Shown here: positions 1 to 64,000 of the stretch, piece by piece
How the letters are laid out: each line of letters begins with the position of its first letter
Position numbering within the stretch: position 1 is the first letter of the stretch
Sequence record: PV435126.1
Direction: 5' to 3' (one strand)
Source of the DNA: Escherichia phage EPFV3-03/2025
DNA length: 64,000 nt
The notes under the pieces: model-generated
What the model was told of the DNA's origin: nothing
The model's database searches: none
Seen by the model: the letters and a program-made list of their open reading frames with translations, nothing else
Program-made: the position numbers and the translations under genes

Positions 1-29
1 CGTTTGCTCAACACGGCTCTCTCCTTTTG

Positions 30-263
30 TTAATCTTCGTAAATCAGGATCTCTGCTTTAGGTTTTCGTGCTTTCAGGTCCAGCTCTATCCAGTGCACCA
101 TAGCTGTTTCAAGAAAAACAGCCTGGATGCATCCGTCTTCAGCGTGTCCTACCAACATAACAAGATCTTCACCTTCGTCATCTTCATCACGAACATACAA
201 AATCTCTCCGGACTCAAAGTCTTTTACAACCTGATTATTAGATAATTTACGAATTTTTGCCAT
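30..263 (-). CDS. hypothetical protein (77 aa)
   Basis: ORF in co-oriented minus-strand array; no motif recognised. Confidence 0.35.
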   Translation of the reverse strand: MAKIRKLSNNQVVKDFESGEILYVRDEDDEGEDLVMLVGHAEDGCIQAVFLETAMVHWIELDLKARKPKAEILIYED

Positions 264-264
264 A

Positions 265-528
265 TCAGAAACCCTCTAAAAAGCTCTTGTAGAAAATAAT
301 CTCAGTATCTACACCAGTCACGATCTTGTCGTTCCTGATTTCATCTGTAAGATAGGTGTCAAAACGCAGAACCTGTGTGGTGTTGTCACACATCCACTCG
401 GCTGTGACCATGGCAAAAATCTTAGCATCTTCATTGTCCGGTGTGAATGTTACCACCTCACCGCATTTAAATTTTTCGATAGGCTGCGTGTTAGCTTTCG
501 GTTCTGCAATGGTGATTTTTGTGGTCAT
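265..528 (-). CDS. hypothetical protein (87 aa)
   Basis: ORF in co-oriented minus-strand array; no motif recognised. Confidence 0.35.
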   Translation of the reverse strand: MTTKITIAEPKANTQPIEKFKCGEVVTFTPDNEDAKIFAMVTAEWMCDNTTQVLRFDTYLTDEIRNDKIVTGVDTEIIFYKSFLEGF

Positions 529-794
529 TACTCTTCCTCCATAGTTTCACCAAATACTTCGATACGAGCGTCAAGCTCTGTTGCTTTCAGTTCTCCAACA
601 AAATCTTTCAGTTCTTTCTCGTCAAGATCATATGCCCACACACAAGATGAGCATGCAGATTTCACGATCAGCAGTGTAGATACACGGCCTGACTCTGTAA
701 TCATGCTCACAATGGTTCCTACAGGGAACGTGTTGATAGCTTTTTTAACTGGGCGTTCAGCTTTAATTACCACTTCTGTTGCCATAAATAACAT
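528..794 (-). CDS. hypothetical protein (88 aa)
   Basis: ORF whose stop abuts start of next ORF (coupled arrangement); no motif recognised. Confidence 0.4.
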   Translation of the reverse strand: MLFMATEVVIKAERPVKKAINTFPVGTIVSMITESGRVSTLLIVKSACSSCVWAYDLDEKELKDFVGELKATELDARIEVFGETMEEE

Positions 795-800
795 CCTCTC

Positions 801-2282
801 TTATTTGGCGTACTCGATTAATTCTACAGTTTTCCCAAAGCTTGGGATATAATTTTTATTATACCCTTCGGTGAGAACCCATAAAGTATCGTACTTTTTC
901 CACTTGTTGTCAACAGCCTTTTGTTCAAAGTTATGCTCAAAGTATAGGTCGGTCAGGACGATGACATCTTTTGCATTTGGTATGTTAGCGTCCAGATACT
1001 CGAACACGCAAGCGGCTGTTGTTCCCCATGTTGAGTGGACCTCATAGTTGATCATCTCGTCGATGTTCCCCCGAGTGTATACTTTAACCTCTCCAACCTC
1101 GGTTGACCAGCAGAACATCGTAACCTTGAACTCTTTATACAGATTGCACAACCCAGTGATCTCATTGAACATTTTCTTTAAAGTTCTTTGAGAGATCGAT
1201 CCAGAAACGTCTAGAGCCACCACAATATCTATAGTGTTTTCCGGATTACGGCCCGGAACAACAACGTGCTGATTCTTGTTTATAGCCCCAACTTTTCGCA
1301 TTGTGCTGGTCAAAGACCCAGATCGGCGACCGGGTTTTCTGTAGGTTAGTTCAGCCTTTCGTTTAGACAGCATACGTTGCTTAATGATGTCTATATAATT
1401 GATTACAGGCTTACCTCTGTTCTTGACAAACTCACGCACAGCCTCAGGGCAACGACCTCCGGAAGCCTGCATTGCTGCTTCCAACATGTCACCAGAGTCC
1501 TGCATGGCTTGATCTTTATCAGATTGGCTGATCACTGGTTGTGGCTGATCATACCCCATCGCCTTTCCAAGATCATCACTAGTGCCACCGTTACCACTCA
1601 TGTGATCATCGGTTTGTCGTTTATCTCCTTGAGAGTTCTCGCCTTTACCGTTCTTACTTTTACCACTATTCTGATCTCTTTGCTTATCAAGAACCGCATA
1701 GACGTTCTCAGCAATCCATCCATGGAACCTCATGTCACAGTAGCAACTAGCTAAGAAGCCAAAAGGCTTACCTTTTACGAACTCAGTGCTTTTCCCCTTC
1801 GGGAAGAAAACACAAGGAGGCTTGCTAAAGTCAACCACAAGACCTGTGTTGATAACGTGATCACAAGCAATATTGAACAGTTCCGGCTCAAAGCTTTTAC
1901 CACGGACCAAATGATCACAGATAATATGCCCCACCTCATGTGACAGAAGAAAGGCCACCTCTTTCACAGATTTTGGGGAATAGAAAACCTCAGCCATCTC
2001 AAACTGCTTGTCAGTCAGAGATGCTTTAAGAATGGTTTTACGCTCATCTGCCAGCCCCATAATGAACTCAGGGCTGTAGTAGATGCGTTTATGGTCTGTT
2101 GCCATAGTGGAGCACCATGTGTGGTTTTCTACGAACTGCAACCCTGACAACAGTGTGCCATAAAACGGCAGCTTTTCAAGAAGATACATGCGTGCTGCCT
2201 GCAGCATTCGCAAGGCGTCATCTTTTTGTGCGGCAATGATTTCTGAACTTCTGCTATCCATTAAAACTCCAGAAGGGGCCAA
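801..2282 (-). CDS. VWA-domain protein with HExxH metallopeptidase-like N-terminal region (493 aa)
   Basis: HEVGHIICDH zinc-peptidase-like motif; VVALDVSGSIS MIDAS-type von Willebrand A motif. Confidence 0.8.
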   Translation of the reverse strand: MAPSGVLMDSRSSEIIAAQKDDALRMLQAARMYLLEKLPFYGTLLSGLQFVENHTWCSTMATDHKRIYYSPEFIMGLADERKTILKASLTDKQFEMAEVFYSPKSVKEVAFLLSHEVGHIICDHLVRGKSFEPELFNIACDHVINTGLVVDFSKPPCVFFPKGKSTEFVKGKPFGFLASCYCDMRFHGWIAENVYAVLDKQRDQNSGKSKNGKGENSQGDKRQTDDHMSGNGGTSDDLGKAMGYDQPQPVISQSDKDQAMQDSGDMLEAAMQASGGRCPEAVREFVKNRGKPVINYIDIIKQRMLSKRKAELTYRKPGRRSGSLTSTMRKVGAINKNQHVVVPGRNPENTIDIVVALDVSGSISQRTLKKMFNEITGLCNLYKEFKVTMFCWSTEVGEVKVYTRGNIDEMINYEVHSTWGTTAACVFEYLDANIPNAKDVIVLTDLYFEHNFEQKAVDNKWKKYDTLWVLTEGYNKNYIPSFGKTVELIEYAK

Positions 2283-2294
2283 TGGCCCCTGTCA

Positions 2295-3350
2295 TTATTT
2301 AACGTGCTTGAAAATACCAGCCAACTCGGTCATTGTCATGCGAGTGGTCTTCATAAGGTCTGTCATAGCCTTCTCCATGATTGGAGATACTACCATAAAG
2401 TTACCCTTGGTGAAACCTTTATTCCAGTCGGTCACTAATAGTGGTTTAAGTCCGGCCCCGAGACGCTCACCAGTCAAAGCACAACATTTTCGGATGTATG
2501 TGCTCTTAAATTGACTGAATGACAGATCAACTTTCATACCTGCATCGTAGAACGTCTGGCAATAGAAAGTGTAAGCTTTGGCAATCTCAACATCGTCAGG
2601 CAGTGCAGGAACCTCTTCTGTAAGCTCTTCTTCGACCCCTTTAGGCTCTTTTTCCTCTTCGTAAGTCTGTTGCATCATCTCTTCAATCTCCTCTGCTACA
2701 GGCTCGTTTACAATGTCAGAAATGTGCTTGTTTGCTCCACGATTAGCCATGAAGTTTTTAAAATCCTGCATTGGTGACATATCTTCCTCCCATTCTTCGT
2801 CAAAGAGTGCTAGTTTATCCTCTTCCGTTCCATATTGCAAGATGAAATCTTCAAAAGTGTAATCACCTTTCAATTTCTCCATACGCTCTTCGCTCAGGTG
2901 GAGCATCATCTGCTGGACAATTTTTCGATCAGTTTTGTCTTTAATCAAGACTGCGGTCTTTTTATCTACCAGGCAGTCCTTTAGAGAGTTGCATCTCAAT
3001 CCCACCACACAACAATTATCAACAGCATAAGGACCTTCATCATCTATCCGCTCTAGGGAGGGGTAGAAAGGATTTCCCAGTCCGTTTTCATCTGTGTGCA
3101 TGTCGAAAGGTATAAGGGTATAGTCGCACACCCCCTCTCCTAAAAGTTTTTTACCAAATAGGAGGTATTCTTCCCATGACAGGTTGAACTCTATATCTCG
3201 TTTCCGTGCATTATTTTGTTTGCGTCTGTATTTTTTGAGCAGGCGCTCTAACTCTTCTGGTGTATAATATTTTTCAAGATTCATGAGTTGTCTCTTGTGC
3301 TCTGTAGGTGAAGAAATCTTATCAAGTGCCTCAACAGATGTCAACCTCAA
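2295..3350 (-). CDS. hypothetical protein (351 aa), possible degenerate HNH-like motif
   Basis: ERIDDEGPYAVDN...LRCNSLK resembles an HNH core with His replaced; acidic C-terminal half; function uncertain. Confidence 0.45.
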   Translation of the reverse strand: MRLTSVEALDKISSPTEHKRQLMNLEKYYTPEELERLLKKYRRKQNNARKRDIEFNLSWEEYLLFGKKLLGEGVCDYTLIPFDMHTDENGLGNPFYPSLERIDDEGPYAVDNCCVVGLRCNSLKDCLVDKKTAVLIKDKTDRKIVQQMMLHLSEERMEKLKGDYTFEDFILQYGTEEDKLALFDEEWEEDMSPMQDFKNFMANRGANKHISDIVNEPVAEEIEEMMQQTYEEEKEPKGVEEELTEEVPALPDDVEIAKAYTFYCQTFYDAGMKVDLSFSQFKSTYIRKCCALTGERLGAGLKPLLVTDWNKGFTKGNFMVVSPIMEKAMTDLMKTTRMTMTELAGIFKHVK

Positions 3351-3357
3351 AAACGTG

Positions 3358-3386
3358 TTGACTTTACCCTAAATCCACGATATAGT
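3358..3386 (+). promoter_or_regulatory. sigma70-type promoter
   Basis: -35 TTGACT 3358-3363, 17-bp spacer, -10 TATAGT 3381-3386; upstream of ORF 3427 at the divergence point. Confidence 0.5.
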
Positions 3387-3426
3387 TCACCCATTCGAAA
3401 GAAAACGAACACAGGAGTACTTAATC

Positions 3427-4326
3427 ATGGCAAATCTTAACAGCTTTAGCACTCGATGGAAACAAGATATCACAACCAATCTCTCTGCAGGCGATATCCT
3501 TTCTGCAATTTACGAGGCTTTGGATGATAAAGCTACTTCAAAATCGGTTTGTACCAACCCGTTAATTCCTATGGTAATGAAGGTGATTGAGCGTAGGTTG
3601 GTATCCGGATCTGATAAGTGGACATATCTGGATAATGGAGGCCACACTTACTCCAACGGCTATGTCGATATAAAAGTAGAATATGCGGTATCATATCGCC
3701 GGAGCGGCTCTGTAACTTTCAACTTCTCTGGTGGTTTCCGATCTCTGGCAACTTCACCTTTTGTTTCCTCAGAGGAGAAGTTTGAACTTCCGTTCCTTTG
3801 GATGATGGCTAACGCGACAGGCAAAACCCCTGTAAGCATTCGCGTAAAATACAACTACAACGGATCTAGTAAGATCTATGCTGAGAGTGTCTCAGCAAGT
3901 TTTTATTTTGTGATGGGGGATGGAATCCTCAAACATATAAAGATGTGCGATATGCATGATGTTATAAATGAAGTGACTGATAAGAATGTTCTGGTGAAGG
4001 ATCTCAACAATTTTTATACACCAGGGGACTATTACGTCAACCGTCCACTGTGCATCTTTAATGCTGCACACCCTTTAGGTGAGTATTTGATTGCCAATAG
4101 TGATATTGCCAATAACCGCTTCGAGGTAGCAAGAGTACAGAATGAGGTGTTGACATCTTGCAAGAGCGGTGATAAGTTTACCGAAGAAGAGATGGGTGTT
4201 TTAGAGATGATGGGATATAAGTGTAGCCTTTGGGTAGATGAGGTGTTTAATGACGGCATCTATGGACAGGATATTTACCCGTTAAAGAAGTATACTGATT
4301 CCAGTTTAATTTACGCGGGGATTTGA
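3427..4326 (+). CDS. hypothetical protein (299 aa)
   Basis: ORF with AGGAG 10 nt upstream of ATG; first gene of plus-strand block. Confidence 0.55.
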   Translation: MANLNSFSTRWKQDITTNLSAGDILSAIYEALDDKATSKSVCTNPLIPMVMKVIERRLVSGSDKWTYLDNGGHTYSNGYVDIKVEYAVSYRRSGSVTFNFSGGFRSLATSPFVSSEEKFELPFLWMMANATGKTPVSIRVKYNYNGSSKIYAESVSASFYFVMGDGILKHIKMCDMHDVINEVTDKNVLVKDLNNFYTPGDYYVNRPLCIFNAAHPLGEYLIANSDIANNRFEVARVQNEVLTSCKSGDKFTEEEMGVLEMMGYKCSLWVDEVFNDGIYGQDIYPLKKYTDSSLIYAGI

Positions 4327-4601
4327 CTATGATGAAGGCATGTGGTAGTGTATACTATGTGGGTGAAAATGTTCAGGCAGACAGTGTGTGGAAATCCATT
4401 AAGTCCACCACCGATGATGCCTTCTTGAGCGGGTTATGTTTCCCCAATCCCGGAGACATTCTCCCTTACCCTGGGGATTTTGTTGTCAACAAGACGGACG
4501 GTTATACCGTGTGCCTGATGGTAGAAAAAATCTTTTTAGACACTAGACACAATCACCGTCTTGTGTTAAAATTTCAAGAATGTAAAATGACAGTTGCCTA
4601 A
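4323..4601 (+). CDS. hypothetical protein (92 aa)
   Basis: ORF overlapping upstream stop by 4 nt; no motif recognised. Confidence 0.4.
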   Translation: MTMMKACGSVYYVGENVQADSVWKSIKSTTDDAFLSGLCFPNPGDILPYPGDFVVNKTDGYTVCLMVEKIFLDTRHNHRLVLKFQECKMTVA

Positions 4602-4613
4602 GGAGGCCTACCA

Positions 4614-4970
4614 ATGTCTAAAGTTACTTATCGTGCAGCTATTTACTGCAATGAGCAACCAATCAATAATGATGGTCACTGCTTTTTTAAAGAAAATCAG
4701 TTGGGCTGTATTGCCCTCCTTGATGAAGGGGAAGGTTATATGATTGCATTGACAGGGTTTGAGCCTGAAGCCTTGGAAGCCAATCTGGACTACCTGGTAG
4801 AGAAGGGTGCTGCAGACCTGGTTGCCAATGGCCTCTCCATAAGCCTTGAAGAAGTGGAGCGCTTCATGGGCAATTACCGTGTAGTGCGTGAGTTTACTAT
4901 CGAGGTGGAAACTCCGGAGTGGGGTAGCACTGAAACTAATGCTGAAGAAAAAGAAGAGGGGGTAGAATAA
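4614..4970 (+). CDS. hypothetical acidic protein (118 aa)
   Basis: ORF preceded by AAGGAGG; acidic C-terminus. Confidence 0.5.
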   Translation: MSKVTYRAAIYCNEQPINNDGHCFFKENQLGCIALLDEGEGYMIALTGFEPEALEANLDYLVEKGAADLVANGLSISLEEVERFMGNYRVVREFTIEVETPEWGSTETNAEEKEEGVE

Positions 4971-5227
4971 TGAAAGTGCAGATCTTGACTAATGCCGAGA
5001 AGATGTTTATCGAAGATACGCCTTTTGAAACTGGTGAGCTACAGTTTGTATATTTTGTTGACTTAGATAAGGTTTTTCCTGCGCTGAATCTGGGTTTGGA
5101 GAAAGTACCTTATAAAACTCTATGCCAGGTTGTCCGTGCCTTAGCCGCAGATGGGGAGTTCCACACCCTTGAAGATATCCAGACCTATGGGTATCTTGAA
5201 CTGCAACGAGAAGAAGAGGTAGACTGA
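4970..5227 (+). CDS. hypothetical protein (85 aa)
   Basis: ORF with ATGA start/stop overlap with upstream gene. Confidence 0.45.
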   Translation: MKVQILTNAEKMFIEDTPFETGELQFVYFVDLDKVFPALNLGLEKVPYKTLCQVVRALAADGEFHTLEDIQTYGYLELQREEEVD

Positions 5228-5229
5228 TA

Positions 5230-5610
5230 ATGGCCCAGTGGAAGACAACAGTTGACCTTCATGATCAGTGGTTAGGACGCATAACTGAAGACGGGAAACT
5301 GGTAGAGTGGGACAACAAGCATGTTAGCGAGTTGGCAAGTATTGTGGCTGGCAAGTTACGCTCCAAGTTCCCTGAACAACTGGATCCTGATAGTTCAAAG
5401 TTCGATCCTGAGTTGGAGGATGTTGTATACTACTTCGACACCGTGGATGACTACGATGCGTGGTTTGCAGCACTGGAGTTATACCCACAAGGATCCGCTA
5501 TGCGCCGGATGGAAGAAGATTACCCTCCGTGTGAGCAATTCAATAGTGCAATGACTTGCCTTTATGATTGGGCAGATAAGAACCTTGTCTGGATTCGGAC
5601 TGCATTTTAG
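5230..5610 (+). CDS. hypothetical protein (126 aa)
   Basis: ORF in operon-like array; no motif recognised. Confidence 0.5.
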   Translation: MAQWKTTVDLHDQWLGRITEDGKLVEWDNKHVSELASIVAGKLRSKFPEQLDPDSSKFDPELEDVVYYFDTVDDYDAWFAALELYPQGSAMRRMEEDYPPCEQFNSAMTCLYDWADKNLVWIRTAF

Positions 5611-5654
5611 TGGGTAGGGATGGCGGCAAGGATGCTGCTTAAGGAGCAGTAGAG

Positions 5655-5924
5655 ATGTTATACCAGCAGTACGAACTTCGTGCAGAAAAAGAATTAAATT
5701 TTGACAAAGATATTCACAGATATTATTATGGGAAAGTTAGAGGGCAAGCAAGAAAGTGTACTCCAACACTCTTTCATGCCAGCAGACGACTAGCTCCAGA
5801 AGAGGCAACAGCAGAAAGGGTTGCATATGGCTGGAGAGTTGCGTATGATATTGACAGATCCGATGTGATGTCTGTTTTGGAAAACTTTGAAAACACTTAC
5901 ACACAAGTAGAGGACTTTTACTAA
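5655..5924 (+). CDS. hypothetical protein (89 aa)
   Basis: ORF in operon-like array; stop overlaps next start. Confidence 0.45.
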   Translation: MLYQQYELRAEKELNFDKDIHRYYYGKVRGQARKCTPTLFHASRRLAPEEATAERVAYGWRVAYDIDRSDVMSVLENFENTYTQVEDFY

Positions 5925-7108
5925 TGTCAAGAAACGTATTCGAAAGTGGTCAAATCACTGTCCGCGAGTTGCCAGCTATTATTCAATTTGCCCAGCGTCA
6001 TAACCGATCTGTCCTGATTTTAGGACCGATGGGTGTGGGGAAGAGCCAGGTGATGAAGCAGATTGCTGATAATATGTTCGGTGAGCGAGATGACAACCTG
6101 GTTGACGTGCGGCTGTCAGATAAAGATCCTGCTGACTTGTCTGGACTGCCTATCCCTGTAGAGGCAGATGGAACTACACGCACAGTGTTTGCAATTCCAG
6201 AATTTTGGCCTGCAGACTCGGACTGGAGCGGAATTATCTTTCTGGATGAGCTTACTCATGCAGATAACTACCTGCAGAAGGTTGCAATGCAAATTATGCT
6301 CGACCACAAGTGCGGCACCTATGCATTTCCTAAGGGCTCTGTTTTTGTAGCTGCAGGTAACCGTGCTACAGATGGTGCTGTTCTTTCAGCGCTCGAAGCT
6401 CCTCTGGCTAACCGCTTTATCATTGTAGAAGTTACAAGCAATGCAGAGGTATTTATTGAGGACTACGCCTTCCTTAATGGTGTGCATTCCTCTGTAATTG
6501 GATATCTGAAAAGAGTTCCATCAGCTATCGATAATTATGAGGCTATGGCTGAGATTAATTGTCCATCTTTTGCCACACCGCGATCTTGGGTTGCTGCATC
6601 TGACATCCTGCACGATTTTGACAGCGGCATTATTTCTGACGCTATGGCTCGTGTTCTTCTGCAAGGTGCTATTGGTCACACTGCAGCGGTAGAAATCTGG
6701 ACCTACCACACCAAGAAACGAAACTTGCCAGAAATCGGTCGGATTATGGCAGGGGGTTGCAAAGAATATGTAGGTCCTAAGCAGCCAGATATCTTGTGGA
6801 TTCTTGGGTCTGAAGGCTGTATTGCTATTCGGAATATGATGGAAAATGCAAGTGTCTCAGATGAAGATCTTGTTAGCTGCGTGGCAAACTTCCTTGATTT
6901 CCTTTGGGAAAATTTCAAGGATGAGAACCGAGACTTTGTATTCTCAGTCTTTATGGCGATGATGAAACCCAACGCCCTAGGAAATGCCTTACTTATTGGT
7001 AAAGGTCGGGACAAGATCGTTGCTCAGCTGATCAAAGCATACCCGAACCTGATGAAGATTGTAAAAGAGTTTGGTGAAGAGTTTAGCGCCATTTTAGCTA
7101 AAGCTTGA
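5924..7108 (+). CDS. MoxR-like AAA+ ATPase (394 aa)
   Basis: Walker A GPMGVGKSQ, Walker B IIFLDELTHA, MoxR-like spacing and length. Confidence 0.85.
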   Translation: MSRNVFESGQITVRELPAIIQFAQRHNRSVLILGPMGVGKSQVMKQIADNMFGERDDNLVDVRLSDKDPADLSGLPIPVEADGTTRTVFAIPEFWPADSDWSGIIFLDELTHADNYLQKVAMQIMLDHKCGTYAFPKGSVFVAAGNRATDGAVLSALEAPLANRFIIVEVTSNAEVFIEDYAFLNGVHSSVIGYLKRVPSAIDNYEAMAEINCPSFATPRSWVAASDILHDFDSGIISDAMARVLLQGAIGHTAAVEIWTYHTKKRNLPEIGRIMAGGCKEYVGPKQPDILWILGSEGCIAIRNMMENASVSDEDLVSCVANFLDFLWENFKDENRDFVFSVFMAMMKPNALGNALLIGKGRDKIVAQLIKAYPNLMKIVKEFGEEFSAILAKA

Positions 7109-7117
7109 GGAGGTTGT

Positions 7118-7498
7118 ATGGCTAAAGTAGGTAAGCGGGGAAACTACTTGGTGGTATTGACAGAGGAGCCGGAGAAGGAGTACGAATGCAGCTCCACTTG
7201 CGTGATCGATATCCGAGAAAAAGATGTAGATGAAATCTGGTTTAAAATATTAGACGCTTGCGACAGCAGTGACTATTTCTTCATCTATGTCAACGATAAA
7301 GCGGGATTCTTCCATGACGATGGAGAGTTACCGTATGAAATCTATGAGCTTGTAGAGGCTTGTCATCGTGGAGATGCGGAGTTGTTTGGCCTACGGCTGA
7401 AAAGCGGTAAATTCTTCTACCAAGACGAGTGCATGAATCTTCACAACTTCGTAGAGGGAACTTGCAACGATGGAGAGATTCTGGCACACTACGACTAA
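7118..7498 (+). CDS. hypothetical protein (126 aa)
   Basis: ORF followed by intrinsic terminator. Confidence 0.5.
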   Translation: MAKVGKRGNYLVVLTEEPEKEYECSSTCVIDIREKDVDEIWFKILDACDSSDYFFIYVNDKAGFFHDDGELPYEIYELVEACHRGDAELFGLRLKSGKFFYQDECMNLHNFVEGTCNDGEILAHYD

Positions 7499-7511
7499 TT
7501 TCTAAGACCAC

Positions 7512-7538
7512 CCCCGCTTCGGCGGGGATTTTCTATTT
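7512..7538 (+). terminator. rho-independent terminator
   Basis: GC stem CCCCGC/GCGGGG with UUCG-type tetraloop, then ATTTTCTATTT. Confidence 0.7.
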
Positions 7539-7547
7539 GGAGTTATT

Positions 7548-8048
7548 GTGAAAATTAAAATCTTTGCTATTATTTTGAGCGCATTTTTATCGCTGCCTGT
7601 TGTTGCAGCACCAAAACAAAAAGTATACCACACCTGCAAGCCATCGGATACTAAGGAGAACATTCTGGCATGCAATATCTACAGGGAAGCCAGAGGAGAT
7701 GGCACGATGGGTATGCTGGCATCTGGGTTTGCCACACTAAACAGGAAATCTCACCCTAAATACCCAGACACTATAAGAAAGATTGTCTACCAACCTAACC
7801 AGTTTTCGTGGACAAACCACGGCAAAACTTTTAAGGTGACAGAAAAAGATTCATGGGATCACGCTAAAAGTCTTGCAAAGATGCTTCTAAAGGTCTATAA
7901 TAACAACCATGTTGCATACATGGCTATGGATATAACAGGTGGAGCAACACACTATCATACAACAAAAGTACGACCGGAATGGGCAAAAAAGATGCAGAGG
8001 ACAGCTCAATTCGGGAGTCATATCTACTACAAGGAGCGCAATAAATGA
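7548..8048 (+). CDS. secreted SleB-like cell wall hydrolase (166 aa)
   Basis: N-terminal signal peptide MKIKIFAIILSAFLSLPVVAAP; YREARGDG...LNR...QPNQFS matches SleB/Hydrolase_2 signature; GTG start. Confidence 0.7.
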   Translation: MKIKIFAIILSAFLSLPVVAAPKQKVYHTCKPSDTKENILACNIYREARGDGTMGMLASGFATLNRKSHPKYPDTIRKIVYQPNQFSWTNHGKTFKVTEKDSWDHAKSLAKMLLKVYNNNHVAYMAMDITGGATHYHTTKVRPEWAKKMQRTAQFGSHIYYKERNK

Positions 8049-10027
8049 TTGTAAACAGTAATGAAACTAAAGCAGTGCTAACTGGGAATTTGGAGGTCAC
8101 AAGGGGATCAATTTCTCTGAACAAAGAGACTTTTGGGTTAATCATTAAAGGGATTTATGAAGATAAGGTGCTGGCAAGCTGCCGTGAACCAATCTTCAAT
8201 GCTGTAGACTCCCATGTTGAGTCTGGACGTGGTGATGTTCCGATCATCATTCACTCCCCTACAGATCTTGAACCATACTTCTTTGTGCAGGACGTTGGCC
8301 TCGGTATGTCAGAAGAGATGGTCCGCAACACTTTCATGAACCTCGGTGAGTCAACCAAGCGCAACAGCAACGCTCTGGTAGGCAATAAAGGTGTTGGTTC
8401 AAAGGCCCCGTTCAGCATGGTGGACACTTTCGATGTAATCAGTGTGCACAATGGTGTGGAAAGCACATATCTATTGTTCTTGGATCAGGGTATCCCAAAT
8501 GTCACCAAGATCCGTGAGCGGAAGACTGAAGAGCACAACGGGGTAAAAGTTCAGTTTCATGTTAAGAAAGAGCATGTTCTGAAATATCGCACTGCTATTG
8601 CATCATGTCTGCGCTATGCAAAATTTCCGTTCACTGTCACCGATCCGATGACGAGCAAGATGCTGGAGGGAGACAAAGTAGAGGCGCAGTATTATTATGA
8701 AAAAGATGGTTGGAAGATGACCATCCTGAAGGGCTATACCAGCTCTGACGAGAGTCGTGTGGTAATGGGTCACCAACCTTACCGTTCTAAGTTCCTGGAA
8801 ACACTAACAGATTATCCTGCAATTTGTGTAGAGATCCCTATCGGAGATTGCAATATTAACCCAGGGCGTGAGTGGACCATAGAAGGTCACGACGATGGTG
8901 GATTCCAAGATCGTTTGGAAGCTTTTGTCAAAGAAGGCATTCGCCTTCGTGGAGCAGAAGTTGTTGCAGAACTGGAGACAGCAAAAACATCCTCAGAAGC
9001 ACGCGAGATGATGAAGAACAGTGGAGTGTTCGGGCACATTTTCGGCAAGAATTTTATGTATGACCGCTGGGAAGAAACAGGGTTAGGGAGTTTGGGGGAC
9101 TGCGAGATCTTCGCTGGCGGCTTAAATAAAGGCCGCATAGGTTACGCCTGCTACGGAAAGGTAGAATTCTTACGGGGAGTTTATTTAGTATTTAACGACG
9201 GAGACGGCAAATATAACCGGAATAAGTGTAACTACTTAAGCGAGATCACCGGACGCAACGTTTTCTATTGCCGGAACACGGATCTGGTAAAAGAGTTTAA
9301 AGAGGCGGCACACCATCCGTTCTTTGCAGATACGGTCAAATTGTTATCAGAGCTCCCTCGCCGACCTGTGAAGAAAGGTGAAACAAAAACTCGTTATGAG
9401 CCCGGTTATTGGGTTAAAAAACTTGAGAAGGATGGTTACTTCCGTCGTGAGCGTATTACCAAGGCAGAGTTCAGGAAGATTAAGCACTGCATACCATATG
9501 AGGGGGATATCCAACGTGGAAGTTGTTGGCTAGGTCAGATGAGTAACATCTACCAGCAAAATTATGACCGTGTGCGTGCGGCACTCCAGATCCCTGAAGG
9601 GGAAGATCTATACCTGGTATCGGAATCTCGTCTGCTTTGGACTGATCCTGATTGCCAGTATGTTACAGAGAAGAATGTGGAACATTTGTTGAAAGAGGAT
9701 GCTTGGAAATTCTTACTGACTCGCGCAGCAAATGAAACTTCATATGACAGCCTGTATAGACAGTTGGGAAAAATTATCCCTATGCAAGATTTTGGAAATT
9801 ATAAGCCACATTTCCACAAGTGGGAAGGTAACACCACGTGGAAGTACGGTGAGCTGAATCATCGTGCCAAAATCTTAATCGCCAACCGGGTTAAGTGCGG
9901 GAAGGCATATATTGCGAGACTGGAAAAGAAATATCCACTTTTGAAGCATGTAGGCTTGAAATATTGGGACACTCCTGCTATGATTGAATACCGTGAACTG
10001 ATTGATACAAAGAATAACATCAAATAA
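8045..10027 (+). CDS. Hsp90-like GHKL ATPase domain protein (660 aa)
   Basis: Bergerat-fold motifs FNAVDSHVE (N box), DVGLGMSEEMV (G1), NLGESTKRNS, GNKGVGSKAPFS (G2); C-terminal about 500 aa unassigned. Confidence 0.6.
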   Translation: MIVNSNETKAVLTGNLEVTRGSISLNKETFGLIIKGIYEDKVLASCREPIFNAVDSHVESGRGDVPIIIHSPTDLEPYFFVQDVGLGMSEEMVRNTFMNLGESTKRNSNALVGNKGVGSKAPFSMVDTFDVISVHNGVESTYLLFLDQGIPNVTKIRERKTEEHNGVKVQFHVKKEHVLKYRTAIASCLRYAKFPFTVTDPMTSKMLEGDKVEAQYYYEKDGWKMTILKGYTSSDESRVVMGHQPYRSKFLETLTDYPAICVEIPIGDCNINPGREWTIEGHDDGGFQDRLEAFVKEGIRLRGAEVVAELETAKTSSEAREMMKNSGVFGHIFGKNFMYDRWEETGLGSLGDCEIFAGGLNKGRIGYACYGKVEFLRGVYLVFNDGDGKYNRNKCNYLSEITGRNVFYCRNTDLVKEFKEAAHHPFFADTVKLLSELPRRPVKKGETKTRYEPGYWVKKLEKDGYFRRERITKAEFRKIKHCIPYEGDIQRGSCWLGQMSNIYQQNYDRVRAALQIPEGEDLYLVSESRLLWTDPDCQYVTEKNVEHLLKEDAWKFLLTRAANETSYDSLYRQLGKIIPMQDFGNYKPHFHKWEGNTTWKYGELNHRAKILIANRVKCGKAYIARLEKKYPLLKHVGLKYWDTPAMIEYRELIDTKNNIK

Positions 10028-10037
10028 GGAGACCAAG

Positions 10038-11243
10038 ATGATTTTCATCTACGAACATTTCAAAACCCGTAAAGAAGCACGAGACCGCCGTGCAGAACTT
10101 GAGAAGAAGGGTTTCACATGCGCTATTGAGAAAGGTAACACAACCTGGACACTGGCCGTGGGTGCCCCAGAGGTGTTCGATCCTGACCGTGACAGCGTTT
10201 GTTACACCCGTGAGGATTTTGAAACCCGTGAAGAGGCCCGTTTATTTCGATATGGGCTGGAAGACAACGGCAAGTACGCCATGATCTTGGATTTAGGGGA
10301 GGAGTCCTTTAAACGCTGGGGAGTGGTATACCCGCTGTGCGTTGTTCACGGTGTGGGGTTCACTGGGGTAGCAGTTAAGTCAGAAGAACCTTCGGTAGAA
10401 GTCAAAGATCCGGTTCTGGAGGTGGTGAGCAGTGTGTCTCAGCAACAGACTCGAAGCATCGAGCCTCTGGTAGTTATTTGTGGGGAACTCTTGCAGATCA
10501 CTTGCAACGAAGGCATTTTTGAAATTCGCCGCAGTGAAAGTGGGGAAGTTTACCAGAAAGTCTTCAACCATATCTCTGTTCAGGAGTATGACGAGGCAAT
10601 TGGTGAAATCCTTGTCTGGCTGGAACGCAAGAATGAGTTCACTACACTGGCAGACAACCTGATCATGAAAGATGGTAAGCTCTACTACTACGGTGTAGAG
10701 ATGCGATCTACCATTGCAAAGAAAATTGAGAAAGATTATGCAGATGGAACACTGGATGACCGCTATGTGAAATTCCTAGTTCGCCTGTTACGCAATCCGT
10801 CTGCAAAATCTGTAAACATGCTCTACGATTTTATGCAGGCAAACGACATTCAGATTGCAGAAGATGGTCGAATCATTTGCTACAAAGGGGTTCAGTTTAA
10901 CGGTAACAAGTGGGTGGATTGGCACAGCGGTAAAGTCCCACAATACCAGGGAGCTTTTGTATCCATGCCTCGTAACTTTGTAGAGGATGATCCGGAAGCT
11001 GCATGCTCTTATGGCCTGCACTGTGCCAGCAAAGAGTATGCAAAGAGCTACGGCACTGTGATGACGGTTATGGTTGACCCTGCCGATGTGGTCAGCGTAC
11101 CTTACCAACACAACAGCGCTAAGTGCCGTGCATGCCGCTACGAAATCGTAGTAGCTCCAGAATCGCGCAAAGATGGAGACCCAATCGAGTACGTGGTTGA
11201 CCGCGACGGCAACACTATCGACACTATCTACGAGGAGGCGTAA
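10038..11243 (+). CDS. hypothetical protein (401 aa)
   Basis: ORF; start moved to ATG 10038 with AGGAG upstream; no motif recognised. Confidence 0.5.
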   Translation: MIFIYEHFKTRKEARDRRAELEKKGFTCAIEKGNTTWTLAVGAPEVFDPDRDSVCYTREDFETREEARLFRYGLEDNGKYAMILDLGEESFKRWGVVYPLCVVHGVGFTGVAVKSEEPSVEVKDPVLEVVSSVSQQQTRSIEPLVVICGELLQITCNEGIFEIRRSESGEVYQKVFNHISVQEYDEAIGEILVWLERKNEFTTLADNLIMKDGKLYYYGVEMRSTIAKKIEKDYADGTLDDRYVKFLVRLLRNPSAKSVNMLYDFMQANDIQIAEDGRIICYKGVQFNGNKWVDWHSGKVPQYQGAFVSMPRNFVEDDPEAACSYGLHCASKEYAKSYGTVMTVMVDPADVVSVPYQHNSAKCRACRYEIVVAPESRKDGDPIEYVVDRDGNTIDTIYEEA

Positions 11244-12613
11244 TGGAAAAAGGGCAGTACGATGTAGGCACAGATGCTGCCCTTGTTGCAATCATGAGTG
11301 GTGAGAATGTCTTCGTAAGTGGACCTGGTGGAACCGGGAAGACATATCTTATCAACATGATCCAGTCCATGTATGGAGACTCTTGCATAACGGTTGCCCC
11401 GACAGGGGTAGCCGCTTTAAACGTTAATGGAGCAACAGCGCACCGAACTTTCGATCTTGCCGCAGGTGTGAGCATGGAGTCAGACTGGACAGCAATAAGG
11501 GCAAAAACAGCAAAGCCTCTGAAAAGCAAGGCATTTACCATCCTAATTATCGATGAAATCTCTATGATCCGTGCTGACAAGTTCATAGAGATGGATAGAA
11601 AACTCCGCTTTCTTCGGAAAAATGACAAACCTTTCGGAGGCATTCAGGTGTTATTGTTTGGAGATTTCTACCAAGCGCCTCCAGTTGTCTCTTCCATGGA
11701 GAAAGAAGCCTACTTCAACTTCTACCACACAGATCTGTGTTGCTATACAGAATCTTGGGAGGATCTTAATCTTCACAATATAGCCTTAGTAGACCAGTTC
11801 CGTCAGGAATCTGTTCGCTTCGCCACAATGTTGAACTGTGTTCGTGAAGGTCGTCGCATAAAAGAGGTTGTAGCAGAGCTTAACACTCGTTGCTATCATG
11901 GAGGTGTCCCAACAGATGCTTTGACTATCTGCGCCACCAATAAGCAAGCAGAGGAGGTGAACAGACGTTTCTATGATGCCATTCAGGCCCCAGAGAAGAC
12001 CTACATTGGTAAAATGAAGGGTAAGTTCCCTTCCACACTGCCTGTGGAGCAGGAAATGAGGCTGAAGATAGGGATGAAGGTTATGATAACCTCAAACGAT
12101 GTTGACCCTACTCACAAAGTTCCGTATTATGTCAACGGTACACGTGCCACAGTGGTAAAATTCAAGACTAAATCCGTGATAGTTGAGCTAGAAGACGGGA
12201 CACAGGTTGAAATTGAGCCGAGATTGTGGGAGAATAACGAGTACAAACCTTCCCAGAGGTACAATATTGCCGAAAGGAAGATGGAGAAGTTCATAGAGAG
12301 GGTTGTGATCGGGTCTTATGAGCAACTCCCTTTGAAATCTGGGTACGCAGTAACATCGCATAAAAGTCAAGGACTTACGCTAGATTGTTACAACCTAGAC
12401 CTCGGAAAGAACGGAGCTTTCTCTCCCGGAATGACGTATGTTGCCTTGAGTCGGGTTAAGACGATACAAGGAATAAACTTGTTGCGTCCATTAAGAGAGG
12501 TGGATATTATTGTTGACCCGCGAGTCGTAGAGTTTTATAATACAACTTTCCCTGGCTTAGACGAGAAAGTCAGGAAAGATTTTGAAACTAGAGCAGAAAA
12601 GGGGGACGTATGA
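11243..12613 (+). CDS. Pif1/RecD/Dda-type superfamily 1 DNA helicase (456 aa)
   Basis: Walker A VSGPGGTGKTYL, Walker B IIDEISM, C-terminal GYAVTSHKSQGLTLD. Confidence 0.85.
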   Translation: MEKGQYDVGTDAALVAIMSGENVFVSGPGGTGKTYLINMIQSMYGDSCITVAPTGVAALNVNGATAHRTFDLAAGVSMESDWTAIRAKTAKPLKSKAFTILIIDEISMIRADKFIEMDRKLRFLRKNDKPFGGIQVLLFGDFYQAPPVVSSMEKEAYFNFYHTDLCCYTESWEDLNLHNIALVDQFRQESVRFATMLNCVREGRRIKEVVAELNTRCYHGGVPTDALTICATNKQAEEVNRRFYDAIQAPEKTYIGKMKGKFPSTLPVEQEMRLKIGMKVMITSNDVDPTHKVPYYVNGTRATVVKFKTKSVIVELEDGTQVEIEPRLWENNEYKPSQRYNIAERKMEKFIERVVIGSYEQLPLKSGYAVTSHKSQGLTLDCYNLDLGKNGAFSPGMTYVALSRVKTIQGINLLRPLREVDIIVDPRVVEFYNTTFPGLDEKVRKDFETRAEKGDV

Positions 12614-12948
12614 GTTTGTGGAGAAATATAGTTAACTACGTGTGTGGAAATCCAAATCCTGAAGAGAAGGCTGTTGTGATTCACGATTTTACTAAAAGAT
12701 CTCGTGAAAAAGACCTCCTGCTAACAAAGGTGATCGATAAAGACCCTGTAGGGGACTGGGCAGGGTTTGCGTTTACATCTGACAAATACACCTTTAACAA
12801 AGGTGACTACCTTGTTGTGGATTTTAACGAAGACATCGAGGGTGCTGAACCTTACTATCAGACCCTTGTCGTTGCGGAGTGTGTTGAGCTCTCTGCAAAC
12901 ATGCACAGTTTGATTCTTTTTGAGCTTGACTCTGAAGACCTTCAGTAG
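12610..12948 (+). CDS. hypothetical protein (112 aa)
   Basis: ORF with ATGA overlap with helicase stop. Confidence 0.45.
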   Translation: MSLWRNIVNYVCGNPNPEEKAVVIHDFTKRSREKDLLLTKVIDKDPVGDWAGFAFTSDKYTFNKGDYLVVDFNEDIEGAEPYYQTLVVAECVELSANMHSLILFELDSEDLQ

Positions 12949-13008
12949 TAAGATGTGAGCATAAAGGGGAGGAACTCCTCCCCACAAAACTGAGGAGAGC
13001 ACCAAACG

Positions 13009-13311
13009 ATGAAGCGTTACAAACCATACACTTTTGAAATCGATTTCGAACTTGACGATATGCTCACTGTAGAAGCTCAGGCAGTTGTCCAGTTGCCAGA
13101 TCCGGAGTGCCGTGATTCTGATGTTGATTATTATGGATTTAGACAGATTACCGATTTACATGTTTACCACAACGGAGAGGAGGTGGACTTTCACCAACTC
13201 CCGAACGATCTGCGACACTCTATTTACAAACGTGCAGCCCGTGAACTAGAATCATATCTGGATGCAGCGACAACAGCAGCAGCATTTGCTGAAGAAGTAG
13301 GGGGATTCTAA
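13009..13311 (+). CDS. hypothetical protein (100 aa)
   Basis: ORF in co-oriented array. Confidence 0.45.
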   Translation: MKRYKPYTFEIDFELDDMLTVEAQAVVQLPDPECRDSDVDYYGFRQITDLHVYHNGEEVDFHQLPNDLRHSIYKRAARELESYLDAATTAAAFAEEVGGF

Positions 13312-13706
13312 TGATTACGGATGTGAAGATTATCCAATACCACTTAACCAAATTGGAAGATGCTGAAAAAGAGCTTGCAGAAGTTCTGAATAGCGGGTAT
13401 ACTTTATTGACATGCTCCTGTTCAGACACATACATTGTGTGGACACTTGCTAAGAAGGGAGAACCAGCAGGAATCTTGGTGCCAAACCCTAAGATTATTA
13501 GTGAGGTGGACGACTACTCTCAGGATGGCCTGCCAGAGTGTTGGGAAGCATGGGAAGGTGGTGAAAACCCTGCACCAGGTAAGTGGGTAAAATACAAGCT
13601 ACGTAGCGGTGCACAGTATGCTGACTACTCTGATGACCTAGACTGGAGTCACGCTTCACCAGGATCGTCTGCAAGTGCATATGATATCGTTGCTTTTCAG
13701 GAATAA
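13311..13706 (+). CDS. hypothetical protein (131 aa)
   Basis: ORF in co-oriented array. Confidence 0.45.
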   Translation: MITDVKIIQYHLTKLEDAEKELAEVLNSGYTLLTCSCSDTYIVWTLAKKGEPAGILVPNPKIISEVDDYSQDGLPECWEAWEGGENPAPGKWVKYKLRSGAQYADYSDDLDWSHASPGSSASAYDIVAFQE

Positions 13707-13718
13707 TGGGAGAGTGTT

Positions 13719-14201
13719 ATGTCAGATTTCATGTGGAAGGTAGGCTATGCCTCTCCTGAAATGTGCGAGGCCTGCTTTGTGAAAATAGGCCGCGAGGATA
13801 TCGACAAAGTGATCCTTAAGTTTCGTGATGTGTCTGTGATCGGCAACCGAGTGCTTAAGCACTTAAAGAATCTGAAGCTCACCAAGAAGAAGTTCTTCGG
13901 ACTTTTCGAAGAGAAAGTCGATGCTTGGACCCATTGCATTCAGGAAGCTAAATCTCACTATAGTGCTATCGTTACCCCAGAACGGGTAGCCAAGATGGAA
14001 GGATTTATCAACAGCACAGAGTTTGAGTGCCTAAAGGCTGCCCTTGATAGCTATCCAAAGTGCCTCAAACACCTTGACAAGTATGTAGAAAAGGATGGGG
14101 AAATGTATCTCACCCTGGACGCATACTATGAGATGCAAGAAATTTTAAATTTAGATTTGACATTGGTATCCACCGAGTATACAATAGGTATCCGGGTTTA
14201 A
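13719..14201 (+). CDS. hypothetical protein (160 aa)
   Basis: ORF followed by intrinsic terminator. Confidence 0.5.
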   Translation: MSDFMWKVGYASPEMCEACFVKIGREDIDKVILKFRDVSVIGNRVLKHLKNLKLTKKKFFGLFEEKVDAWTHCIQEAKSHYSAIVTPERVAKMEGFINSTEFECLKAALDSYPKCLKHLDKYVEKDGEMYLTLDAYYEMQEILNLDLTLVSTEYTIGIRV

Positions 14202-14209
14202 CACTAGGT

Positions 14210-14234
14210 CCTGCCCGAAAGGGTGGGGCTTTTT
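14210..14234 (+). terminator. rho-independent terminator (copy 1 of duplicated hairpin)
   Basis: CCTGCCC-GAAA-GGGTGGG stem-loop followed by GCTTTTT; same hairpin recurs at 25612. Confidence 0.65.
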
Positions 14235-14252
14235 GCATTAGGAGACAGCAAA

Positions 14253-15017
14253 TTGAAATTTATCTACAAAGAACACCACCACAAAGGTGTTGTGTGGAGT
14301 CTATTTGATGGGTCTGGTGGTGCAGTCATTGACTGGGCAAAAGCTGGGTATCTGTGCCTGTGCTTTAATGCAGAAGGTGCTGACCATGGTAGCTATGCAG
14401 AGGTGATAACCGATCATCCCAACATTCACTACGTGGATTATTGGATTGACCCGTGGTTCCCTCAAGAAACTTTTTGCATGTACCCAGCTCCAGACTTTAT
14501 TCTTGCATTTCCTCCGTGCACGCATTTAGCAGTATCAGGTGCTGCACATTTTAAGAAAAAGCTGGCTAAGGACCCCCTGATCCAAATTAATGCTGTAAAA
14601 GATGCTCGGGTTGCGGAAGAGCTGGGAGAGATCTACGATTGCCCGTGGCATGTAGAGAATCCTGTGGGTGTTATGTCCACACTGTGGCGCAAACCTGATT
14701 ACCGTTTTCACCCTTCGGATTATGGCGGGTATTTACCGGAAGATGATGTAAACCCATGGTTTCCTGAATTTATAGCTCCACGTGATGCCTATCCAAAAAT
14801 AACTTGCGGATGGATAGGTAACGGATTTATAATCCCGGCCACAAAACCTGTCCCGCAGATAGTGGATGCGGTTAGTGGTTATTCTATGCAACACGCTAAG
14901 CTAGGTGGAAAGAGTGCAAGGACGAAGATGATTCGAAGCCTTACACCACGTGGCTGGGCTAAAGCTGTATTCTTAGCAAACGAGCCTGCAGTAAGGAGCA
15001 GAATTAATGGGCAGTAA
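14253..15017 (+). CDS. DNA cytosine-5 methyltransferase-like protein (about 254 aa)
   Basis: Motif I LFDGSGG, motif IV AFPPCTHLAVSG (PC-Thr instead of PCQ), motif VI HVENPVG; start placed at TTG 14253 after AGGAG because ORF-track start lies inside the terminator. Confidence 0.5.
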   Translation: MKFIYKEHHHKGVVWSLFDGSGGAVIDWAKAGYLCLCFNAEGADHGSYAEVITDHPNIHYVDYWIDPWFPQETFCMYPAPDFILAFPPCTHLAVSGAAHFKKKLAKDPLIQINAVKDARVAEELGEIYDCPWHVENPVGVMSTLWRKPDYRFHPSDYGGYLPEDDVNPWFPEFIAPRDAYPKITCGWIGNGFIIPATKPVPQIVDAVSGYSMQHAKLGGKSARTKMIRSLTPRGWAKAVFLANEPAVRSRINGQ

Positions 15018-17085
15018 ATTCATGGCATCTGCATACAACCGTTTCGGTGAGCCAAACCCGAAAGCAACCAAATATAAAAGTGGGGGGAGTGTGAAACGAG
15101 ACTATCGTGATGAAAAAGAGGTCGAAACTGTAGAGACTGTTTTAGAAAATACTAAAATTGTCCCTGTTCCACAACAAAATATCGGACTGATGGCTGCACA
15201 ATACTTCGGTGTGCGATCAGCATTGTCTCAAGAAGATGGGGTAACGGTCACTGCAACATATTTCCCATATTACGACCGCTACGGTAATCTATCTGGCTTT
15301 AAAAAGCGCGACTGGACAATCCCTAAAGAGCAAAGGGGCCATTTCTCAGTTGTTGGCATAGTAAAGGCCAACTCTCAGATGTTTGGTCAAAAGCTGTGTG
15401 CATCCTCCAACAACCGTAAACAGATTAACGTTTGCGAGGGGGAGGGTGATGTTATTGCAGCATGGCAAGCTGCATATCAGATACAAGTGAAAGGTATTCT
15501 CACCAATGCTAAAGCCCCAGCGAAGGTGAAGCAGTGGGCTAAAGAAGTTCAAGATGGGATTGATGCAGTTATCGACGGCGGGGATCTGGCAGGAAAACCC
15601 TGCCTGCCTTTTGTTGGAATTAACTGCGGGTGTGCAAACGCCGTAGATACTTTTGCTAACAATGAGAAATTTATCCGTAGCTACGGAACAGTGGTCCTTG
15701 CAATGGACAACGATGCAGCTAACGAGGTAGAGAAGCAAAAACACGTTATCAAAGGTGTTGAGGCCACACATAATATCGCAGCATTTTTGATGGCTGATAA
15801 CGTTTACCACGTGGAATACCCTGGTGAAGTAAACGATCCTGATGGTGTAAAAGACATTCGTGACATGCTGAAGGCTAAAAAGCTGGAAGATATTGTCAAC
15901 ATGTTCCGTCACCCAGTCAAATATGTGCCTGATGCTGTATCTGATTTAGAAGACTTCTCCATTGAGTCTCTTCGTAAGAAGACTTCCAATGGCGTAGATA
16001 TCAGTGCGGAGTTCCCTAAATTGCAGAAGATGCTGAAAGGGCTCCACAAAGGCACCTTGATGATGCTGACAGGCCCATCTGGCGGTGGTAAAACAACTGT
16101 AGCCAAGAAGCTGGAACACTGTATTGCAAGATACTTGATGGATCCAACATGCCCTAAAGCTGATGACTATGAAGAGGATGATCGCCTGTGCCTGATTCAC
16201 CTTGAAGAGGATCCTGAGGAAGCAATCAACTCTCTATACGCCAACCAGCTGGGATTTGATGTTAAAGAGTTTGTTGAAGACCCCAGTCAGTTCCTTACCG
16301 ACCAGGAGCACGCTGAGATCCATCAATCTTGGGCCAAGGCCGGAAAAATTAAAGTGTTCAAGCATTTCGGCTCCATCCCTGTGGATGAGCTGATCACTAA
16401 GCTTAAACAAATGGTGTGTCTGTATCACTGCCGTTACATTGTGCTGGATCACCTGTCCATGGTGATTTCAGGGCTTAATGTTAAGGATGAGCGCAAAGAA
16501 CTTGACATGGCTATGACTCAACTAGCTGCGTTCTGTAAGCAGTTTAATGTGTTTATCTTGGTTATTGCTCACCTGAAGCGCACAGAGATTATACCTCCTA
16601 AGGATAAGGATGGGAATCCGTTGCCTTTCTGGTATCCTGTACGAAAAGAGAACCTTCGTGGTAGTGCCGGATTGGAGCAACTCAGCTGGGTAGTTGTTGG
16701 GGTAGAGGCAGAAGAGATGGTGGATCGTTCTCGTGGGCGTGTCCGACTAGTAGGTCTTAAAAACCGCCCAGCAAAAACGTTAGGTATTGCGGACACTTTG
16801 GTTATGGATCCTCACACAGGCAAGTTCCACGATGCCAGCAATTGGTATTGGGATAAAGAAATGCAGATGTTTACAGACGGAGAAGGTGGGGAGGTTGTTT
16901 GGAGACCTCAGGCTATGTTTGAGGATCAGGATCATGCAGTTGTGGAAACACCCATGGGTAAGGTTGTGGCTGATAAGGTTGTAACTCCTACTGTTACCCC
17001 AGTTGACACGCAGGAAGATCCTCAGTATGATGATCCGTCCTCTAACCACGTCCCCGGTTTTGAAGACGACGAAACACCTTTTTAA
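15007..17085 (+). CDS. Toprim primase / DnaB-like helicase fusion (692 aa)
   Basis: Toprim motifs VCEGEGD and VLAMDNDAANE; Walker A MLTGPSGGGKTT; DnaB-like C-terminal region. Confidence 0.85.
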   Translation: MGSKFMASAYNRFGEPNPKATKYKSGGSVKRDYRDEKEVETVETVLENTKIVPVPQQNIGLMAAQYFGVRSALSQEDGVTVTATYFPYYDRYGNLSGFKKRDWTIPKEQRGHFSVVGIVKANSQMFGQKLCASSNNRKQINVCEGEGDVIAAWQAAYQIQVKGILTNAKAPAKVKQWAKEVQDGIDAVIDGGDLAGKPCLPFVGINCGCANAVDTFANNEKFIRSYGTVVLAMDNDAANEVEKQKHVIKGVEATHNIAAFLMADNVYHVEYPGEVNDPDGVKDIRDMLKAKKLEDIVNMFRHPVKYVPDAVSDLEDFSIESLRKKTSNGVDISAEFPKLQKMLKGLHKGTLMMLTGPSGGGKTTVAKKLEHCIARYLMDPTCPKADDYEEDDRLCLIHLEEDPEEAINSLYANQLGFDVKEFVEDPSQFLTDQEHAEIHQSWAKAGKIKVFKHFGSIPVDELITKLKQMVCLYHCRYIVLDHLSMVISGLNVKDERKELDMAMTQLAAFCKQFNVFILVIAHLKRTEIIPPKDKDGNPLPFWYPVRKENLRGSAGLEQLSWVVVGVEAEEMVDRSRGRVRLVGLKNRPAKTLGIADTLVMDPHTGKFHDASNWYWDKEMQMFTDGEGGEVVWRPQAMFEDQDHAVVETPMGKVVADKVVTPTVTPVDTQEDPQYDDPSSNHVPGFEDDETPF

Positions 17086-17143
17086 TGTTTAACCAAGAGT
17101 GGGAGGGGTAGTACAACCGCCTCCCCTTTAAGGAGAACTGTAT

Positions 17144-20100
17144 ATGAGCATGTGGTCGTTCGATTTTGAGGCCTCTGGCTTGCTGGAAGACCCAGATCTT
17201 TATTATCACTGCGGTTTGTTTAAAGAGCTGAATAAGAACCGTTTTATGCTGTTCCTCCCCCTAAATGACCGCACACACTACTCTGAAGAGGATGTGGAGA
17301 AAGCTAAGAACTTCATTCTGGCAAAAAAGACCCTTTATACAGATTTTGAGGCTCGCATAGCAGATTTTTCAGAGTTGGAAGGCTGGCTTACAGGTAATTC
17401 AGATTGGTCACCTACGGCTTTGAACTGTCATAACTGCTACAGCTACGACTTTATGCTGATGGAAAGATTATCCGGTATTCATTTTGATATGTTCCGTGAT
17501 CCTAAATGCATGGGAACTATCAACGACCACCAGGTTAATCTGTTTGATACGTTAGCGATGAGTCGAATCTTGTGGCCTGACCGCCCTTTGCCAAAAGGTT
17601 GTCCGGACGCAGTATTCAATCCAGTTACCAAGAAAATGCAGCCTGTTGGGCCTCATGGCCTTATGGCATGGGGCTATGCCCTTGGTAACCAGAAAGTTCA
17701 AATCGATGACTGGCGTGAGCTTCCGCTGTGGAAGTATGTGGATCGTGTGTTCGAGGACGTTATCATTCAGGAGTTGCTCTGGAAGGAGTTGGTAGCTGAA
17801 TCAAAAGGTGTATTCTACGGCAAATCTGACATGCAGAACTTTATGTATGACCCTGCCAAAGAGAAGCCTAAAGGATTCAAGAAGATTACCTGGAAGAATG
17901 CATTACGCCGAGGCATGCTGCAGCATTTCCTGATGGAGCTGCAGGCTCGACAGGGTGTGTATTTCGACATAGATGGGGCTATTGCTTTACGTGACCGCTG
18001 CGATGCGTGGATGAAAGAGATCGCTGATCGTGTTGAACCACAACTTCCTTTAAAAGAGTTATCAATGTCTCAGCGGCCTAAGTTCCCTGAAAAGCCGTTT
18101 AACCAGGATGGGACAATCTCTAATAACGGTTGGAAATGGTTAAAAGACAAGCTTGGCTATCCTGTGGATATGGGTGCTTTAGAATTCAAAGCTCCGCCTA
18201 AGCGAGCCTTTACCTCCACAGGAGATGTCAGCAAAATGGGGATAAAATGGTGTGAAGAGATGGGCTGCAAAGACCCCGATAAGATGGCTGATTTCTTAAG
18301 GGGGTATATTAAAGGAACCTCTACACCGCACCCTTTACCTAAAGAACTAATGGATCAGGCAATAAGTGATCTGCAGCAGAAGCGGATGCCTGACTGCAAG
18401 ATACCTATGAAGATCAGCAACCAGGACGACATCAAGCGATACCTGATCAGTGCTGGTTGGCTCCCAACAATGTGGAGAACTAAGGATGTAACTAAAGACA
18501 GCAAGAAGAAAGCTTTACCTGATGCAGATGTTGATGCACGAGTATATGCATATATGGACGAGCTTTTGGAGTCAGAGTATTGTGACCTGATTATCAACTT
18601 CTGGAACAAAACTGATGCCAAGTTCCAGACAACCGTGCACAAGTTCCGAAGCTTCCCTAACTCAGAAAGGATTAAAAAGGAAGTGTTTGGGAAGATACGT
18701 AGAAAAGCCAGAGCGCTTATTACTTCTCCGCAACTGAAAGATACGTTTGGACACCTGTGCCCGAATCTTGAAAAATTGAACGGGGAGATGGCTAAAGATA
18801 TCGTTTTGTGGTTATCATTGCGAAACCGCAGATCGGTCCTTGATCCAATCAAGGAGGATAAGGTTGATACTGGTCTTCTTAATCATCCACGTTTGAAGAT
18901 TGACCATAAGCTTCCTGCTAAAAGTTCTGGATTAACAAACACTTCAAGACAGAAACACAGCATTTGTGCAAACATGCCTAAACCATCTCCTAAAGTGGTT
19001 ATGGGTAAAGAGATGCGTAGTCTGTGGGGTGTTCCTCCAGGATACTTTGAGATCGGTATTGACGGGTCTAACTTAGAGCAGCTTATTGGGGCTTGGGGTG
19101 CCTTTGAGTTTGACAACGGCCTGTATTATGATGTTGTAAGTAACGGCGATGCACACTGTTATTCAGGAGATACACAAATTCTCACGGAGAAAGGGTGGGT
19201 GAGGTTTGAAGATCTTGATCCGGGAACACAAGTGTTCCAGTACGATCACAACACCTCGTCGATGAACCTTGTTACTCCATTAAATTACGTTAAGCGTAGT
19301 TATTGTGGGGATATGTATCATTTCCACAACAGCAGTGTGGATTTTATGGTTACAGATCAACACAGGATGCTGACCGTGGATCACAGAAGCAATAAATTGT
19401 TTGAAGATTTGGCAAAAGACCTGAAAGCAGGTAAAGGGTCTAATTCAGGAAGAAGGTTTATCCATGCGGCAGAGTTTTATGGGAATACAACCTTATCTCC
19501 TGCCCAGGTTAATTTGCTTATTGCTATTCACGATGATGGGTACTTGCATACAAATAAGGACGGCAGCATCGTGTGCAGGATTCAGGCCGGGAAGGGCAGA
19601 AAAGTTGCAACGCTTTTAGATACTTTTTCTGCTCTAAGCCTTAGTTATGTAGAGCAGAGCGGGAAAACCACAAAAGGAGGCTTACTGGCGAGAAGGTTCC
19701 AATTCCACGTTCCGTCCTGGGTATTTGAGTTTTTGGACAGCAATAAGGATTTCACCTACAACCTGATGGACCTTGATAAAGAATCTAAAAACCTGTTTAT
19801 AGCTTCTTTATCTAACTGGGACGGGTGGGTATCTCCCGAAGGTGGAAAAGTTGCCTACTACTCTCAGGCCGAGTGCAGGAAGAAATCTGTAGAGGTTGTG
19901 TCTGCGCTGGCTACTCAGTGTGGTTTACGGAATAATACGGTGGCGATTCACAAAAAAGGTCGTTCCGTACAGCACAGAATCACGATTGGTAGCAAACAGA
20001 GAGCAGGGTTGCTGACACTATCTAAAGAGCCTGTCGGGGTGAGCGGTTCTTTGGTTTATTGCGTTACCGTCCCTTCTGGAGCAATCATTGTGAGAAGGAA

Positions 20101-20536
20101 TGGTAAAGTGGCAGTGTGCGGTAACTGTAATAACGCCAAAGCTTACTCTTCTGTAGCAGGCAAGGAGATTTCCCGTAACGATGGTAAGCCTGTCACGTAC
20201 GGTGTTATGTACGGGGCACAAAAAGATAAAGTTGCAGACATGCTGGATATCTCTCCAGAGTTGGGGCAAAGGGTAATCGATGCGCTTTGGGATGCCAACC
20301 CAGGTCTTAAGGGGCGTAAAGAGGATCTGGAGAAATTCTGGGAAGCAACAGGTAAGAAATTTATCTACTCTTTTGACGGTCATGCCATCTGGACCCGATC
20401 TAAACACTCTTTACTTAATGCATACCAACAGAATGGTGGTGCATCGTTGTGTGACTTAGTTGGGATACTCATGCACCACCAAATGGTGAAGCGTGGGTGG
20501 TACGATGAAGGTGTCCGTCGTATTATTTATTACCAT
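17144..20536 (+). CDS. family A DNA polymerase, exon 1 (contains intein)
   Basis: 3'-5' exo motif SFDFEASG; motif A-like DGSNLEQL...GDAH; T7-like motif B RNDGKPVTYGVMYGAQ after the intein; ORF lacks motif C unless spliced to exon 2. Confidence 0.9.
19157..20125 (+). mobile_element. intein (323 codons) with LAGLIDADG-like endonuclease motifs inside DNA polymerase
   Basis: Begins CYSGDTQIL (block A), TDQH (block B), LLIAIHDDGY and FIASLSNWDGW (LAGLIDADG-like), ends ...VYCVTV...RRNGKVAVCGN followed by Cys. Confidence 0.75.
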
Positions 20537-20812
20537 AAATAACATTGTGGCTTCATAGAGTAATCTATGTCGAATAACCTCTTTAACTGCGGGAAGCCTA
20601 AACCTTATGGCAAGGTAATCCGCAACGAAGCGCTCAAAAGAGCGAACGCTCAGAGGCCATTCCGAAAGGAAGTAGACCAGCAAGTGCGGTCGAAATGGGA
20701 GGATTCCTGTGGTTGCTTATCATAGGAATATGAGATGGTCCGATCCTACGTGAAAACGTATGGCTATGCACGTAATGGTGCGGGGTAGCTTAACGACCTA
20801 CCTGAACTATTG
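20537..20812 (+). mobile_element. group I intron (276 nt, no ORF) in DNA polymerase gene
   Basis: Starts after exon U (cat|), ends with G before gat; P-like aactgcgggaag 20585-20596, Q-like aatccgcaac 20617-20626, S-like gagatggtccga 20732-20743; splicing restores in-frame HDE motif C. Confidence 0.6.
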
Positions 20813-21166
20813 GATGAGTACCAACTTCAAGTCCCTGACACGCCTAAGTATAAGACTGTGTACACCTTCGACACAATTGAAGAACTGGAAGCATTTAAGG
20901 CAGAACAGGAGGCCAAACTTCATGTGTTTGACGGTCATAAGTACAAAAAGGCACGCAAGGATGAGAACGGAAACGAAGTGGTTGACAGAGACGGAAACAC
21001 GGTGTACGATCCTATTCTGAACGATGACGGAAAGCTTGAACTTATCTGGAGCCCTGTGGGTGAAATGGTGGTGCATTGCTTCTGGCAAGCTTCTAAAATG
21101 ATGGGCGTCCCGTTCCAGATCACAGGTGAATACCTGTGCGGTCGTAATTGGGGTGATTGTCACTAA
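20813..21166 (+). CDS. family A DNA polymerase, exon 2 (C-terminal 117 aa)
   Basis: Same frame as exon 1; DEYQLQV completes YYH-DE motif C; C-terminus VPFQITGEYLCGRNWGDCH resembles Pol I terminal G-NW-H. Confidence 0.7.
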   Translation, partial: DEYQLQVPDTPKYKTVYTFDTIEELEAFKAEQEAKLHVFDGHKYKKARKDENGNEVVDRDGNTVYDPILNDDGKLELIWSPVGEMVVHCFWQASKMMGVPFQITGEYLCGRNWGDCH

Positions 21167-21215
21167 TGTAAACTATCAACACATGGAAGTGTTGTTGAGC
21201 AAAGAGGAGACTTTT

Positions 21216-21500
21216 ATGGTAGTAGAACCGACAAAAACATTTACCTCCATGACTATTCCTGTTATTATGCAGGTAGAGTGCGTTCAGGTGTCCCAAGTGT
21301 GGCCAGGTACTAAAATTCCAACAGGGCCTGATTTCTTCCAGGTTGGAAAGGTGTACAATGTATGGAAGGCACCGGATTGTTACCCTTTCATTAAAGATGA
21401 CCGTGGAATGTTATGGTATCTGGGAAATGATTTGACACTACATCTTGGAAATGCTATTATTGCAGTGTTCCGGCTCAACAAGAAGGGGGCAGATCAATGA
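21216..21500 (+). CDS. hypothetical protein (94 aa), KDDxG-W paralogue family
   Basis: Start moved to ATG 21216 after AAGAGGAG; contains IKDDRGMLWYL. Confidence 0.45.
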   Translation: MVVEPTKTFTSMTIPVIMQVECVQVSQVWPGTKIPTGPDFFQVGKVYNVWKAPDCYPFIKDDRGMLWYLGNDLTLHLGNAIIAVFRLNKKGADQ

Positions 21501-21724
21501 CAACTTTGGTTAAAGCTACGTTTGTAGAAGAAAAGATGACAGGCTTGTCATTCTTTAAAGAAGGAAAGACCTACAAGGTTTATTACGATAAGGATCGCGG
21601 AAACAATATGATCGAAGACGAGGAAGGTATTTCCTGGTATATCTCTCACCTGGCAAATGGTGAGTATCATATCTATGGAACCACCCTACTTGCCAAGTTT
21701 GTAGCTGCTGAAGAGGATCTATGA
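21497..21724 (+). CDS. hypothetical protein (75 aa), KDDxG-W paralogue family
   Basis: IEDEEGISWYI motif; ATGA overlap with neighbours. Confidence 0.45.
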   Translation: MTTLVKATFVEEKMTGLSFFKEGKTYKVYYDKDRGNNMIEDEEGISWYISHLANGEYHIYGTTLLAKFVAAEEDL

Positions 21725-21915
21725 AAGTAAAGTATCTGGCTGAAGGTATGAGTAGGTATTTTACCCTTGGAGAAGAGTATTGGCCCTTTACGGAAAATGG
21801 AGATGTATACGTGAAGGATGACCAAGGTGTGCCGTGGTTTCTGCACCATAATGGGTTGGGGTATTCCATCTACTGCGGTGCAGTGAACAACACAACCCTT
21901 GCAGAGTTTGTCTAG
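21721..21915 (+). CDS. hypothetical protein (64 aa), KDDxG-W paralogue family
   Basis: VKDDQGVPWFL motif. Confidence 0.45.
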   Translation: MKVKYLAEGMSRYFTLGEEYWPFTENGDVYVKDDQGVPWFLHHNGLGYSIYCGAVNNTTLAEFV

Positions 21916-21925
21916 AGGAGGCAGA

Positions 21926-22297
21926 ATGTTAGTAAAAGGTACCCACACAGTCAAGCAACGTATTGAGGTTGAGATTGATGATTGTGAGCTGAAGCATATC
22001 TTACGGTCGTGCTCCAACGTTTTGCTCCTCAGTATTCTCCAGGAGCGAGCGGAGAACGAGTTCTTAAATGCACTGGCAGGCCGTCCTGGGGACTTCTGTG
22101 TGCGTAAGCGTGAAGATCATAAGTCATGGTTGTGGGAAATCGATGCCGACTGGGATTACCACAAAAATGAGGGCATAGATGAGCCTATTCGTGAATTGAC
22201 AGATAAAGAGATTCAGATGTACAATGAAGTTTGTCATTGGGCAAAACGCCAACAAATTTACCTCGACCCTGCGTGGATGATTGAAAATAGCCATTGA
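21926..22297 (+). CDS. hypothetical protein (123 aa)
   Basis: Start moved to ATG 21926 after GAGGAGG. Confidence 0.45.
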   Translation: MLVKGTHTVKQRIEVEIDDCELKHILRSCSNVLLLSILQERAENEFLNALAGRPGDFCVRKREDHKSWLWEIDADWDYHKNEGIDEPIRELTDKEIQMYNEVCHWAKRQQIYLDPAWMIENSH

Positions 22298-22322
22298 CAA
22301 GAAGTAAGATTGGGTATAAGAT
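22294..22322 (+). promoter_or_regulatory. sigma70-type promoter
   Basis: -35 TTGACA 22294-22299, 17-bp spacer, -10 TAAGAT 22317-22322. Confidence 0.4.
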
Positions 22323-22373
22323 GCTTCACACAAACAGAGAGTTTATTTTTAAATAATTAAGGAGACTGCTAAG

Positions 22374-22628
22374 ATGAAAATCACTTTGAAGCCAGAATGT
22401 GTTGCAAATGACCGAGCTTTTAAAGATTGCACAATCGGTGCAATTTATGAAGCAGAGTTTTGTGAGAACCCTCTGGTAAAAGCCCTTCTGGAAGAAGGGG
22501 CACCTTTATCACAAGAAGAACTTGATGAGTTGGAAAACTCAGCCCAGTGCCTTACCTTTAAAGATGATGAAGGAGATTCTGTCTGGTGCACTGTTAACGA
22601 AGTAGTTTTTGTAAAACCTGAGCATTAA
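22374..22628 (+). CDS. hypothetical protein (84 aa), paralogue of 22692..22964
   Basis: LKPECVANDRAFKDCT...FKDDEGDSVWCT parallels the next ORF. Confidence 0.5.
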   Translation: MKITLKPECVANDRAFKDCTIGAIYEAEFCENPLVKALLEEGAPLSQEELDELENSAQCLTFKDDEGDSVWCTVNEVVFVKPEH

Positions 22629-22631
22629 TAC

Positions 22632-22660
22632 TTGACAACATCGATAGGGCCTAATACAAT
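22632..22660 (+). promoter_or_regulatory. sigma70-type promoter
   Basis: -35 TTGACA 22632-22637, 17-bp spacer, -10 TACAAT 22655-22660. Confidence 0.5.
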
Positions 22661-22691
22661 GGCTCTATCAAAACGGAAGGGGACCACAACA

Positions 22692-22964
22692 ATGACCAAA
22701 CAGTATCAACGAATTAAAGCCAAGGTTAAGCCAGATTACTTAGAGAAGGACTCTGCTTTTCGGGACTGCACTGCAGATAAAGTTTACACAGGTGCTGTTC
22801 TGTTAAACGATAAATTTGAAGTGGATGGGCTTGGCAAAGAGGCTACTATCAAGGATGACCAGGGAGATTATGTTTGCTGCACCACACGCGAGCTAGAAAT
22901 CTTAGAATACTTCGGTGAAATCTTCACCTCTCTTGATGATTACTTAGATGACGAGGCAGAGTGA
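22692..22964 (+). CDS. hypothetical protein (90 aa), paralogue of 22374..22628
   Basis: Start at ATG 22692; VKPDYLEKDSAFRDCT...IKDDQGDYVCCT. Confidence 0.5.
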   Translation: MTKQYQRIKAKVKPDYLEKDSAFRDCTADKVYTGAVLLNDKFEVDGLGKEATIKDDQGDYVCCTTRELEILEYFGEIFTSLDDYLDDEAE

Positions 22965-23365
22965 TGAAAAACATTTGGGATATCAATATCTTTGAAGCCT
23001 CTGAGCTTGACGGTGCCGATGGGGTTATTATAGTTTCTGATGGAAAGGCAACACTGACCTCTGGACTGACCTATGAGGACACTACCTACGCATTGGGCGA
23101 TCTTGCCTTGTTGAAATCAACAGGCGACTCTCTGGAAGAACGTCTGCAAGGATTTGCCTTTAAAGAAGGCACAAACACCACACTGATGTGCACTACACGC
23201 ACTGTTCAGTTGGGCAACGGGGTATATATGGTCATTGCAGTGTGCCCCAAATTCAGCAACATTAATAAAGATGATGCTGACGCTGTCAACGACGTGGTTG
23301 TCCTATTCGTGGGTGACGCTATGGCAGATCTGATGAATGCAGGAGAAGCAGCAAATGAAGACTGA
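22961..23365 (+). CDS. hypothetical protein (134 aa)
   Basis: ORF with ATGA overlap with upstream gene. Confidence 0.45.
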   Translation: MMKNIWDINIFEASELDGADGVIIVSDGKATLTSGLTYEDTTYALGDLALLKSTGDSLEERLQGFAFKEGTNTTLMCTTRTVQLGNGVYMVIAVCPKFSNINKDDADAVNDVVVLFVGDAMADLMNAGEAANED

Positions 23366-23657
23366 AAACATTACACCAGAAGGATTCCTGAAAGTATACC
23401 GTGAACTATTGTATACCACAGAGGATAGTGTTCTAGAGTACCCAGAATATCTTTTGCTATATAAGTATCTGCAGGAAGCTGGTGAAAATCTTCCAATTAG
23501 CGCAGAAGGGGGTCCAAACTGGGTCTACAGTGCATGGAGAAAGGTTGACATTCTCCCAGATCCCGGTAAAGATATGGTAGTTTGGCAGCTTATCAACAAC
23601 ATCGGGATTCCAATCTTTGATGAAGCTGTTAAAATCTATTTTGAACTTGACGATTAA
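23355..23657 (+). CDS. hypothetical protein (100 aa)
   Basis: Start moved to ATG 23355 after AGGAGAAG. Confidence 0.45.
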   Translation: MKTENITPEGFLKVYRELLYTTEDSVLEYPEYLLLYKYLQEAGENLPISAEGGPNWVYSAWRKVDILPDPGKDMVVWQLINNIGIPIFDEAVKIYFELDD

Positions 23658-23674
23658 TATCAGGAGACCTTAAG

Positions 23675-23920
23675 ATGGCTGAAGTAGTTGCTCGTGCAGG
23701 ACAGAAAGTGCGTTGTGTTGAAGTGGGTTTTGGTGGCAAAGGGTGTCAAAACTTGACTCAAGGTAAGGAATACACTGTTGTTTCTGGCGGTGGTGACAAA
23801 AGTATTGTGTTCGATGACCATATTCTGGATGTTGAAAACTTTGAAATAATTGACGATGATGGTGATCCAATCACCTGCCTGCTGGACGGGAATTGGGGAA
23901 CTTTTGAAGTGATTGGCTAA
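23675..23920 (+). CDS. hypothetical protein (81 aa)
   Basis: ORF in co-oriented array. Confidence 0.45.
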   Translation: MAEVVARAGQKVRCVEVGFGGKGCQNLTQGKEYTVVSGGGDKSIVFDDHILDVENFEIIDDDGDPITCLLDGNWGTFEVIG

Positions 23921-23957
23921 CAAATACCTGTTGTAATTTACAGAAGGAGATGCTAAA

Positions 23958-24368
23958 ATGGTGTCTCCTTTATGTTGTTCAAATAAAATCGGAGATTCCA
24001 TAATGGAACAAATGAACGATCAAGCGTCGGTTGCGATGAACGAGCAAGAACAACCTCAAGAATTTTTCTTAGGGTTAAGCAAAGATCAGGTGTCTCTCCT
24101 GCTAGTGCTCTCTTCTTTCATGGGGAGACTTCAGGAGCTCACACAACAACCAGAGGCTGAACAATTATTTCAGGCTCTGCGCGAAGAAGAAAAATATCGT
24201 CGTTTGGATTATGCCTTAGGTTGGGTAGCTCAGCAACGAGATATGCTAATGGCCCTTTCTGGGACGACAAGTTTTGCAATGGGCCTGTTGGCTCAAGTGC
24301 AAGACAAATTAATTCAAGCAGGGTTTGCACACACAGCAAACACCAACGAAGAACAAGGAGACAAATAA
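23958..24368 (+). CDS. hypothetical protein (136 aa)
   Basis: ORF preceded by AAGGAG. Confidence 0.45.
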   Translation: MVSPLCCSNKIGDSIMEQMNDQASVAMNEQEQPQEFFLGLSKDQVSLLLVLSSFMGRLQELTQQPEAEQLFQALREEEKYRRLDYALGWVAQQRDMLMALSGTTSFAMGLLAQVQDKLIQAGFAHTANTNEEQGDK

Positions 24369-25594
24369 TGAGCGTTATTCAACAATTTGCCAACCCGATG
24401 AATCCGCGTGAAACTGTTTTACTGGCTCACGGTATGATTAAACGTGTCAGCATCAAACCTATCAAAGGTGCTGATCCTACAACAGGTATTAAAACCACTG
24501 TGTGGCAAGGTAAGAAAATCGAGTCCAGTCACACCATCTCTTTACTGATTTCTGAACTGGATTCTTCTGATAACCTACTTCAAGGTGGTGAAGAAGTTTG
24601 GATCAGCATGGGTGATAAATTGCTCAAACCAGGTCATCAAGATTCCGTCTCTGTTAAAATTGATGACAAGTGGGAAACAGTAACGCCGGGATGGATCGTA
24701 AATATCCCTTTAAAGGCAAATGAGCATAACGGTAAGACCTACTACAAAGGCTCATTGGCTAAAATGGTTAAGCTGGGGGCAGGAGAGGCTCCAGCAGCAC
24801 CACAGCAACAAAAACAGCAACAAGGCACACAATCACAAGGCCAGAAGCAGAAACCTCAGCAGAATGCCAATCAGGACGTTTTACGCATCTATGGTGATGT
24901 GACTCAGATTGTTGGCAATGTGGTTACTGTCAATGACCACAAGATCGGTGAAGGTGCTATGGTTGTCTCCGATGAGCAGCTTAAAGACCTGATAGTTGGC
25001 GGTCGTGTTGCAGCTATTGTTGACAAAGACACCGGGAATATTATCAGCGGCTTTAAGGCCTACCCACCTAAAGCAGAGAACGGCACTCAAGGTTCTGGTG
25101 GCAAGCGTAAATCCTCTTACGACCCTATTGGTGTAGAGACGGGGCACAGCATCAATGCGTTGCAAATCATCCTAGATCGCGGATTCAAGGTTGACAGCCC
25201 TTTAGATGTGGCTAAAACATTGCACGTGGTCACCATCGAGCTTAAGAAAGAGTACGCTCAAGCCACCAACCGGACCGAAGATGAAGTAGGTGCCAGTGTT
25301 GGTAACGCGGTATTGAACGCTTGTCGCCGTATTGACAAGAAAACGAAAGTTGATGATTTTGCAGCAGCAATTACTGCAGAGGCAAAAGATGTCTTGACTA
25401 ATCTTGCTGAACCGTTGTATGATTGGATCAAGAACGGTGCTGGAGCCACTGACCATCAAGAGCCTCAAGCTGCCAAACAGGAAGGCGCTCCACAGCAAAA
25501 CACTGTAGACGCCCCTCCTGTAGATGATGACGGAGATGACCCGATGGATCAGAATCCAGCACAGTATGACTTCTGTGATGACATACCTTTTTAA
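24368..25594 (+). CDS. SSB-like protein with canonical SSB C-terminal tip (408 aa)
   Basis: Ends ...YDFCDDIPF (bacterial SSB-Ct DDIPF motif); Gln-rich linker; start at ATG 24368 after AAGGAG; N-terminal fold not verified. Confidence 0.6.
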   Translation: MSVIQQFANPMNPRETVLLAHGMIKRVSIKPIKGADPTTGIKTTVWQGKKIESSHTISLLISELDSSDNLLQGGEEVWISMGDKLLKPGHQDSVSVKIDDKWETVTPGWIVNIPLKANEHNGKTYYKGSLAKMVKLGAGEAPAAPQQQKQQQGTQSQGQKQKPQQNANQDVLRIYGDVTQIVGNVVTVNDHKIGEGAMVVSDEQLKDLIVGGRVAAIVDKDTGNIISGFKAYPPKAENGTQGSGGKRKSSYDPIGVETGHSINALQIILDRGFKVDSPLDVAKTLHVVTIELKKEYAQATNRTEDEVGASVGNAVLNACRRIDKKTKVDDFAAAITAEAKDVLTNLAEPLYDWIKNGAGATDHQEPQAAKQEGAPQQNTVDAPPVDDDGDDPMDQNPAQYDFCDDIPF

Positions 25595-25611
25595 CATCTA
25601 GTTAACATAGC

Positions 25612-25637
25612 CCTGCCCGAAAGGGTGGGGCATTTTT
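25612..25637 (+). terminator. rho-independent terminator (copy 2 of duplicated hairpin)
   Basis: CCTGCCC-GAAA-GGGTGGG stem-loop then GCATTTTT; identical hairpin to 14210. Confidence 0.65.
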
Positions 25638-25656
25638 GTATAAGGAGATCTGAAAA

Positions 25657-26073
25657 ATGACACTAGAAGATATCATTGTTAAACCTGAGAACTATGACCA
25701 ATACAATCTATCAACTCAATCTGTAGATCTTGGATGCGCCACTGTCAGTGCGTGGCTGGTTAACGGAAAAGAGCTGGATAAATGCTTAGAAGCTCACATG
25801 ACTGTTAACAAGTTCCTGGATGAAAATACTCACTGGCTGGAAGGTGCAGGTGTATACGCTTCGTGGCTGGAGAGCATGGGATTTGACTACCAGTCTGAAG
25901 AAGGGTGGTGGAGCTATTTAGCTATCTGTCCAGAGACGTTGAAATGCTTCATGAAATATTCTGAAGATTTGGAGTACCGGGCGGTGGTTGATAGTGCTAT
26001 TGCCCGTTATAGCCGCAAACCTTTTTCCCACGACATTAAAACTGTGGAAGAATTTGTTGAAGTTTTCTGTTGA
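25657..26073 (+). CDS. hypothetical protein (138 aa)
   Basis: ORF preceded by AAGGAG. Confidence 0.5.
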   Translation: MTLEDIIVKPENYDQYNLSTQSVDLGCATVSAWLVNGKELDKCLEAHMTVNKFLDENTHWLEGAGVYASWLESMGFDYQSEEGWWSYLAICPETLKCFMKYSEDLEYRAVVDSAIARYSRKPFSHDIKTVEEFVEVFC

Positions 26074-26098
26074 CACAGGTTGGAAGGTGTGCAATTAT
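26070..26098 (+). promoter_or_regulatory. possible sigma70-type promoter
   Basis: -35 TTGACA 26070-26075; weak -10 AATTAT 26093-26098. Confidence 0.3.
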
Positions 26099-26169
26099 AA
26101 CCTTGCAGAGCTGGAGGGTGTGATGAACGAAGAAAACTGGGATGTGTAACTAACAGGAGGCCACTGCCC

Positions 26170-26367
26170 ATGATTTATCGAATCCGTGTAAGAGAAGATG
26201 CACCAGGCTGTTACTTTGACTGGCGTGGGTGGTGGTTTCTCCACCCGATGGATGGACTCACAGATAGAATGCTGGATGCTGCCCTTTATACAGATACAGA
26301 CATAGAATATAATCTCTATCTGAAGGACGGTATAGATAACGGTCTATTTGAAGCAATTCCTGTGTAA
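26170..26367 (+). CDS. hypothetical protein (65 aa)
   Basis: ORF preceded by AGGAGG. Confidence 0.4.
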   Translation: MIYRIRVREDAPGCYFDWRGWWFLHPMDGLTDRMLDAALYTDTDIEYNLYLKDGIDNGLFEAIPV

Positions 26368-26435
26368 GAGGATGTGATAGCCATGTTTTATGATCTTCCT
26401 ATAGCGCCACCACCTGTTGAACCCGGAGAACTAAG

Positions 26436-26861
26436 ATGACCTATGAAATGCCAAAACTGATTCGTGATGATGCCCAAAACGCTCACACCATTATTATGGG
26501 CAAACGCATGGATATTATTTGTCATAAAGATTTCTGGGAAGGAAGTTACTTCACAGAGTATTTTGGTAAACTGGACAATGGTCTGCTGATCCAGTTCTAC
26601 ACCGATGCGGAAAACAACATTCACTGGGAGTTCGAAACTGAAGATATTCATAAACTTTTCACCTTCCTCGGTATTAAGGTTGAGGCCAAGTTTGAAGAAG
26701 GCGAGTGCGACGATTGTGGATTCTACGAGGTAACAGATTTCTATCTCCCAAGTGGTGAGAACCTTTACTATGAAAGCCACTTCGGCAACTCAAATATGCC
26801 ACAAGGTTGGGATGAGTTTTTTGAAATTGCGGAAGAGGAGCTGGCATACCGTGATTATTGA
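26436..26861 (+). CDS. hypothetical protein (141 aa)
   Basis: ORF whose stop overlaps the start of the macro-domain gene. Confidence 0.5.
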   Translation: MTYEMPKLIRDDAQNAHTIIMGKRMDIICHKDFWEGSYFTEYFGKLDNGLLIQFYTDAENNIHWEFETEDIHKLFTFLGIKVEAKFEEGECDDCGFYEVTDFYLPSGENLYYESHFGNSNMPQGWDEFFEIAEEELAYRDY

Positions 26862-27309
26862 TACTGTAGAGGGAGATTTAATCTCCCTTTTTAAGAGCGG
26901 TGCTGGTCACCTGATCCACGGTTGTAACTGCTTCCACACAATGGGCAAGGGGATAGCAAAACAGATTGCCCGTGAGTTCCCTCAAGCATTGGCAGCTGAC
27001 AAAGAGACCAGACACGGTTGCCTAAGTAAACTGGGTGCGTTCTCCCGATGGGAGCACTTATCTCCGAGAGGTATTGTCTACGGAATCAATCTGTATACTC
27101 AGTTCTACCCAGGACCTAATGCTGAATATTTCTCAATCCTGAAAGGCTTTGAGCTAGTCAATGAGGTATTCAGTGGATCGACTTTACCATTCTACATCCC
27201 TAAGATCGGGTGCGGCATAGGCGGTTTGAAGTGGGAGCACGTAGAGGACGTTATTAACCTTGCCACTTTTGATATGAATATTATCGTGGTGGAGTACAAA
27301 AAGTGTTGA
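26851..27309 (+). CDS. macro-domain (ADP-ribose binding/processing) protein (152 aa)
   Basis: HGCNCFHTMGKGIAKQI and IPKIGCGIGGLKWE resemble the two glycine-rich macro-domain motifs; GTG start 26851 after GAAGAGGAG. Confidence 0.55.
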   Translation: MIIDTVEGDLISLFKSGAGHLIHGCNCFHTMGKGIAKQIAREFPQALAADKETRHGCLSKLGAFSRWEHLSPRGIVYGINLYTQFYPGPNAEYFSILKGFELVNEVFSGSTLPFYIPKIGCGIGGLKWEHVEDVINLATFDMNIIVVEYKKC

Positions 27310-27334
27310 CAGCGGGTTTTTGAGATGGTATAGT
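27306..27334 (+). promoter_or_regulatory. sigma70-type promoter
   Basis: -35 TTGACA 27306-27311, 17-bp spacer, -10 TATAGT 27329-27334. Confidence 0.5.
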
Positions 27335-27362
27335 CACCACAACGATTGAGAGAGGGAGCACT

Positions 27363-27533
27363 ATGGAGACTAAAATCTTAATTCTGGCTGTGATAGATAC
27401 AACCGAAGGGGCTGTGTTCGAATCTGCAGGAGGGTATTTCTACCTACCCTACGGAAAAAGAACTGCTGAACCAGGTAGAGATTCAATCATCAAAGTGTTC
27501 CCGTGTGCTTTCTGGCTGGAGATTTTGGTATAA
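27363..27533 (+). CDS. hypothetical small protein (56 aa)
   Basis: ORF below ORF-track cutoff, downstream of promoter 27306 with GAGAGGGAG upstream. Confidence 0.3.
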   Translation: METKILILAVIDTTEGAVFESAGGYFYLPYGKRTAEPGRDSIIKVFPCAFWLEILV

Positions 27534-27559
27534 GATTGCAGAGGATTTGGGAGAGAATT

Positions 27560-27754
27560 ATGAGAAACAAGAGAGAGCTTTACTCTGGCGAGTGGATAAA
27601 CGATCAACAGGTTGGAGAGGTAACCTGCTTCCGGTGTTTTACTCGGTACAATCTTAAAACTGCACCAAAAAGTGTTCCAAAGACTGATGGTTATTACATA
27701 AAAGAGCCTCATTGCCCGAAATGTAAATGCCGAGTATACTGGAGTAACCTGTAA
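27560..27754 (+). CDS. hypothetical zinc-ribbon protein (64 aa)
   Basis: CFRC...CPKCKC cysteine pairs; start at ATG 27560. Confidence 0.45.
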   Translation: MRNKRELYSGEWINDQQVGEVTCFRCFTRYNLKTAPKSVPKTDGYYIKEPHCPKCKCRVYWSNL

Positions 27755-27758
27755 AAGA

Positions 27759-27786
27759 TTGACATCTGAAAACTACAGTGTATAAT
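27759..27786 (+). promoter_or_regulatory. sigma70-type promoter (consensus)
   Basis: -35 TTGACA 27759-27764, 16-bp spacer, -10 TATAAT 27781-27786. Confidence 0.6.
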
Positions 27787-27817
27787 ATACGCACAGACTA
27801 ACAGAGAGCGACGTATT

Positions 27818-28009
27818 ATGGTAATTTTTAACCGGGATGGCATCATAGTTAGACAGCACCCCTTCCTTGAATACTATCAAATTGAGCAATGGTGCTACGG
27901 AGATTGCAGTCACTCCTATGGGCAAAGTTGGGGATATCGCACAGTTTTTGAATCAACAGACCTTGACAAAGTAAGACAGAAAGTTTTAGAACTTATTAAC
28001 AACAAGTGA
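27818..28009 (+). CDS. hypothetical protein (63 aa)
   Basis: ORF downstream of consensus promoter. Confidence 0.45.
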   Translation: MVIFNRDGIIVRQHPFLEYYQIEQWCYGDCSHSYGQSWGYRTVFESTDLDKVRQKVLELINNK

Positions 28010-28019
28010 GTATCGTGCC

Positions 28020-28352
28020 ATGGTAACATTGGAAAGACGTAAAGCTATCGCCGCCACACTGGCAGACATCTTTTGGGATTGCAACTTAAAAGATACCCGA
28101 AATTGTGGCGCATCTGTAGATGTATTATTCCCACGGCCCACCATTGTTGCTATGGGAAACCTGTTAAACGTAGTGTACGGAGCATGGGACAAAGAAGGTG
28201 GATTCTATATCTGGCAACCTGACTACGGAGCCTGGAAAGAGGTAAGGGGTGCGGATGACTTTGGGCCTACAGTTGCTAAGATGGATGGCTGGGAAATTTA
28301 TGTTGGAAACGACATGAGGCTGAAAGGCGAGATTGTTTACTGGTTACCTTAA
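28020..28352 (+). CDS. hypothetical protein (110 aa)
   Basis: ORF in co-oriented array. Confidence 0.45.
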   Translation: MVTLERRKAIAATLADIFWDCNLKDTRNCGASVDVLFPRPTIVAMGNLLNVVYGAWDKEGGFYIWQPDYGAWKEVRGADDFGPTVAKMDGWEIYVGNDMRLKGEIVYWLP

Positions 28353-28372
28353 GAAAGTGCAGGAGATAAAGT

Positions 28373-28618
28373 ATGAACAAAGGGTGGACATTTGTAGACG
28401 GCGTTAAAAACATGCCTCTAGGAAAGTATATCGTAGCCATGACTGATGAGGATGGCAATGTAGATTTCGGAGCTTGCGAGGTTGTTCTTGCAGGGTCTGG
28501 TAACTATGTGGACAAAACTGGGATAATTAACGGTCAGTTCTACTTTGATCACAACCCTGTTGTAGCGTATATGGCTATGCCAGAGTTCAAGTTCCCAAAG
28601 GGGGGTGCCGATGTTTAA
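28373..28618 (+). CDS. hypothetical protein (81 aa)
   Basis: ORF preceded by AGGAG. Confidence 0.45.
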   Translation: MNKGWTFVDGVKNMPLGKYIVAMTDEDGNVDFGACEVVLAGSGNYVDKTGIINGQFYFDHNPVVAYMAMPEFKFPKGGADV

Positions 28619-28805
28619 GCTTAAATCTGCATGGAACATTGCTGTAGGTGATGAGATCCGCATTCCAGGTGGTAAAACTATTATGAAAATATCTCGTATC
28701 GAGTACGAAGGTGACCGTGTATTCCACATCTTTGCAGAAGATGGTCGAGAAATTTATATACAGGCAGGCTCACACATCTATATTCGTAAATGGGATGACA
28801 AATGA
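28605..28805 (+). CDS. hypothetical protein (66 aa)
   Basis: ORF overlapping neighbours at both ends. Confidence 0.4.
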   Translation: MPMFKLKSAWNIAVGDEIRIPGGKTIMKISRIEYEGDRVFHIFAEDGREIYIQAGSHIYIRKWDDK

Positions 28806-29131
28806 CAGAGATCATCATTTCAACTGCAGGATATGTATTCCTGACAATCATTGCGCTGATCATCTTGGTGGTGGTGTATGGATTTGTTATCCTGCCTATT
28901 CTTGAGACATTTAGTTTGTGTCGGTGTTGGAGAAAGGCTTACGGACCACAGCCGTGGAGAGACTGGCCCCACCTGTTACGCATAGCGTTCTCTTATGCCT
29001 ATGATCACTCCAGTAGTGCATGCATAACCGGGTATCACGCCCACAACTGGAACTGGGAAGGGCTGGGGAGATGGAGTGTTATAAAAACTATACCTCTACG
29101 CATGTACAAGCCTAAAAACAAAGATAGTTGA
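28802..29131 (+). CDS. hypothetical membrane protein (109 aa)
   Basis: N-terminal hydrophobic stretch YVFLTIIALIILVVVYGFVILPIL. Confidence 0.45.
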   Translation: MTEIIISTAGYVFLTIIALIILVVVYGFVILPILETFSLCRCWRKAYGPQPWRDWPHLLRIAFSYAYDHSSSACITGYHAHNWNWEGLGRWSVIKTIPLRMYKPKNKDS

Positions 29132-29134
29132 TAC

Positions 29135-29431
29135 TTGAAAATCCCTGGCACATCAAGTATAAGGGGGATTTCTAAAATGGATTTCCTCCTTTTGATATTT
29201 TACCTAGCCGGATATTTTAAAATTCCTAGAAAATCAGAAAATGGATCGAAAACTAAAATGGATTTTTTCAAGACAGGCACGATAAGCTGCGCTGCTCATT
29301 CTATCATTCGCACCGTACTCCAAATCACCGTTCCAGATTTTCCGCACACACTCTCGCCCTTCTACCAGAACTTTCCCAACTTACCTTCGGCCTTTTATGA
29401 CAATAAGTTAATTATTATCAGTAAGTTTTGA
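29135..29431 (+). CDS. hypothetical protein (98 aa), doubtful
   Basis: ORF-track ORF with non-ATG start; low-complexity; adjacent to repeat region. Confidence 0.25.
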   Translation: MKIPGTSSIRGISKMDFLLLIFYLAGYFKIPRKSENGSKTKMDFFKTGTISCAAHSIIRTVLQITVPDFPHTLSPFYQNFPNLPSAFYDNKLIIISKF

Positions 29432-29444
29432 TACATCTCTCTCA

Positions 29445-29625
29445 GTACTCGATCTGTTTTTCATTTCAAAGATTGGATTTTCTGAAAAATTTTCTCGATA
29501 AATTTTTCGGTACTCGATCTGTTTTTCGTTTTCTGAATCAGATTTTCTGGAAATCGTTCCGGCGCTCGACCTGAAATTTTTGGGGACGAAATCGATTTTT
29601 CGTTTTCAGAAACGGATTTTTAAAA
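29445..29625. repeat. AT-rich degenerate tandem repeats (about 65-bp unit, 3-4 copies)
   Basis: Units beginning gtactcgatctgtttttc at 29445 and 29510, degenerate copies near 29565 and 29590. Confidence 0.6.
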
Positions 29626-29734
29626 TTTCTATATGGGAATATTTTAGGAGGTATTATTTTATATAGAATTGTCACGGTAGGTAATTAGCATGCTAACTAA
29701 ATTTATGAAATGCGAAAAGTTCTCATTTAGAATT

Positions 29735-29753
29735 TTGAATGATAATCATTCTC
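29735..29753. promoter_or_regulatory. Fur-box-like site 1
   Basis: ttgaatgataatcattctc matches 15/19 of Fur consensus GATAATGATAATCATTATC. Confidence 0.3.
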
Positions 29754-29985
29754 GTTTGCAGAATAACGGGCACCCCCGGTGATTGTCTCCCGGCCCCTAC
29801 TGCCCCGGCTTGTTATTATAGTATCACACAGGACAAAGAAAGCAAGAAGTTTTTGCATAAATTTTTAGACGATAATGATAATCGTTCTCATTTCATGCAG
29901 CGCCCATCCCCGGTGGTTGTCTCCCCCGTCACCGGTGCCTGCCGTCCTTTCGATATGTATATTGTGCCACCTGGCGGGGCCGCTG
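29738..29985. repeat. two copies of an about 110-bp direct repeat (29738-29845 and 29871-29985)
   Basis: Each copy: gataatc(a/g)ttctc..gcag..ccccggtg(a/g)ttgtctccc..tat(t)at..ac. Confidence 0.6.
29871..29889. promoter_or_regulatory. Fur-box-like site 2
   Basis: gataatgataatcgttctc matches 17/19 of Fur consensus; overlaps a possible -10 downstream of TTGCAT 29854-29859. Confidence 0.35.
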
Positions 29986-30102
29986 TCAACACTTTTCAAA
30001 AAAAAAAATTCTAACCTGATGCGCTAACCGCTGCAACCTGGCGGGGCCAGCCTGGTGGGCCTACGCTATAGGATAGGCAACAATTGAAGAGGAGGTACAA
30101 AA

Positions 30103-30279
30103 ATGAAAGGTAATAGGATCCCCCTGGAAAATGTAGCTATTAATAACGCTGAGGCTATCGCCCTGGTTGAAAAGGCTATGGCGGGAGCGTTGGAACATAA
30201 AGAAGAGTACGAAAAAATGATGGTCAACCTAGCAGGGGCGGCGGCTGGAGAATTCTACCCAAAAAATAATTTTAACTAG
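30103..30279 (+). CDS. hypothetical small protein (58 aa)
   Basis: ORF below track cutoff; GAAGAGGAGG upstream of ATG 30103. Confidence 0.4.
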   Translation: MKGNRIPLENVAINNAEAIALVEKAMAGALEHKEEYEKMMVNLAGAAAGEFYPKNNFN

Positions 30280-30282
30280 TGG

Positions 30283-30311
30283 TTGACAGCTCGGACAGTT
30301 TTTGTTATTCT
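30283..30311 (+). promoter_or_regulatory. sigma70-type promoter
   Basis: -35 TTGACA 30283-30288, 17-bp spacer, -10 TATTCT 30306-30311. Confidence 0.45.
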
Positions 30312-30364
30312 TATCCTCGCAAGGTGAACAACACCACACTAATCAACAGAGAGGATAAAAAATC

Positions 30365-30562
30365 ATGAACGCCTACGGAATTAAAGTACGTCGCAGCACT
30401 CGCCAGGTGGTCACCGATCAAATGATTTGCCAGGTGGATGTGACCATCAACAACGGGCAAGGCCTTTATAAATTCCGTCGCGGTCAGAGCTATACCCGGC
30501 AACAGCTTAATCGTTGCGCCCTGACAAAAGGCCAGATCAACCACTGGTTTAATAAAAAATAA
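30365..30562 (+). CDS. hypothetical protein (65 aa)
   Basis: ORF with conserved leader agaggataaaaaatcATG. Confidence 0.5.
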   Translation: MNAYGIKVRRSTRQVVTDQMICQVDVTINNGQGLYKFRRGQSYTRQQLNRCALTKGQINHWFNKK

Positions 30563-30565
30563 GTA

Positions 30566-30594
30566 TTGACATATAGGCCGACACCAAATACACT
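30566..30594 (+). promoter_or_regulatory. sigma70-type promoter
   Basis: -35 TTGACA 30566-30571, 17-bp spacer, -10 TACACT 30589-30594. Confidence 0.45.
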
Positions 30595-30626
30595 AAAAGC
30601 ACAAAAGACACTGAGAGGATAAAATC

Positions 30627-31025
30627 ATGAAAACCACCACCTTTAATTTTGATAATGCGGACTTTTCTTTTTCTGATGTCAATAACTGCCGCCGTGATCG
30701 TGGATTTTACAAGGCCTATAATCTGGTGGGCCTGGATGATGACAATAATTTGCACGAAGTAGCTGAGATCCGGTATTATGCCGCCGCCAGCGGGAACACT
30801 CATTACTGCGTTTTTTGGATACACGACAACAAGAACAATAAGTACGGCTATACTGGCGGCAAGGCGAGCGGACACGGTTATGATAAAGCCAACGCAGCAC
30901 TTGAGAGCGCATTAAATGCTATGGGGATCACTGCCGACGGCTGGATCTACGAAGAAGAGTTTTTGTCGGCACTTGCTGACCGCCTGGGCTATAAAAAGCA
31001 CATTGTGACATGTGCCCACGAATAA
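30627..31025 (+). CDS. hypothetical protein (132 aa)
   Basis: ORF with conserved leader gagaggataaaatcATG. Confidence 0.5.
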   Translation: MKTTTFNFDNADFSFSDVNNCRRDRGFYKAYNLVGLDDDNNLHEVAEIRYYAAASGNTHYCVFWIHDNKNNKYGYTGGKASGHGYDKANAALESALNAMGITADGWIYEEEFLSALADRLGYKKHIVTCAHE

Positions 31026-31031
31026 AAATCA

Positions 31032-31059
31032 TTGACACGCTGCAAAATTCAAGTAAACT
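31032..31059 (+). promoter_or_regulatory. possible sigma70-type promoter
   Basis: -35 TTGACA 31032-31037; -10-like TAAACT 31054-31059; followed by leader hairpin ggcggga..tcccgcc. Confidence 0.35.
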
Positions 31060-31107
31060 AGGCACAAAAGGCGGGAATGTCTCCCGCCAACATAAAGGAA
31101 AAAGATC

Positions 31108-31512
31108 ATGAATAAGAACGTACGCCGCATCATGAACGAGCTGGCAAACGATGAAAAAATTATTGACATGCATTTGATCAACATTTGCCGCCGTTGTGTA
31201 ACATACAACAACCGCGCCGCAAAAGCGCGTGAGATGAACGCAAAAGGCACCTTAAAGCCATTTCAGGTGGTGGTAAAGGCCATTAAAGATGTAACTAATA
31301 CGGCAAACCAGGCACAGGAGAACACCAACGAGAGTACCAATATTGATCCGGCTTACATCATGAAACGGATCCGGATCTGTAAGAATAAAGAGCAGATATA
31401 TAACGTCATAGATTGGTTGGATTCTATGGGCGACGTGGTGTACAACAGGTTTTCTGCAGCTATTGAGATCCAGCTTGACAGGTTGGACGGGAAAGTACTG
31501 AAAACTTATTAA
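31108..31512 (+). CDS. hypothetical protein (134 aa)
   Basis: ORF in small-gene array. Confidence 0.5.
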   Translation: MNKNVRRIMNELANDEKIIDMHLINICRRCVTYNNRAAKAREMNAKGTLKPFQVVVKAIKDVTNTANQAQENTNESTNIDPAYIMKRIRICKNKEQIYNVIDWLDSMGDVVYNRFSAAIEIQLDRLDGKVLKTY

Positions 31513-31513
31513 G

Positions 31514-31559
31514 TTTATTTTTAGATGGCCTTGACTCCAGGGCCATCAATAAAGTAAAC
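31514..31559 (+). repeat. promoter-embedded palindromic repeat, copy 1
   Basis: tttatttttaGATGGCCttgactccagGGCCATCaataaagtaaac; 7-bp inverted repeat flanking TTGACT. Confidence 0.6.
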
Positions 31560-31592
31560 TAGTCTCAACTAAGCGAAAAAGGGGGCTTTAAG

Positions 31593-31712
31593 ATGAGCAC
31601 TACACGCCCATACACAAAGGTAACTATTATCGTTTGCGTTGTCGGTTACATCCTGGCGCAAATGTTAATGAGTAGCGCCAACAGTTTTGCAAAATTTTTC
31701 TTAAATTTTTAA
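31593..31712 (+). CDS. hypothetical small hydrophobic peptide (39 aa)
   Basis: ATG 31593 after AAGGGGG; TIIVCVVGYILAQMLM hydrophobic core; below track cutoff. Confidence 0.35.
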   Translation: MSTTRPYTKVTIIVCVVGYILAQMLMSSANSFAKFFLNF

Positions 31713-31740
31713 TTGACAAGCTAACCCAAATCAGTATACT
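31713..31740 (+). promoter_or_regulatory. sigma70-type promoter
   Basis: -35 TTGACA 31713-31718, 16-bp spacer, -10 TATACT 31735-31740. Confidence 0.55.
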
Positions 31741-31795
31741 TAAACACGTAAACGGGAAAACTTCCCAAAACACAAAAAAAAAAGGAGAAAACACC

Positions 31796-32137
31796 ATGAC
31801 TACTATGACCGCCGCAGAAAAAGCTATGCAGATCGCCGCGCTGAAAAAACAGATCGCAGACCTTGAGAACAAGATCGATAACTTTGAAATCGACGAGGAC
31901 AAGTACGACGAAAACTATGATGACTGGTTAGACGAGATCTACGGCGAAATTATGATCGGTAACATTTCTTTTCTTCCGTCGCGTATCCTCAAGGAGTTAG
32001 ATCCTATCGCTTACCGCTGCGGATTTAGCGACTACATCGACAGCTTGGATATTGAGGACGATGAAGAATATCAAGAATTGCAGGCAGAGCTGGAAGAAGT
32101 GAAAGAGGAGCTTTCAGAGCTGGAAGAAAACGAGTAA
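31796..32137 (+). CDS. hypothetical highly acidic protein (113 aa)
   Basis: Asp/Glu-rich throughout with coiled-coil-like heptads. Confidence 0.5.
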   Translation: MTTMTAAEKAMQIAALKKQIADLENKIDNFEIDEDKYDENYDDWLDEIYGEIMIGNISFLPSRILKELDPIAYRCGFSDYIDSLDIEDDEEYQELQAELEEVKEELSELEENE

Positions 32138-32139
32138 AA

Positions 32140-32185
32140 TTTATTTTTAGATGGCCTTGACTCTAGGGCCATCAATAAAGTAAAC
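32140..32185 (+). repeat. promoter-embedded palindromic repeat, copy 2
   Basis: tttatttttaGATGGCCttgactctagGGCCATCaataaagtaaac; upstream of ORF 32226. Confidence 0.6.
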
Positions 32186-32225
32186 TTTACACTGTTAACA
32201 CTGAACTGATGAGGAGTTAAAACCC

Positions 32226-32471
32226 ATGGCAGCACTAATCACAAAATATTATGCGCCCACCAACACCAAAAGCGCCCGTATCATGGTAAAAGGCTTCGGA
32301 CGTAAAAAGGTTTACGCCTGGGACTATTCCCTAGATATGGAAGACAATTATACCAACGTAATGACCGATTTTATTAATGATCTGAATAAACAGATCTTAA
32401 CCGACTACAAAGTGACCGATATTGCTTACATAGGTGAAGGCGGGATCTGTTTTGTAGGCATTGTGAAATAG
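32226..32471 (+). CDS. hypothetical protein (81 aa)
   Basis: ORF preceded by GAGGAG. Confidence 0.5.
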   Translation: MAALITKYYAPTNTKSARIMVKGFGRKKVYAWDYSLDMEDNYTNVMTDFINDLNKQILTDYKVTDIAYIGEGGICFVGIVK

Positions 32472-32472
32472 T

Positions 32473-32520
32473 TATTTTTTCGGTGGTCCTGGTTGCAGGG
32501 CCATCTATAAAGATAATTTA
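32473..32520 (+). repeat. promoter-embedded palindromic repeat, degenerate copy
   Basis: ttattttttcggtggtcctggttgcagGGCCATCtataaagataattta; upstream of ORF 32548. Confidence 0.4.
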
Positions 32521-32547
32521 TTAACACCATGAAAGGAGAAAGTACAC

Positions 32548-32901
32548 ATGATTAGCGGGGCTAGTTTTATTATTGGCGCTATTGCTACGGCTTTAATTGT
32601 AAACAAGATCCAGGATAAAAAGGAAAGAGGAAGTACCGCCCTTGCAGAATATCCATTTTGGACATTTAACGATAACGAAGATTATATTATAAAGTATAAA
32701 AATAAAGAAGGCGACCAAGTAACACCGCGACCGATCCCGGCTTACAAAATGCAGGAAACACTATACCGCTTGGAGGCGGGGGGCGCAAAAATTGTTGACT
32801 TTTGGGGATACGACCACACAGATCAGGAAGTTATAAAGCGCCGTATCCGGGCTATTCAGGCCAATATTGAGGTTAACAAGGGGGGAATATATGAAAATTA
32901 A
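32548..32901 (+). CDS. hypothetical protein with N-terminal hydrophobic segment (117 aa)
   Basis: MISGASFIIGAIATALIV hydrophobic N-terminus. Confidence 0.5.
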   Translation: MISGASFIIGAIATALIVNKIQDKKERGSTALAEYPFWTFNDNEDYIIKYKNKEGDQVTPRPIPAYKMQETLYRLEAGGAKIVDFWGYDHTDQEVIKRRIRAIQANIEVNKGGIYEN

Positions 32902-33088
32902 TTTCGAGAAAATTGTAAAGCGCCCTCATGATTCCGAAGAGTTGCCAGAACGCCGACAGCGCAACAATAAACTGAATAGGCCAAAAAGGTTTGGGAAGAT
33001 CTGGCGGAATCATTATGATCGTAAATTGCCCGGCCTACTTTTGGAACGTGAACGACAGGCAGAACGATACCGCCATAAAGACAAATAA
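32891..33088 (+). CDS. hypothetical basic protein (65 aa)
   Basis: Start at ATG 32891 after GGGGG; Arg/Lys-rich; followed by terminator. Confidence 0.4.
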   Translation: MKINFEKIVKRPHDSEELPERRQRNNKLNRPKRFGKIWRNHYDRKLPGLLLERERQAERYRHKDK

Positions 33089-33096
33089 CAACCAAC

Positions 33097-33126
33097 GCCC
33101 CGCCATTGTGCGGGGCTTTTTATTTC
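33097..33126 (+). terminator. rho-independent terminator
   Basis: GCCCCGC-cattgt-GCGGGGC stem-loop followed by TTTTTATTT. Confidence 0.75.
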
Positions 33127-33247
33127 TATCCTACGAATAGCGCCCCTGGTTGGCCCTGTAAGCGCCAAAAAGGCCCCCACCTATGCAATCGCCCCCCTTT
33201 AACCTGAAAGCATCGCCTAGGGCCGTTTTATAGCGTTAAAAATATCA

Positions 33248-33275
33248 TTGACATCGTCAACAGGTTAGCTATAAT
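33248..33275 (+). promoter_or_regulatory. sigma70-type promoter (consensus)
   Basis: -35 TTGACA 33248-33253, 16-bp spacer, -10 TATAAT 33270-33275. Confidence 0.6.
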
Positions 33276-33307
33276 AACCACATCAAAGAGAGAAAGGAGT
33301 AAACGCC

Positions 33308-33568
33308 ATGCGTAAATTAAAAAATTTTGATAAAGTTGATGTTATCCTGAATAATTTTTACTACTGCAACAACAAGGCTATTTGGTGGCGTGATAGTTCC
33401 ACCGATAAAGTCAGGGCGCGCTTTCTCCAAGGTCACTGGCAAGGCCGCCCAGTGATTAAAATCATGGGGCAATTGGTAGCGTTTAAAAATTGCCGCCGTG
33501 TTGATGACGTTGAAGAGATTTTAAACATTTTGCGCCACAATAATTTAAAAAATAGTGTTGACAAGTAA
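33308..33568 (+). CDS. hypothetical protein (86 aa)
   Basis: ORF downstream of consensus promoter. Confidence 0.5.
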   Translation: MRKLKNFDKVDVILNNFYYCNNKAIWWRDSSTDKVRARFLQGHWQGRPVIKIMGQLVAFKNCRRVDDVEEILNILRHNNLKNSVDK

Positions 33569-33585
33569 ATCTCAATAAGTATAAT
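33558..33585 (+). promoter_or_regulatory. sigma70-type promoter (consensus)
   Basis: -35 TTGACA 33558-33563, 16-bp spacer, -10 TATAAT 33580-33585; followed by leader hairpin ggcgggaaaacttcccgcc. Confidence 0.6.
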
Positions 33586-33642
33586 TAAACACACAGGCGG
33601 GAAAACTTCCCGCCACTAACAAAGAAAACAGGAGAAAATATC

Positions 33643-34266
33643 ATGACCACCGTTAACATTACCACAGGTTACAATTTACCTTTCGACGTGCTGACCGACG
33701 AACAAAAAGAAAAAGCCATTGAAATGGTACGCGAAAGAGAAGAACACAGCGGGGATAATTTTTTTGCAGAAAGCGTAATTGAACACTATAAAGAATATGT
33801 CTTTCCAGAGTACGGCCTTGAAGATACCGAAGTACATTGGTCCGGCTTTTGGTGTCAAGGCGATGGCGCATCGATCAGTGCTGAAAATGTAGACTTAGAA
33901 AAATTCTTGCGTAAAGTCAAGGCCCTGACCAAGTTCAGATCAATTCGTCACTTGTTCGGCACAATGCACGATGGCGAACTATCCGCCAGTATTGAACGCG
34001 ACAAGTACAGCCATTACAGCCATGAAAACACTGTAAGCGGGTACATTGATACCACATGGCTAGATCTGACCGCTAAACAAGAAAACAAAGTGGAAGACCT
34101 GGAAGAACTGATCACCGAGACGGTACGGGAGCTATCCCGCAAGGTTTACGTAGACCTGGAGCAAGCCTATCTTGAACAATTCACTACCGAAAACCTGATC
34201 GGCCTTATCGAGGCCAATGATTGGCGGTTTGATGTGGATGAATATGGCGAGATGACTTTTTCATAA
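33643..34266 (+). CDS. hypothetical protein (207 aa)
   Basis: ORF downstream of consensus promoter; acidic. Confidence 0.55.
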   Translation: MTTVNITTGYNLPFDVLTDEQKEKAIEMVREREEHSGDNFFAESVIEHYKEYVFPEYGLEDTEVHWSGFWCQGDGASISAENVDLEKFLRKVKALTKFRSIRHLFGTMHDGELSASIERDKYSHYSHENTVSGYIDTTWLDLTAKQENKVEDLEELITETVRELSRKVYVDLEQAYLEQFTTENLIGLIEANDWRFDVDEYGEMTFS

Positions 34267-34274
34267 ATAAAGTG

Positions 34275-34302
34275 TTGCAATAACCTAAAAACCTGCTATA
34301 TT
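34275..34302 (+). promoter_or_regulatory. sigma70-type promoter
   Basis: -35 TTGCAA 34275-34280, 16-bp spacer, -10 TATATT 34297-34302; leader hairpin gggggcaagacgtttgccccc follows. Confidence 0.45.
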
Positions 34303-34356
34303 AAAACTCAAGGGGGCAAGACGTTTGCCCCCACACAAAACAAAGAGGAAAACATC

Positions 34357-34737
34357 ATGAAAAACACTACTAAAGCTATTGACACCGTCATGTTTAACCT
34401 GGTTACCTTTCGCGAGGATATGAAAGATCTTCCACGTGAAACAGTGTGCGATCACATTGAAAACTATCGCAAACTAATCAAAGAGTTGCCTTTAAAACGT
34501 GATCAGTATGCGGCTAATGCCATGCTTAATGCCATGATCAAAAAGATGATCCAGTGTGATTTAACTCTGGCCTATGACTATGCGGGTGGTCGTTTTGCAG
34601 TATACAATCAGCCCGTGCCAGGTATGGGCACCACCGAAGAATTGCACGCGCTCAATCTAAAACAAGACGTGTGGGATAGTATGCCTCGCGTGGTGGTGTG
34701 GGCAGAAAGCGGAAAGATTTACGGCGATAATTTTTAA
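34357..34737 (+). CDS. hypothetical protein (126 aa)
   Basis: ORF followed by intrinsic terminator. Confidence 0.5.
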   Translation: MKNTTKAIDTVMFNLVTFREDMKDLPRETVCDHIENYRKLIKELPLKRDQYAANAMLNAMIKKMIQCDLTLAYDYAGGRFAVYNQPVPGMGTTEELHALNLKQDVWDSMPRVVVWAESGKIYGDNF

Positions 34738-34746
34738 TCAGGTAAC

Positions 34747-34773
34747 AGGCGGCATATTTGCCGCCTTATTGTT
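34747..34773 (+). terminator. rho-independent terminator
   Basis: AGGCGGC-atattt-GCCGCCT stem-loop followed by TATTGTT. Confidence 0.6.
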
Positions 34774-34801
34774 AAACAGAACTGCAAAAGAGGTACATAG
34801 A

Positions 34802-35173
34802 ATGGAATTTATTATTTTGGCTGTATTGGTTGCCTTGTTTAACGCCTGGATCGCTGGCAAGATGGGTAGATCCGCCTTTTTATGGTTTATTATATCTATT
34901 TTCCTGGGGGTGGTTGCAACTATTGTATTGGTTATCCTTGCAATTGTTGACAAGGGGAATAATAGAAAGGGTAAAGTATTTTCAGACCTGTACGACGCTC
35001 AAACGTTTGTCAACGCCTATTATAGTGATCTTCCGGTCTCCTTGCGTTGCAGCCTTGCACAACAAGTTTTCGATGAAGCTAAAACCAGAGATCAAGCCCA
35101 TGAGATATGTTTAACTGAGGCGGATCGCCTATTTGAGAGGAATAGAAAATATGTGGGCCAACCGTTTAAATAA
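34802..35173 (+). CDS. hypothetical membrane protein (123 aa)
   Basis: Start at ATG 34802 (ORF-track start lies in terminator); two hydrophobic helices. Confidence 0.5.
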   Translation: MEFIILAVLVALFNAWIAGKMGRSAFLWFIISIFLGVVATIVLVILAIVDKGNNRKGKVFSDLYDAQTFVNAYYSDLPVSLRCSLAQQVFDEAKTRDQAHEICLTEADRLFERNRKYVGQPFK

Positions 35174-35396
35174 TGCCATGTTAATTAATCCCTTTAGTGA
35201 AGATTTGAAGCCAGCCGCCTGGCGTGACGGATTCAATAACGAACGCTTTATTTTCAGGCCTGATCTTGAGGAATTTTATAACAATGGATCGAACAACAGC
35301 GGAGATAATTTTTCTTGTGATGTGCGTGGTGATGGTACTCCTGGGGGCCATTGTAAACCACGTCACTACTACCAGAAGGGAAGGGGGAGACGATGA
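35151..35396 (+). CDS. hypothetical protein (81 aa)
   Basis: Start at ATG 35151 after GAGAGG; overlaps upstream gene end. Confidence 0.4.
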   Translation: MWANRLNNAMLINPFSEDLKPAAWRDGFNNERFIFRPDLEEFYNNGSNNSGDNFSCDVRGDGTPGGHCKPRHYYQKGRGRR

Positions 35397-35512
35397 CACC
35401 CAAGGATAAGCCCCGCACCGATAAGGTGCGCCGCGTTATGGTATGGCTTGAGATTATCGCCCTTGAAATATTGCTGGGCGTAGGGATGTACTTTATCGCT
35501 GTAAGTAACTAA
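35393..35512 (+). CDS. hypothetical small membrane peptide (39 aa)
   Basis: ATGA overlap with upstream stop; VMVWLEIIALEILLGVGMYFIAV; followed by terminator. Confidence 0.35.
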   Translation: MTPKDKPRTDKVRRVMVWLEIIALEILLGVGMYFIAVSN

Positions 35513-35516
35513 GAAC

Positions 35517-35543
35517 GGCCCCCGATCATGGGGGCCTATCTTT
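35517..35543 (+). terminator. rho-independent terminator
   Basis: GGCCCCC-gatcat-GGGGGCC stem-loop followed by TATCTTT. Confidence 0.65.
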
Positions 35544-35648
35544 AAAAAAAATTCTTCCGGGGTGTTGCAATCCGGTCCGGAATGTGGATAATAACAATCA
35601 ACGGGGAGCTAATCCCCACCACCACAAAAACCAGAAAGGAGAAACAAA

Positions 35649-35849
35649 ATGAGCAACAATATCCGCGTTATTAACTTCAAAAAAGAAGAAAAAATTGCCG
35701 TGCTGATTGACGGTCAAGAAATCTTCAAGGGCGACTATGAAGATCATCAAACGGCGATTAGTATCACTCGCGTAATTGGTTATCATAATTTCTACCCCCA
35801 AGGCGCTGAGGCAGCAGTTAAACGAATCAAAGAGATTGTAGGCCTGTAA
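35649..35849 (+). CDS. hypothetical protein (66 aa)
   Basis: ORF preceded by AAGGAG. Confidence 0.5.
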   Translation: MSNNIRVINFKKEEKIAVLIDGQEIFKGDYEDHQTAISITRVIGYHNFYPQGAEAAVKRIKEIVGL

Positions 35850-35851
35850 AA

Positions 35852-35897
35852 TTTATTTTTAGATGGCCTTGACTTCAGGGCCATCAATAAAGTAAAT
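35852..35897 (+). repeat. promoter-embedded palindromic repeat, copy 3
   Basis: tttatttttaGATGGCCttgacttcagGGCCATCaataaagtaaat; upstream of ORF 35941. Confidence 0.6.
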
Positions 35898-35940
35898 TTA
35901 AACCCTGTTAAAATAATCAGTGCAAAAAGGAGCAATGATC

Positions 35941-36240
35941 ATGTTTATACCCGCCAATAATCTTTATTTCTTTGATGGTCAGATCGTAGACGGCGTGGAA
36001 GTTGAGATCACTGGGTGCCTCGGCGGTCAGGTTATGACTTTTCGGAATAATGCCTTTGATGATTCTCGTATCGTTATGAGAATGGAAGTTACGAAGCTGG
36101 ACGACAAGAAAGTACTTATTGACTATTCTGTGAAAGATCATCCAGACTACCACATGATCTATGGTGATTTGTGCATTGTTGACCGTGACAAAGTGGGCGG
36201 CATTGTGATCGCTATTGTGAACGATGTTTTCTCTGTATAG
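35941..36240 (+). CDS. hypothetical protein (99 aa)
   Basis: Start at ATG 35941, 8 nt after AAGGAG. Confidence 0.5.
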   Translation: MFIPANNLYFFDGQIVDGVEVEITGCLGGQVMTFRNNAFDDSRIVMRMEVTKLDDKKVLIDYSVKDHPDYHMIYGDLCIVDRDKVGGIVIAIVNDVFSV

Positions 36241-36301
36241 TTCCGGCAAATGATGCAAAATAAGGCCCCTAGCAGGGCCTGCAGCGATATAATCACATAA
36301 A

Positions 36302-36332
36302 GGCTATGCGGTTGCATGGCCTTTATTATTTT
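36302..36332 (+). terminator. rho-independent terminator
   Basis: GGCTATGC-ggtt-GCATGGCC stem-loop followed by TTTATTATTTT. Confidence 0.6.
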
Positions 36333-36464
36333 AGCGTTACAGCGGCCCCCAAGGCGCTTAAAAATTCTTTAAAGAAGTACTTGCATCAAGCCCTACAATA
36401 TGGATAATAGGACGTGTCAGGGGGGCGGCCCCAATCATTAACCGGATAGATAGGAGTTAAAACC

Positions 36465-36749
36465 ATGGCTATTGTTACCGCTGGCGATGTAGTAGAAATG
36501 GAAGCAAAATACTTAAAAGCGGGTATGCATATCTTACGGAATGATCAAGAGTTATTATTAACGATGGTCGACTATAATCCCGGCCAGGATTATCCAAGCA
36601 TCGACTACTTTTTTGAGTATGTTGATGAAGAATTAAAAGAGGATGAGGCCTATTGCGGTGAGTTCTGCAATTTCTTTTGTCCTGATGAGGTTGTAAAGGT
36701 TATCTATCAACCTGGCGTAGCTTTCCCGCTGCACGCTATCAATAAATAA
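36465..36749 (+). CDS. hypothetical protein (94 aa)
   Basis: ORF preceded by TAGGAG. Confidence 0.5.
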   Translation: MAIVTAGDVVEMEAKYLKAGMHILRNDQELLLTMVDYNPGQDYPSIDYFFEYVDEELKEDEAYCGEFCNFFCPDEVVKVIYQPGVAFPLHAINK

Positions 36750-36814
36750 ACCTGGCGGGGCCGAAAAGGCCCCTACAGCATAAAATCATAAAAAATAAAG
36801 AGAGGCAAATCATC

Positions 36815-37048
36815 ATGATGGAACAAATTAAACGCGCTGAGGCTATTAATGGCAATGTGATCTATTTTGTCAGCAAAAACGAAAAAGGCGTACCATATGC
36901 GGCGGTAATAGTACAGCCTGACGGAGATTATTGGTTTACTGTATACGGATCTTATTCTTTTGGGCGTCCAGTGCATGATAAAATTTTGAAAGTAGCGAAC
37001 CCCACCGGGAAGAATATCACGGCAGAAAAATTTTTTGAAAAGTGTTGA
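36815..37048 (+). CDS. hypothetical protein (77 aa)
   Basis: ORF with leader aagagaggcaaatcatcATG. Confidence 0.5.
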   Translation: MMEQIKRAEAINGNVIYFVSKNEKGVPYAAVIVQPDGDYWFTVYGSYSFGRPVHDKILKVANPTGKNITAEKFFEKC

Positions 37049-37075
37049 CATGACCATATAAAACTGTAGTATATA
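37045..37075 (+). promoter_or_regulatory. possible sigma70-type promoter
   Basis: -35 TTGACA 37045-37050; -10-like TATATA 37070-37075 with long spacer. Confidence 0.3.
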
Positions 37076-37123
37076 AATCAAAGGGGGCAACAAGCCCCAC
37101 CAACCACAAAGAGGATAAAAATC

Positions 37124-37303
37124 ATGGCTATTATTGCAAAAACTGAGATCGTAGGCTTAGATTCTATTCTCCTCGCATATGAGGAAGCTATAGAAATGTA
37201 TGTGGTTTCCTATGGTGAGTATATCCGTGAATATAAATCTATTGATCTGGCTTTTGAATGTTATATTCGCCAGGTAAATAAAGCATATGATGATTATCGT
37301 TAA
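37124..37303 (+). CDS. hypothetical protein (59 aa)
   Basis: ATG 37124 with leader aaagaggataaaaatcATG; below track cutoff. Confidence 0.45.
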   Translation: MAIIAKTEIVGLDSILLAYEEAIEMYVVSYGEYIREYKSIDLAFECYIRQVNKAYDDYR

Positions 37304-37394
37304 AATAGTTTGGCAACAAACAACCATCTAACAAAGCATAATACATAAGGTGGTAGAATGATCCTCCACCCGGAACAAAGAAGAGGTAAACACC

Positions 37395-37640
37395 ATGAAA
37401 AGCAATAAAGGTTATAACGGTTACAAAAACAAAACTCATTGGAATGTAAGCCTTTGGATTAATAACGATGAGTCATTGTACCGGTTGGCCCAAAGCTTTA
37501 TTAACGCTAATGCTAATCGTAATGATGCGGCGCGGGATATGATGCTTTTTCTGGAGCTAACCGGACAAGATAAGACCCCGGACGGCTTCAAGTACAGCAC
37601 TACGGCGATCCGCGCCGCTATGGTTGGAATGAAACACTAA
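37395..37640 (+). CDS. hypothetical protein (81 aa)
   Basis: ORF with leader agaggtaaacaccATG. Confidence 0.5.
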   Translation: MKSNKGYNGYKNKTHWNVSLWINNDESLYRLAQSFINANANRNDAARDMMLFLELTGQDKTPDGFKYSTTAIRAAMVGMKH

Positions 37641-37824
37641 TAGCCGCCTTACCCTGGGGCCGTGGCAGCGGCCCTATGAATAAGGTTACTAACAGAAGAG
37701 AATAAACACCATGAAACAAAAATTAATTGATGCTGTGATCCTGGTTATTGCCCTGGGTATTGGCCTGATTGCAACCATGGCTAATGTGATCTTGTCTTCC
37801 AACGGTATCGGGTGAGGTTGACAA

Positions 37825-38040
37825 ATGATCACTAACAAAACAGGCAAAACAGAATTTTTACGCAACTTACAGATCGGCAAGCCTGAGATCTGGTACTGCA
37901 CTAAAACACCGCGTGACGAAATGAAAGACTTCACCGCCACGCTGAAGCGGGTAAAGATATCCATTACGCAGAAAAAAGCCTTGATAGTGGTGGAAGGTGA
38001 GATCCCTCAAGCCGTTGTTATAGTTGAGCGTACAGCATAG
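37825..38040 (+). CDS. hypothetical protein (71 aa)
   Basis: ORF in small-gene array. Confidence 0.45.
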   Translation: MITNKTGKTEFLRNLQIGKPEIWYCTKTPRDEMKDFTATLKRVKISITQKKALIVVEGEIPQAVVIVERTA

Positions 38041-38129
38041 TTTAATCTATACCGTACGCCCCATTAACTAACAAAGCATAAACAGGCGGCGGTAACCGCC
38101 TTAAACGCAGCAGAAAGAGGATAGACAAC

Positions 38130-38414
38130 ATGAAAAAGATGATCGCAGTGGTTGCCCTGGTTATTGGACTTAATGCGCCTGTAATGGCTAAAGAGCTGGC
38201 AAAAGAGGTAGATCTAACTGATATCCATGCCGTCAATCAAATCGGTGTTACTTATCGGTTATGCCTTGCCGCAAAAACTTTCCAGGACGGCACAACAGAG
38301 TACTACGGATTCGAAGGCATCCGGTGCGGTGAGCTTGCTCGCGACCTTAAGGAAGATCCAGACCTGGAGGATCTGCCGATAACCGTAAACGGGAAAACTT
38401 ACGTGAACCGTTAA
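38130..38414 (+). CDS. hypothetical secreted protein (94 aa)
   Basis: Signal-peptide-like N-terminus MKKMIAVVALVIGLNAPVMA. Confidence 0.5.
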   Translation: MKKMIAVVALVIGLNAPVMAKELAKEVDLTDIHAVNQIGVTYRLCLAAKTFQDGTTEYYGFEGIRCGELARDLKEDPDLEDLPITVNGKTYVNR

Positions 38415-38416
38415 CC

Positions 38417-38551
38417 ATGAGAAAGATAATTATTACCATGGGGATCGTGGCGGCAATGTTGGCGATCTTTCCCTTTATGGTTAGGTATGTGCTGATCGGT
38501 GTTGTCCTGGTAGTCAGCGATCTGGTGTTATATATTAACTCATTGTTTTAG
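38417..38551 (+). CDS. hypothetical small membrane peptide (44 aa)
   Basis: ATG 38417 immediately after upstream stop; single hydrophobic helix. Confidence 0.35.
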   Translation: MRKIIITMGIVAAMLAIFPFMVRYVLIGVVLVVSDLVLYINSLF

Positions 38552-38559
38552 GTGCGATA

Positions 38560-38751
38560 ATGACAGCAGAAGAAGTTAAAAAAGTACTGGCGGTACTGCG
38601 TTATCATAATCATTGCAAGGTGAAGAATGATCCTGATTATCTTGATTCATCCCTTGAAGAGGATACACTACAAGCCATAAGCAACATGCAAGAATTGCTT
38701 AAGCGTATGACAGAGAAAAACCGACCGGACTATATAGGCGAAAAAGTATAA
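38560..38751 (+). CDS. hypothetical protein (63 aa)
   Basis: ORF in small-gene array. Confidence 0.45.
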   Translation: MTAEEVKKVLAVLRYHNHCKVKNDPDYLDSSLEEDTLQAISNMQELLKRMTEKNRPDYIGEKV

Positions 38752-38880
38752 TCTTTATAAACCATAAAACAGGGCTTGTAATGGTCCTGTTTTTTGTTAT
38801 ACTTGTTTCACGGGTGGCACCTGGCGACGGGGGGAGACAATCACCGGTGGTGCCTGTTATATAAAAAACTATAAAAACCG

Positions 38881-38909
38881 TTGACATCTGCCAGGTGGTG
38901 GGGTAACAT
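38881..38909 (+). promoter_or_regulatory. sigma70-type promoter
   Basis: -35 TTGACA 38881-38886, 17-bp spacer, -10 TAACAT 38904-38909. Confidence 0.45.
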
Positions 38910-38963
38910 TTATCTTGAAGGGGCAAAAGTGCCCACACAACAACCAGAAGAGAGGAAAACGCC

Positions 38964-39236
38964 GTGTCAAGCTGGATTAACCAAGAAGTCGAATCACGTT
39001 TTAATGCTATTTGGGATCTCATCGAAAAAGAGGACGGAACATCAAGCCCCTACCTTAATAATCTTGAATTCCATTTTGTGGAAGCGATGAACGCAGAACA
39101 TGATCACGAAGGCGGCGCGGATGAGTTCGCTAAAGGGTATGGCTTCACCAATGCCAACGAAATGATCGAGGCGGTTGTACTCCAGGCTGAGGAAGATTAT
39201 CAATTAAAAACACTTGAATTTTGCCGCCGTAAGTAA
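38964..39236 (+). CDS. hypothetical protein (90 aa)
   Basis: GTG start after AGAGAGG. Confidence 0.45.
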   Translation: MSSWINQEVESRFNAIWDLIEKEDGTSSPYLNNLEFHFVEAMNAEHDHEGGADEFAKGYGFTNANEMIEAVVLQAEEDYQLKTLEFCRRK

Positions 39237-39297
39237 TAAGATAATGACACGGGCCAAAAGGCCCACCAAACCAGAACCCCATAAAGAGGTAAACATC

Positions 39298-39561
39298 ATG
39301 AAACGTCTTGATCAGCTCAAACTAGTTCAGTACATGGCCTACAAAGTTCTTGAAGTCCAAAAAGGTAGCAAAAAAGAGGTTTGCGAGAAAGCATATAAGA
39401 TCTTTACCCGTAAAAAAGATGATTGGATGTTACGCCAGACCAAAAAGGCTGACATCTTGGGGTACCTGGAAGAAGAGATCCGGCTTGAAGAGCAAGAAGA
39501 GATCCGCCGCAGTGAGGCAGATTATCAGGCAGCTTGGGAAAGCTGGATGAGCAACAAATAA
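39298..39561 (+). CDS. hypothetical protein (87 aa)
   Basis: Start at ATG 39298 with leader aagaggtaaacatcATG. Confidence 0.5.
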   Translation: MKRLDQLKLVQYMAYKVLEVQKGSKKEVCEKAYKIFTRKKDDWMLRQTKKADILGYLEEEIRLEEQEEIRRSEADYQAAWESWMSNK

Positions 39562-39628
39562 TACAACAAGTTACGGTCAGGGGGGGCAATAAAGCCCCTT
39601 GATCACATAAAAATTATGCTATCCCTGG

Positions 39629-39657
39629 TTGACAGGGATCGGCAGTTTTGCTATATT
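39629..39657 (+). promoter_or_regulatory. sigma70-type promoter
   Basis: -35 TTGACA 39629-39634, 17-bp spacer, -10 TATATT 39652-39657. Confidence 0.55.
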
Positions 39658-39706
39658 CTTTTTTGAAGGGAAGTTGTAAGAAAATTAACTAAGAGGTAAA
39701 AACACC

Positions 39707-40126
39707 ATGAACATTAAATCTAATAATCCGGCATATAGCTTTGATAACGCTTTTTGTCACGGTCCGGCGGCGAAAGGATTCGAAATCGATGGTAAACTAA
39801 TTATTGTCAATGTTGACGGGGAAGAGGTTGCAGTATATCCGGTGGCAGACGTTAAAAGCCGTCTACAATGCCGCATGGATGTTACCGCCTATCAGCTTGA
39901 TCCGGTCCGCATAGTTGCCCTGGTCCTGGAAGAAGAAATTAAAGCAATGCACCACAGCAACAAGTTTATTGGTGACGCTCAAGATAATATGAAGGTATGC
40001 CGCCATAAAGTTAATGAAGTGCTTAAAGAATATGGCTTTAAAGATCTGATGATCAAACGTGAGGAAAAATTCCGCTACCGTAACGACCTGGCAAATCGGA
40101 TTTTTGAAATATACGAATCATTATAA
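39707..40126 (+). CDS. hypothetical protein (139 aa)
   Basis: Last gene of plus-strand block; followed by terminator. Confidence 0.55.
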   Translation: MNIKSNNPAYSFDNAFCHGPAAKGFEIDGKLIIVNVDGEEVAVYPVADVKSRLQCRMDVTAYQLDPVRIVALVLEEEIKAMHHSNKFIGDAQDNMKVCRHKVNEVLKEYGFKDLMIKREEKFRYRNDLANRIFEIYESL

Positions 40127-40144
40127 TTTTTTAACTGAATTATC

Positions 40145-40170
40145 AAGGGGCTTAGGCCCCTTTCTTTTTG
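40145..40170 (+). terminator. rho-independent terminator
   Basis: AAGGGG-cttagg-CCCCTT stem-loop followed by TCTTTTTG. Confidence 0.65.
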
Positions 40171-40779
40171 TCTGCTCTTCCCCATACCATAAACGGCCCT
40201 ACCTGACAAGTGGAATAATTGACGAGCCATCAATCCCGCACACTGTACAAATATACATGTAAAATAGCTATTGCATAACCTTTCATTGTGTGGTAGCGGT
40301 GCTATTTTTACCCGTTTTCTCTCCCAAAATTGCACGTAATGCAGCTATTGCACAAAATTTAACCTGATGCACATCTTCAGTATACTGTCAACAATTAAAA
40401 ATCTTTATAAGTCATACACTTACACAAACCAAAAAGCGTGTCCTACGTGAAAAATCGGGTGTAACTATAGCCGACAGATCTCAGAATCCACGTACAATCA
40501 CCATTCTATAGCCTGCAAAGTATTTATTCCAACCACAGAATAACGGAATAGTCAATACTTGTATAAAATAATTATTCGTGTAAACTGCATAACATAAATC
40601 TTCTCATGTGTCAACATTTTTCGTAAACAGTCCGAAATTGTCACGATAGGTTACTATAATCAGAGAAATCTTTAGTCGTCTAATGTTTACTGTACATAAC
40701 TATACTGACTGGAATCATTAGATGACTAAGAGAAAGATAAGAAATAATTAACAATGTAATTGTTTTATCTGCAACAATA

Positions 40780-41170
40780 AGGCAACTATGCAAACGAATG
40801 GCATGGCGCGACGGAGTCGCGACATAATATAAAAGCAGTAACCATCACCCCCGTGATAGTTTGTCTGCAATCTATTAATCAGATCATAGTTGCCTTGTAT
40901 TTAGTTAATCATGACATAACAAGCAGGGCAACTATAGATCTTCTAATAGTTGCCCTGCTTTTATATTATGTCATATATTATTAACTTGTCAATTGTCACC
41001 TTGCTAATTGTTTTCATGCAAACGAATGTCATGGCTTATCATCTCTGTGTAAACTGTCAATGTGTAAACAGTCTACGCAGGAACAATCTATACGTGAACA
41101 GTGAAACATGAAATAATAACAGTCGTTATTGTGTCGAAAGTGTCGTATTGTGTGACATTGTGTCAGACAA
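40780..41170. repeat. iteron/inverted-repeat cluster in non-coding region
   Basis: GGCAACTAT motif 4 times (40782, 40887 rc, 40927, 40946 rc) incl. perfect 15-bp inverted repeat 40921-40935/40946-40960; direct repeats tgcaaacgaatgNcatggc (40790, 41015), gtgtaaacNgtc x2, TTGTGTC x4. Confidence 0.7.
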
Positions 41171-42691
41171 GTTTTTCTCCTCTTTGTCAAGTGCTGCATG
41201 GAAAATTTACAATCTGGTATGGTAGCATTTTTGCGGCCCCGTTTACATGCATGAGTGTATGTATAATCCTTGTTGTGTGGGCGTTTAGACGTCTGGACGG
41301 TCAGAAGTCCGCAGGTTAATATCTAATCTATTGGTCGCTAACTATATCCACCACAAATAATAAGAAATACAATTGTTATATTCGTAAACAGTAACCCATG
41401 TTATCAATCCCTGTATGTATCGCCAGTGGTGCGCATAATGGGTATTATGTTAAATTGCCCGTAATGATAACGATTCTCACAATGATAAGTATTCTCATTC
41501 ATCCACACAAAATAGCTTGCAAATGTTGTGCCACTGTGTGAACGGCCTCGCCTATTAATTTGCCTCACTGCCCCGATATTTGAGAATTGTTATAAGAATG
41601 AGAAGTATTCCCATTCCGTCCGCCTGGCAGCACTCCAGTCGCTACCGGCTCCTGACAGGGTAGCACTCCTGTAGGACAAGCACAAAATCTGGGCATAACT
41701 GGACCTGTTCAGATATTTCTGGCTGACTCTTCAGGTCTGTGTGGGAAAAGCCAACCTCTCCGGCGGGGCAGGGGGGGTCTGCATGGCAGATTTCACCTGG
41801 AGCGAAACCCTTAAGGGTAAGATGGGGTGGTATTACAGGAAAAATTGCAGGTCAATTAAAAAATTTACGTGGTGTATGAAGCCCTCTTCAGGCAGGGCGT
41901 GTATTATGGGATGAAACCCTCTTCAGGTGATGATATTTGTGGGTGTGATATTTGCTGGAAAGCCAGATATGACGGGGCTCCCGGCGGGGATGGGGTAGTA
42001 CAGGCAGGGAAAATGTGGGGATGTGGTGTGGTAAATTGATCAGGCAGGTAGGATATGGAATATGTTACAAGTATGTTAAATATGGAGGTAGGATATTTGT
42101 AAGATTTGTGTGTAAAATCAAATACTTATGTGGTGTTGTGGTATTTTCTATAAATAATTCAAGTTTAATAGGTGATATTTGTCTCCATCTACTTTGTGTG
42201 GTAAACAGATTCTAATTGAATTGGTTTACAAGTGTATATAAAGTATACAAATTAAAGATATAAGAAACCCCCCTCCCCCCTTCGGCTACCATTCACCTTT
42301 TCCTCTGACTGGTACTTAAACACTTATTCAGACTCTTCAGGTTATCACCCATATATCATATGGCAGTGACTGGTGTCCTCCGGCCCCTCTTTCGTCACCC
42401 GTCCGCTTCGCCATGCTAATGCCATAGCTAACTGTTCGGTTGTTCACCCTGTTCACTCAGGTGTATCTCCATACCCCTTCAAACCGAAGAGAACAGAAAA
42501 CCCGAATTACTCGGTAAAAGAAAAGAGAAGAACTTAATTTTATCAGGATAGGCAAGAATGTCAAGGCATGACTGCTCACTAAACAAGCAAACAGTCATGT
42601 GTGGGAGGTAAGTGATTGTGGTGGTAGGAAATTTAGTTGAAAGATGTGTTATAGGTGCTTCCAGCACTTTAGCCTGGCAGCTAATTGTGTG

Positions 42692-42907
42692 TCAGTCCAG
42701 CGGTTCATCCTCTACTTCACTGAAATCAATGTTCATGGTCTCTTCCCAACCATCGATCTCAGCACAAGAGTGGAGTTCTTTAGGGTTTACTCCCAAAGCC
42801 TCAGCAACAGAGTCTATATTTAACACCTCTGGCAGGTATGATTCATCGAATTCAAGGTAAATCAGGCCACGAGTGTTGTCAGCTCCACCAAATATTTCTA
42901 TCTTCAT
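42692..42907 (-). CDS. hypothetical acidic protein (71 aa)
   Basis: Last ORF of minus-strand block. Confidence 0.4.
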   Translation of the reverse strand: MKIEIFGGADNTRGLIYLEFDESYLPEVLNIDSVAEALGVNPKELHSCAEIDGWEETMNIDFSEVEDEPLD

Positions 42908-43027
42908 AAAATCTCCTCTGGGAATGAGAGTGTGAACAGGATTATACGTTCCAATGCACTGGAATTTATATACGTTTGCCTCTTCAGGCCATGCTTTAGC
43001 ATGATAAACTTGTGTGGGCTCGGTGCT

Positions 43028-43363
43028 TCATAGTCTGCCACCTCTGAACTCTTCGTTCTCAGGCATGATAGAGAACCAGATGGCTATGATGTCCTCCCAC
43101 GTCAGGTCATCAGCCTCAGGGTCCACCTGGGACGGAGATAGAGAATCCTCAGAATTGAAGTTTTTCTCTGCGGTCGCTTCTTCAGATGTCTCTTTAGGTG
43201 CATGTGTGTTGGTCATGTTCCACCCGTGAGTATTCCGGCAACAGCCGCTATGGACGTAATGATCATCAGGATCACCACCAAAACCTCGGACAATGTTTTC
43301 ATTGCGTATTCCATATTCTTCAAACGATGTGAGGATACTATCACAGGAGCTGTAATGTGTCAA
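43028..43363 (-). CDS. hypothetical acidic protein (111 aa)
   Basis: ORF in co-oriented minus-strand array. Confidence 0.45.
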   Translation of the reverse strand: MTHYSSCDSILTSFEEYGIRNENIVRGFGGDPDDHYVHSGCCRNTHGWNMTNTHAPKETSEEATAEKNFNSEDSLSPSQVDPEADDLTWEDIIAIWFSIMPENEEFRGGRL

Positions 43364-43575
43364 CAGAAACGCCGCGAGGGTTGGTTAAAATCCGAGCGTA
43401 TGGTGATTTGGGTCAAAACGGACGTGCGTTCTCGCTACGCTCGAAATAGAGAGTTGTTTGTAAGCAGCTCTTAAACGCTCTGTAATGATATTAACTACCT
43501 AAGGTATGGAATCGTGCACCAGATAAAGAAAAGGACGCCACAGAGCGTCCTAGGTGCCTTAAATTTGATATTTTG

Positions 43576-43887
43576 CTATACCCATGAGGGCTTGTCTAGG
43601 TTGGAGTAGCTGAAGGGGGTCAAAAGGTGACTGTCAAAATCTTTCAAACTGTCCAAGTCTTTTTCCTCGTCCTGACACCATCTGTGCCTGCATTTATTGT
43701 TGTAGTGCATGGAATGCATAGCGTTCTGCAACTTAACAGGTACAAGTGATTCAGGAGTAGATAGAATTGTTGGGTATGCCAGGACTATCTCAAACAATGG
43801 AAACACATCGAAACTGAAGTCTATTTCTGCTGAGGTTGCTGGCATATAGGAGTATTTAGCTGTCGTTGTAGACATAATCCACCTCAC
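43576..43887 (-). CDS. hypothetical protein (103 aa)
   Basis: ORF in co-oriented array. Confidence 0.45.
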   Translation of the reverse strand: MRWIMSTTTAKYSYMPATSAEIDFSFDVFPLFEIVLAYPTILSTPESLVPVKLQNAMHSMHYNNKCRHRWCQDEEKDLDSLKDFDSHLLTPFSYSNLDKPSWV

Positions 43888-44210
43888 ACAGGCTTGATAA
43901 TACCTTCACCGAATAACTCTTCATATTTAATCTTATCAGGATCCCACTCCTGGATAATTTCGAAGACAATATCCAGCCCAGGGATAATCACTTCTCCGGT
44001 ATCAAGTCTGGCAAGAACAAAACCGGAAGGTTGAATGGTTTCCCAGTTGCGACGATTAGAATAGATAACTTCGAAAATATCGCCAACCGCAATCTGTTGA
44101 TCAAGGTGTTCAAGATTCTCTTTCATATAAACGCAGCGTATTTTCCGTGCAGGCCACAGGCCCCCTGCATCACGTTTATTTAGCTCTTTTACAGTAATCG
44201 GCATTAGCAT
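43884..44210 (-). CDS. hypothetical protein (108 aa)
   Basis: ORF with ATGA overlap with downstream gene. Confidence 0.45.
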   Translation of the reverse strand: MLMPITVKELNKRDAGGLWPARKIRCVYMKENLEHLDQQIAVGDIFEVIYSNRRNWETIQPSGFVLARLDTGEVIIPGLDIVFEIIQEWDPDKIKYEELFGEGIIKPV

Positions 44211-44263
44211 TTCTGATCTTCTCCATAGATAGTAAAAAGAGGGGCCAAGACCCCTCTTCGTTG

Positions 44264-44569
44264 TTATTCTGCAGAGCGTTTGAACAGAATGTCTGCTTCA
44301 GACATGTGCTCAACCTCTTCTTCGATTTTAGCTCGACGTTTTTCAGCTTCGTAGCGGATATCGAATTCGGTAGCCACCAATGACTTGATAAACTTAGGAG
44401 AATACAGGTGATCCTGTTTCTCGACAAGAATAATATCCTTGATAGCGTCTTTCAGATCTTTAATCTGAAGCTGAAGTTCCACCAGCTCTTCAATTGTTTT
44501 ACGGAGGCGATCACGCTCTGCAGTGTCAGAAGGCAGAGAGGTGAACAGTTCAACTTTAGATTTAGCCAT
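44264..44569 (-). CDS. hypothetical protein (101 aa)
   Basis: ORF in co-oriented array. Confidence 0.45.
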   Translation of the reverse strand: MAKSKVELFTSLPSDTAERDRLRKTIEELVELQLQIKDLKDAIKDIILVEKQDHLYSPKFIKSLVATEFDIRYEAEKRRAKIEEEVEHMSEADILFKRSAE

Positions 44570-44597
44570 AGTAAGAGTCTCCTTATATTGTTTTAAA

Positions 44598-44849
44598 TTA
44601 ACGTTCTACAAAAATACCATTCAGTTCGATAACCAGGAATTTCTGATCTTCACTATCGTCACGTGCTAGCACCTCACAGACGTAACGGTCATCTCCGTCA
44701 TCATCACAGTCAAATACAAGGCTGAGGACTTTATCATGATAAATCTTCGACACTACTGCCTCGTAAGTATTGCCGATTGTGAATCCAAGATAATCCCCGA
44801 TGCATTTGACAACAACATGGTCGCCAGCATTTAAGTCAATCTTCGTCAT
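44598..44849 (-). CDS. hypothetical protein (83 aa)
   Basis: Start moved to ATG 44849 after AAGGAG. Confidence 0.45.
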   Translation of the reverse strand: MTKIDLNAGDHVVVKCIGDYLGFTIGNTYEAVVSKIYHDKVLSLVFDCDDDGDDRYVCEVLARDDSEDQKFLVIELNGIFVER

Positions 44850-45004
44850 TACTGTGCTCCTTGGGTGATAATATGGTATGTAAAACTTTAACCAGAGATG
44901 TGAATAACGCCCCAAAACACACAGATAGCGCTAAAACGGATAAGGCCATCATTAAAGCTTCAGTAAAATCAGTCATTCCTCACCTCTTGTTAGTAACTAT
45001 ACTA

Positions 45005-45268
45005 TCATTTATCTTCGCCGTCAAGAACTTTTTTAAATATCTCAGGAATATCTCCTGTTCTTAGATAGCTCATGACCTCCCAAGGTTTCCACTTGAACTT
45101 CTTGCACAGTAAGGCAGCCGAGATCGTCTCGTTGCGAAAAGAAAGGATATTAATATCCCACTCTGAGAACCCCAATTTCCGAAGAGTGGCTATAGAAATC
45201 CTCACAGCAACCCAACAAGAGAGGCACGCAACAAACGCCACTGCCACAACCCACATCAGGATGTTCAT
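45005..45268 (-). CDS. hypothetical membrane-anchored protein (87 aa)
   Basis: N-terminal hydrophobic helix ILMWVVAVAFVACLSCWVAV. Confidence 0.45.
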   Translation of the reverse strand: MNILMWVVAVAFVACLSCWVAVRISIATLRKLGFSEWDINILSFRNETISAALLCKKFKWKPWEVMSYLRTGDIPEIFKKVLDGEDK

Positions 45269-45357
45269 ACAGCCCCCTTAATGAAATACAAGGCATAGTG
45301 TTAAGGTTGCTACCCAGCAAATAATTAACAGTGCCGTTGCAACCTTGGCAAGATTTA

Positions 45358-45645
45358 TCATAGTGTCTCTAAAATTTCATACCCTTCGGGTCGGAAAACA
45401 AGCCACTCAGGTGCTCCATTTGGTCGATACGCTTTATACAGAACAACCTGATCTCGGCACATGCACATGGCTACATAGTTTTCATCAACACCTGCCTCCT
45501 GCATTGCATCTTCTTCTCCGGCAACAGCCTTGCTTACAACTTCCTTGGTAGGCAGGTGGGCGATCAGCTCGTCACCATCGTTAATTCCAAAATGACTGAG
45601 TTCTCCATTGGTATCTTTAATCTTGATCTTAACCAAATCTTTCAT
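45358..45645 (-). CDS. hypothetical protein (95 aa)
   Basis: ORF in tandem small-gene array. Confidence 0.45.
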   Translation of the reverse strand: MKDLVKIKIKDTNGELSHFGINDGDELIAHLPTKEVVSKAVAGEEDAMQEAGVDENYVAMCMCRDQVVLYKAYRPNGAPEWLVFRPEGYEILETL

Positions 45646-45974
45646 TAGTCTTCCTCCAGGTTCAAAGGTCCTAAGATTTCATATGCTAGATTAGAAGTTA
45701 CCAGAGGGTCTTCTGCATCTTTAGTATTATACCATCCGTGAATAACCAGAGTCCCACTTTGCTTCATGTCTAACTGGAACTGTTCTGCCGTTTCCTCATC
45801 CATCTCCAAGATCTCCATGAGGTATTTGATGTTAGGAAGGTATGCAGCTGTTACAGTCCCCTCTACCAGGCCTTCAGGCCAACCTACATCCGGATGACAA
45901 GTAGGGACCAGAGAGGTCAGCTTGATAGTGTATGCTTTTTCTGCACGAGCCTTCAGTAACGGATCAATTTTCAT
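45645..45974 (-). CDS. hypothetical protein (109 aa)
   Basis: ORF in tandem small-gene array. Confidence 0.45.
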   Translation of the reverse strand: MKIDPLLKARAEKAYTIKLTSLVPTCHPDVGWPEGLVEGTVTAAYLPNIKYLMEILEMDEETAEQFQLDMKQSGTLVIHGWYNTKDAEDPLVTSNLAYEILGPLNLEED

Positions 45975-46324
45975 TATTCTTCCTCCTCTTCGGTGCCTGC
46001 TTCCAGTAGTAAGTTAAGAACATCTTCAGCAGAAGGTTCGTAGAACTCTTGGCCTTCGTTGTCGATGATGCGATAGTCATCACCCCGAATAATCAGAGGA
46101 TCGTCATCAAAACCTTCAAGACCTTTAACAACGACAACACGGTCGATTGCCATCATTGTAAGAACTTTATCGACATCTTCCTCTGCTACACCATACTGCA
46201 GCAGAATGTCTTTGGTAGGAGGGACAGCATCCACCACAACACCGTTACCAAAACCTTCCGGAAGTTTAGCTAAAATATCTTCCGGAACCACATTCATATC
46301 AAAACCTGTGATCTCTACTTTCAT
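45974..46324 (-). CDS. hypothetical highly acidic protein (116 aa)
   Basis: Strongly acidic, ends GTEEEEE. Confidence 0.5.
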   Translation of the reverse strand: MKVEITGFDMNVVPEDILAKLPEGFGNGVVVDAVPPTKDILLQYGVAEEDVDKVLTMMAIDRVVVVKGLEGFDDDPLIIRGDDYRIIDNEGQEFYEPSAEDVLNLLLEAGTEEEEE

Positions 46325-46585
46325 TTACAGAACCTCTTCGTCAACTACTTCATAAAAATGGCTTGGGATTGCAATGGCGTTCTCGCCTTCACCTAAGAAC
46401 ACTGTCCCACTAACGATTAACATTAGAAGAACGTCTGCGATACCTTCCTCGGGGACGTTGCCAAAACCTTTAATCAGCTCGTAGGTTGGAAGATTTACCT
46501 CTAAGATGTCACCATCTTTGGAGCGGAAATCAACACCATCCTGAATCTCTGCCGTTTCAAGGTTTTTCAATTTAATCTTCATCAA
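46325..46585 (-). CDS. hypothetical protein (86 aa)
   Basis: N-terminus MMKIKLKNL and C-terminus YEVVDEEVL shared with neighbouring small ORFs. Confidence 0.45.
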   Translation of the reverse strand: MMKIKLKNLETAEIQDGVDFRSKDGDILEVNLPTYELIKGFGNVPEEGIADVLLMLIVSGTVFLGEGENAIAIPSHFYEVVDEEVL

Positions 46586-46661
46586 TCAGTCTCCTGTCTT
46601 GTTAAGATGAAGGTATTATTGCACACAGGGTTGGTGTTGTCAACACCTGTGTGGAATAAAA

Positions 46662-47057
46662 TTACTGAAACAGTGCAGATAAATTACCTTCTGGTGGGAA
46701 CTTATCTGCCAAGAACGGAGTCAGAACAGTGGCCTTCTGAAGATCTGGAGTCCACTCGTTGTTCAGAACATCCCAGTAGTACGCAATGTTGCTGTGTGGG
46801 TGCCGCATTACGAACTTTTTCCCTTCGTAGTCAGTTGAAACCTCTACAGAAGAAATAACAACAGAATCTTCAAGAGTTTCTTCATAGAAAGATCCACCCT
46901 CGAATTTCCAACGAGATGCAAGAGCTCCTGCCTTAAACGCTGCAGATAACGGACTGTCGGCAAGAACATACATTTCTTGCACTCTGTCGCTACGATCTTT
47001 GCTTCTTACGTTGTATACAGTATCTGAGCTATACTCAACACGGTATAGACTTACCAT
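46662..47057 (-). CDS. hypothetical protein (131 aa), paralogue of 48860..49258
   Basis: Shares HP-S..YYW..WTP segment with 48860..49258. Confidence 0.5.
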   Translation of the reverse strand: MVSLYRVEYSSDTVYNVRSKDRSDRVQEMYVLADSPLSAAFKAGALASRWKFEGGSFYEETLEDSVVISSVEVSTDYEGKKFVMRHPHSNIAYYWDVLNNEWTPDLQKATVLTPFLADKFPPEGNLSALFQ

Positions 47058-47389
47058 TACCGCACCTCCTCAATAACTTCCACATCTGAACCTACCACAA
47101 ATGCAAAAGGGCAGGTTTCATGAAAGACATCCGGATCGCCGCCAAGCTTGCTAACTATTTCTCCACCACTAATAAACACAAGCTCACCGATATTCATCAG
47201 ATTGCTGAAATAGTATCCATAATGATTAAAGAATGCAGCAGGGTCAGGCAGACTAGTAGCCTCAAGCTCTACATCGGTTGAGATTACTTTCTTATCATAC
47301 CCTCTGGCCTTTTGAGATGCAAGATCTGCAGAATCCTCAGGCGACCGGAGATGCACAGGAATTGTTTCACCAATAAAGCGTACTTTCAT
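47057..47389 (-). CDS. hypothetical protein (about 110 aa)
   Basis: Start moved to internal ATG (MKVRFIGE); C-terminus VGSDVEVIEEVR. Confidence 0.45.
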   Translation of the reverse strand: MKVRFIGETIPVHLRSPEDSADLASQKARGYDKKVISTDVELEATSLPDPAAFFNHYGYYFSNLMNIGELVFISGGEIVSKLGGDPDVFHETCPFAFVVGSDVEVIEEVR

Positions 47390-47393
47390 ATTC

Positions 47394-47657
47394 TCACCCA
47401 ACAACCATAGCTTCAAAAGGGGTCATAAACGAATAAACAGCATTATCATCTGCTTCAGGAAATGCCCCCAAAGACTTCATGTCTGAGCCCTTGACAAATA
47501 CAAGGTTCTGATCAAAAGCTTCTTGTGGATCAATCCGATACATATTTCGTAGGGTATCACTTACCTCATCATCAAGAGGCGAGTATGCTGTGCACGTTTT
47601 TCCAATCAAGCTTTGAGAATCAGGGTATCCACCTGAAGTTTTAAAATAAACAATCAT
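47394..47657 (-). CDS. hypothetical protein (87 aa), GxDLxxAGA-like family
   Basis: VFVKGSDMKSLGAFPE resembles the shared motif of family at 49271/49515/53168. Confidence 0.45.
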   Translation of the reverse strand: MIVYFKTSGGYPDSQSLIGKTCTAYSPLDDEVSDTLRNMYRIDPQEAFDQNLVFVKGSDMKSLGAFPEADDNAVYSFMTPFEAMVVG

Positions 47658-47745
47658 ACAGTATCACCTCTGGTAAGAGATGGGGATTCCTTTCCCACAA
47701 ATAATTACAAACCTTTCTTGTCGAGGAAGTATGGCTAACCCAAGA

Positions 47746-48015
47746 TTACTCCTCTACAACCTCATACACATCCGGAGTTACAATCAACTCTTCTCCGTTG
47801 CCTGGAGCAACAAACACTACCAAACCTTCCGGTGTGTGCTTTTTAGCCATCTCGATGACATCTTCTCGCAGAGCTGGCTCCATCAAATCAAAACCTTCAC
47901 CCAGAGCATCACGAACCACCTTCATGTAGTCCACTGGTTGTGCTTCAACGATCATGCCTTCAACCAGTCCGCAGTTTTTGTCTGCCAGCTCAGTTTTGAA
48001 TAATTTAATTTTCAT
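47746..48015 (-). CDS. hypothetical protein (89 aa)
   Basis: N-terminus MKIKLFKT and C-terminus YEVVEE as in neighbouring small ORFs. Confidence 0.5.
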   Translation of the reverse strand: MKIKLFKTELADKNCGLVEGMIVEAQPVDYMKVVRDALGEGFDLMEPALREDVIEMAKKHTPEGLVVFVAPGNGEELIVTPDVYEVVEE

Positions 48016-48152
48016 TTAGAGGTCTCCTCAATTATTTGATATTAATAGCCGTAACCTAACACATTAACTACAACTGCGATTGCAAACATAATTTCAAAGC
48101 ATGCAATCTCTACATTTGGGACTAATTTCTTAATCATACCCATTGTAGCACC

Positions 48153-48470
48153 TCAATCCCAAAAGTCAATCTTTACTTTACCTTTTCCCTTACCTTTCTT
48201 TCCACCGCATTTAGCCAACTGGCGTGCTGCAACATCCACCATACGGTCAGTTGCCTCGTAAGCATCGCTACCTTTAGCTTTGGCGATAACTTCTTTCCCA
48301 GAATTGTCAAAAATAAAAGCCATAACTTCCTGGTGATCATTTTCAACTTTTACACTCACACGTGCATAGTTGGCAGATGGGTGCAAACGCTCCAGTTTGG
48401 ACATTTTGTGGGAAATGAAAGACACCATACCTTCAGTGATCTCTACGTTGCCAGTGATTTCAATCTGCAT
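48153..48470 (-). CDS. hpf: ribosome hibernation promoting factor (HPF/YfiA-family) homologue (105 aa)
   Basis: MQIEITGNVEITEGM..KLERL...VSVKVEN and GSDAYEATDRMVDVAARQLAK align along the length with E. coli HPF (MQLNITGNNVEITEAL...VVLKVEK...GQDMYAAIDGLIDKLARQLTK), recalled from memory. Confidence 0.75.
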   Translation of the reverse strand: MQIEITGNVEITEGMVSFISHKMSKLERLHPSANYARVSVKVENDHQEVMAFIFDNSGKEVIAKAKGSDAYEATDRMVDVAARQLAKCGGKKGKGKGKVKIDFWD

Positions 48471-48551
48471 AACGTGCTCCTTTTAAAGAAGAGGGAACCA
48501 AACCCTCTTTGAAAATAATGATACTAAAGATCAAATGTTGTGTCAACAGTT

Positions 48552-48842
48552 TTACAGCTTGTCGTCGATAGTTTTTAAAATATCTACTGCAAGATCTGCC
48601 ATTTTACGAACATACTCTGCAAACTCAACAGGATCCTTGATCAATGAGTTCACAGGGTCGTACCCTAGAGCGTTCAAAATGGCTGCAGCATCTACAACCT
48701 TCTCATCATTTGCGAAGATCTCTCCGTCAAACTTGTAGGTCCATTTTGAGTCAATCTTGGCAGGGAAGGATTGGTCAACGCTTGTTACACCATCCTTTTT
48801 AAACGCTCCGGGGTTATCAGTGTCCAGAACTAAATCCATCAT
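48552..48842 (-). CDS. hypothetical protein (96 aa)
   Basis: ORF in co-oriented array. Confidence 0.45.
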   Translation of the reverse strand: MMDLVLDTDNPGAFKKDGVTSVDQSFPAKIDSKWTYKFDGEIFANDEKVVDAAAILNALGYDPVNSLIKDPVEFAEYVRKMADLAVDILKTIDDKL

Positions 48843-48859
48843 GTTAGTACCTCACTGTT

Positions 48860-49258
48860 TCAGTTTAGCTTTTCTTCAACAACCCCATAACTTGGGGCAG
48901 AGTCAAGAGCTTTCTGGTTTAAAAGTGGCGTAGCAGAATCTGCAAACGGTGTCCAAGTTTTTGTTCTGGCATTCCAGTAATGCTTCACTCTAGAATCTGG
49001 ATGCACTATAACAAAAACTTTTTCACTTGTCAACACATTAATTTCTTCCACACCCTTGCTGATAATTTCTCCGTCATATCCTCCGGTCTGGTATCCTTCG
49101 TACCAGGTTCTTGCATAGGCATAGCCAGCCTGCCAGCATGCAGCCTCCTCCGAGGTGGAGACTACGTAGAAGTCTTTCTCAAATTCTGGGATACGCCCTT
49201 GCTTTACGCTCCAAGCTCCGCGAATTTTCATTGTAACTTTGAACAGTTTGTTTTTCAC
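48860..49258 (-). CDS. hypothetical protein (132 aa), paralogue of 46662..47057
   Basis: VIVHPDSRVKHYWNARTKTWTP parallels VMRHPHSNIAYYWDVLNNEWTP. Confidence 0.5.
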   Translation of the reverse strand: MKNKLFKVTMKIRGAWSVKQGRIPEFEKDFYVVSTSEEAACWQAGYAYARTWYEGYQTGGYDGEIISKGVEEINVLTSEKVFVIVHPDSRVKHYWNARTKTWTPFADSATPLLNQKALDSAPSYGVVEEKLN

Positions 49259-49270
49259 AACGGTTACCTA

Positions 49271-49525
49271 TTACAGCTCTACAATATCTGCATCTGACCC
49301 TGCCCCAAAGGCATAATAGGACTCTTTCCCGAAATAATATTCAGGTGCACCAGCGGCGATCAGGTCTGATCCTAAGATAAACACCACGTTGTGGCCTACA
49401 TAACTATGATGTTGCCGCACAGGATCATCCCACGGTAACCCTTCAAAGTATACCGCAGGAACGACCTTTCCCTTCAGGAAGGATTGTCCCAAGTAGACGT
49501 TAGAATCAAGAATTTTAACCTTCAT
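49271..49525 (-). CDS. hypothetical protein (84 aa), GxDLxxAGA family
   Basis: MKVKILDSNVYLGQ...ILGSDLIAAGA...DIVEL. Confidence 0.5.
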   Translation of the reverse strand: MKVKILDSNVYLGQSFLKGKVVPAVYFEGLPWDDPVRQHHSYVGHNVVFILGSDLIAAGAPEYYFGKESYYAFGAGSDADIVEL

Positions 49526-49742
49526 GATCGTCCTCCACTATCTCTACATCCTCACCTAGGGCAAAGTTGTAGGTCCACTGACTGTCAAAGCAGTCCTGAG
49601 ATGCACCAGCGGCAATAAGATCTGCTCCTTTTATTTTTAAAAGGTCAGGGTAATCTTCGTTAGGGACAGCAGTAAACACTTTTCCTACTAAAGGCTCCTG
49701 ACCAATATAGAAGCTTGAATCTAAAACTTTAACTTTCATCAA
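49515..49742 (-). CDS. hypothetical protein (75 aa), GxDLxxAGA family
   Basis: MMKVKVLDSSFYIGQ...IKGADLIAAGA...EIVEDD; tandem to 49271..49525. Confidence 0.5.
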   Translation of the reverse strand: MMKVKVLDSSFYIGQEPLVGKVFTAVPNEDYPDLLKIKGADLIAAGASQDCFDSQWTYNFALGEDVEIVEDDHEG

Positions 49743-50026
49743 CGGTCTCCATCAGGTGGTTGTGGGACGTAAACACTGTTACGAATATCGTCCGCAGTAT
49801 AGTAATAAGTGTCTCCAACCCTATCTCTGGCTGCAATGTACTCTGCTATACCAATAAGTGCCATTGATTTGGTGGCGTATCTTCCCAACTCGTTAGCTCC
49901 CCAGTAGAATTTAGACCAATAGGGAATAAGACCGAACAAATATACCTTTTGACGAACTTCCCAGTAAGTGCCTTTCCCGACAAGTTTAAACTCGACTTCA
50001 CCACTGTTAATCTTTTTCATTATCAA
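49739..50026 (-). CDS. hypothetical protein (95 aa)
   Basis: ORF with ATGA overlap. Confidence 0.45.
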   Translation of the reverse strand: MIMKKINSGEVEFKLVGKGTYWEVRQKVYLFGLIPYWSKFYWGANELGRYATKSMALIGIAEYIAARDRVGDTYYYTADDIRNSVYVPQPPDGDR

Positions 50027-50319
50027 TCTCCCTCCACCGTGGTCGGATTGTCAGTAAGAAATTGAGCATTAGCTGGAGGCACACCTGACATTTTCCACAC
50101 AACCATAAGTTTGTAACCCGGAACCCTATTAAGTGCAGATCGAGTAGAGTTTGTGCACGTATACTTTCGCTTTCCAAACCCGTTCTCCATCATAATCCAG
50201 TACCCAGTATCTTTGTCACCAGGTATCGGTAGACCACCTTCATCAACCCACTGAATGGACCACGGCACGATGGCTACAGCTTTATATTTAAACTTTTTAA
50301 ACCACTCAAAAAGTTTCAT
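50023..50319 (-). CDS. hypothetical protein (98 aa)
   Basis: ORF with ATGA overlap. Confidence 0.45.
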   Translation of the reverse strand: MKLFEWFKKFKYKAVAIVPWSIQWVDEGGLPIPGDKDTGYWIMMENGFGKRKYTCTNSTRSALNRVPGYKLMVVWKMSGVPPANAQFLTDNPTTVEGD

Positions 50320-50414
50320 AATTCAGCCCCGCATAGACATAATCACTATAAACAGGCAAATAATAAATCCGAATGCCACGCCACCCATAAACGTTAATAT
50401 TGATGCAATCATAG

Positions 50415-50600
50415 TCAATCAGCCTCGCTTGGCAACTCTTCTACCTTAACATGCCGAAAAGTGTTACCGTAATGGTTGATCCATGACATCAGCTCGCTTT
50501 CTTGCTCTTCCTCTGGGATGAACTCTCGAATGCTGACAAGTTTTAAGAAAACCCAATCACAATCTGCACCCATTCTACCAGACAGGCAATAGTGCTTCAT
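50415..50600 (-). CDS. hypothetical protein (61 aa)
   Basis: ORF in co-oriented array. Confidence 0.35.
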   Translation of the reverse strand: MKHYCLSGRMGADCDWVFLKLVSIREFIPEEEQESELMSWINHYGNTFRHVKVEELPSEAD

Positions 50601-50618
50601 AAAACCCTCCCGCCTGGT

Positions 50619-50813
50619 TTAGAATATTGCTTCTTCCATTGCACCTGAGAGCAACAAAGAGGTGATCTGGCTAACATTCATCTCAGACTCTACTTCCTCC
50701 CCTTTGAAAGGTTCGCGGCAGAATAGGACTGTTTCAGGACTTTTACTTCGAACAATATAATACAAATCATTCAATGTGTTGTAGTAATAAGTGTTAAAAC
50801 GTAAGTTTTTCAT
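50619..50813 (-). CDS. hypothetical protein (64 aa)
   Basis: ORF in co-oriented array. Confidence 0.35.
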   Translation of the reverse strand: MKNLRFNTYYYNTLNDLYYIVRSKSPETVLFCREPFKGEEVESEMNVSQITSLLLSGAMEEAIF

Positions 50814-51097
50814 TTTCTAGTCCCCTTCTTAGATTTTTGTGTAGAAACGCTTTCTGCAATACGAGACAAACGTTCTTCTGAAGCCTTGCCTATTCCAGGT
50901 TTTTTGAGTGGATTATCTTTATGACCACAATCCAATTGGATATTGGATACCTCTCCAACCTTGTAAGTCAATTCTAGCAAAAGGTTGTCGTCCTTGTCAA
51001 ATGTTCTTACGATAAATTTTTTATCGTTCTCCTGAACTTCATATCTGGTACCTGCAGTATACAGCATGGTGCCATCAGCATAGGATATCCAGATCAT
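50810..51097 (-). CDS. hypothetical protein (95 aa)
   Basis: ORF with ATGA overlap at both ends. Confidence 0.45.
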   Translation of the reverse strand: MIWISYADGTMLYTAGTRYEVQENDKKFIVRTFDKDDNLLLELTYKVGEVSNIQLDCGHKDNPLKKPGIGKASEERLSRIAESVSTQKSKKGTRK

Positions 51098-51459
51098 TGA
51101 GCCTCCTTCTGCTGCAACAGCATTAACTCTTTGTTAGAGATCTTTACTGCTGTTTTTATTGTTCCGTCTTTACGGAACCACGACCAGAACTCTACAGTGT
51201 CCCCACTATCAAGCAAAGCATACCCGTGGTAGAAGTCTTTGTCCTTAGACAGTTTCTCATCTATGTCTGCATCGACACATTCGTGATCCATAGCATTTTG
51301 CCTGAATGCATCGGTTATGCCAATGCACGCCTTGCTCTCAAGACTGGTATATCCGGTATCTTTTAATTCGGTTTCCCAAACCCAGTATCCTGCAAAAGCT
51401 ACGACAGTTACCAGCCCCATAGCAGCTACCAACTTTAATACCGATTTAATCTTTGCCAT
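51094..51459 (-). CDS. hypothetical membrane-anchored or secreted protein (121 aa)
   Basis: N-terminal hydrophobic segment LKLVAAMGLVTVVAFAGYWVW. Confidence 0.45.
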   Translation of the reverse strand: MAKIKSVLKLVAAMGLVTVVAFAGYWVWETELKDTGYTSLESKACIGITDAFRQNAMDHECVDADIDEKLSKDKDFYHGYALLDSGDTVEFWSWFRKDGTIKTAVKISNKELMLLQQKEAQ

Positions 51460-51519
51460 TCTCTCTACCTCTTTCTTAACTTATTTAACTATGGCACATC
51501 CTTTGTGCCTCATTGCACA

Positions 51520-51981
51520 CTACTTAAACAACAATTCAAAATAGTGAAAAATTAACAGAAGTTGAATTACGCCCAGCACAACGGCAAGTATGTTAATCTT
51601 AGAATCAAAAAACTTCTTAACTTTTACTCTAAAAGGTTCCTTAATGTCCTTTACGATCCTATCTATAGATGACCTCATATCTCTGATTACCATCCTGAAC
51701 ATTAAAGACGGATGATCCTTCTCTGTAACGGAATCGAAAACATACTCTCTTTGATCATAAGGGCCGCCAGCTCTGCGTATTAACCTCTCCACAGAGACCT
51801 CGAACGTCACACCTGTAACGTAATCATCTATGACAAGTAGTGACGGGTCTTTACCATCAAGAGGCATCAAAGTTATCTTTCCAGATTTTGTTAAAATTTC
51901 TCCTTTTTCAAGTAAGGTGTACCAATGCTCTCTGCCAAGGCTGTTGAGGCACGTTTTTACATATTTAACAAACATCGTCAC
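51520..51981 (-). CDS. hypothetical protein with C-terminal hydrophobic helix (153 aa)
   Basis: C-terminal ILAVVLGVIQLLLIFHYF. Confidence 0.45.
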   Translation of the reverse strand: MTMFVKYVKTCLNSLGREHWYTLLEKGEILTKSGKITLMPLDGKDPSLLVIDDYVTGVTFEVSVERLIRRAGGPYDQREYVFDSVTEKDHPSLMFRMVIRDMRSSIDRIVKDIKEPFRVKVKKFFDSKINILAVVLGVIQLLLIFHYFELLFK

Positions 51982-52181
51982 CCCTCATCGCACGTCTGAT
52001 ATAACCACTCTATGAAATCTTGATACCATTCGCCCTCTGAGCGCTCCGTAGGCCAATAATCTTCACCCTCTCGTGCATTAAAATCTGAGTATTCAACTTT
52101 CCACTCCTTTACCAGCTCGTGGAGAAGGTTTTCAGCCTGCTCTAAAGATTTATTTTTTACCATTGCTGTCTCCTTTTTCAA
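51978..52181 (-). CDS. hypothetical protein (67 aa)
   Basis: ORF with ATGA overlap. Confidence 0.4.
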   Translation of the reverse strand: MKKETAMVKNKSLEQAENLLHELVKEWKVEYSDFNAREGEDYWPTERSEGEWYQDFIEWLYQTCDEG

Positions 52182-52382
52182 GATAGTTATACATCAGAAC
52201 TGCACCACCTAAGATGGCTACCAGTAACAATATCCCAGATAGCATCTCAATAAACATGGCTTGAAACACTGAAAGGTCTCCCTAAATTAACGCACCATTT
52301 TAAATACATGCTCTTTTCCCATAAAGGTGCCTGGCTAAGATCTGCGTAGAACGCAATCTCTTTAAGAACAGTATAGATAGTT

Positions 52383-52610
52383 TTAGGTGCGGTCTCCATC
52401 CCTACTCTCCTTCCGGATATTCTTGTAGTAATCGACTAGGCACATTATTACGATGAAGATAACAACAGGCCAAAAAGGTGCAGCAGTGATGATGGTGATA
52501 AAATCATCAAACTTCACCCTTCGTCTGGACACGATGCATATACCTGTCAAGAATACCGCTGTTATAACGGATATTACCAAGTAACCTATTAGCACAACAT
52601 TTATACTCAT
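52383..52610 (-). CDS. hypothetical membrane protein (75 aa)
   Basis: Two hydrophobic helices. Confidence 0.4.
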   Translation of the reverse strand: MSINVVLIGYLVISVITAVFLTGICIVSRRRVKFDDFITIITAAPFWPVVIFIVIMCLVDYYKNIRKESRDGDRT

Positions 52611-52640
52611 TAGCCCTCCCTTTGTAGGTTAAATTTTATA

Positions 52641-53171
52641 CTACAGATGGTTGCTTATGGTGTCAAGAAAATTATCCCGTTCTTTCTTGGAGTTTTCACG
52701 GGTGTAGCTGAAAAACATATCTAGAATAACCTTATTGATATATTCCAGCTCCTCTGTGTTCAGGTACTTAGCAGGATCTACAATGACATCCCAAGTCTCA
52801 TACAGACCGCACTCATGATAACCCCAACGCTGCTCAATTGTCAAGCTGAGCGGCAAATCTTTACCGTCACAAACAACCTTCCATCTACAAATGCTGGTAT
52901 CTGGGCACACCTGTGTACGGTATACCTGTACAAAATCCAATCTGAATTTGAGGTACTCGTCATACAATTTAAGCACAAAGCTCTCGATTTGTGGAGACAC
53001 TTTTGCAGCAAACTGTGCGTATTTATACTTGCACTGGATGATCTTTCTGCGTTTTGCAGTTAAATTTTTTGCAGCCAGTTGTTCTTCAGTGTATCTCCAC
53101 CGATCAACAAACGCAACAGGGTCTTTGTCCCCATAAAGGTCTTCCCAGTTAATCAGAAGCATACCTGTCAC
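52641..53171 (-). CDS. hypothetical protein (176 aa)
   Basis: ORF in co-oriented array. Confidence 0.5.
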   Translation of the reverse strand: MTGMLLINWEDLYGDKDPVAFVDRWRYTEEQLAAKNLTAKRRKIIQCKYKYAQFAAKVSPQIESFVLKLYDEYLKFRLDFVQVYRTQVCPDTSICRWKVVCDGKDLPLSLTIEQRWGYHECGLYETWDVIVDPAKYLNTEELEYINKVILDMFFSYTRENSKKERDNFLDTISNHL

Positions 53172-53401
53172 TCCTCCACAACTTCAAGACCTTTACCGCC
53201 TCGCTCTGGCAGATTACTTAAAGACAGGTAATACGTATAGTCAGGAGAGATCCTGCCAGACTCTGCACCTGCAGATAGTAAATCTTTTCCCTTAACCATG
53301 ACAACATTATCGTTTGCAGATAGTCGTTTTGCTTCCACAATTTTACCAACGCAGTCAACCAAGGAAGGGTACCCTAAATCTGTAAGAAATTTAACTTTCA
53401 T
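53168..53401 (-). CDS. hypothetical protein (77 aa), GxDLxxAGA family
   Basis: MKVKFLTDLGY...VKGKDLLSAGA...LEVVEE. Confidence 0.5.
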   Translation of the reverse strand: MKVKFLTDLGYPSLVDCVGKIVEAKRLSANDNVVMVKGKDLLSAGAESGRISPDYTYYLSLSNLPERGGKGLEVVEE

Positions 53402-53440
53402 GCTACCTCCTACTTCTACCGTCCCTGGTAAGATAAATTA

Positions 53441-53839
53441 TTACTGAACAAAGCGCGGAGCTGGGAAGGATAACTCTTCTAAAGAGAAGATTTCATTCCC
53501 CACAATCCATGTTGCAGGATCATCTGGGTTGACTGGATAGATAATCATCACCTCGTCAGTGTTACATACCCGCTTTTTACCTGTGGAGTCATCAGCAACC
53601 AGCATGCGCGGTTCTTCAGAAATGCACAAGTATCCTCCTCGGCCCACTGTTCCTTCCACAGGATCTTGTCCTTTGATCACGATGATTATCTTCTCTCCTG
53701 AGGCGATATTACCTTGCACACTCACCGTTTGACCAACCTTGGATGTGCCAATCTTAGTGACTTCGAACATTACATCCCGAATTACTGTTGCATAATCGCC
53801 AGACACTTTCTTACCTTCTTTAGTGATCTCAATCTTCAT
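53441..53839 (-). CDS. hypothetical protein (132 aa)
   Basis: ORF in co-oriented array. Confidence 0.5.
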   Translation of the reverse strand: MKIEITKEGKKVSGDYATVIRDVMFEVTKIGTSKVGQTVSVQGNIASGEKIIIVIKGQDPVEGTVGRGGYLCISEEPRMLVADDSTGKKRVCNTDEVMIIYPVNPDDPATWIVGNEIFSLEELSFPAPRFVQ

Positions 53840-54075
53840 ACACTGGGCTCCTTAAATGAATCTATGTAATCAATTAAATCCCAAGCATCCCTATGACCTG
53901 TCAGAGGGTATACTTCTCCAAGAGGGATCATAGCAATAAGTCTATCAAAAACCCAGTCTGGACGCAACATTTTATGATGATATTCCCACTCACCTTCTAC
54001 AGACTTTTTCTGAGTGATCAGAATCTCTGTGTAGTGTTTTGCCTGTCTTGAGTAGATTGAAAATGACTTGTACAT
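53836..54075 (-). CDS. hypothetical protein (79 aa)
   Basis: ORF with ATGA overlap. Confidence 0.4.
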   Translation of the reverse strand: MYKSFSIYSRQAKHYTEILITQKKSVEGEWEYHHKMLRPDWVFDRLIAMIPLGEVYPLTGHRDAWDLIDYIDSFKEPSV

Positions 54076-54112
54076 AGATGACCCCCCCTCTTGTTGAAAA
54101 CAAAATACACTA

Positions 54113-54397
54113 CTACCAGGTTACTGTCAAGTAGGCAACCGTGTTATTTTTCTCCGGAGAGATGCCAACAACATCCACCTGCAGACCTCCTGCCCTCAAA
54201 TCCCCAACGATGTGTGGGAAGTAGTCTGAGAGGTGCGATGGGAGATTTATCGAAAATCCGCATCCCAGAAAGCCTGCTAACGCTTTATTTTGTATCTCCC
54301 CTACAATCGCATCATAAATGGAGTTAAGCTCGTCAGGGAGCGTTACAGGGCGTTTTAGCGCTAACTGGTGCAACTTGTCCTTAGCACTCATTTTCAT
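54113..54397 (-). CDS. hypothetical protein (94 aa)
   Basis: Start moved to ATG 54397 giving ATGA overlap with methyltransferase stop. Confidence 0.45.
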   Translation of the reverse strand: MKMSAKDKLHQLALKRPVTLPDELNSIYDAIVGEIQNKALAGFLGCGFSINLPSHLSDYFPHIVGDLRAGGLQVDVVGISPEKNNTVAYLTVTW

Positions 54398-54927
54398 TTC
54401 AGGTCTACCTCTGGAGGTGCCAACCACATAAATGGCGGCAGGTCTAAACGGTTCTTCTTGTCCCACACAAAATATGCATATGCTTGCCCGTCAGTTCTGC
54501 CATTTGATTGGAATGATGGACGCTTAGATATTGTGATCACAGTGGTAGGTGCATTATCAAGCCACCATTCAAATCTGGCTTTGCTTTCCAGAAAATTAAG
54601 ACGCAAAAGCATAATAACTACGTCAGCATCTTTCAACGCCTTGTCTACAAACTCACGAGCCAGGCTGTACGGTGGGTTGGTGATAATACAGTCAACATGG
54701 TTGTATTCTGTATTCAGATAGTCAACACCTTCTTGGATTTCTCCCCATGCAGATCCTAACGGCATACGGGAGTAGAACACACCTGAGGCGCTATTTCTGC
54801 AAGGCTCTAGGTAGGTCCAGTCTTCTGGGAACGGAATAAGGTCATACAGCCCTTCTGCACACCACTCCGGTGTCACATACTCGTCGTAAGCGTTACGTTG
54901 TTCATCAGGTTTTCTAGCACAAGTCAT
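54394..54927 (-). CDS. putative DNA N6-adenine methyltransferase, phage Dam-like (177 aa)
   Basis: TPEW...LEPC...CIITNPPYS catalytic NPPY motif. Confidence 0.5.
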   Translation of the reverse strand: MTCARKPDEQRNAYDEYVTPEWCAEGLYDLIPFPEDWTYLEPCRNSASGVFYSRMPLGSAWGEIQEGVDYLNTEYNHVDCIITNPPYSLAREFVDKALKDADVVIMLLRLNFLESKARFEWWLDNAPTTVITISKRPSFQSNGRTDGQAYAYFVWDKKNRLDLPPFMWLAPPEVDLK

Positions 54928-54978
54928 GCAAATCTCCAGATCATAAAAGCCCTCCGAAGAGGGCTTTAGAATTAATGT

Positions 54979-56028
54979 TTAAGCTTCTTCGACAATTCCT
55001 GCACCCAGGATTTTTTCATTGAGCTCTTTTGCTGTTTTAATAATATTGTCCACCAGACGCTTGCGGGTCTTATCTTTAACCTGAACTTCTTCACCTCCGT
55101 TCAGGGTGGTTTTCAATTGGGACAAAATGTCCTGAAGCTCTACCACAGAGAATCGCTGCAGATCTTCCGAGGTAATCTCACCAAGTGCAATCTTAACGGT
55201 CTCACCGCTCTCCATCTGTAGATTCAGGAACACAGTGTGAACATCACCTTTCACACCATTTGCTTTTGCAGACTCAACAGCATGAACCAGCTCGTCCAGA
55301 GATGTGCATTGGTGAATCTCTGGCAGGCCTGCTTCACCTAGCACACCTTCTTCATCACTTTTTGCCAAAAGCTTTTTCGGTTTCTGTCCATTCTGAATGC
55401 GCTGAATGTTTTCATCGTCCAGAATGATAGCACCAGTTCGAGATGCCAGCTCTTCTCCATCTAACCACACTTCGCCACCAGCTGTGATGGATGCGATTTC
55501 ATCTTCTGTTAACACCCCACCGTAGTATTTTTCAATCAGGCGTTCAAAACGTTTCTTCCAGTAGTTGATCTGGGTATTCATGTTCACACCGTTACCATAG
55601 GTGCCACCTTGATAGTAGTGGAACATAAATTCTGTGTCCGGAGCTACAGTTCGTTCTTTGCAACCCAGCCATAAGATTGTTCCTGCCGAGCAGCACATCC
55701 CTTCAGCGTGTACAACAACGCTTGCCTGAGACTCGCGGAATGCCTGCAAATACGCCATAGCAATGTGAACGCAACCACCGGGGCTGTTAATGATTACACG
55801 GATACTTTCTTCTGGCTGTGCCATACGAATTGTTTGCAAACGGGACATATGATCCTGCAAATCTTCAAGATCGTCAATATAAAGAACGTGGTCAACAACA
55901 GGTGTTGGGTAGCTGTATGTTTCCATAATACCACCCGGCATACCAAACATTTTGTTACTCATAGGTTCGAAACCGTTCTGTTTTTCTTTCATGCCGTGTA
56001 CCATGGTGCTGCGAGGTGTTAAATTCAT
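54979..56028 (-). CDS. ClpP-family serine protease with C-terminal extension (349 aa)
   Basis: IRVIINSPGG, GMCCSAGTIL (Ser nucleophile) and FMFHYYQGG (His) parallel ClpP INSPGG / GQAASMGAFLL / VMIHQPLGG. Confidence 0.75.
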   Translation of the reverse strand: MNLTPRSTMVHGMKEKQNGFEPMSNKMFGMPGGIMETYSYPTPVVDHVLYIDDLEDLQDHMSRLQTIRMAQPEESIRVIINSPGGCVHIAMAYLQAFRESQASVVVHAEGMCCSAGTILWLGCKERTVAPDTEFMFHYYQGGTYGNGVNMNTQINYWKKRFERLIEKYYGGVLTEDEIASITAGGEVWLDGEELASRTGAIILDDENIQRIQNGQKPKKLLAKSDEEGVLGEAGLPEIHQCTSLDELVHAVESAKANGVKGDVHTVFLNLQMESGETVKIALGEITSEDLQRFSVVELQDILSQLKTTLNGGEEVQVKDKTRKRLVDNIIKTAKELNEKILGAGIVEEA

Positions 56029-56088
56029 GAGAAATCCTTAATATTGGAAGTTGAAAGCTATTTATTTAAACCTGATTCACATTTACCT

Positions 56089-56400
56089 TTATTTAGCAAT
56101 CACTATAGAATACTTACGATTGTCAGAAGCATCACAGCTCAATGATTGCCAGTCTACCACATACCACGTATCATTGTCAACAATTACTTTATCGCCTGTT
56201 CTGTAGCAGGTGCTGCTTTCAATAATCCTAGACTCGATAAAGAATCTGTGTCGGCGCTCACGTAGCAACGCTAAGTTGATTATATTACCACCACTGTCCT
56301 TGGTCCACACATTCTTGGATCCTTTATTTGCCAAAATTGTCTCGCCGTTATATACAAACAGGCAGTATATTTTATTCAGTCTCTCTTGTATTGTAGCCAT
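56089..56400 (-). CDS. hypothetical protein (103 aa)
   Basis: Start moved to ATG 56400 after AAGGAGAAGG and downstream of promoter 56431-56459. Confidence 0.45.
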   Translation of the reverse strand: MATIQERLNKIYCLFVYNGETILANKGSKNVWTKDSGGNIINLALLRERRHRFFIESRIIESSTCYRTGDKVIVDNDTWYVVDWQSLSCDASDNRKYSIVIAK

Positions 56401-56430
56401 ACTGTGTCCTTCTCCTTGTTTTGTCCAATA

Positions 56431-56459
56431 ATAATATCTAAAGCTCACCTGTTTGTCAA
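56431..56459 (-). promoter_or_regulatory. sigma70-type promoter (minus strand)
   Basis: -35 TTGACA (rc of 56454-56459), 17-bp spacer, -10 TATTAT (rc of 56431-56436). Confidence 0.5.
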
Positions 56460-56503
56460 CAACTGTTTTAGATATTTAAGGGTGGAATAACCACCCTTCT
56501 GTA

Positions 56504-57292
56504 TTACTCGGAAACAGGAGTCCAAATATGATTTGCACGATCCTCAATAAGATTGAGTGCAATCTGACGGCCTAACCCGGAACGAACGACATCGTCTGGA
56601 CTATCAAAGCTAATCATTCCAACCTCAGGATCTGGATGACGCGTAAAGAAATCTGTCACCCATGCAAGGCCAGATTTACCAGGGATGTCACGTTGGCTGT
56701 TATCGCCCATAATTACAAGGGTGGCCTGATCAGAGATCCTTGTGATAATTGACAACATTTCTTCAGGATTGGTTTGCTGTGCTTCATCAATAAGGACAAA
56801 GCATCGTTCATCAAAACTACGACCACGAATGCTTTCAACCTCACAAATCTCGATACGGCTGTTCTGACCGTCCCCAAGCATTGCTGCAAAAGCACCTTTG
56901 CCAACACGACGACAAATCGTGTCCATCATGCTTCTAAGATAGGGCCACAGTTTCTGCATTGCATTTCCAGGTTTAAATCCTGAAGTCTTTCCTGTCTGAA
57001 CGTAAGGGCGTGCAACAATGATCTTATCAATCTCGTTCTTGCGCAGAAGATCCCCCGCATATGCAGATGCCATGAATGTCTTACCGGATCCAAACACACC
57101 GTTTACAATGATAATCTTACGCGACCCTAGATAATCAAGATACTTTTGCTGCTTTTTATTCATTGGTCGGAGAGCTGGAGCGGTGTGCTCTCGTTCGTCA
57201 GCAAATTTTTCAGCAGCCTTACGCAGGCGATCAGATTTGCGAGCCTCTCTAGCTTCATCACGCATGCGTTTTGTTTCTTTAGCTCGACCCAT
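56504..57292 (-). CDS. phoH: PhoH-like ATPase (262 aa)
   Basis: Walker A GVFGSGKTFMA; VLIDEAQQT; PhoH-like conserved C-terminal region. Confidence 0.85.
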   Translation of the reverse strand: MGRAKETKRMRDEAREARKSDRLRKAAEKFADEREHTAPALRPMNKKQQKYLDYLGSRKIIIVNGVFGSGKTFMASAYAGDLLRKNEIDKIIVARPYVQTGKTSGFKPGNAMQKLWPYLRSMMDTICRRVGKGAFAAMLGDGQNSRIEICEVESIRGRSFDERCFVLIDEAQQTNPEEMLSIITRISDQATLVIMGDNSQRDIPGKSGLAWVTDFFTRHPDPEVGMISFDSPDDVVRSGLGRQIALNLIEDRANHIWTPVSE

Positions 57293-57330
57293 GTTGGGAC
57301 TCCTTTCAGATTGAGATGTGCCAAGTACTT

Positions 57331-57681
57331 TTACTGCAATAGTTTTTCAATAGCCGCTTCCATGCTGCTTGCAACAGCCTGAACTCGGATATTCATCTCT
57401 TCTTGGTGGATCAGCTCCTTAAGCTCTTTAATGGTAAATTCTTTAGAGAAACCTTCCACCATAATCTTGTGTAAGGCTTCTTGCGTATCTACCTGCAAGA
57501 ACTTTTCCAGTTTGTTGGCAGAGGCTTCTAAATCAGCCCGAATACGAGGGTCATCTGTGCGATTCAGCATCAGGCGTAAGCCATCAAGATTAGTAGAAAT
57601 AGCGTCTGCATGTTGAGTAACTAACCGTGGCAAAATGAGATCTACAAACTTATTAGCCAAATCGATACGTTCTTGTGTCAC
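57331..57681 (-). CDS. hypothetical protein (116 aa)
   Basis: GTG start overlapping stop of upstream small peptide ORF. Confidence 0.45.
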   Translation of the reverse strand: MTQERIDLANKFVDLILPRLVTQHADAISTNLDGLRLMLNRTDDPRIRADLEASANKLEKFLQVDTQEALHKIMVEGFSKEFTIKELKELIHQEEMNIRVQAVASSMEAAIEKLLQ

Positions 57682-57791
57682 TGTTGCACCCCCTCTTCAT
57701 CCTCATGATGTTTCTTTTCACGCTTGTGTTTTTTCTTAAGCTCAAGCGCAATCTCTTTTTTGTACGCCTTCTTCAAGGCCTTTTTAGCCAT
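57678..57791 (-). CDS. hypothetical small basic peptide (37 aa)
   Basis: ATG 57791 after GAGGAGG; Lys-rich; GTGA overlap with next gene; downstream of promoter 57821-57850. Confidence 0.35.
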   Translation of the reverse strand: MAKKALKKAYKKEIALELKKKHKREKKHHEDEEGVQQ

Positions 57792-57820
57792 TTGGCACCT
57801 CCTCTGCTTTCATTACGCTA

Positions 57821-57850
57821 ATTATAACCAACTTAACAAGACTTTGTCAA
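57821..57850 (-). promoter_or_regulatory. sigma70-type promoter (minus strand)
   Basis: -35 TTGACA (rc of 57845-57850), 18-bp spacer, -10 TATAAT (rc of 57821-57826). Confidence 0.5.
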
Positions 57851-57853
57851 CAA

Positions 57854-58327
57854 TTAGTCAACCTGAACCCAACCGCCTGCTACCTTTTTAAACATTCTTT
57901 GGTTATCGCTGCCTCGGAATGGTTTCTTGGTTGGTAAATCTTTTACATACTTTCCATCAATGACGATATCAGCCAGTTTAAGAACATCACTAGAGATATG
58001 CTCAAATGTGAACCCAGTATACACAAGAATAGTTTTCTTGTCACCAAACTTTTCCTTAATTCTCCTCATAAGGTCAATAATACCTGGCTCATTATAAGTA
58101 GCCAAAGGCTCTCCACCAAGTAAAGAAATACCGCATACAGATTCATTGTCTAAATCCAACAAAATTTTCTGCAAATCTTCTTCGGTGAACTCTCTTCCTT
58201 TATCTTTTGACCAAAATGCTTGATTAAAGCAACCAGGACAAGCGTGTGGGCACCCAGATACCCACAAAGCTGTCCTAATACCTGGTCCCTCGGTGTAAGA
58301 TATCTCTGTATACCCGACAATATTCAT
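57854..58327 (-). CDS. nrdG: anaerobic ribonucleotide reductase activating protein NrdG (radical SAM)
   Basis: MNIVGY...EGPGIRTALWVSGCPHACPGCFN matches NrdG N-terminal CxxxCxxC cluster; start taken at ATG 58327. Confidence 0.85.
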   Translation of the reverse strand: MNIVGYTEISYTEGPGIRTALWVSGCPHACPGCFNQAFWSKDKGREFTEEDLQKILLDLDNESVCGISLLGGEPLATYNEPGIIDLMRRIKEKFGDKKTILVYTGFTFEHISSDVLKLADIVIDGKYVKDLPTKKPFRGSDNQRMFKKVAGGWVQVD

Positions 58328-58440
58328 ACATACTCCGCATCGCATTTAGGACAATGCCAAATAAAATCGTCCAGTGCCTTACACCAACGAAGATTGCAAT
58401 GACAACCACACTTGCAAATTTTATAAATACCTGTAGACAT
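58324..58440 (-). CDS. hypothetical Cys-rich small peptide (38 aa)
   Basis: ATG 58440 after AGGAGG; CKCGCHC...HCPKC; ATGA overlap with nrdG start. Confidence 0.35.
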   Translation of the reverse strand: MSTGIYKICKCGCHCNLRWCKALDDFIWHCPKCDAEYV

Positions 58441-58503
58441 ACTGCACCTCCTAGTTTACTGTGTAACAACAATATGCCACATCCTTGTGACTTTTGTCAA
58501 GTA

Positions 58504-59466
58504 TCAGCAACCACAACTTCCGTAGTGCTTAACCCGTTCTATAACCTCCGCTTGCTTACCTTTATTGTAAGGACGAGAGTTTGGACTGGACAGATACCCG
58601 GATACGCGTCTGATCACACTGATCGTTCCTTCTTCATGGTTTCCACATTCTGGGCATACAAAGCCTTTAGCTGTTGCACTGAACTCACCAGAGAATCCAC
58701 ACTTAAGACATTTATCCACAGGCTGGTTAATACCAAAATACATAATGTGTTTATATCCGAAATCAACAAGAGCTTCCAAAGCATCTAAGTTGTTTTTCAG
58801 ATTTGGTGTCTCTATGTACCCAATGTTGCCACCAGAGGAGATCATAGCAAAACCTTCCTCATACTTCCACTTATCAAAAGGCGAGCTATTGATCCATACT
58901 GGCTGATGGAAACTGTTGGTGAGGTATTCATGCTCGTGCTTCAACACTTCTGGGTATTCACGATCCAGACAGGTTGCAGCTTTATAGCATAAACTCTCAG
59001 AAGGTGTGCCGTACAAGCTAAATGCTAGTCCACTTTCCTTCTTGTATCGCTCACAAGCATCTTTCATGTGCTGAAGGATTCCAAGAGCTAAAGCCTTGTC
59101 ACCCTCTCTGCCCAAAATCTGACAGGTTTCATACACACCAATATACCCAATACTGATGGAAGCGTACCCGTCATAGAAGAGTTTATCGATACTCTCTTCA
59201 GGATCCAGGCGAGCAAGAGCTCCTTCACACCACATGATAGGGTTCTGCCCTGCCTTTGTTCCTTTTAGACGGTTAACCCTTACAAGGTGAGCCTCATATG
59301 CCAAATCCAAATATTCGTCAAGAACTGCAAAGAAATCAACACCTTCCGTTTTAGCTTTTGCCGCAATCATTGGTAGGTTAAGGCTAACAACACCCAAGTT
59401 GAATCTGCCAAGGTATTTCTCCTCGCCTGTTACAGGGTCGCTATATTTCGATAAGAAACTTCTACA
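58504..59466 (-). CDS. nrdD: anaerobic ribonucleoside-triphosphate reductase NrdD, exon 2
   Basis: Begins CRSFLSKYSD...GRFNLGVVSLNLP; C-terminal glycyl-radical motif RRVSGYL and Cys cluster. Confidence 0.85.
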   Translation of the reverse strand, partial: CRSFLSKYSDPVTGEEKYLGRFNLGVVSLNLPMIAAKAKTEGVDFFAVLDEYLDLAYEAHLVRVNRLKGTKAGQNPIMWCEGALARLDPEESIDKLFYDGYASISIGYIGVYETCQILGREGDKALALGILQHMKDACERYKKESGLAFSLYGTPSESLCYKAATCLDREYPEVLKHEHEYLTNSFHQPVWINSSPFDKWKYEEGFAMISSGGNIGYIETPNLKNNLDALEALVDFGYKHIMYFGINQPVDKCLKCGFSGEFSATAKGFVCPECGNHEEGTISVIRRVSGYLSSPNSRPYNKGKQAEVIERVKHYGSCGC

Positions 59467-60228
59467 CATTATGTTCAAGGTGGTTCGCAAGGCCACCCCC
59501 GCACCTTTACGTGCTGCTGCATGTCCCCATGCAGATCAGACTATATCTTCACACTTAGTGTGTCTACCATTTCGAGTGTCATCAGCTTACACCCTACACC
59601 GCTACATTCATCACGGTTAGTCGTTAGGCATTTCGTAACAGAACTCGTAATCATAGTTATTAGGTGCACCACGTTTCAGGATAGCAGATATTCTTTTTCT
59701 ATCTATTCCTAAAACATCAGCACAACATCTCAGACTCTTAAAGTGAATAACCACACCAGTTAATTTGTGGGTGGCTTTCACCCCGTGACATCTTGTGTAA
59801 AAAGCATAACAGTTGTTGTCGTATCCTTCTTGAGTATTGTCTGGGCAAGCTCCCCACTCAAGGTTGTATACGCTGTTATCTTTCCTGTTGTCACCTTTGT
59901 GCTTAACATATGGTAAATTGTCTGGATTTGGTAAAAACGCTTCAGCAACAAGTCTGTGAACCCTTAGGCAAACAGTCTTTTTGTTCTTGCGTATCCTGAC
60001 AAGACGGTAACCTGTGTTTATCTCTTCCCACGAATGAATAATTCTTTCATTTTCGTATCGGGTGCAATAAACATTGCCCATCTCGTCAATTTCATAACCT
60101 TCAAAATCACGAATTTGTTTTCTCATTTCAGGACTCCTCTTAGTCAGGAGTTCTGTTACGTTTAGCACGGGATTGTCCGTTCTGGAGTTTCCCCGTTTAG
60201 ATAGATTTTACATGAGCAGTTATAGTTT
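59467..60228 (-). mobile_element. group I intron in nrdD carrying an HNH homing endonuclease ORF
   Basis: Exon 1 ends ...TSMG (after U), exon 2 begins CRSFL (after G); S-like element aagatatagtct (rc of 59538-59549); splice joins two halves of a full-length NrdD. Confidence 0.65.
59617..60126 (-). CDS. HNH homing endonuclease (intron-encoded, 169 aa)
   Basis: VHRLVAEAF...NP...VKHKGDNRKDNSVYNLEWG HNH motif; ATG 60126 after AAGAGGAG. Confidence 0.8.
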   Translation of the reverse strand: MRKQIRDFEGYEIDEMGNVYCTRYENERIIHSWEEINTGYRLVRIRKNKKTVCLRVHRLVAEAFLPNPDNLPYVKHKGDNRKDNSVYNLEWGACPDNTQEGYDNNCYAFYTRCHGVKATHKLTGVVIHFKSLRCCADVLGIDRKRISAILKRGAPNNYDYEFCYEMPND

Positions 60229-61389
60229 ACCCATGCTTGTTACTTTGCCGTCTGTTGAACCTGTCACTTTACGATTCAGCGGAACAGAAACAAAGTCAGG
60301 ATAAATCCGCTCTGCAGAACATTCTAGAGCCAATCGTTTCAAATCGTAGTTAGGATCCCCAGGGTTCATGTTGACACCCTCCTCTAAGAAGAACAGCACT
60401 TTAGGGAACACAGGTGTGATCCGTTCTTCACCAAGACCCATTTTGTGAACTTTCAAGTAGTTTTTGGTAATCATTCTACCAAAGACCGAGGTATCTAGCC
60501 CTAAACTTAATGTGATGAATGGAGTTTGCCCGTTGACAGAAGTTAACGTATTGATTTGGTAGAGCAAAGTTTGCATACTATCAAACACGTCTTTATCTGT
60601 CATTTGCATTGCAACAGTCTCAGCATCTGGCAACCAATGTTCCTGACAAAATTTAAGGTTCTTCTCGTAGGTTGCTTCAGCATACTGTGCCAGATAATGA
60701 TCAATATGGCTCATGGTCTGACCACCATATTGAGCACTAGCTACTGCACTAGAGATTTGGCTAAGGATTGTTGTTGCAACCCCTATTGACTTCGGCTTAC
60801 TGACATGGGCGTTGCCAATGTTGAATCCGTTTTCCAGCATATCCGGATAATTTACCAAACAACAGTTTGTTAACGGACTGATCAGGTAGTCAAGATCATG
60901 CACATGGATGAAGCCTTTGTTGTGCTCTTCGGAGACACGGTCTGGCAGGATCTGTGTTGATGCAAGATGTTTGCTAAGGATTCCTGCAAGCAGGTCACGA
61001 TGAGTGTGTACATGATTAGTAGGCTTATTTGCGTTTTCTTTTGTAAATTCATCACAAGTACGATCCAAGAAGCCGCTAATATCTGCAAGCAGTTTTCCAC
61101 CTGCCTCTCTGTTATTATCCCTTGTCTGTCTATACTGGATGTATTCTCTGGCTGCACATTTTAAACCCATATCCATAAGAGCATCTTCAACAAGGATATG
61201 GATATTTTTTACAGAGATCGTGCACTGGTCAGTTGGCAGATTGTTGGCAACAACTTCATTAACCGCACAGGCAATCCGGTAAGCTTCTTCTTCAGTATGT
61301 CCAGACTCAAGTAAGGCGGACTCTGCCGCCTTGATCACCTTAATTCCGTTATAAAACTCTTCTCTACCGTCCCGTTTTACAACTTTCAC
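60229..61389 (-). CDS. nrdD: anaerobic ribonucleoside-triphosphate reductase NrdD, exon 1
   Basis: N-terminal ATP-cone-like MKVVKRDGREEFYNGIKV; ends ...KVTSMG at the splice site. Confidence 0.85.
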
Positions 61390-61664
61390 TTTTTCTCTCC
61401 AAAACCATTCTTAACAAAAGAGATGAAATCGTCAGCACCACCTATGTGGATACTGTCAAGGTTGCTTTCCAAGAAGATCTGAGGCAACGTTCTGGGAACA
61501 AATGGGCTACACTTCTCGATAAGCTCTTCTTTTGTGTATCCTTCACCTAGCGTCTTGTATACGAAAGGTATGCCTTTACTGACTGCAAATTCTTTTGCTC
61601 TTACACAATGTGGGCAGTTATCCTTACCGTAAATGATGATGAAAAAAGATTTTTCGCAGCTCAT
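61386..61664 (-). CDS. glutaredoxin/thioredoxin-like protein (92 aa)
   Basis: CPHC active-site motif near N-terminus (IIIYGKDNCPHCVRAK); sits between nrdD and nrdB. Confidence 0.7.
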   Translation of the reverse strand: MSCEKSFFIIIYGKDNCPHCVRAKEFAVSKGIPFVYKTLGEGYTKEELIEKCSPFVPRTLPQIFLESNLDSIHIGGADDFISFVKNGFGEKK

Positions 61665-61667
61665 ATA

Positions 61668-62756
61668 TTAAAACTCCCAAATTTCTTCTTCAGCGTCGTT
61701 AACAGTTGTGTTGACGCGGTAGTCAGTGTTCGACATTTCTTGGTTCGCCGTCTGTTGCAATGAAGGTTTCATCCACACCTGCATAAACGGTAGCGGGTCC
61801 TTTGTTGGCGGCACAAAGTCTTTGTCGATGTCGTAATAATCATAAATCGGTGAGCAGTTATAGTCAACCCATTCTTTAAGCAACGGTGAATTAAGACCTA
61901 TAATCGCTCTTCCTTCGCTGAAAATATAGTCACTCCAACCGTACTCCTTGGTCCGCACTTCGTCAAGAATTTCTTTTAACTCACCCTTAATCTCAAGAAA
62001 GCTTTGCTCCCATGCAGGATCATCAAGCAGGATATCGATGATAGCAAAATCACCTTTCGAATGCAGCATTTCATCAAGCATAATTTTTTGAACAAGTTGT
62101 GCCACTTGAACAAAAATACCTTGCTCAGCTACTGCGAACGTACATGCAAAACTTGCAATAAACTCAATACTTTCTAGAGCTAAAAGTGCAAAAAGTGCTC
62201 TAAGGATACATTTCCGTACAACATCTTCTTCAACACTGGAAGGATCCAGTCGGTATTTTGCACCAATAACCTCAAGCTCTTGCATATATTTGACAATAAC
62301 TCCAGATCTGCTCAGCACGTTCTGGTTTTCCTGAATCTCTTCTATAATCTCGCGAGCATTAGGAAGGCATTGTCTAACAATCTCTGAGTAAGTTAGTGCA
62401 TGAAGAACCTCAATCTCAGACTGCTTCATCAACAAGGTGAAAAGCTCACTGTTGGTGATAAATGGTGAAAACAGACAAATGATAGATCTTGCTGCAACAC
62501 TGTCTGCCTCCCATTGCCACATCAGTGTCTGCACCATCACATCGTAAGTTGACTTTGAGCATGTTACGAAATCAGAAATAGACTGTGACAAATCTACTTC
62601 GTCCTCTGCCCAATCTTGTTCTTTTTGTTTTTTGTATAGTTCAAACAGCTGTGGATACTTTTTGTTAATAGAGTCGTACATCCCCATCTGCTGTCCTAGA
62701 AACAGCGGATAATCACCAGTTTTATGAGCAGTGTTCTCAGTATTAAATACGGACAT
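61668..62756 (-). CDS. nrdB: ribonucleotide reductase class Ia beta subunit NrdB (362 aa)
   Basis: N-terminal similarity to NrdB; paired with nrdA upstream. Confidence 0.9.
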   Translation of the reverse strand: MSVFNTENTAHKTGDYPLFLGQQMGMYDSINKKYPQLFELYKKQKEQDWAEDEVDLSQSISDFVTCSKSTYDVMVQTLMWQWEADSVAARSIICLFSPFITNSELFTLLMKQSEIEVLHALTYSEIVRQCLPNAREIIEEIQENQNVLSRSGVIVKYMQELEVIGAKYRLDPSSVEEDVVRKCILRALFALLALESIEFIASFACTFAVAEQGIFVQVAQLVQKIMLDEMLHSKGDFAIIDILLDDPAWEQSFLEIKGELKEILDEVRTKEYGWSDYIFSEGRAIIGLNSPLLKEWVDYNCSPIYDYYDIDKDFVPPTKDPLPFMQVWMKPSLQQTANQEMSNTDYRVNTTVNDAEEEIWEF

Positions 62757-62794
62757 TATTCTACCTCTAAAATGGGGCCGAAGCCCCTTTTAAA

Positions 62795-64000
62795 TTACAG
62801 TGCACAACTTTCGCAATACGGATCTTCAACTGAACTATCTGCAATCAAAGGATAGTTCTTTCTTGTTTCATCTTCAGCCTGTTTCTTCGCGTGAAGCTCC
62901 TCTGTCAAAGAGTCACCAGCACCAACCCTAGAGTTTAAGTAATACCATGTCTTCATCCCGAATTTAGTAGCACGGATAAGATACCCAAGCTGCTCCTTCA
63001 TTGAAATTTTACCATCTTTCAACTTGGTGTAATCAATATATAGGTCAGCACTGATTGCCTGTCCTGTGAATTTTTGAATCACAGCATACATATCAATCAT
63101 GTCGTTAGTATCAACGTCCCAAGCCGAGGTATAATACTCTTTCAGTTCATCATATTCAGGAACGATAAACAGCACCTGTCCTTGTGGCGACTTTTTAAAG
63201 ATAATGTGCTCACGGACAGGATAAACCCCGTTAGTTGTGTTTGTTGCCAACGAGGAGCTTTCATTAGGCATATATGCTTCAAGAACGCTATTACGTAGTC
63301 CACCGTTTTCAATAATTTCTTTACGTAACCCTTCCCAATCCTGCTTAAGAGAAGGATCTTTCACCACACTATCGACCTCTTTGTTATAAGTGTCGATTGG
63401 TAACCAACCCTCTGGGTATTTTGTTTTATGCATCCACTCGCAGACACCACGCTCTTTTGCCAATCGTAAACTTGCCTTATGCAAGCTGTAGCTGTGAAGC
63501 TCTGCAAGATCGTGAACAAGCTGTTTACTTTCAGGAGACCCGTAAGCAACCTTGTGGCTGGCAATAAAATGTGCAATATTGGTAAGGCCAACCCCGATGG
63601 ATCTGCGTTTTTTAACAGTGCTCTCCATATTTTCATACGGATATGTCATGATTTCCATAACATTGTCAATCATAAGCACAGTGTAGTATGCAACATCCTC
63701 ATACTCCTCTGGGGTAACCCTTCCAGCTACAAGGGATGATAGGAAGCACAATGCAACCTCACCATCATCAGCATCGTACTTGAAGATATTACGCATATCT
63801 GAATAGCCTTTTGTCGGAAGGGCTATCTCTGCACACAGATTACTTGAATAGATTACATCTTTAAAAGGTGTATGCCTATTCATCTCATCTGTCCAGTACA
63901 CATACAGCCTGCCTACCTCGGTACGCTGCGTGATCAGTTCAACAGCAAGGTCTCTAGCACGGATCCATGTTTTAGGAATGCTGTCATCTTTAGCGATACG
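62795..64000 (-). CDS. nrdA: ribonucleotide reductase class Ia alpha subunit NrdA, C-terminal part (5' end outside window)
   Basis: SSNLCAEIALPT active-site segment; C-terminal ...CESCAL; frame open to window edge. Confidence 0.9.
   Translation of the reverse strand, partial: RIAKDDSIPKTWIRARDLAVELITQRTEVGRLYVYWTDEMNRHTPFKDVIYSSNLCAEIALPTKGYSDMRNIFKYDADDGEVALCFLSSLVAGRVTPEEYEDVAYYTVLMIDNVMEIMTYPYENMESTVKKRRSIGVGLTNIAHFIASHKVAYGSPESKQLVHDLAELHSYSLHKASLRLAKERGVCEWMHKTKYPEGWLPIDTYNKEVDSVVKDPSLKQDWEGLRKEIIENGGLRNSVLEAYMPNESSSLATNTTNGVYPVREHIIFKKSPQGQVLFIVPEYDELKEYYTSAWDVDTNDMIDMYAVIQKFTGQAISADLYIDYTKLKDGKISMKEQLGYLIRATKFGMKTWYYLNSRVGAGDSLTEELHAKKQAEDETRKNYPLIADSSVEDPYCESCAL

What the first reader, a model, noticed from the sequence alone, without database searches (positions are those of the whole stretch)
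26436..27309. Macro-domain protein translationally coupled to an unknown 141-aa protein
ORF 26851-27309 has two glycine-rich motifs typical of macro domains (ADP-ribose binding or hydrolysis). Its GTG start overlaps the stop of 26436-26861. A phage macro domain could reverse host ADP-ribosylation, or degrade or sequester ADP-ribose-derived signals used by host defence systems.
Basis: partly seen in the sequence, partly recalled or inferred. Interest (0 to 1): 0.55.

Follow-up and report, generated by a model that had tools for sequence, protein, structure and literature searches.

The report
Phage anti-DarT macrodomain (AdfM-like) gene
This is a stand-alone ADP-ribose-removing (macrodomain) gene of an rV5-like E. 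coli phage, a 40%-identical relative of phage T4's Tk.4/AdfM, which protects T4 from the DarTG2 defence system; the overlapping upstream gene is a rare acidic protein of unknown role that is not a conserved partner.

Summary
Both ORFs exist as described, in a Vequintavirus (rV5-like) genome. ORF B (26851-27309, 152 aa) is a confident macrodomain: Pfam Macro above threshold, AF2 pLDDT 96.7, best PDB neighbours TARG1/Poa1p/DarG/SCO6735. Public records already label it 'macro domain protein' or 'phosphatase'. It belongs to a family found in 2,719 of 50,697 phage records. Its nearest characterised relative is T4 Tk.4 (AdfM; 40% identity over the full length), whose knockout sensitises T4 to DarTG2. 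The active site carries Gln84 where DarG and TARG1 have the catalytic Lys. SCO6735, which cleaves thymidine-ADP-ribose on DNA, has the same Gln, and so does T4 Tk.4. The rival function is the Poa1p-like ADPR-1''-phosphatase Adpp of NARP1 operons. It is less likely: that protein is a more distant relative, and the phage has no Adps or Namat gene. The 11-nt start/stop overlap with ORF A is real but ordinary (8 of 24 neighbouring pairs overlap). ORF A is very acidic (pI 4.3) and very rare, with no fold match. Other phages place it elsewhere or beside unrelated genes, so a functional pairing is not supported. Verdict: a new member of a known kind, of modest interest.

The parts
26851..27309 (+). 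Macrodomain gene (152 aa, GTG start), a Tk.4/AdfM-like orphan DarG2-type macrodomain
   Evidence: Pfam PF01661 28.3 bits against a cut-off of 22; phrog_335 4.8e-59. AF2 pLDDT 96.7, pTM 0.91. Foldseek PDB top hits are TARG1, Poa1p and DarG. 40% identity and 119 bits to RB33/T4 Tk.4.
26436..26861 (+). ORF A, 141 aa, very acidic protein of unknown function (phrog_8157)
26851..26861 (+). 11-nt overlap between the macro GTG start and the ORF A stop (TGA 26859-26861)
   Evidence: Read directly from the sequence. In L003 the same junction is a 4-nt ATGA overlap.
26836..26840 (+). AGGAG Shine-Dalgarno-like element, 10 nt upstream of the GTG
   Evidence: Read directly from the sequence; GAAGAGGAG is conserved in YP-6 and L002.
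26917..26931 (+). HGCNC motif (His23, Asn26); Asn26 corresponds to DarG N22 and SCO6735 N27, His23 to SCO6735 H24
   Evidence: HG[CA]NC is present in 81 of 81 loci; alignments to 5M3I, 5E3B and 2FG1.
26941..26952 (+). MGKG, ADP-ribose-binding loop 1
27088..27102 (+). NLYTQ motif; Gln84 occupies the position of DarG K80, TARG1 K84 and SCO6735 Q85
   Evidence: Q is invariant in the 83-sequence alignment A2 and in 80 of 81 loci. Q85A/E inactivates SCO6735 (PMC9411070).
27205..27228 (+). IGCGIGGL, ADP-ribose-binding loop 2 (diphosphate loop); no Asp equivalent to TARG1 D125
26070..26098 (+). Sigma-70-like promoter (TTGACA-17-AATTAT with TG) upstream of the 65-aa ORF; possible start of the ORF65-ORF A-macro unit
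   Evidence: Consensus scan only.
27306..27334 (+). Strong sigma-70-like promoter (TTGACA-17-TATAGT, 11 of 12, TG) at the macro stop codon; starts the next unit
   Evidence: Consensus scan only.
25610..25631 (+). Terminator-like hairpin (9 bp, 7 GC, T-run) that closes the upstream unit
   Evidence: Consensus scan only.

Best explanation
ORF B is a stand-alone early accessory gene for a macrodomain ADP-ribosyl glycohydrolase of the TARG1/DarG/SCO6735 (ALC1-like) class. It falls in the same phage clade as T4 Tk.4 (AdfM). The most likely mechanism runs as follows. When a DarTG2-type toxin-antitoxin defence is triggered, DarT2 ADP-ribosylates thymidines in single-stranded phage DNA and blocks replication. 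The phage macrodomain binds the ADP-ribose through its two glycine loops and Asn26. It then hydrolyses the thymidine-ribose bond and restores replicable DNA, acting as an orphan 'antitoxin' that lacks DarG's DarT-binding domain. Catalysis would follow the SCO6735 variant: Gln84 positions the substrate and an activated water, in place of the nucleophilic lysine of DarG and TARG1. Shown here: the fold, class membership, conserved active-site residues, homology to Tk.4, and absence of NARP1 genes. Taken from the literature: Tk.4 is needed for DarTG2 resistance in T4, and SCO6735 (Gln type) cleaves dT-ADPr. Inferred: that the Vequintavirus protein has this activity and this role. ORF A is an unrelated, independently mobile acidic accessory gene whose stop happens to overlap the macro start. 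Any translational coupling affects expression only.
For: Macro fold: Pfam above the gathering score; AF2 pLDDT 96.7; Foldseek PDB top hits TARG1, Poa1p, DarG, BT1257 and SCO6735 with TM 0.72-0.78. Profile search of PDB sequences: Mtb DarG 3.4e-17, SCO6735 2.8e-16. PADLOC DarG model 1.1e-13, macro part only. Full-length 40% identity and 119 bits to RB33 Tk.4, which differs from T4 Tk.4 at two residues. T4 tk.4 knockout is sensitive to DarTG2 (preprint 10.1101/2025.11.20.689424). In the NJ tree the window clade is sister to the tk/vs-context T4-like clade, and the NARP1-embedded Adpp-like protein is basal. Gln84, His23 and Asn26 are conserved in 80-81 of 81 loci and shared with SCO6735, where Q85A/E is inactive and the enzyme cleaves dT-ADPr DNA and protects against DarT. 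No Adps or Namat homologue at E<=1 in the window or in 134.7 kb of a 97.7%-identical relative (over the 2.4-kb query). The gene lies in a region of small same-strand genes with strong sigma-70-like promoters.
Against: No experiment exists on the Vequintavirus protein. The HIDEN-SEQ authors built a Bas54 (Vequintavirus) library but do not report a DarTG2 screen with it. T4 AdfM itself is supported by genetics and structural similarity only, with no biochemistry. The same sequence family includes Adpp-like ADPR-1''-phosphatases at 35% identity, and many macrodomains show several activities in vitro. Gln84 does not discriminate, because the Adpp-like protein also has Gln. The tree is a distance tree without bootstrap support. 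At 40% identity, substrate specificity may differ. The protein is not basic (pI 6.6), whereas a positively charged DNA channel was noted for DarG and SCO6735. Surface electrostatics were not computed here.
Confidence: 0.6

Rival explanations
1. It is an ADPR-1''-phosphate phosphatase (Poa1p/Adpp-like). It would dephosphorylate the ADPR-1P made by RES-domain NADase defences (aRES), or made as a by-product of RNA repair.
For: PHROG 335 and T4 Tk.4 are annotated 'phosphatase / A1pp motif'. Poa1p is among the top sequence and fold hits. A homologue at 35% identity (Vibrio phage Rocket24 gp171) sits between Adps-like and Namat-like genes, which is the arrangement of the Adpp enzyme characterised in Vibrio phage Gary.
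Against: Adpp is useful because it feeds NARP1, and no Adps or Namat homologue exists in the window or in 134.7 kb of a near-identical genome. The window protein scores higher with Tk.4 (119 bits) than with the Adpp-like protein (69 bits). It also lacks that protein's 7-residue insertion and has T83/Q38 rather than G/L. In the tree it groups with the tk.4 clade.
Confidence: 0.15
2. It removes mono-ADP-ribose from proteins or RNA. The targets could be host ADP-ribosyltransferase defences or toxins other than DarT2 (for example mRNA-modifying CmdT). Alternatively it could balance a phage-encoded modifier such as the Sir2-like protein encoded elsewhere in Vequintavirus genomes.
For: TARG1 and SCO6735 also hydrolyse Glu/Asp-linked protein ADP-ribose. 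A Sir2-like gene, RNA ligases and a nucleotide pyrophosphohydrolase are annotated in the relative genome. Sirtuin-macro pairings are known in phages (PMC9503650).
Against: The Sir2-like gene is about 50 kb away and is not linked to this gene. No ADP-ribosyltransferase is nearby. The nearest functionally tested relative, T4 Tk.4, was the single significant hit for DarTG2.
Confidence: 0.12
3. ORF A and the macrodomain form a two-part counter-defence unit, a 'split DarG'. The acidic ORF A would bind and block DarT, as DarG's C-terminal domain, AdfA or AdfB do, while the macrodomain erases the modification. The overlap would ensure that both are made together.
For: The start/stop overlap is conserved where the genes are adjacent (11 nt, or ATGA in L003). 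ORF A is extremely acidic (pI 4.3, charge -21), like nucleic-acid mimics. A natural deletion removes both genes together.
Against: ORF A is absent next to nearly all macro homologues. In L004 and L005 it lies 1.2-1.5 kb downstream of the macro gene, next to the 65-aa gene homologue. Distant homologues neighbour a Dam methylase or a QueC-like gene. There is no fold similarity to DarG or any inhibitor. In T4, tk.4 alone was the DarTG2 hit. Overlaps are common in this region (8 of 24 pairs).
Confidence: 0.07
4. It is a non-catalytic binder or sponge, or a hydrolase, for ADP-ribose-derived immune signals (Thoeris gcADPR or His-ADPR).
For: Macro domains bind ADPr derivatives, and ThsA macro domains sense His-ADPR. 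Phage macro domains have been predicted to target soluble ADPr derivatives (PMC9503650).
Against: The residues needed for catalysis in SCO6735 (His, Asn, Gln) are strictly conserved, which argues for an enzyme. No known Tad-type sponge has this fold class. No experimental precedent exists for this clade.
Confidence: 0.04

Closest known systems
T4 Tk.4 = AdfM (anti-DarT factor, macrodomain; HIDEN-SEQ preprint 10.1101/2025.11.20.689424)
   Same: Same length class (155 vs 152 aa). 40% identity over the full length without large gaps. Shared HGCNCFHTMG, NLYTQFxPGPNxEY and IG[AC]GIG motifs, including the Gln at the catalytic position. Both are stand-alone small genes in accessory regions.
   Different: Different phage family (Vequintavirus vs Straboviridae) and different neighbours (ORF A and small ORFs vs vs/tk.3). 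There is no experimental test of the Vequintavirus protein. Loop 2 reads GIGGL here and GIGKG in T4.
Streptomyces coelicolor SCO6735 (PDB 5E3B) and Bacteroides BT1257 (2FG1/2AFC)
   Same: ALC1-like macrodomain with His-x-x-Asn and with Gln at the DarG-K80/TARG1-K84 position. SCO6735 cleaves thymidine-linked ADPr-DNA and protects from DarT, and Q85A/E is inactive.
   Different: About 22% identity. SCO6735 and BT1257 have a 5-6-residue insertion after the Gln, and Gly rather than Thr before it. They are cellular proteins, not phage proteins.
DarG antitoxin macrodomain (Mtb 5M3I, T. aquaticus 5M31/5M3E) and PhiKZ gp104 AdfM (PMC13309987)
   Same: Best PDB sequence hit. Same fold, the same Asn (N22) and the same glycine loops. 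Contact residues Q34 and T79 are conserved as Q38 and T83. PhiKZ AdfM is a phage orphan macrodomain shown biochemically to erase DarT2 marks.
   Different: The catalytic Lys (K80, or K78 in PhiKZ) is replaced by Gln. There is no C-terminal DarT-binding domain and no adjacent DarT. NCBIfam DarG scores 47 bits against a cut-off of 250. Identity to PhiKZ gp104 is only 23% at 30 bits.
Adpp, the NARP1-associated ADPR-1''-phosphate phosphatase (Vibrio phage Gary; 10.64898/2026.01.28.702374), and yeast Poa1p
   Same: Same broad sequence family: 35% identity to the Adpp-like Rocket24 gp171, which also has Gln at the same position. Poa1p is a top fold hit.
   Different: Not inside a NARP1 operon, and the phage lacks Adps and Namat. 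No 7-residue insertion. Different residues at positions 38 and 83. It branches apart in the tree.

Membership tests
Macro domain superfamily (Pfam PF01661) | Profile score above Pfam's gathering threshold | tested here: met
   28.3 bits against a cut-off of 22.
Macro domain superfamily (Pfam PF01661) | Three-layer alpha/beta/alpha macro fold with a central mixed sheet | tested here: met
   AF2 pLDDT 96.7, pTM 0.91. 166 PDB matches at E<=0.001, nearly all of those listed being macrodomains; top TM 0.78.
Macro domain superfamily (Pfam PF01661) | Two glycine-rich ADP-ribose-binding loops | tested here: met
   MGKG (31-34) and IGCGIGGL (119-126) align with the loops of DarG, TARG1 and SCO6735.
Macro domain superfamily (Pfam PF01661) | Binds ADP-ribose | not testable with these tools
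   Needs ITC, DSF or a co-crystal.
ALC1-like class, lysine type (TARG1/DarG) | Catalytic lysine (TARG1 K84, DarG K80) | tested here: not met
   Gln84 occupies this column; Q in 80 of 81 loci and invariant in alignment A2.
ALC1-like class, glutamine type (SCO6735/BT1257) | Gln at the catalytic position together with His-x-x-Asn | tested here: met
   H23, N26 and Q84 align with SCO6735 H24, N27 and Q85.
DarG antitoxin (NCBIfam NF048014 equivalog; PADLOC DarG) | Full-length match including the C-terminal DarT-binding domain | tested here: not met
   47.4 bits against a cut-off of 250. Only model positions 3-139 of 338 are matched, and the protein is 152 aa.
DarG antitoxin (NCBIfam NF048014 equivalog; PADLOC DarG) | Encoded next to a DarT toxin | tested here: not met
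   The upstream ORF A has no PADLOC, Pfam or NCBIfam hit. The neighbours are small phage ORFs of unknown PHROGs.
AdfM, T4 Tk.4 type | Full-length homology to T4 Tk.4, and grouping with the tk.4 clade rather than other phage macro clades | tested here: met
   40% identity, 119 bits, E 6e-40. In the NJ tree it is sister to the tk/vs-context clade (no bootstrap).
AdfM, T4 Tk.4 type | [quoted passage not shown] | not testable with these tools
   Needs plaque assays and an oligonucleotide de-ADP-ribosylation assay.
AdfM, PhiKZ gp104 type | DarG-like FPTK motif with catalytic K78; close similarity to gp104 | tested here: not met
   23% identity, 30 bits; Gln instead of Lys (for K78).
Adpp (NARP1-AP phosphatase) | Gene embedded in, or adjacent to, an Adps-Namat (NARP1) operon | tested here: not met
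   tblastn with Rocket24 Adps and Namat gives no hit at E<=1 in the window or in bases 1-134,700 of VB-EcoM-WM. The last 4.8 kb of that genome was not checked.
Adpp (NARP1-AP phosphatase) | ADPR-1''-phosphate phosphatase activity | not testable with these tools
   Needs an LC-MS assay with purified ADPR-1P.

The most novel reading that the evidence does not exclude
The widespread Tk.4-type phage macrodomains, including this one, may be Gln-type (SCO6735-like) enzymes that erase DarT2 marks by a lysine-independent, water-activating mechanism. That would make them a mechanistically distinct lineage from the Lys-type PhiKZ AdfM and from DarG, although both carry the name AdfM. In Vequintaviruses the enzyme might also be co-expressed with a new, extremely acidic protein family (ORF A). 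ORF A could act as a second, stoichiometric inhibitor: a DarT binder or DNA mimic. Its homologues elsewhere precede DNA-modification genes (Dam, QueC-like).
Probability: 0.12. Interest if true: 0.55.

Novelty: new member of a known kind. Interest (0 to 1): 0.3.

Why it matters
If the assignment holds, rV5-like phages carry a ready-made counter to DarTG2. These phages are often proposed for biocontrol of E. coli O157 and for therapy, so the assignment helps predict host range on DarTG2-bearing strains. It also shows that about 5% of sequenced phages share a Gln-type orphan macrodomain, the same family as T4 AdfM. It further shows that the two published 'AdfM' proteins belong to different catalytic subtypes. 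That matters when annotating phage genomes, which now label this family 'phosphatase', and when choosing catalytic mutants. The finding itself is not a new system.

Tried and rejected
(1) ORF A as a conserved partner of the macro gene: rejected. tblastn of ORF A against 80 macro-containing viral loci found it adjacent only in the closest relatives, and distant homologues neighbour other genes.

(3) The longer GenBank start (ATG 26812): rejected, because it is not conserved.

(4) Using Gln84 to discriminate AdfM from Adpp: rejected, because both have Gln.

(5) NARP1 context: no Adps or Namat found. The L007 'Namat' flag was a weak 23%-identity Nampt-like hit about 850 nt away with no Adps partner.

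(6) A conserved downstream partner: the PF23903 zinc-binding ORF recurs near the macro gene in 13 loci but at variable distance, and T4's Tk.3 is a different family, DUF7202.

(7) HIDEN-SEQ supplements were searched for a Bas54 macro entry; none was found under the terms 'macro', 'phosphatase' or 'ADP-ribose'.

(8) tRNA and Rfam scans of the neighbourhood were empty.

(9) One literature search failed because a term was too short.

Full report
Observation. The window belongs to a Vequintavirus (rV5-like Escherichia coli myophage). A 2.4-kb query around the finding matches 119 phage records, the best at 98% identity (Escherichia phage YP-6, O157 typing phage 4). Both ORFs are present as described. 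ORF A is 26436-26861 (ATG, 141 aa). ORF B is 26851-27309 (GTG, 152 aa). The GTG lies inside the last codons of ORF A, giving an 11-nt overlap, and is preceded by AGGAG at a 10-nt spacing. GenBank relatives start ORF B 13 codons earlier, at an ATG equal to window 26812. That ATG is CTG in L002 and AGG in L003. The start at 26851 is conserved as GTG or ATG in L002-L006, and homologues are about 150-153 aa long. The overlap is not unusual: 8 of 24 neighbouring gene pairs in this region of YP-6 overlap.

What ORF B is. It passes Pfam's Macro threshold (28.3 bits against 22) and matches PHROG 335 'phosphatase' at 4.8e-59. An AlphaFold2 model built on an 83-sequence alignment is very confident (pLDDT 96.7, pTM 0.91). 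Its best Foldseek matches in the PDB are TARG1, Poa1p, the DarG macrodomains, BT1257 and SCO6735, with TM 0.72-0.78. A profile search of PDB sequences gives Mtb DarG 3.4e-17, SCO6735 2.8e-16, BT1257 3.5e-16 and TARG1 3e-15. The protein therefore belongs to the ALC1-like (TARG1/DarG/Poa1p) class, not the MacroD class. The PADLOC and NCBIfam DarG models match only over their N-terminal macrodomain part (49 and 47 bits; the NCBIfam cut-off is 250). This makes it an orphan macrodomain, not a DarG antitoxin.

Active site. The family alignment has invariant or nearly invariant H23, N26, the M31-G-x-G34 loop, N80-x-Y-T-Q84 and the I119-G-x-G-x-x-G125 loop. In the residue-level HMM alignments, Gln84 occupies the column of DarG K80 and TARG1 K84. 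SCO6735 ('NMIGQ') and BT1257 also have Gln there. K80 is the key catalytic residue of DarG (PMC5179494). SCO6735 lacks the Lys/Asp dyad and is inactivated by Q85A or Q85E. It cleaves thymidine-linked ADP-ribose on DNA and protects against DarT (PMC9411070). Across 81 loci the position is Q in 80 and K in one, L006.

Distribution and characterised relatives. A tblastn search finds the family in 2,719 of 50,697 phage records: T4-like, Felix O1-like, Pakpunavirus, Ackermannviridae, Vibrio phages and others. The same search finds 460 IMG/VR loci. In T4-like phages the hit is the gene next to vs. In RB33 it is annotated tk.4, and in T4 it is tk.4 (60922-61389, 'phosphatase; A1pp motif'). A 2025 preprint reports tk.4 as the single significant hit in a transposon screen of T4 on a DarTG2 host. 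A clean knockout becomes DarTG2-sensitive, and the gene was named adfM. The window protein is 40% identical to Tk.4 over its full length (119 bits). T4 Tk.4 has the same HGCNCFHTMG and NLYTQFxPGPN motifs, including the Gln.

A second tested relative is Adpp, a Poa1p-like ADPR-1''-phosphate phosphatase located between Adps and Namat in extended NARP1 operons. Rocket24 gp171 has exactly that arrangement. It is 35% identical to the window protein (69 bits) and has a 7-residue insertion after the Gln. In a context-labelled neighbour-joining tree, the Vequintavirus proteins plus L006 are sister to the tk/vs-context clade that contains T4 Tk.4, and the Adpp-like protein is basal (no bootstrap). The positions equivalent to DarG contact residues Q34 and T79 are Q38 and T83 in the window protein and in the tk.4 clade. 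In the Adpp-like protein they are L and G. This is only suggestive, because SCO6735 also has Gly there. Neither Adps nor Namat has any homologue (E<=1) in the window or in 134.7 kb of the 139.5-kb relative VB-EcoM-WM. An Adpp role feeding NARP1 is therefore unsupported. The other protein named AdfM, PhiKZ gp104, was shown biochemically to erase DarT2 marks and has K78. It is only 23% identical to the window protein (30 bits) and carries the DarG-like FPTK motif. T4 Tk.4 against gp104 scores 21 bits. The two 'AdfM' proteins thus represent different subtypes of the same class.

ORF A lies directly upstream of the macro gene only in L001-L003. In L004 and L005 (macro 73-74% identical) a 39%-identical ORF A homologue lies 1.2-1.5 kb downstream of the macro gene, near the homologue of the 65-aa gene (window 26170-26367). 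There the macro gene follows two unrelated ORFs, without overlap, and precedes a DHFR-like ORF (judged by eye, not scanned). ORF A is absent from L006 and from all more distant loci. More distant ORF A homologues sit upstream of a Dam-type methyltransferase in T4-like contigs (P0102), or overlap a QueC-like gene (P0103), with no macro gene within 5 kb. ORF A is therefore an independent accessory gene. The overlap with the macro start may couple expression in this clade, but it gives no evidence of a shared function.

Context. The pair lies downstream of the replication module (helicase, primase/helicase, DNA polymerase), in a run of small same-strand genes. Consensus scans place a terminator-like hairpin at 25610-25631 and sigma-70-like promoters at 26070-26098, 27306-27334 (11 of 12) and 27759-27786 (12 of 12). 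The region has 19 promoter-like sites against 11.6 +/- 3.1 in shuffles. This fits host-polymerase-driven early accessory genes, but it is pattern matching only. A natural variant (P0017 / L094, a 135.5-kb contig) carries an ORF A::macro fusion. It arose by deletion between two 9-bp repeats, CAGTTCTAC (window 26592-26600 and 27100-27108), in otherwise syntenic surroundings. Both genes are therefore dispensable.

Verdict. The 'coupled partner' angle is not supported. The gene is already annotated as a macro domain, and its family has a genetically characterised member, T4 AdfM. The best-supported mechanism is erasure of DarT2-made thymidine ADP-ribosylation on phage DNA by a Gln-type (SCO6735-like) orphan macrodomain (confidence about 0.6). 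The main rival is ADPR-1''-phosphatase activity (about 0.15). Novelty: a new member of a known kind. The only mildly new points are the Gln-type active site shared by the whole Tk.4-like phage clade, and the rare acidic ORF A family of unknown function.

Noticed in passing
window 26812-26853: GenBank relatives (YP-6, VB-EcoM-WM) start the macro CDS at an ATG 13 codons upstream, giving 165 aa and a 50-nt overlap with ORF A. That ATG is not conserved (CTG in L002, AGG in L003). The start at 26851 is conserved as GTG or ATG, so the public annotation is probably over-extended.
   Followed up: yes
window 26592-26600 and 27100-27108; L094:2501-2866: A natural Vequintavirus contig (Logan ERR11560567, 135.5 kb) carries a 121-aa ORF A::macro fusion (P0017). 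It arose by a 508-bp deletion between two copies of CAGTTCTAC, and it removes the N-terminal half of the macrodomain. Both genes are therefore dispensable in nature.
   Followed up: yes
L006:4001-4640 (IMGVR_UViG_2974573495_000001, 164.7 kb; cf. phage vB_EcoM_PHB13): A T4-like-sized genome with tk nearby carries a macro gene 68% identical to the window's. That is much closer than ordinary tk.4 genes (about 40%), which suggests exchange between T4-like and V5-like phages. It is the only one of 81 loci with Lys instead of Gln at the catalytic position (NLYTKF).
   Followed up: partly
window 27503-27754 (or ATG 27560): This small ORF has a Pfam PF23903 'phage zinc binding domain' (1.6e-22). Homologues recur 0-1.2 kb downstream of the macro gene in 13 loci, including several T4-like phages. 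It is a loose but recurrent neighbour. T4's own Tk.3 is a different family (DUF7202).
   Followed up: partly
L090:5001-5432 and L088:514-951: Distant ORF A homologues (P0102, P0103) sit immediately upstream of, and touch or overlap, a Dam-type DNA methyltransferase gene (T4-like contigs) or a QueC-like gene. ORF A family members thus repeatedly precede DNA-modification-related genes. This may be coincidence.
   Followed up: partly
window 24368-25594: A 408-aa ORF (phrog_4477, unknown function; annotated hypothetical, and in one relative partly as 'endonuclease VII') has a Gln-rich linker and ends in ...DFCDDIPF. That resembles the acidic C-terminal tip of bacterial SSB, so it may be the phage's ssDNA-binding protein or an SSB-tail mimic.
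   Followed up: no
L085:4923-5390 (T4 tk.4) vs L093:22518-23006 (PhiKZ gp104): The two published proteins named AdfM are only marginally similar (21 bits). They differ at the catalytic position: Gln in T4 Tk.4, Lys78 in PhiKZ gp104. One name therefore covers two subtypes.
   Followed up: yes
window 27306-27334 and 27759-27786: Two near-perfect sigma-70-like promoters (11 of 12 with an extended -10 TG; 12 of 12) lie within 500 bp downstream of the macro gene. Promoter-like sites are enriched in 23.5-29.5 kb (19 against 11.6 +/- 3.1 in shuffles).
   Followed up: no
window ~28810-30105: This stretch of about 1.0-1.3 kb has no annotated CDS in relatives (YP-6, VB-EcoM-WM). ARAGORN and Rfam (gathering threshold) find nothing there. 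The window has a 109-aa ORF (28802-29131, phrog_2531) at its start.
   Followed up: partly
L086:27810-30572 (VB-EcoM-WM 112610-115372; outside the window): Vequintavirus genomes also encode a Sir2-like protein next to a nucleotide pyrophosphohydrolase and two RNA-ligase-like genes. This is another NAD/ADP-ribose-related module, about 50 kb from the macro gene.
   Followed up: no

Follow-up and report, generated by a model that had tools for sequence, protein, structure and literature searches.

Genomic setting and features of the locus

The window analysed here is a stretch of 64,000 nucleotides from Escherichia phage EPFV3-03/2025, in which the genes are read to the right between about 3.4 and 40.1 kb and to the left between 43 and 64 kb. 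The region 29300-30400 finds matches in 121 phage records at 80-99% identity, and since the closest of these are Escherichia phages VB-EcoM-WM and FV3, the window can be assigned to an rV5-like phage of the genus Vequintavirus. The two sites that are the subject of this work lie inside a 970-bp gap (29131-30103), flanked by small rightward early genes of unknown function.

An earlier note on this DNA, made from the letters alone, had reported that the gap holds two sites resembling the classical 19-bp consensus of the iron regulator Fur. Both matches were reproduced: 15 of 19 positions agree at 29735-29753 (TTGAATGATAATCATTCTC against GATAATGATAATCATTATC) and 17 of 19 at 29871-29889 (GATAATGATAATCGTTCTC against the same consensus), the latter being the top match of the window, where only three positions reach at least 15/19. 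The note had also described the sites as heading the two copies of a direct repeat. A significant tandem duplication is indeed present, but with a period of 131-136 bp and not of 110 bp. Copy 1 (29707-29829) and copy 2 (29838-29970) are 66% identical in a gapped alignment that scores 79, against 20.7 +/- 4.0 and a maximum of 47 for 500 shuffles. Two blocks are kept best between them, each at 90% identity: 20 nt at the box, and 21 nt at the GC-rich core CAYCCCCGGTGRTTGTCTCCC, which is common to both copies as had been claimed. The possible -10 that the second site was said to overlap could likewise be located, as TTGCAT (29853-29858) followed after 18 nt by GATAAT (29877-29882). The features of the module are as follows.

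29435-29620: a direct repeat of about 65 bp in three copies, GTACTCGATCTGTTTTTCGTTTTC...GATTTTCTG; upstream portion of the conserved module, non-coding
29709-29727: degenerate palindrome AATGCGAAAAGTTCTCATT, distal to the proximal box and 29 bp upstream of it
29732-29750: partner of the proximal box, offset by 6 bp
29735-29764, plus strand: putative sigma-70-type promoter, TTGAAT (29735-29740), 18 nt, CAGAAT (29759-29764), with the box as its spacer
29738-29756: proximal Fur-type box of copy 1, AATGATAATCATTCTCGTT, which is the first reported site moved by 3 into the 9-1-9 frame
29768-29795: GC-rich core of copy 1, GGGCACCCCCGGTGATTGTCTCCCGGCC, kept across genera as GGGCA-N5-GGTG-WTT-GTCTC
29815-29845, minus strand: putative promoter of copy 1, TTGCTT (29840-29845), 16 nt, TACTAT (29818-29823)
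29853-29892, plus strand: TTGCAT of copy 2 and the overlapping boxes 29868-29886 and 29874-29892 (AATGATAATCGTTCTCATT)
29905-29925: GC-rich core of copy 2, CATCCCCGGTGGTTGTCTCCC, 90% identical to that of copy 1
29961-29989, minus strand: sigma-70-like promoter of copy 2, TTGACA, 17 nt, CACAAT, with TG before the -10 (10/12 matches)

Each of the three upstream repeats has a CTCGATC core, a weak plus-strand hairpin and then a T-run, and a terminator-like site (29577-29612, plus strand) falls within them. One possibility is that they act in tandem to terminate transcription of the upstream genes, another that a protein binds them. Mydovirus, Certrevirus and Seunavirus have homologous triplets, which are rich in GATC.

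Two further observations concern the surroundings. A group I intron (Rfam RF00028, 64.7 bits) is placed at 20527-20762, directly after a long plus-strand ORF (17144-20542). Just 3' of the element, the 58-aa ORF at 30103-30279 (phrog_21957) shows several 1-2-nt indels among relatives, many of them in A-runs, so that it is either often misassembled or not under strict coding constraint.

Conservation in rV5-like and related phages

The segment 29690-29860 is nearly invariant in 10 of the 11 Vequintavirus genomes and is better conserved than the flanking genes. The eleventh genome, that of phage AlexBoehm, carries a single hybrid copy fused within the GC-rich cores (L136:1216-1290 against window 29782-29916), about 134 bp having been deleted between the two cores, with the core of copy 2 as the recombination point. 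This hybrid indicates that the duplication in Vequintavirus is lineage-specific and can collapse by recombination. The twin layout is, in fact, particular to Vequintavirus, the other genera having one unit.

A blastn search with 29706-29793 reached Mydovirus, Certrevirus and Seunavirus and, in another subfamily, Phapecoctavirus. Beyond Vequintavirus this module carries the arrays in five groups: Mydovirus, Certrevirus, Seunavirus and the unplaced phage SSBI34, which belong to the same subfamily, and Phapecoctavirus (Stephanstirmvirinae). In these relatives the module is a non-coding stretch of about 900 bp with a common layout, in the order three repeats of about 70 bp, one to seven palindromes, TTTGCAGAAT, the core GGGCA-N5-GGTG-WTT-GTCTC and a leftward sigma-70-type promoter. 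The pitch of the palindromes is mostly 29 bp from start to start and their number differs by genus, PVP-SE1 having one. The small ORFs that adjoin the element vary by genus too (DUF7170, phrog_19316, phrog_33408) and there is none in Vequintavirus; considered as candidate regulators, they showed only domains of unknown function. An IMG/VR search with the neighbouring protein retrieved 2 loci only, and a 16-mer search was too unspecific.

Since one record labels the homologous stretch as tRNA-Met, a tRNA origin was considered and rejected: ARAGORN finds no tRNA there or in the window, and the label is thus spurious. More generally, the annotations placed over the homologous element at L003:1504-1657 (OY978796) and L004:12-91 (PQ002170) look spurious, the labels 'tRNA-Met' and 'tRNA-Ile' being unconfirmed by ARAGORN. 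An 'attL' repeat is likewise labelled there in a lytic phage which, though PVP-SE1-like, is filed under Demerecviridae.

The palindrome and its resemblance to Fur operators

The real unit is a 19-bp 9-1-9 palindrome, AATGA(G/T)AATnATT(C/A)TCATT, whose frame is that of a single-dimer Fur site in E. coli as defined by Chen et al. (PMC2189734) and also that of the 19-bp Vibrio Fur box AATGATAATAATTATCATT (PMC7536154). A loose motif search of the window places copies at 29709, 29738, 29874, 41463, 41481 and 41597. The matrix built from 36 instances in six genus-level groups reads AATGA[G22/T14]AAT n ATT[C31/A4]TCATT, position 6 being G in 22 and T in 14 of the sites and position 14 being C in 31 of the 36; the remaining positions are nearly invariant. 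All strongly constrained positions agree with the Fur consensus, and the sole deviating one, position 6/14, is the least constrained. The half-site favoured by the phages, GAGAAT/ATTCTC, is also found in the classical operators iucA, fhuA, fepB and yeiT.

A second matrix was made from 12 natural E. coli operators and contains no phage sequence. Nine of these are K-12 operators, recovered where Table 4 of PMC2189734 places them, each no more than 1 bp from the expected centre and in the 9-1-9 frame. The other three are fepB, fepA-fes and aerobactin iucA; the iucA sequence used is 100% identical in 641 plasmids. Scored by leave-one-out, the E. coli operators give 15.8-24.0 bits.

The palindromes near 41.5 kb form a second locus with these features (scores from the E. 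coli Fur matrix):

41463-41499: two abutting boxes, AATGATAACGATTCTCACA (17.8 bits) and AATGATAAGTATTCTCATT (22.6 bits, at 41481)
41597-41615: third box, AATGAGAAGTATTCCCATT (16.1 bits)

The first pair is conserved in rV5 and APECc02 and the third box is identical in both. This locus is situated within a 2.7-kb, ORF-poor non-coding region (40200-43000) between convergent gene blocks, which corresponds to the 'non-coding' box drawn between ORF163 and ORF164 in the rV5 paper. Some blocks of this region, 42300-42900 for instance, reach 96-100% identity in a comparison of three genomes, which is above the level of coding DNA.

With the same matrix the boxes of the twin element score 23.9 (29738), 22.8 (29874) and 17.7 bits (29868). 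Together with the three boxes at 41.5 kb these are the top six matches in the window, the seventh reaching 14.7 bits, and with 16.1-23.9 bits they attain the level of proven operators. The distal palindrome at 29709-29727 is more degenerate, with 13.2 bits here and 19.9 bits in the phage matrix from the other genera, while the proximal boxes of other genera give 24-27.6 bits with the E. coli matrix. Counted as mismatches to AATGATAATnATTATCATT, the window copies range from 2 (29738, 29874, 41481) up to 5 (29709), and the recovered K-12 operators from 1 to 5. The box at 29738, which is invariant in the 11 Vequintavirus genomes, shares 17 of 19 positions with the E. coli fhuA operator TATAATAATCATTCTCGTT.

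Clusters of Fur sites typically have partner sites offset by 6 bp (PMC2189734). Such partners are present at 29732/29738 and 29868/29874, and likewise in Mydovirus, Phapecoctavirus, Certrevirus and the T5-like phage SP01. We also scanned 139 kb, consisting of the window and the rest of the nearest relative's genome, with a matrix trained on the other genera only. Six sites scored 17-27 bits and all others at most 11.3, shuffled sequences reaching up to 14.4 bits; all six are confined to the two non-coding loci. A derivation of the element from a host promoter was tried and rejected, as a blastn search of 5,426 E. coli genomes with 29700-29830 gave nothing significant.

The 9-1-9 frame, operator-level scores, 6-bp partners and conservation across phages of Enterobacterales thus make the boxes look like Fur sites more strongly than the original 19-mer match did by itself.

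Arrays in T5-like phages and other viral contigs

Scanning IMG/VR for the exact palindrome gave at least 120 loci; 112 loci were scored among the matches listed, and many of them have several sites of at least 17 bits. In the T5-like Salmonella phage SP01 (Tequintavirus) at least 6 boxes follow each other at a pitch of 29-35 bp, and in the E. coli matrix they score as high as 27.6 bits. They occupy a non-coding part of the terminal repeat region (L170:4860-5075; also L246:480-700) that is common to 451 T5-like records. Each box is followed by TTTAAAAAGCGG, and the array adjoins the DnaA-like boxes TTATCCCCA and TTATCAACA. The T5 literature examined speaks of palindromes, repeats and DnaA boxes in such regions, not of Fur sites (10.1101/866236), and no description of Fur boxes in rV5-like or T5-like phages was found in the literature searched.

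Dense arrays were also seen in other viral contigs, scored with the matrix from E. coli. IMGVR_UViG_3300026512_000013 (L012:2200-2750), which is very AT-rich (21% G+C), has 14 sites of at least 17 bits in 600 bp, and the contigs L197, L006, L171 and L028 have arrays of 5-7 sites.

Putative promoters of the module

The hexamers TTGAAT and CAGAAT, 18 nt apart, surround the proximal box in 8 of the 11 units from other genera and in 9 of the 13 aligned rows that include copy 1 of the window. The spacer between -35 and -10 is the classical position of a Fur operator, and because the proximal box sits between these hexamers at this spacing in most genera, an iron-responsive promoter at the box is plausible. 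This putative rightward promoter agrees with the consensus at 8/12 positions, which is under the threshold of the promoter scan; its -35 is lost in Phapecoctavirus and SSBI34, and in copy 2 of the window the equivalents of both hexamers are lost.

On the opposite strand the promoter of the other genera consists of TTGCAA or TTGATC, 16-17 nt, and TATATT or TATTAT, the hexamers being kept while the spacer varies freely. The putative leftward promoter of copy 1 is the positional homologue of the one found in all other genera.

Two elements of the other genera are absent from the window. The first, TCTTTACAnnTCTTTAC, lies directly upstream of the leftward promoter in all eleven non-Vequintavirus units (L003:1628-1650, L126:1331-1352, L127:1330-1352, L128, L129 and L005). 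On the promoter strand it reads GTAAA-N5-GTAAA, which we take to be the consensus of the envelope-stress regulator CpxR. The second, CTACCGGCGATCCACCTTCCGACC...TACGTTAGCCCCGCCTTTTCGCCGTGGGGTGGCG, is a GC-rich block that is strongly conserved and has a leftward sigma-70-like promoter on either side; it is found in Seunavirus, Certrevirus, Mydovirus and Phapecoctavirus (L127:1377-1470, L128:1352-1445, L126:1379-1475 and homologues). It is a candidate for a leftward small RNA; it gave no Rfam match and its consensus folding is weak.

A probable Fur-type control module and the alternatives

We lean towards the reading that the twin sites are conserved Fur-operator-type palindromes of 19 bp in a non-coding control module of the early region, with promoters that would be governed by Fur. 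What was found is best described as follows: a conserved control module of the early region carries Fur-type operator arrays, and in this lineage one of its units has been duplicated. Two parts of the earlier interpretation, the Fur-box reading and the non-coding nature of the stretch, survive in this description; its small RNA pair finds no support.

From the arrangement of boxes and promoters we infer how the module could work, that is, the binder, the firing of the promoters and the direction of the regulation. Iron-loaded Fur dimers would occupy the boxes, and Fur on the proximal box, in the spacer between TTGAAT and CAGAAT, would shut the rightward promoter and with it transcription into the small early genes that follow. 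The leftward promoters aim through the core into the box array, so that a bound protein, about 70 nt downstream of the facing promoter, could block leftward transcripts as well. Low iron would free both promoters. The tandem duplication of the unit in Vequintavirus would then account for its twin look. The presence of Fur-like sites in early regions of several unrelated lytic phages suggests that these phages read or manipulate the iron-sensing system of the host.

The main argument for a host protein is that the boxes occur in three virulent groups, the rV5-like, phAPEC8-like and T5-like phages. As these groups share few genes and their hosts belong to one order, the Enterobacterales, the host factor Fur is favoured over a phage-specific repressor. 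Against Fur it can be said that its clusters do not usually consist of separate boxes phased at 29 bp, that the rightward promoter is weak by consensus, with a -35 not kept in every group, and that the downstream genes have no known iron link.

That the palindromes are operators of a dimeric protein encoded by the phage itself is possible, though on the unlikely side. The half-site AATGAGAAT would then be merely Fur-like, and the facing promoters would form an early/middle switch independent of iron. The base preference at positions +/-4 leaves room for such a related but different protein, since G or C stands there in 53 of 72 phage half-sites (74%) against 4 of 24 (17%) in the 12 E. coli operators. 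A regular 29-bp phasing is also typical of dedicated repressor arrays, and at least one helix-turn-helix protein without a known target is encoded by the phage, which counts against Fur as well. On the other side, the motif is identical in groups with few proteins in common, T5-like phages included; rV5-like and phAPEC8-like phages have about 18% of their proteins in common (PMC6969025). T at position 6 in 39% of the sites means that G is not required, no candidate protein is linked to the locus, and the adjoining small ORFs differ between genera.

A small RNA pair had been proposed earlier as one product of the region. We consider it improbable that the region encodes one or two small RNAs, running rightward from the boxes or leftward through the core, with the boxes controlling or terminating them. 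The position of the leftward promoter is conserved in all genera and that of copy 2 reaches 10/12, and minus-strand folds are slightly more stable than shuffles (z-scores -0.8 to -1.8). Plus-strand folds do no better than shuffles (+1.5 to -0.8), neither set of z-scores leaves the range of noise, no Rfam family matches the element at gathering or permissive thresholds, and RNAalifold, given 12 units from 6 genus-level groups, finds no consensus helix on either strand, its energy being just -3 to -4 kcal/mol with an unfavourable covariation term. No intrinsic terminator was found 3' of either GC-rich core, and the core is conserved as sequence rather than as base pairs. The conserved structure and terminator that mark a Fur-repressed small RNA of the RyhB type are thus both lacking here.

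Less probable again is a replication origin or other nucleoprotein assembly site, in which the palindromes would act as iterons of the lambda type and the promoter would serve transcriptional activation. Fixed-pitch arrays of 19-bp palindromes do adjoin three longer repeats and AAAAATTTTT tracts, the second cluster falls within the 2.7-kb non-coding stretch for which a change of skew is noted in the rV5 paper, and the T5-like arrays adjoin DnaA-like boxes (10.1101/866236). Yet no initiator gene is adjacent, the rV5 authors ascribed the skew changes to the direction of transcription, and the T5 origins are near the genome centre and not in the terminal repeat (10.1101/866236). PVP-SE1, moreover, has a single box, too few for an iteron array. 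Clustering of GATC (Dam/SeqA) was tried as a hint of an origin and dropped, since the window repeats, with 2 copies in 300 bp, are not enriched over the overall density of 5.3 per kb.

It is very improbable that the stretch encodes a 91-aa protein (FV3 ORF182, phrog_14993) and that the repeats are incidental to it. The frame is open in 8 of the 11 genomes, it is annotated in some records and it matches phrog_14993, a family that is itself derived from the same annotations; between records the annotation is inconsistent. In three of the 11 genomes compared the ORF (29739-30014) is reduced to 7, 14 and 27 aa, and a fourth has it frameshifted; its C-terminal ends are variable, and its variable columns fall on the three codon positions as 11/14/16, with no excess at the third. 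A coding gene would keep its frame among relatives and vary at third positions; here the frame is broken in 4 of 11. In the other genera the DNA of the stretch is conserved, yet without a conserved ORF. The statement of the earlier note that the stretch is non-coding is borne out.

That the likeness to Fur is a chance product of AT-rich non-coding DNA, which the earlier note had allowed for and which the AT-richness of both the region and the classical 19-mer might suggest, has next to no probability and is refuted by conservation and by the shuffle controls, since the loose motif gives 13 strand-hits against 0.95 expected from dinucleotide shuffles, the observed 17-27 bits exceed the shuffle maximum of 14.4, and the boxes are invariant across genomes while their flanks vary.

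Possible role and comparison with known systems

If the Fur-operator reading is accepted, a wider proposal can be made, which we put forward tentatively and think rather unlikely as it stands: Fur-box arrays might be a device common to unrelated virulent phages of Enterobacterales that titrates Fur in trans or reads host iron status for early expression. To our knowledge, phage DNA has so far been seen to carry Fur boxes only singly, before cargo genes of temperate phages. Hundreds of genome copies with about 6-14 dimer sites each could soak up the Fur of the cell, the principle on which the laboratory Fur titration assay also rests. Host iron-uptake genes and the Fur-repressed nucleotide-reductase genes would be derepressed, providing iron for the iron-dependent ribonucleotide reductase of the phage. 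Alternatively, Fur occupancy could be a direct read-out of host iron status that sets early gene expression.

Should Fur bind the arrays, then therapeutic and model coliphages (rV5-, phAPEC8- and T5-like) would couple their early programme to host iron or titrate Fur. Such coupling would matter for how well phages work in vivo, because the gut and infected tissue offer little iron. The palindrome regions conserved in T5, which have long been puzzling, and the 'non-coding' box of rV5 would gain a function as well.

Among known systems, the E. coli Fur operators (fhuA, iucA, entC, fepB, ryhB) resemble the phage boxes closely. They too are 19-bp 9-1-9 repeats of the type AATGATAATnATTATCATT, with overlapping partners at a 6-bp offset, and they lie across -35 and -10 hexamers. 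The phage boxes differ in that they are candidate sites by sequence, found in a strictly lytic phage beside genes without known iron function, separated at a 29-bp pitch and with G/C preferred at +/-4.

Temperate and cryptic prophages provide further cases of a host Fur site on phage DNA, namely nohA/nohB beside cos in Qin and DLP12, sitABCD of lambdoid phages, and stx1. These are single sites for cargo or late-region genes of temperate phages, whereas here we deal with multi-box arrays in an early-region module of virulent phages. The near-perfect Fur box of DLP12, GATGATAATTATTATCATT, was recovered in K-12 (L145:593-611) upstream of nohD and just before lambda-type cosQ/cosN. In position it matches nohB, which Chen et al. 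2007 list in their Table 4 as a strong cluster and whose counterpart in Qin, nohA, they gel-shifted (PMC2189734); a Fur box of the sit operon has also been reported (PMC6969025). Homology of our element with the cos-proximal region of lambda and DLP12, where a box is followed by GGG..CCGGTGAT, was tried and rejected, as the alignment scores outside the box are within the range of shuffles.

The left terminal repeat of T5 with its Repeat Regions 1 and 2 (Wang 2005; Davison, 10.1101/866236) is, like the rV5-type module, a conserved palindrome-rich non-coding block in the DNA that is expressed first. Its flank TTTAAAAAGCGG and its genomic context are different.

Finally, the layout of the module recalls the face-to-face promoter switches of temperate phages, such as pR/pL of coliphage 186 and Pe/Pc of P2. 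In both there are two convergent sigma-70 promoters, putative in our case, about 60-70 bp apart and with operators on one side. Unlike those switches, the rV5-type module has no repressor or immunity gene and is not associated with lysogeny.

Follow-up and report, generated by a model that had tools for sequence, protein, structure and literature searches.

Layout of the gene array

Our window, the whole 64,000-nt stretch analysed (PV435126.1, Escherichia phage EPFV3-03/2025), shares 92-95% identity with rV5-like phages (Vequintavirus). Between positions 30103 and 40126 we called 29 genes, g01 to g29, all on the + strand like every feature described below, with products of 34-207 aa (median 81). 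In rV5, the equivalent stretch is annotated as ORF164-197. All 29 match a PHROG family, which indicates that they are real, conserved phage genes; the first-pass annotation had counted about 30 small genes. Gaps of at least 55 nt separate 22 of the 28 neighbouring pairs, versus 10 of 38 in the upstream part of the array's own transcription unit; these 22 gaps, together with the spacer preceding g01, make up the 23 long spacers analysed here. Hairpins followed by a T run occur at only five sites in the block and all mark unit ends, giving five terminator-bounded units: g01-09, g10-15, g16-17, g18-26 and g27-29.

A repeated cassette precedes most genes

A unit consisting of a promoter, a GC hairpin, a CA-rich leader and a ribosome-binding site is repeated before most genes. 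Promoters were scored as matches of at least 9/12 to TTGACA/TATAAT with the -10 ending 25-65 nt before the ATG. By this measure, 14 of 23 long spacers contain a correctly placed sigma70-type promoter, versus 0.84 ± 0.91 in dinucleotide shuffles, and nine of the 23 reach 10/12 (0.15 expected). The near-consensus promoters described in the first-pass annotation thus hold up, although its statement that most genes have their own does not, the share being about half. Promoter-like sites of equal quality are equally frequent outside the block, at 20-28 kb. Tracts upstream of the promoters are 82% A+T, compared with 57% for the whole window.

Perfect stems with at least four G-C pairs were found in 19 of 23 long spacers (4.8 ± 1.7 in shuffles), so leader hairpins are indeed frequent, as had been noted; the example given then, ggcgggaaaacttcccgcc, lies at 33596-33614 in the g11 cassette. 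In eight cassettes of the main type (type A), the hairpin starts 8-11 nt past the -10. The sequence separating hairpin from Shine-Dalgarno contains, summed over the eight clearest cassettes, 71 A, 34 C, 4 G and 3 T, or 94% A+C, as expected from the CA-rich tract first described. The proposed common initiation region is also borne out: start regions share the consensus AAGAGGAnAAAnAnC-ATG-A, and C occupies position -1 in 20 of 29 array genes versus 3 of 39 upstream genes of the array's unit (Fisher p = 1.7e-7). The type A order is an A/T-rich tract, the sigma70 -35 and -10, 8-11 nt, a perfect GC hairpin, the ~94% A+C tract, AAGAGGA, an A-rich spacer ending in C, and ATG. In type B, a repeat of 48-61 nt present in four copies, the hairpin encloses the -35. 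The promoters of g02, g03 and g10 lack a hairpin, and four hairpins, before g13, g19, g22 and g29, have no recognisable promoter.

Features along the array

The first gene, g01 (30103-30279, 58 aa, PHROG 21957), has a strong Shine-Dalgarno, AGGAGGT; no promoter of its own was found in its 75-nt spacer. The g02 promoter (30283-30311, TTGACA-17-TATTCT, TG) is followed by a CA-rich leader without a strong hairpin and by the CDS at 30365-30562 (65 aa, pI 10.7). Likewise, g03 (CDS 30627-31025, 132 aa) follows a promoter at 30566-30594 (TTGACA-17-TACACT) without a hairpin. Type A begins with g04 (31032-31512; promoter 31032-31059, hairpin 31070-31088 at 10 nt past the -10, CDS 31108-31512, 134 aa). 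Next, g05 (31513-31712) carries the first copy of the type B repeat (family D1), with the hairpin at 31524-31547 around the -35 of promoter 31531-31560 and a CDS at 31593-31712 for a membrane-like 39-aa product. The type A cassette of g06 (31713-32137; repeat family D5) combines promoter 31713-31740, a weak hairpin GGGAAAACTTCCC at 31753-31765 and an A/C-rich leader with a CDS at 31796-32137 (113 aa, pI 4.05). Repeat copy 2, also type B, serves g07 (32138-32471; hairpin 32150-32173, promoter 32157-32186, CDS 32226-32471, 81 aa). A degenerate type B cassette heads g08 and g09 (32472-33088); its -35 is lost and its hairpin (32482-32505) is maintained via G-T pairs. The product of g08 (32548-32901, 117 aa) has an N-terminal membrane segment, and the overlapping g09 (32891-33088, 65 aa) belongs to the T7 gp1.1 family (Phage_1_1, 9.5e-10). 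Terminator 1 (33097-33116) has 7 G-C pairs followed by TTTTTATTT.

Consensus promoters (12/12) precede both g10 (33248-33568; promoter 33248-33275, no hairpin, CDS 33308-33568, 86 aa) and the type A gene g11 (33558-34266; promoter 33558-33585, the hairpin named above, CDS 33643-34266, 207 aa). Also of type A, g12 (34275-34737) has promoter 34275-34302 (TTGCAA-16-TATATT, TG), hairpin 34312-34332 and CDS 34357-34737 (126 aa). Directly past its stop, a promoterless hairpin (34747-34766) opens the g13-g15 segment (34747-35512), in which g13 (34802-35173, 123 aa, membrane) overlaps g14 (35151-35396, 81 aa), which in turn overlaps g15 (35393-35512, 39 aa, membrane). Terminator 2 lies at 35517-35536. 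The third unit holds the type A gene g16 (35565-35849; promoter 35565-35592, TTGCAA-16-GATAAT; hairpin GGGGAGCTAATCCCC at 35603-35617; CDS 35649-35849, 66 aa) and the type B gene g17 with repeat copy 4 (35850-36240; hairpin 35862-35885, promoter 35869-35898, CDS 35941-36240, 99 aa). Terminator region 3 (36263-36326) comprises hairpins at 36263-36280 and 36297-36326.

In the fourth unit, g18 is type A (36381-36749; promoter 36381-36408, TTGCAT-16-GATAAT; short hairpin 36420-36432; CDS 36465-36749, 94 aa). Hairpin 36757-36773 and an A-rich leader, without a promoter, lead to g19 (36757-37048; CDS 36815-37048, 77 aa), followed by type A g20 (37045-37303; promoter 37045-37072, hairpin 37084-37098, CDS 37124-37303, 59 aa). 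The type A cassette of g21 (37310-37640) has a damaged promoter, TTGGCA with a 21-nt spacer to CATAAT (37337-37342), then hairpin 37349-37370 and a CDS at 37395-37640 (81 aa, DUF7249). A promoterless hairpin at 37655-37676 precedes g22 (37711-37815, 34 aa, membrane) and g23 (37825-38040, 71 aa), the segment spanning 37655-38040. The g24 cassette, with a -10-like CATAAA and hairpin 38084-38101, heads a segment at 38066-38751 containing g24 (38130-38414, 94 aa, signal-peptide-like), g25 (38417-38551, 44 aa, membrane) and g26 (38560-38751, 63 aa). Terminator 4 (38766-38793) has an 11-bp stem and then TTTTTTGTT.

The last unit starts with type A g27 (38881-39236; promoter 38881-38909, hairpin 38921-38934, CDS 38964-39236 with a GTG start, 90 aa). 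A weak promoter (39214-39242), hairpin 39251-39264 and a CA-rich leader precede g28 (39214-39561; CDS 39298-39561, 87 aa). Finally, in the g29 segment (39581-40126) a promoterless hairpin (39581-39600) is followed by a hairpin at 39621-39639 around the -35 of promoter 39629-39657 (TTGACA-17-TATATT, TG) and by the CDS at 39707-40126 (139 aa). Terminator 5 (40145-40162) ends the array.

Gene turnover among relatives

An equal design is found in Phapecoctavirus REC (promoters in 20 of 24 spacers, 17 hairpins, modal distance 10 nt) and in the jumbo Asteriusvirus phAPEC6 (29 of 37 promoters, 16 hairpins at 8-14 nt). REC has 10 of the 29 array genes in common and phAPEC6 has 7, both in scrambled order. 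Among close relatives, rV5 lacks g21, with the junction within the shared start region, and relatives have either a replacement or nothing in the g21 slot. In addition, rV5 carries an extra gene with a direct copy of the g28 leader on either side. In HdK5, g29 is missing, and a chimera of the terminator 5 hairpin and hairpin 39581-39600 is present. An additional 351-nt gene stands directly before terminator region 3 in 6 of 10 relatives. Of the roughly six differences in gene content that were seen, only three have junctions in cassette repeats (leader or hairpin). Across ten relatives the hairpin stems are conserved, and the loops are variable or flipped.

Possible roles of the hairpins

We folded eleven cassettes with the transcription start assumed at the seventh nucleotide past the -10. 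Seven had 2-5 unpaired 5' nucleotides, a figure that rests on the assumed start since we found no mapped transcription start for any Vequintavirus in the literature, and the Shine-Dalgarno was unpaired in most. Structures at the 5' end are known to protect mRNA from RppH and RNase E (PMC3997798). We infer a mechanism that combines early firing, a 5' cap and recombination linkers. Judging from the consensus matches, host RNA polymerase with sigma70 would initiate at many cassettes early in infection. Type A transcripts would start 2-5 nt before the hairpin and carry a 5'-terminal stem-loop, which may cap the mRNA; in E. coli, stem-loops of this sort impede attack by RppH and by RNase E acting from the 5' end. 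The leader, poor in G and U, is predicted to be unpaired and would thereby leave the strong ribosome-binding site open. Being repeated, the cassettes could recombine with one another and so delete, insert or swap single genes, as the observed junctions suggest.

The four promoterless hairpins cannot cap the 5' end of a primary transcript. They lie directly past a stop codon, as do the type B hairpins relative to the upstream gene, and several array hairpins are annotated 'putative transcriptional terminator' in HdK5. This is what would be expected if the hairpins were attenuators or terminators that damp upstream read-through, leaving each gene mainly on its own promoter. Such was the original model for the promoter-early stem-loop (PeSL) cassettes of T4-like phages, whose authors measured terminator activity for one RB49 stem-loop (PMC2839356). 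However, A/C-rich sequence with no T run follows type A and type B hairpins, and the five sites that do combine hairpin and T run are already unit ends. Moreover, each type A hairpin comes after the promoter of its cassette, where an efficient terminator would halt the cassette's own transcript. We consider this role unlikely for the array.

Alternatively, the inverted repeats might act as DNA, either as operators at which a phage protein switches off the early promoters or as preferred targets of a recombination enzyme. Their position, about +3 to +21, is one at which protein binding would obstruct RNA polymerase, and the arm GGGAA/TTCCC is common to many of them within and across phages. Three hairpins, and probably a fourth, are exact reverse complements in some relatives, which would leave a palindromic operator unchanged and shows that the arms recombine; one deletion has its junction within a hairpin. 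Yet the stems differ widely within the phage (GGCGGGAA, GGGGGCAA, GGGGAG, GGGCC...) and are ill-suited to one sequence-specific binder, and searches of Pfam, PHROGs and NCBIfam identified no candidate DNA-binding protein among the products. Isolated non-Watson-Crick stem positions comprise 14 G-T and 4 A-C (p = 0.03, a weak test since related hairpins are not independent), an excess that favours pairing in the sense-strand RNA. In a covariation test on 41 aligned cassettes, stems of unequal length fell out of register. A role at the DNA level appears improbable, and a 5' cap remains our preferred reading for type A.

Gene products

The products match the character first ascribed to them: a membrane- or signal-like segment is present in seven of the 29, and pI values span 4.05-10.75. 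Only two pass the Pfam cut-off, g09 (T7 gp1.1 family) and g21 (DUF7249), and neither is an enzyme, in line with the reported lack of recognisable enzymatic motifs. Searches of Pfam, PHROGs and NCBIfam linked none of the 29 to a family whose function is known, and three of the longest (g03, g11 and g29) have no match among PDB sequences. For g11, the largest, the predicted structure is confident (pLDDT 86.7), and fold comparison gave no significant match.

Regions of this kind are where T4-like phages carry their genes for host takeover and anti-defence. The block could be a gene set of this sort, its cassettes serving fast, strong expression as infection begins. Consistent with such a set are the early-type promoters, the strong ribosome sites, accessory genes that are small, fast-changing and common to unrelated coliphages, the T7 early protein 1.1 relative, and the seven small membrane or secreted proteins. 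Against this, no product matches a known-function family, and the sole predicted structure (g11) found no informative fold match. We regard this identity as tentative, somewhat short of even odds, and compatible with the other readings; an anti-defence role of the products is a plausible guess, not a result.

Relation to known systems

Taken together, the sigma70-type host promoters, A/T-rich upstream tracts, small ORFans and gene content that varies between close relatives support an early-type accessory region. Our overall reading, that the block is a variable region of early accessory genes in an rV5-like phage, built from PeSL-like cassettes with the capping and linker mechanism, has a probability of roughly 0.6.

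Consensus host-type promoters had already been listed for members of the Vequintavirinae, namely rV5 (PMC3606486) and Certrevirus CB7/CR3 (PMC7344957), and those of CB7/CR3 were noted to be concentrated in a stretch of short hypothetical ORFs that was taken as the early region (PMC7344957). Neither PMC3606486 nor PMC7344957 describes a leader hairpin, a fixed hairpin position, a CA-rich tract, a shared start region or cassette-mediated shuffling. Like the ompA/papA 5' stem-loop stabilisers of E. coli (PMC3997798), the array cassettes have a stable hairpin a few nucleotides from the 5' end (for the array, from the assumed start) and then an open ribosome-binding region. The array hairpins are shorter and form a repeated family.

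Morons of lambdoid phages and integron cassettes are single accessory genes with local expression signals, added or lost as units. The array resembles both in that accessory genes act as units carrying or using local expression signals. Morons differ in that they are not thought to move via flanking signals, and integrons in using an integrase and attC sites, whereas no recombinase is known for the array, in which short repeats of regulatory sequence seem to serve as the substrate.

Among known systems, the PeSL of T4-like RB49/phi1 comes closest; it is also found in PST/T4 and nt-1/KVP40 (Arbiol et al. 2010, PMC2839356; Comeau et al. 2014, PMC4122927). Both comprise an A/T-rich tract, a sigma70-type early promoter, a GC stem-loop (often GGGG...CCCC), a CA-rich leader and a shared Shine-Dalgarno/ATG region; both are concentrated in variable regions beside small ORFans, and gain/loss junctions between close relatives fall within the cassette. 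The elements are of the same kind, but their sequences are not homologous (0 blastn-short hits to RB49 cassettes), and the phages that carry PeSLs belong to a different subfamily from rV5-like phages. Mini-circles and terminator activity belong to the PeSL side of the comparison, the array cassettes being known from sequence. In RB49 the stem-loop mostly occupies the -35/-10 spacer or covers the -10, whereas the array hairpin mostly begins 8-11 nt past the -10, and would thus be transcribed at the mRNA 5' end, or encloses the -35. The array is therefore a real and tidy case of a design already known from T4-like phages rather than a new kind of system, and its architecture, a mobile regulatory cassette of known type, informs on expression and gene shuffling more than on protein roles.

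Results

A delimited array of small genes with long spacers

The 10-kb block is 92-95% identical to sequences in more than 50 rV5-like Escherichia coli phages of the genus Vequintavirus. We called 29 plus-strand genes (g01-g29) between 30103 and 40126, encoding products of 34-207 aa (median 81), in agreement with the roughly 30 small genes initially annotated there. All 29 have a PHROG match and are therefore real, conserved genes. The rV5 counterpart of the block is ORF164-ORF197, all annotated as 'hypothetical protein', over which the rV5 annotation places six sigma70-type promoters and two terminators. These genes form the far end of rV5's long leftward transcription unit (genes 10-1-238-164), which begins with rIIB, helicases, methylases, primase, and DNA polymerase.

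Within the block, 22 of the 28 intergenic gaps measure 55 nt or more (median 78), compared with 10 of 38 (median 13.5) for upstream genes of the same transcription unit (p = 5e-5). Together with the spacer before g01, these gaps make up the 23 long spacers used in all spacer statistics. Terminators consisting of a hairpin and a T run, at 33097, 35517, 36297, 38766, and 40145, split the block into five units, and at the head of every unit stand a long spacer and a strong promoter. A tRNA search found none. On its 3′ side, the block is followed by a terminator, a long stretch without annotated genes, and then genes on the opposite strand.

Promoters, hairpins, and leaders form a repeated cassette

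When the long spacers were searched for promoters matching TTGACA/TATAAT at 9/12 or better, the -10 element ending 25-65 nt before the ATG, 14 of the 23 contained one, whereas 0.84 ± 0.91 were expected from shuffles under the same criterion. At a match of at least 10/12, nine spacers remained (0.15 expected), and two promoters matched at 12/12. The 20 nt upstream of -35 average 82% A+T across 15 promoters, versus 57% for the window. The first-pass annotation had given most genes a promoter of their own; good promoters do occur well above chance, but for about half of the genes rather than most. Outside the block, at 20-28 kb, equally good promoter-like sites are also common, and these come without the hairpin, the CA-rich leader, or the shared start region. 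A strict promoter-plus-hairpin scan returned seven cassettes in the block and three in the remaining 54 kb; outside the block, cassettes of the same layout lie at 12513-12600 and 12926-13000 (+) and at 48546 (-). The g20 promoter region (37031-37050) has a perfect 20-nt inverted copy at 29984-30003, just before the block, which creates a promoter-like site in divergent orientation on the minus strand (29989..29961; TTGACA-17-CACAAT, including TG).

Perfect hairpins containing four or more G-C pairs occurred in 19 of the 23 spacers, as opposed to 4.8 ± 1.7 in shuffles. The cassettes fall into two layouts. In type A, which precedes g04, g11, g12, g16, g18, g20, g27, and g28 and, in weaker form, g06, g21, and g24, the promoter is followed after 8-11 nt by a GC hairpin (4-9 bp stem, 3-5-nt loop), an A/C tract, and the ribosome site. 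Type B is a 48-61-nt repeat present in four copies, before g05, g07, g08, and g17, in which the hairpin GATGGCC...GGGCCATC surrounds -35; the layout of the g29 promoter resembles it. Four hairpins, before g13, g19, g22, and g29, lack a promoter, and three promoters, those of g02, g03, and g10, lack a hairpin. From hairpin to Shine-Dalgarno sequence, the A/C tract of the eight clearest cassettes contains 71 A and 34 C against 4 G and 3 T. The start region follows the consensus AAGAGGAnAAAnAnC-ATG-A across the block, with C at -1 in 20/29 block genes versus 3/39 upstream genes (p = 1.7e-7). The GC hairpin, CA-rich tract, and shared initiation region that the first-pass annotation had described are thus all borne out by these counts. 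The array is real, statistically solid, and well delimited, an origin by chance or artefact being ruled out by the shuffle controls and the comparison with upstream genes.

We considered other identities for the hairpins. As intrinsic (rho-independent) terminators they should be followed directly by a T run; none follows the type A or type B leader hairpins, this combination occurring only at the five unit-end sites, which on sequence speaks against the assignment. Because the hairpins have a good sigma70 promoter upstream, we also set aside DNA-hairpin promoters of the N4 type, which a virion RNA polymerase uses. A whole-window Rfam search at gathering thresholds assigned no known RNA family to the cassettes. 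Its only match lies elsewhere, a group I intron (RF00028, 64.7 bits, E = 4e-14) at 20527-20762 (+) in the DNA polymerase region, the start of which coincides with the end of a 1132-aa ORF (17144-20542). An attempt at covariation analysis (MAFFT, 41 cassettes, RNAalifold) recovered a 4-bp core only, stems of different length being misaligned.

The type A hairpin is predicted to lie at the mRNA 5′ end

With transcription assumed to start at the seventh nucleotide after -10, predicted folds leave 2-5 unpaired 5′ nucleotides in 7 of 11 cassettes, and in most of these the remaining leader, including the Shine-Dalgarno sequence, is unpaired. Stem-loops at the 5′ end have long been known as stabilizing, which is accounted for by the requirement of RppH and the RNase E 5′ sensor for a single-stranded 5′ end (PMC3997798). 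Given this requirement and the 2-5 nt predicted before the hairpin, the most likely role of the type A hairpin, with the start site assumed, is to shield the 5′ end of the transcript; the G/U-poor tract would keep the ribosome site open. Across three phages, isolated non-Watson-Crick stem positions comprise 14 G-T and 4 A-C pairs (p = 0.03), a bias that is expected if pairing of the sense-strand RNA matters and that lends modest support to this role. In the literature on Vequintavirinae, we found no transcriptome or start-site map.

Gene products

All 29 PHROG families are of 'unknown function', and neither Pfam nor, for the ten longest products, NCBIfam placed any product in a family of known function. 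A PDB sequence search for g03, g11, and g29 likewise gave no family of known function, and g11 had no fold match. As for the host-takeover or anti-defence role initially proposed, the same searches (Pfam, PHROGs, NCBIfam, PDB sequences, and the g11 fold) gave no match to a characterized family of either kind. The product of g09 (32891-33088) falls in the phage T7 early protein 1.1 family (Pfam Phage_1_1, 9.5e-10), a T7-type early gene inside an rV5-like myovirus.

Gene gains and losses among close relatives, some with junctions inside cassettes

Comparison of ten Vequintavirus genomes revealed about six differences, three of which have their junctions inside a cassette. First, rV5 lacks g21, with the junction inside the shared start region (gaagagg.aaaca..ATGAAA). 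Second, rV5 carries an extra gene, ORF166, flanked by two direct copies of the g28 leader. Third, HdK5 lacks g29, and the hairpin at the junction is chimeric, combining the hairpins at 39581-39600 and 40145-40162. Two differences lie away from cassette repeats, namely a gene of 351 nt following g17 and another gene following g26. The slot between g20 and g22 (37310-37640) is a replacement hot spot, occupied by g21 (DUF7249) here, empty in rV5, and filled by other small genes in DrSchubert, HdK5, and A51.2. The alternative genes each bring their own TTGACA promoter, 11-nt gap, GC hairpin, and ribosome site. The g21 promoter is damaged here (TTGGCA, 21-nt spacer) relative to TTGACA-17-CATAAT in SophiaRose.

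In the orthologue hairpin comparison, from which the rows for g06, g16, and g21 were excluded, stems are conserved and loops vary. The hairpins of g11 (33596-33614), g12 (34312-34332), and g24 (38084-38101) occur as the exact reverse complement in some relatives, as probably does that of g04 (31070-31088). Since the loop is flipped while the stem stays the same, the comparison shows that the loop sequence is free of selection, and the flips suggest that the hairpin arms recombine with each other or undergo template switching. Among database records, 23 labelled 'Campylobacter phage' (MG0656xx) match this E. coli phage region, at ∼92-93% DNA identity and 98-99% identity for the g27 protein among the matches listed; they are probably mislabelled or contaminant assemblies.

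The flanking non-coding stretches have features of their own. Just before the block, a Fur-box-like sequence, GATAATGATAATCGTTCTC (29871-29889), differs from the E. coli Fur consensus at two positions (0.04 such matches expected in the window), with two looser copies at 29735-29753 and 41481-41500; it could place a phage promoter under iron-responsive control. A GC-rich motif, GGGAGACAAYCACCGG, occurs three times, twice before the block (29763-29791 and 29905-29927, both -) and once before g27 (38830-38860, +), each time downstream of a promoter-like site. It has no Rfam match, a permissive Rfam search of 29300-30150 was empty, and its predicted folding is no more than weakly better than that of shuffles. 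Also upstream of the block, a T-rich repeat of ∼65 nt stands in three tandem copies at 29435-29620. At the other end, the long region 40200-43000, between convergent transcription units, has no convincing genes and several short direct and inverted repeats, and many relatives' records start or end nearby; the genome map in the rV5 paper also has a 'non-coding' box (PMC3606486).

The cassette design extends beyond the genus

Phapecoctavirus REC follows the same design more strictly, with TTGACA-16-TAAnAT in 20 of 24 spacers and a hairpin in 17, most often exactly 10 nt after -10. In the jumbo Asteriusvirus phAPEC6, 37 spacers contain 29 promoters, and there are 16 hairpins at distances of 8-14 nt. 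Homologues of the 29 block genes number 10 in the REC array and 7 in the phAPEC6 array, in scrambled order. The g21 coding sequence has 80-85% DNA identity to several jumbo Asteriusvirus phages, and the similarity ends at the gene boundaries. Cassette style is uniform in REC (GTATCACATAG-GGGCGGGAA...) and in phAPEC6 (GTTTTACATAG-AGGGGGAA...). Because each phage has its own style, the genes appear to move while the linkers are resident, and this uniformity, as read from the genomes, suggests concerted evolution of the cassettes within each genome. The comparison shows that the design is common to several unrelated large coliphages.

Discussion

Tentatively, with a probability of about 0.3 for the reading as a whole, the unit of promoter, hairpin at +3-5, and CA-rich leader may be a common module for early-gene expression and exchange in unrelated large virulent coliphages. 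Its users may include Vequintavirinae, Phapecoctavirus, and jumbo Asteriusvirus, with RB49-like phages having it in another layout. Each genome may maintain a single cassette style of its own, and single ORFans may pass between arrays by recombination at short shared stretches of promoter, hairpin, or start site. The hairpin itself may have two roles, capping the mRNA 5′ end against host decay and, in line with the loop flips, acting as a recombination hot spot.

In these arrays, small regulatory cassettes would drive early ORFans and let them be shuffled, and the shared design points to a general strategy by which large virulent coliphages organize and exchange accessory genes. From the constant position of the hairpin comes a simple, testable idea of how early phage mRNAs could evade host decay. 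In practical terms, the cassettes would serve as compact, strong, and portable units of expression, and they mark where to seek accessory, possibly anti-defence, genes in therapeutic phages of this group.

Work on rV5 (PMC3606486) and Certrevirus (PMC7344957) already lists sigma70-type promoters, which in Certrevirus cluster in the short-ORF region (PMC7344957); the hairpin, CA-rich leader, shared start region, and cassette-mediated shuffling are unmentioned in these papers (PMC3606486; PMC7344957). The closest known element is the promoter-early stem-loop (PeSL) cassette of the T4-like phages RB49 and phi1, composed of an A/T-rich tract, a sigma70 early promoter, a GC stem-loop, and a ribosome site (PMC2839356; PMC4122927). 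PeSLs sit beside ORFans in variable regions, mediate indels, and form mini-circles (PMC2839356; PMC4122927). Apart from a passing mention in PMC5931544, PeSLs appeared in the literature searched only in studies of T4-like phages and cyanophage.

Of the PeSL features compared, six recur in the block cassettes and one, sequence homology, does not. PeSL stem-loops are also credited with terminator or attenuator activity; in sequence, the type A and type B hairpins have no T run behind them. The block has sigma70-consensus early promoters (14/23 spacers), an A/T-rich tract (82% A+T upstream of 15 promoters), a stable GC-rich stem-loop after -10 (type A) or around -35 (type B), and a conserved leader whose 3′ end carries the Shine-Dalgarno sequence and start codon (AAGAGGAnAAAnAnC-ATG). 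It also shares the preference for variable, ORFan-adjacent regions (7 versus 3 in the other 54 kb) and the indel junctions inside the cassette (three of the six or so differences in the ten-genome comparison). Read directly, RB49 cassettes too combine a CA-rich leader with a shared start region, AGGAGAATCAAA-ATG; most of their stem-loops, however, are placed between -35 and -10 or overlap -10. Neither the block spacers (blastn-short, against 50 kb of RB49 including the PeSL-rich region) nor the 29 block proteins (against a 50-kb RB49 stretch) gave a match. Since sequence similarity is absent and hairpin placement differs, the block cassettes and RB49 PeSLs are, as judged from sequence, the same kind of element from different lineages. 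The block is best regarded as an array of PeSL-like cassettes for early ORFans rather than as a new class of system, and it carries the PeSL idea from T4-like phages to rV5-like phages, Phapecoctavirus, and a jumbo phage.
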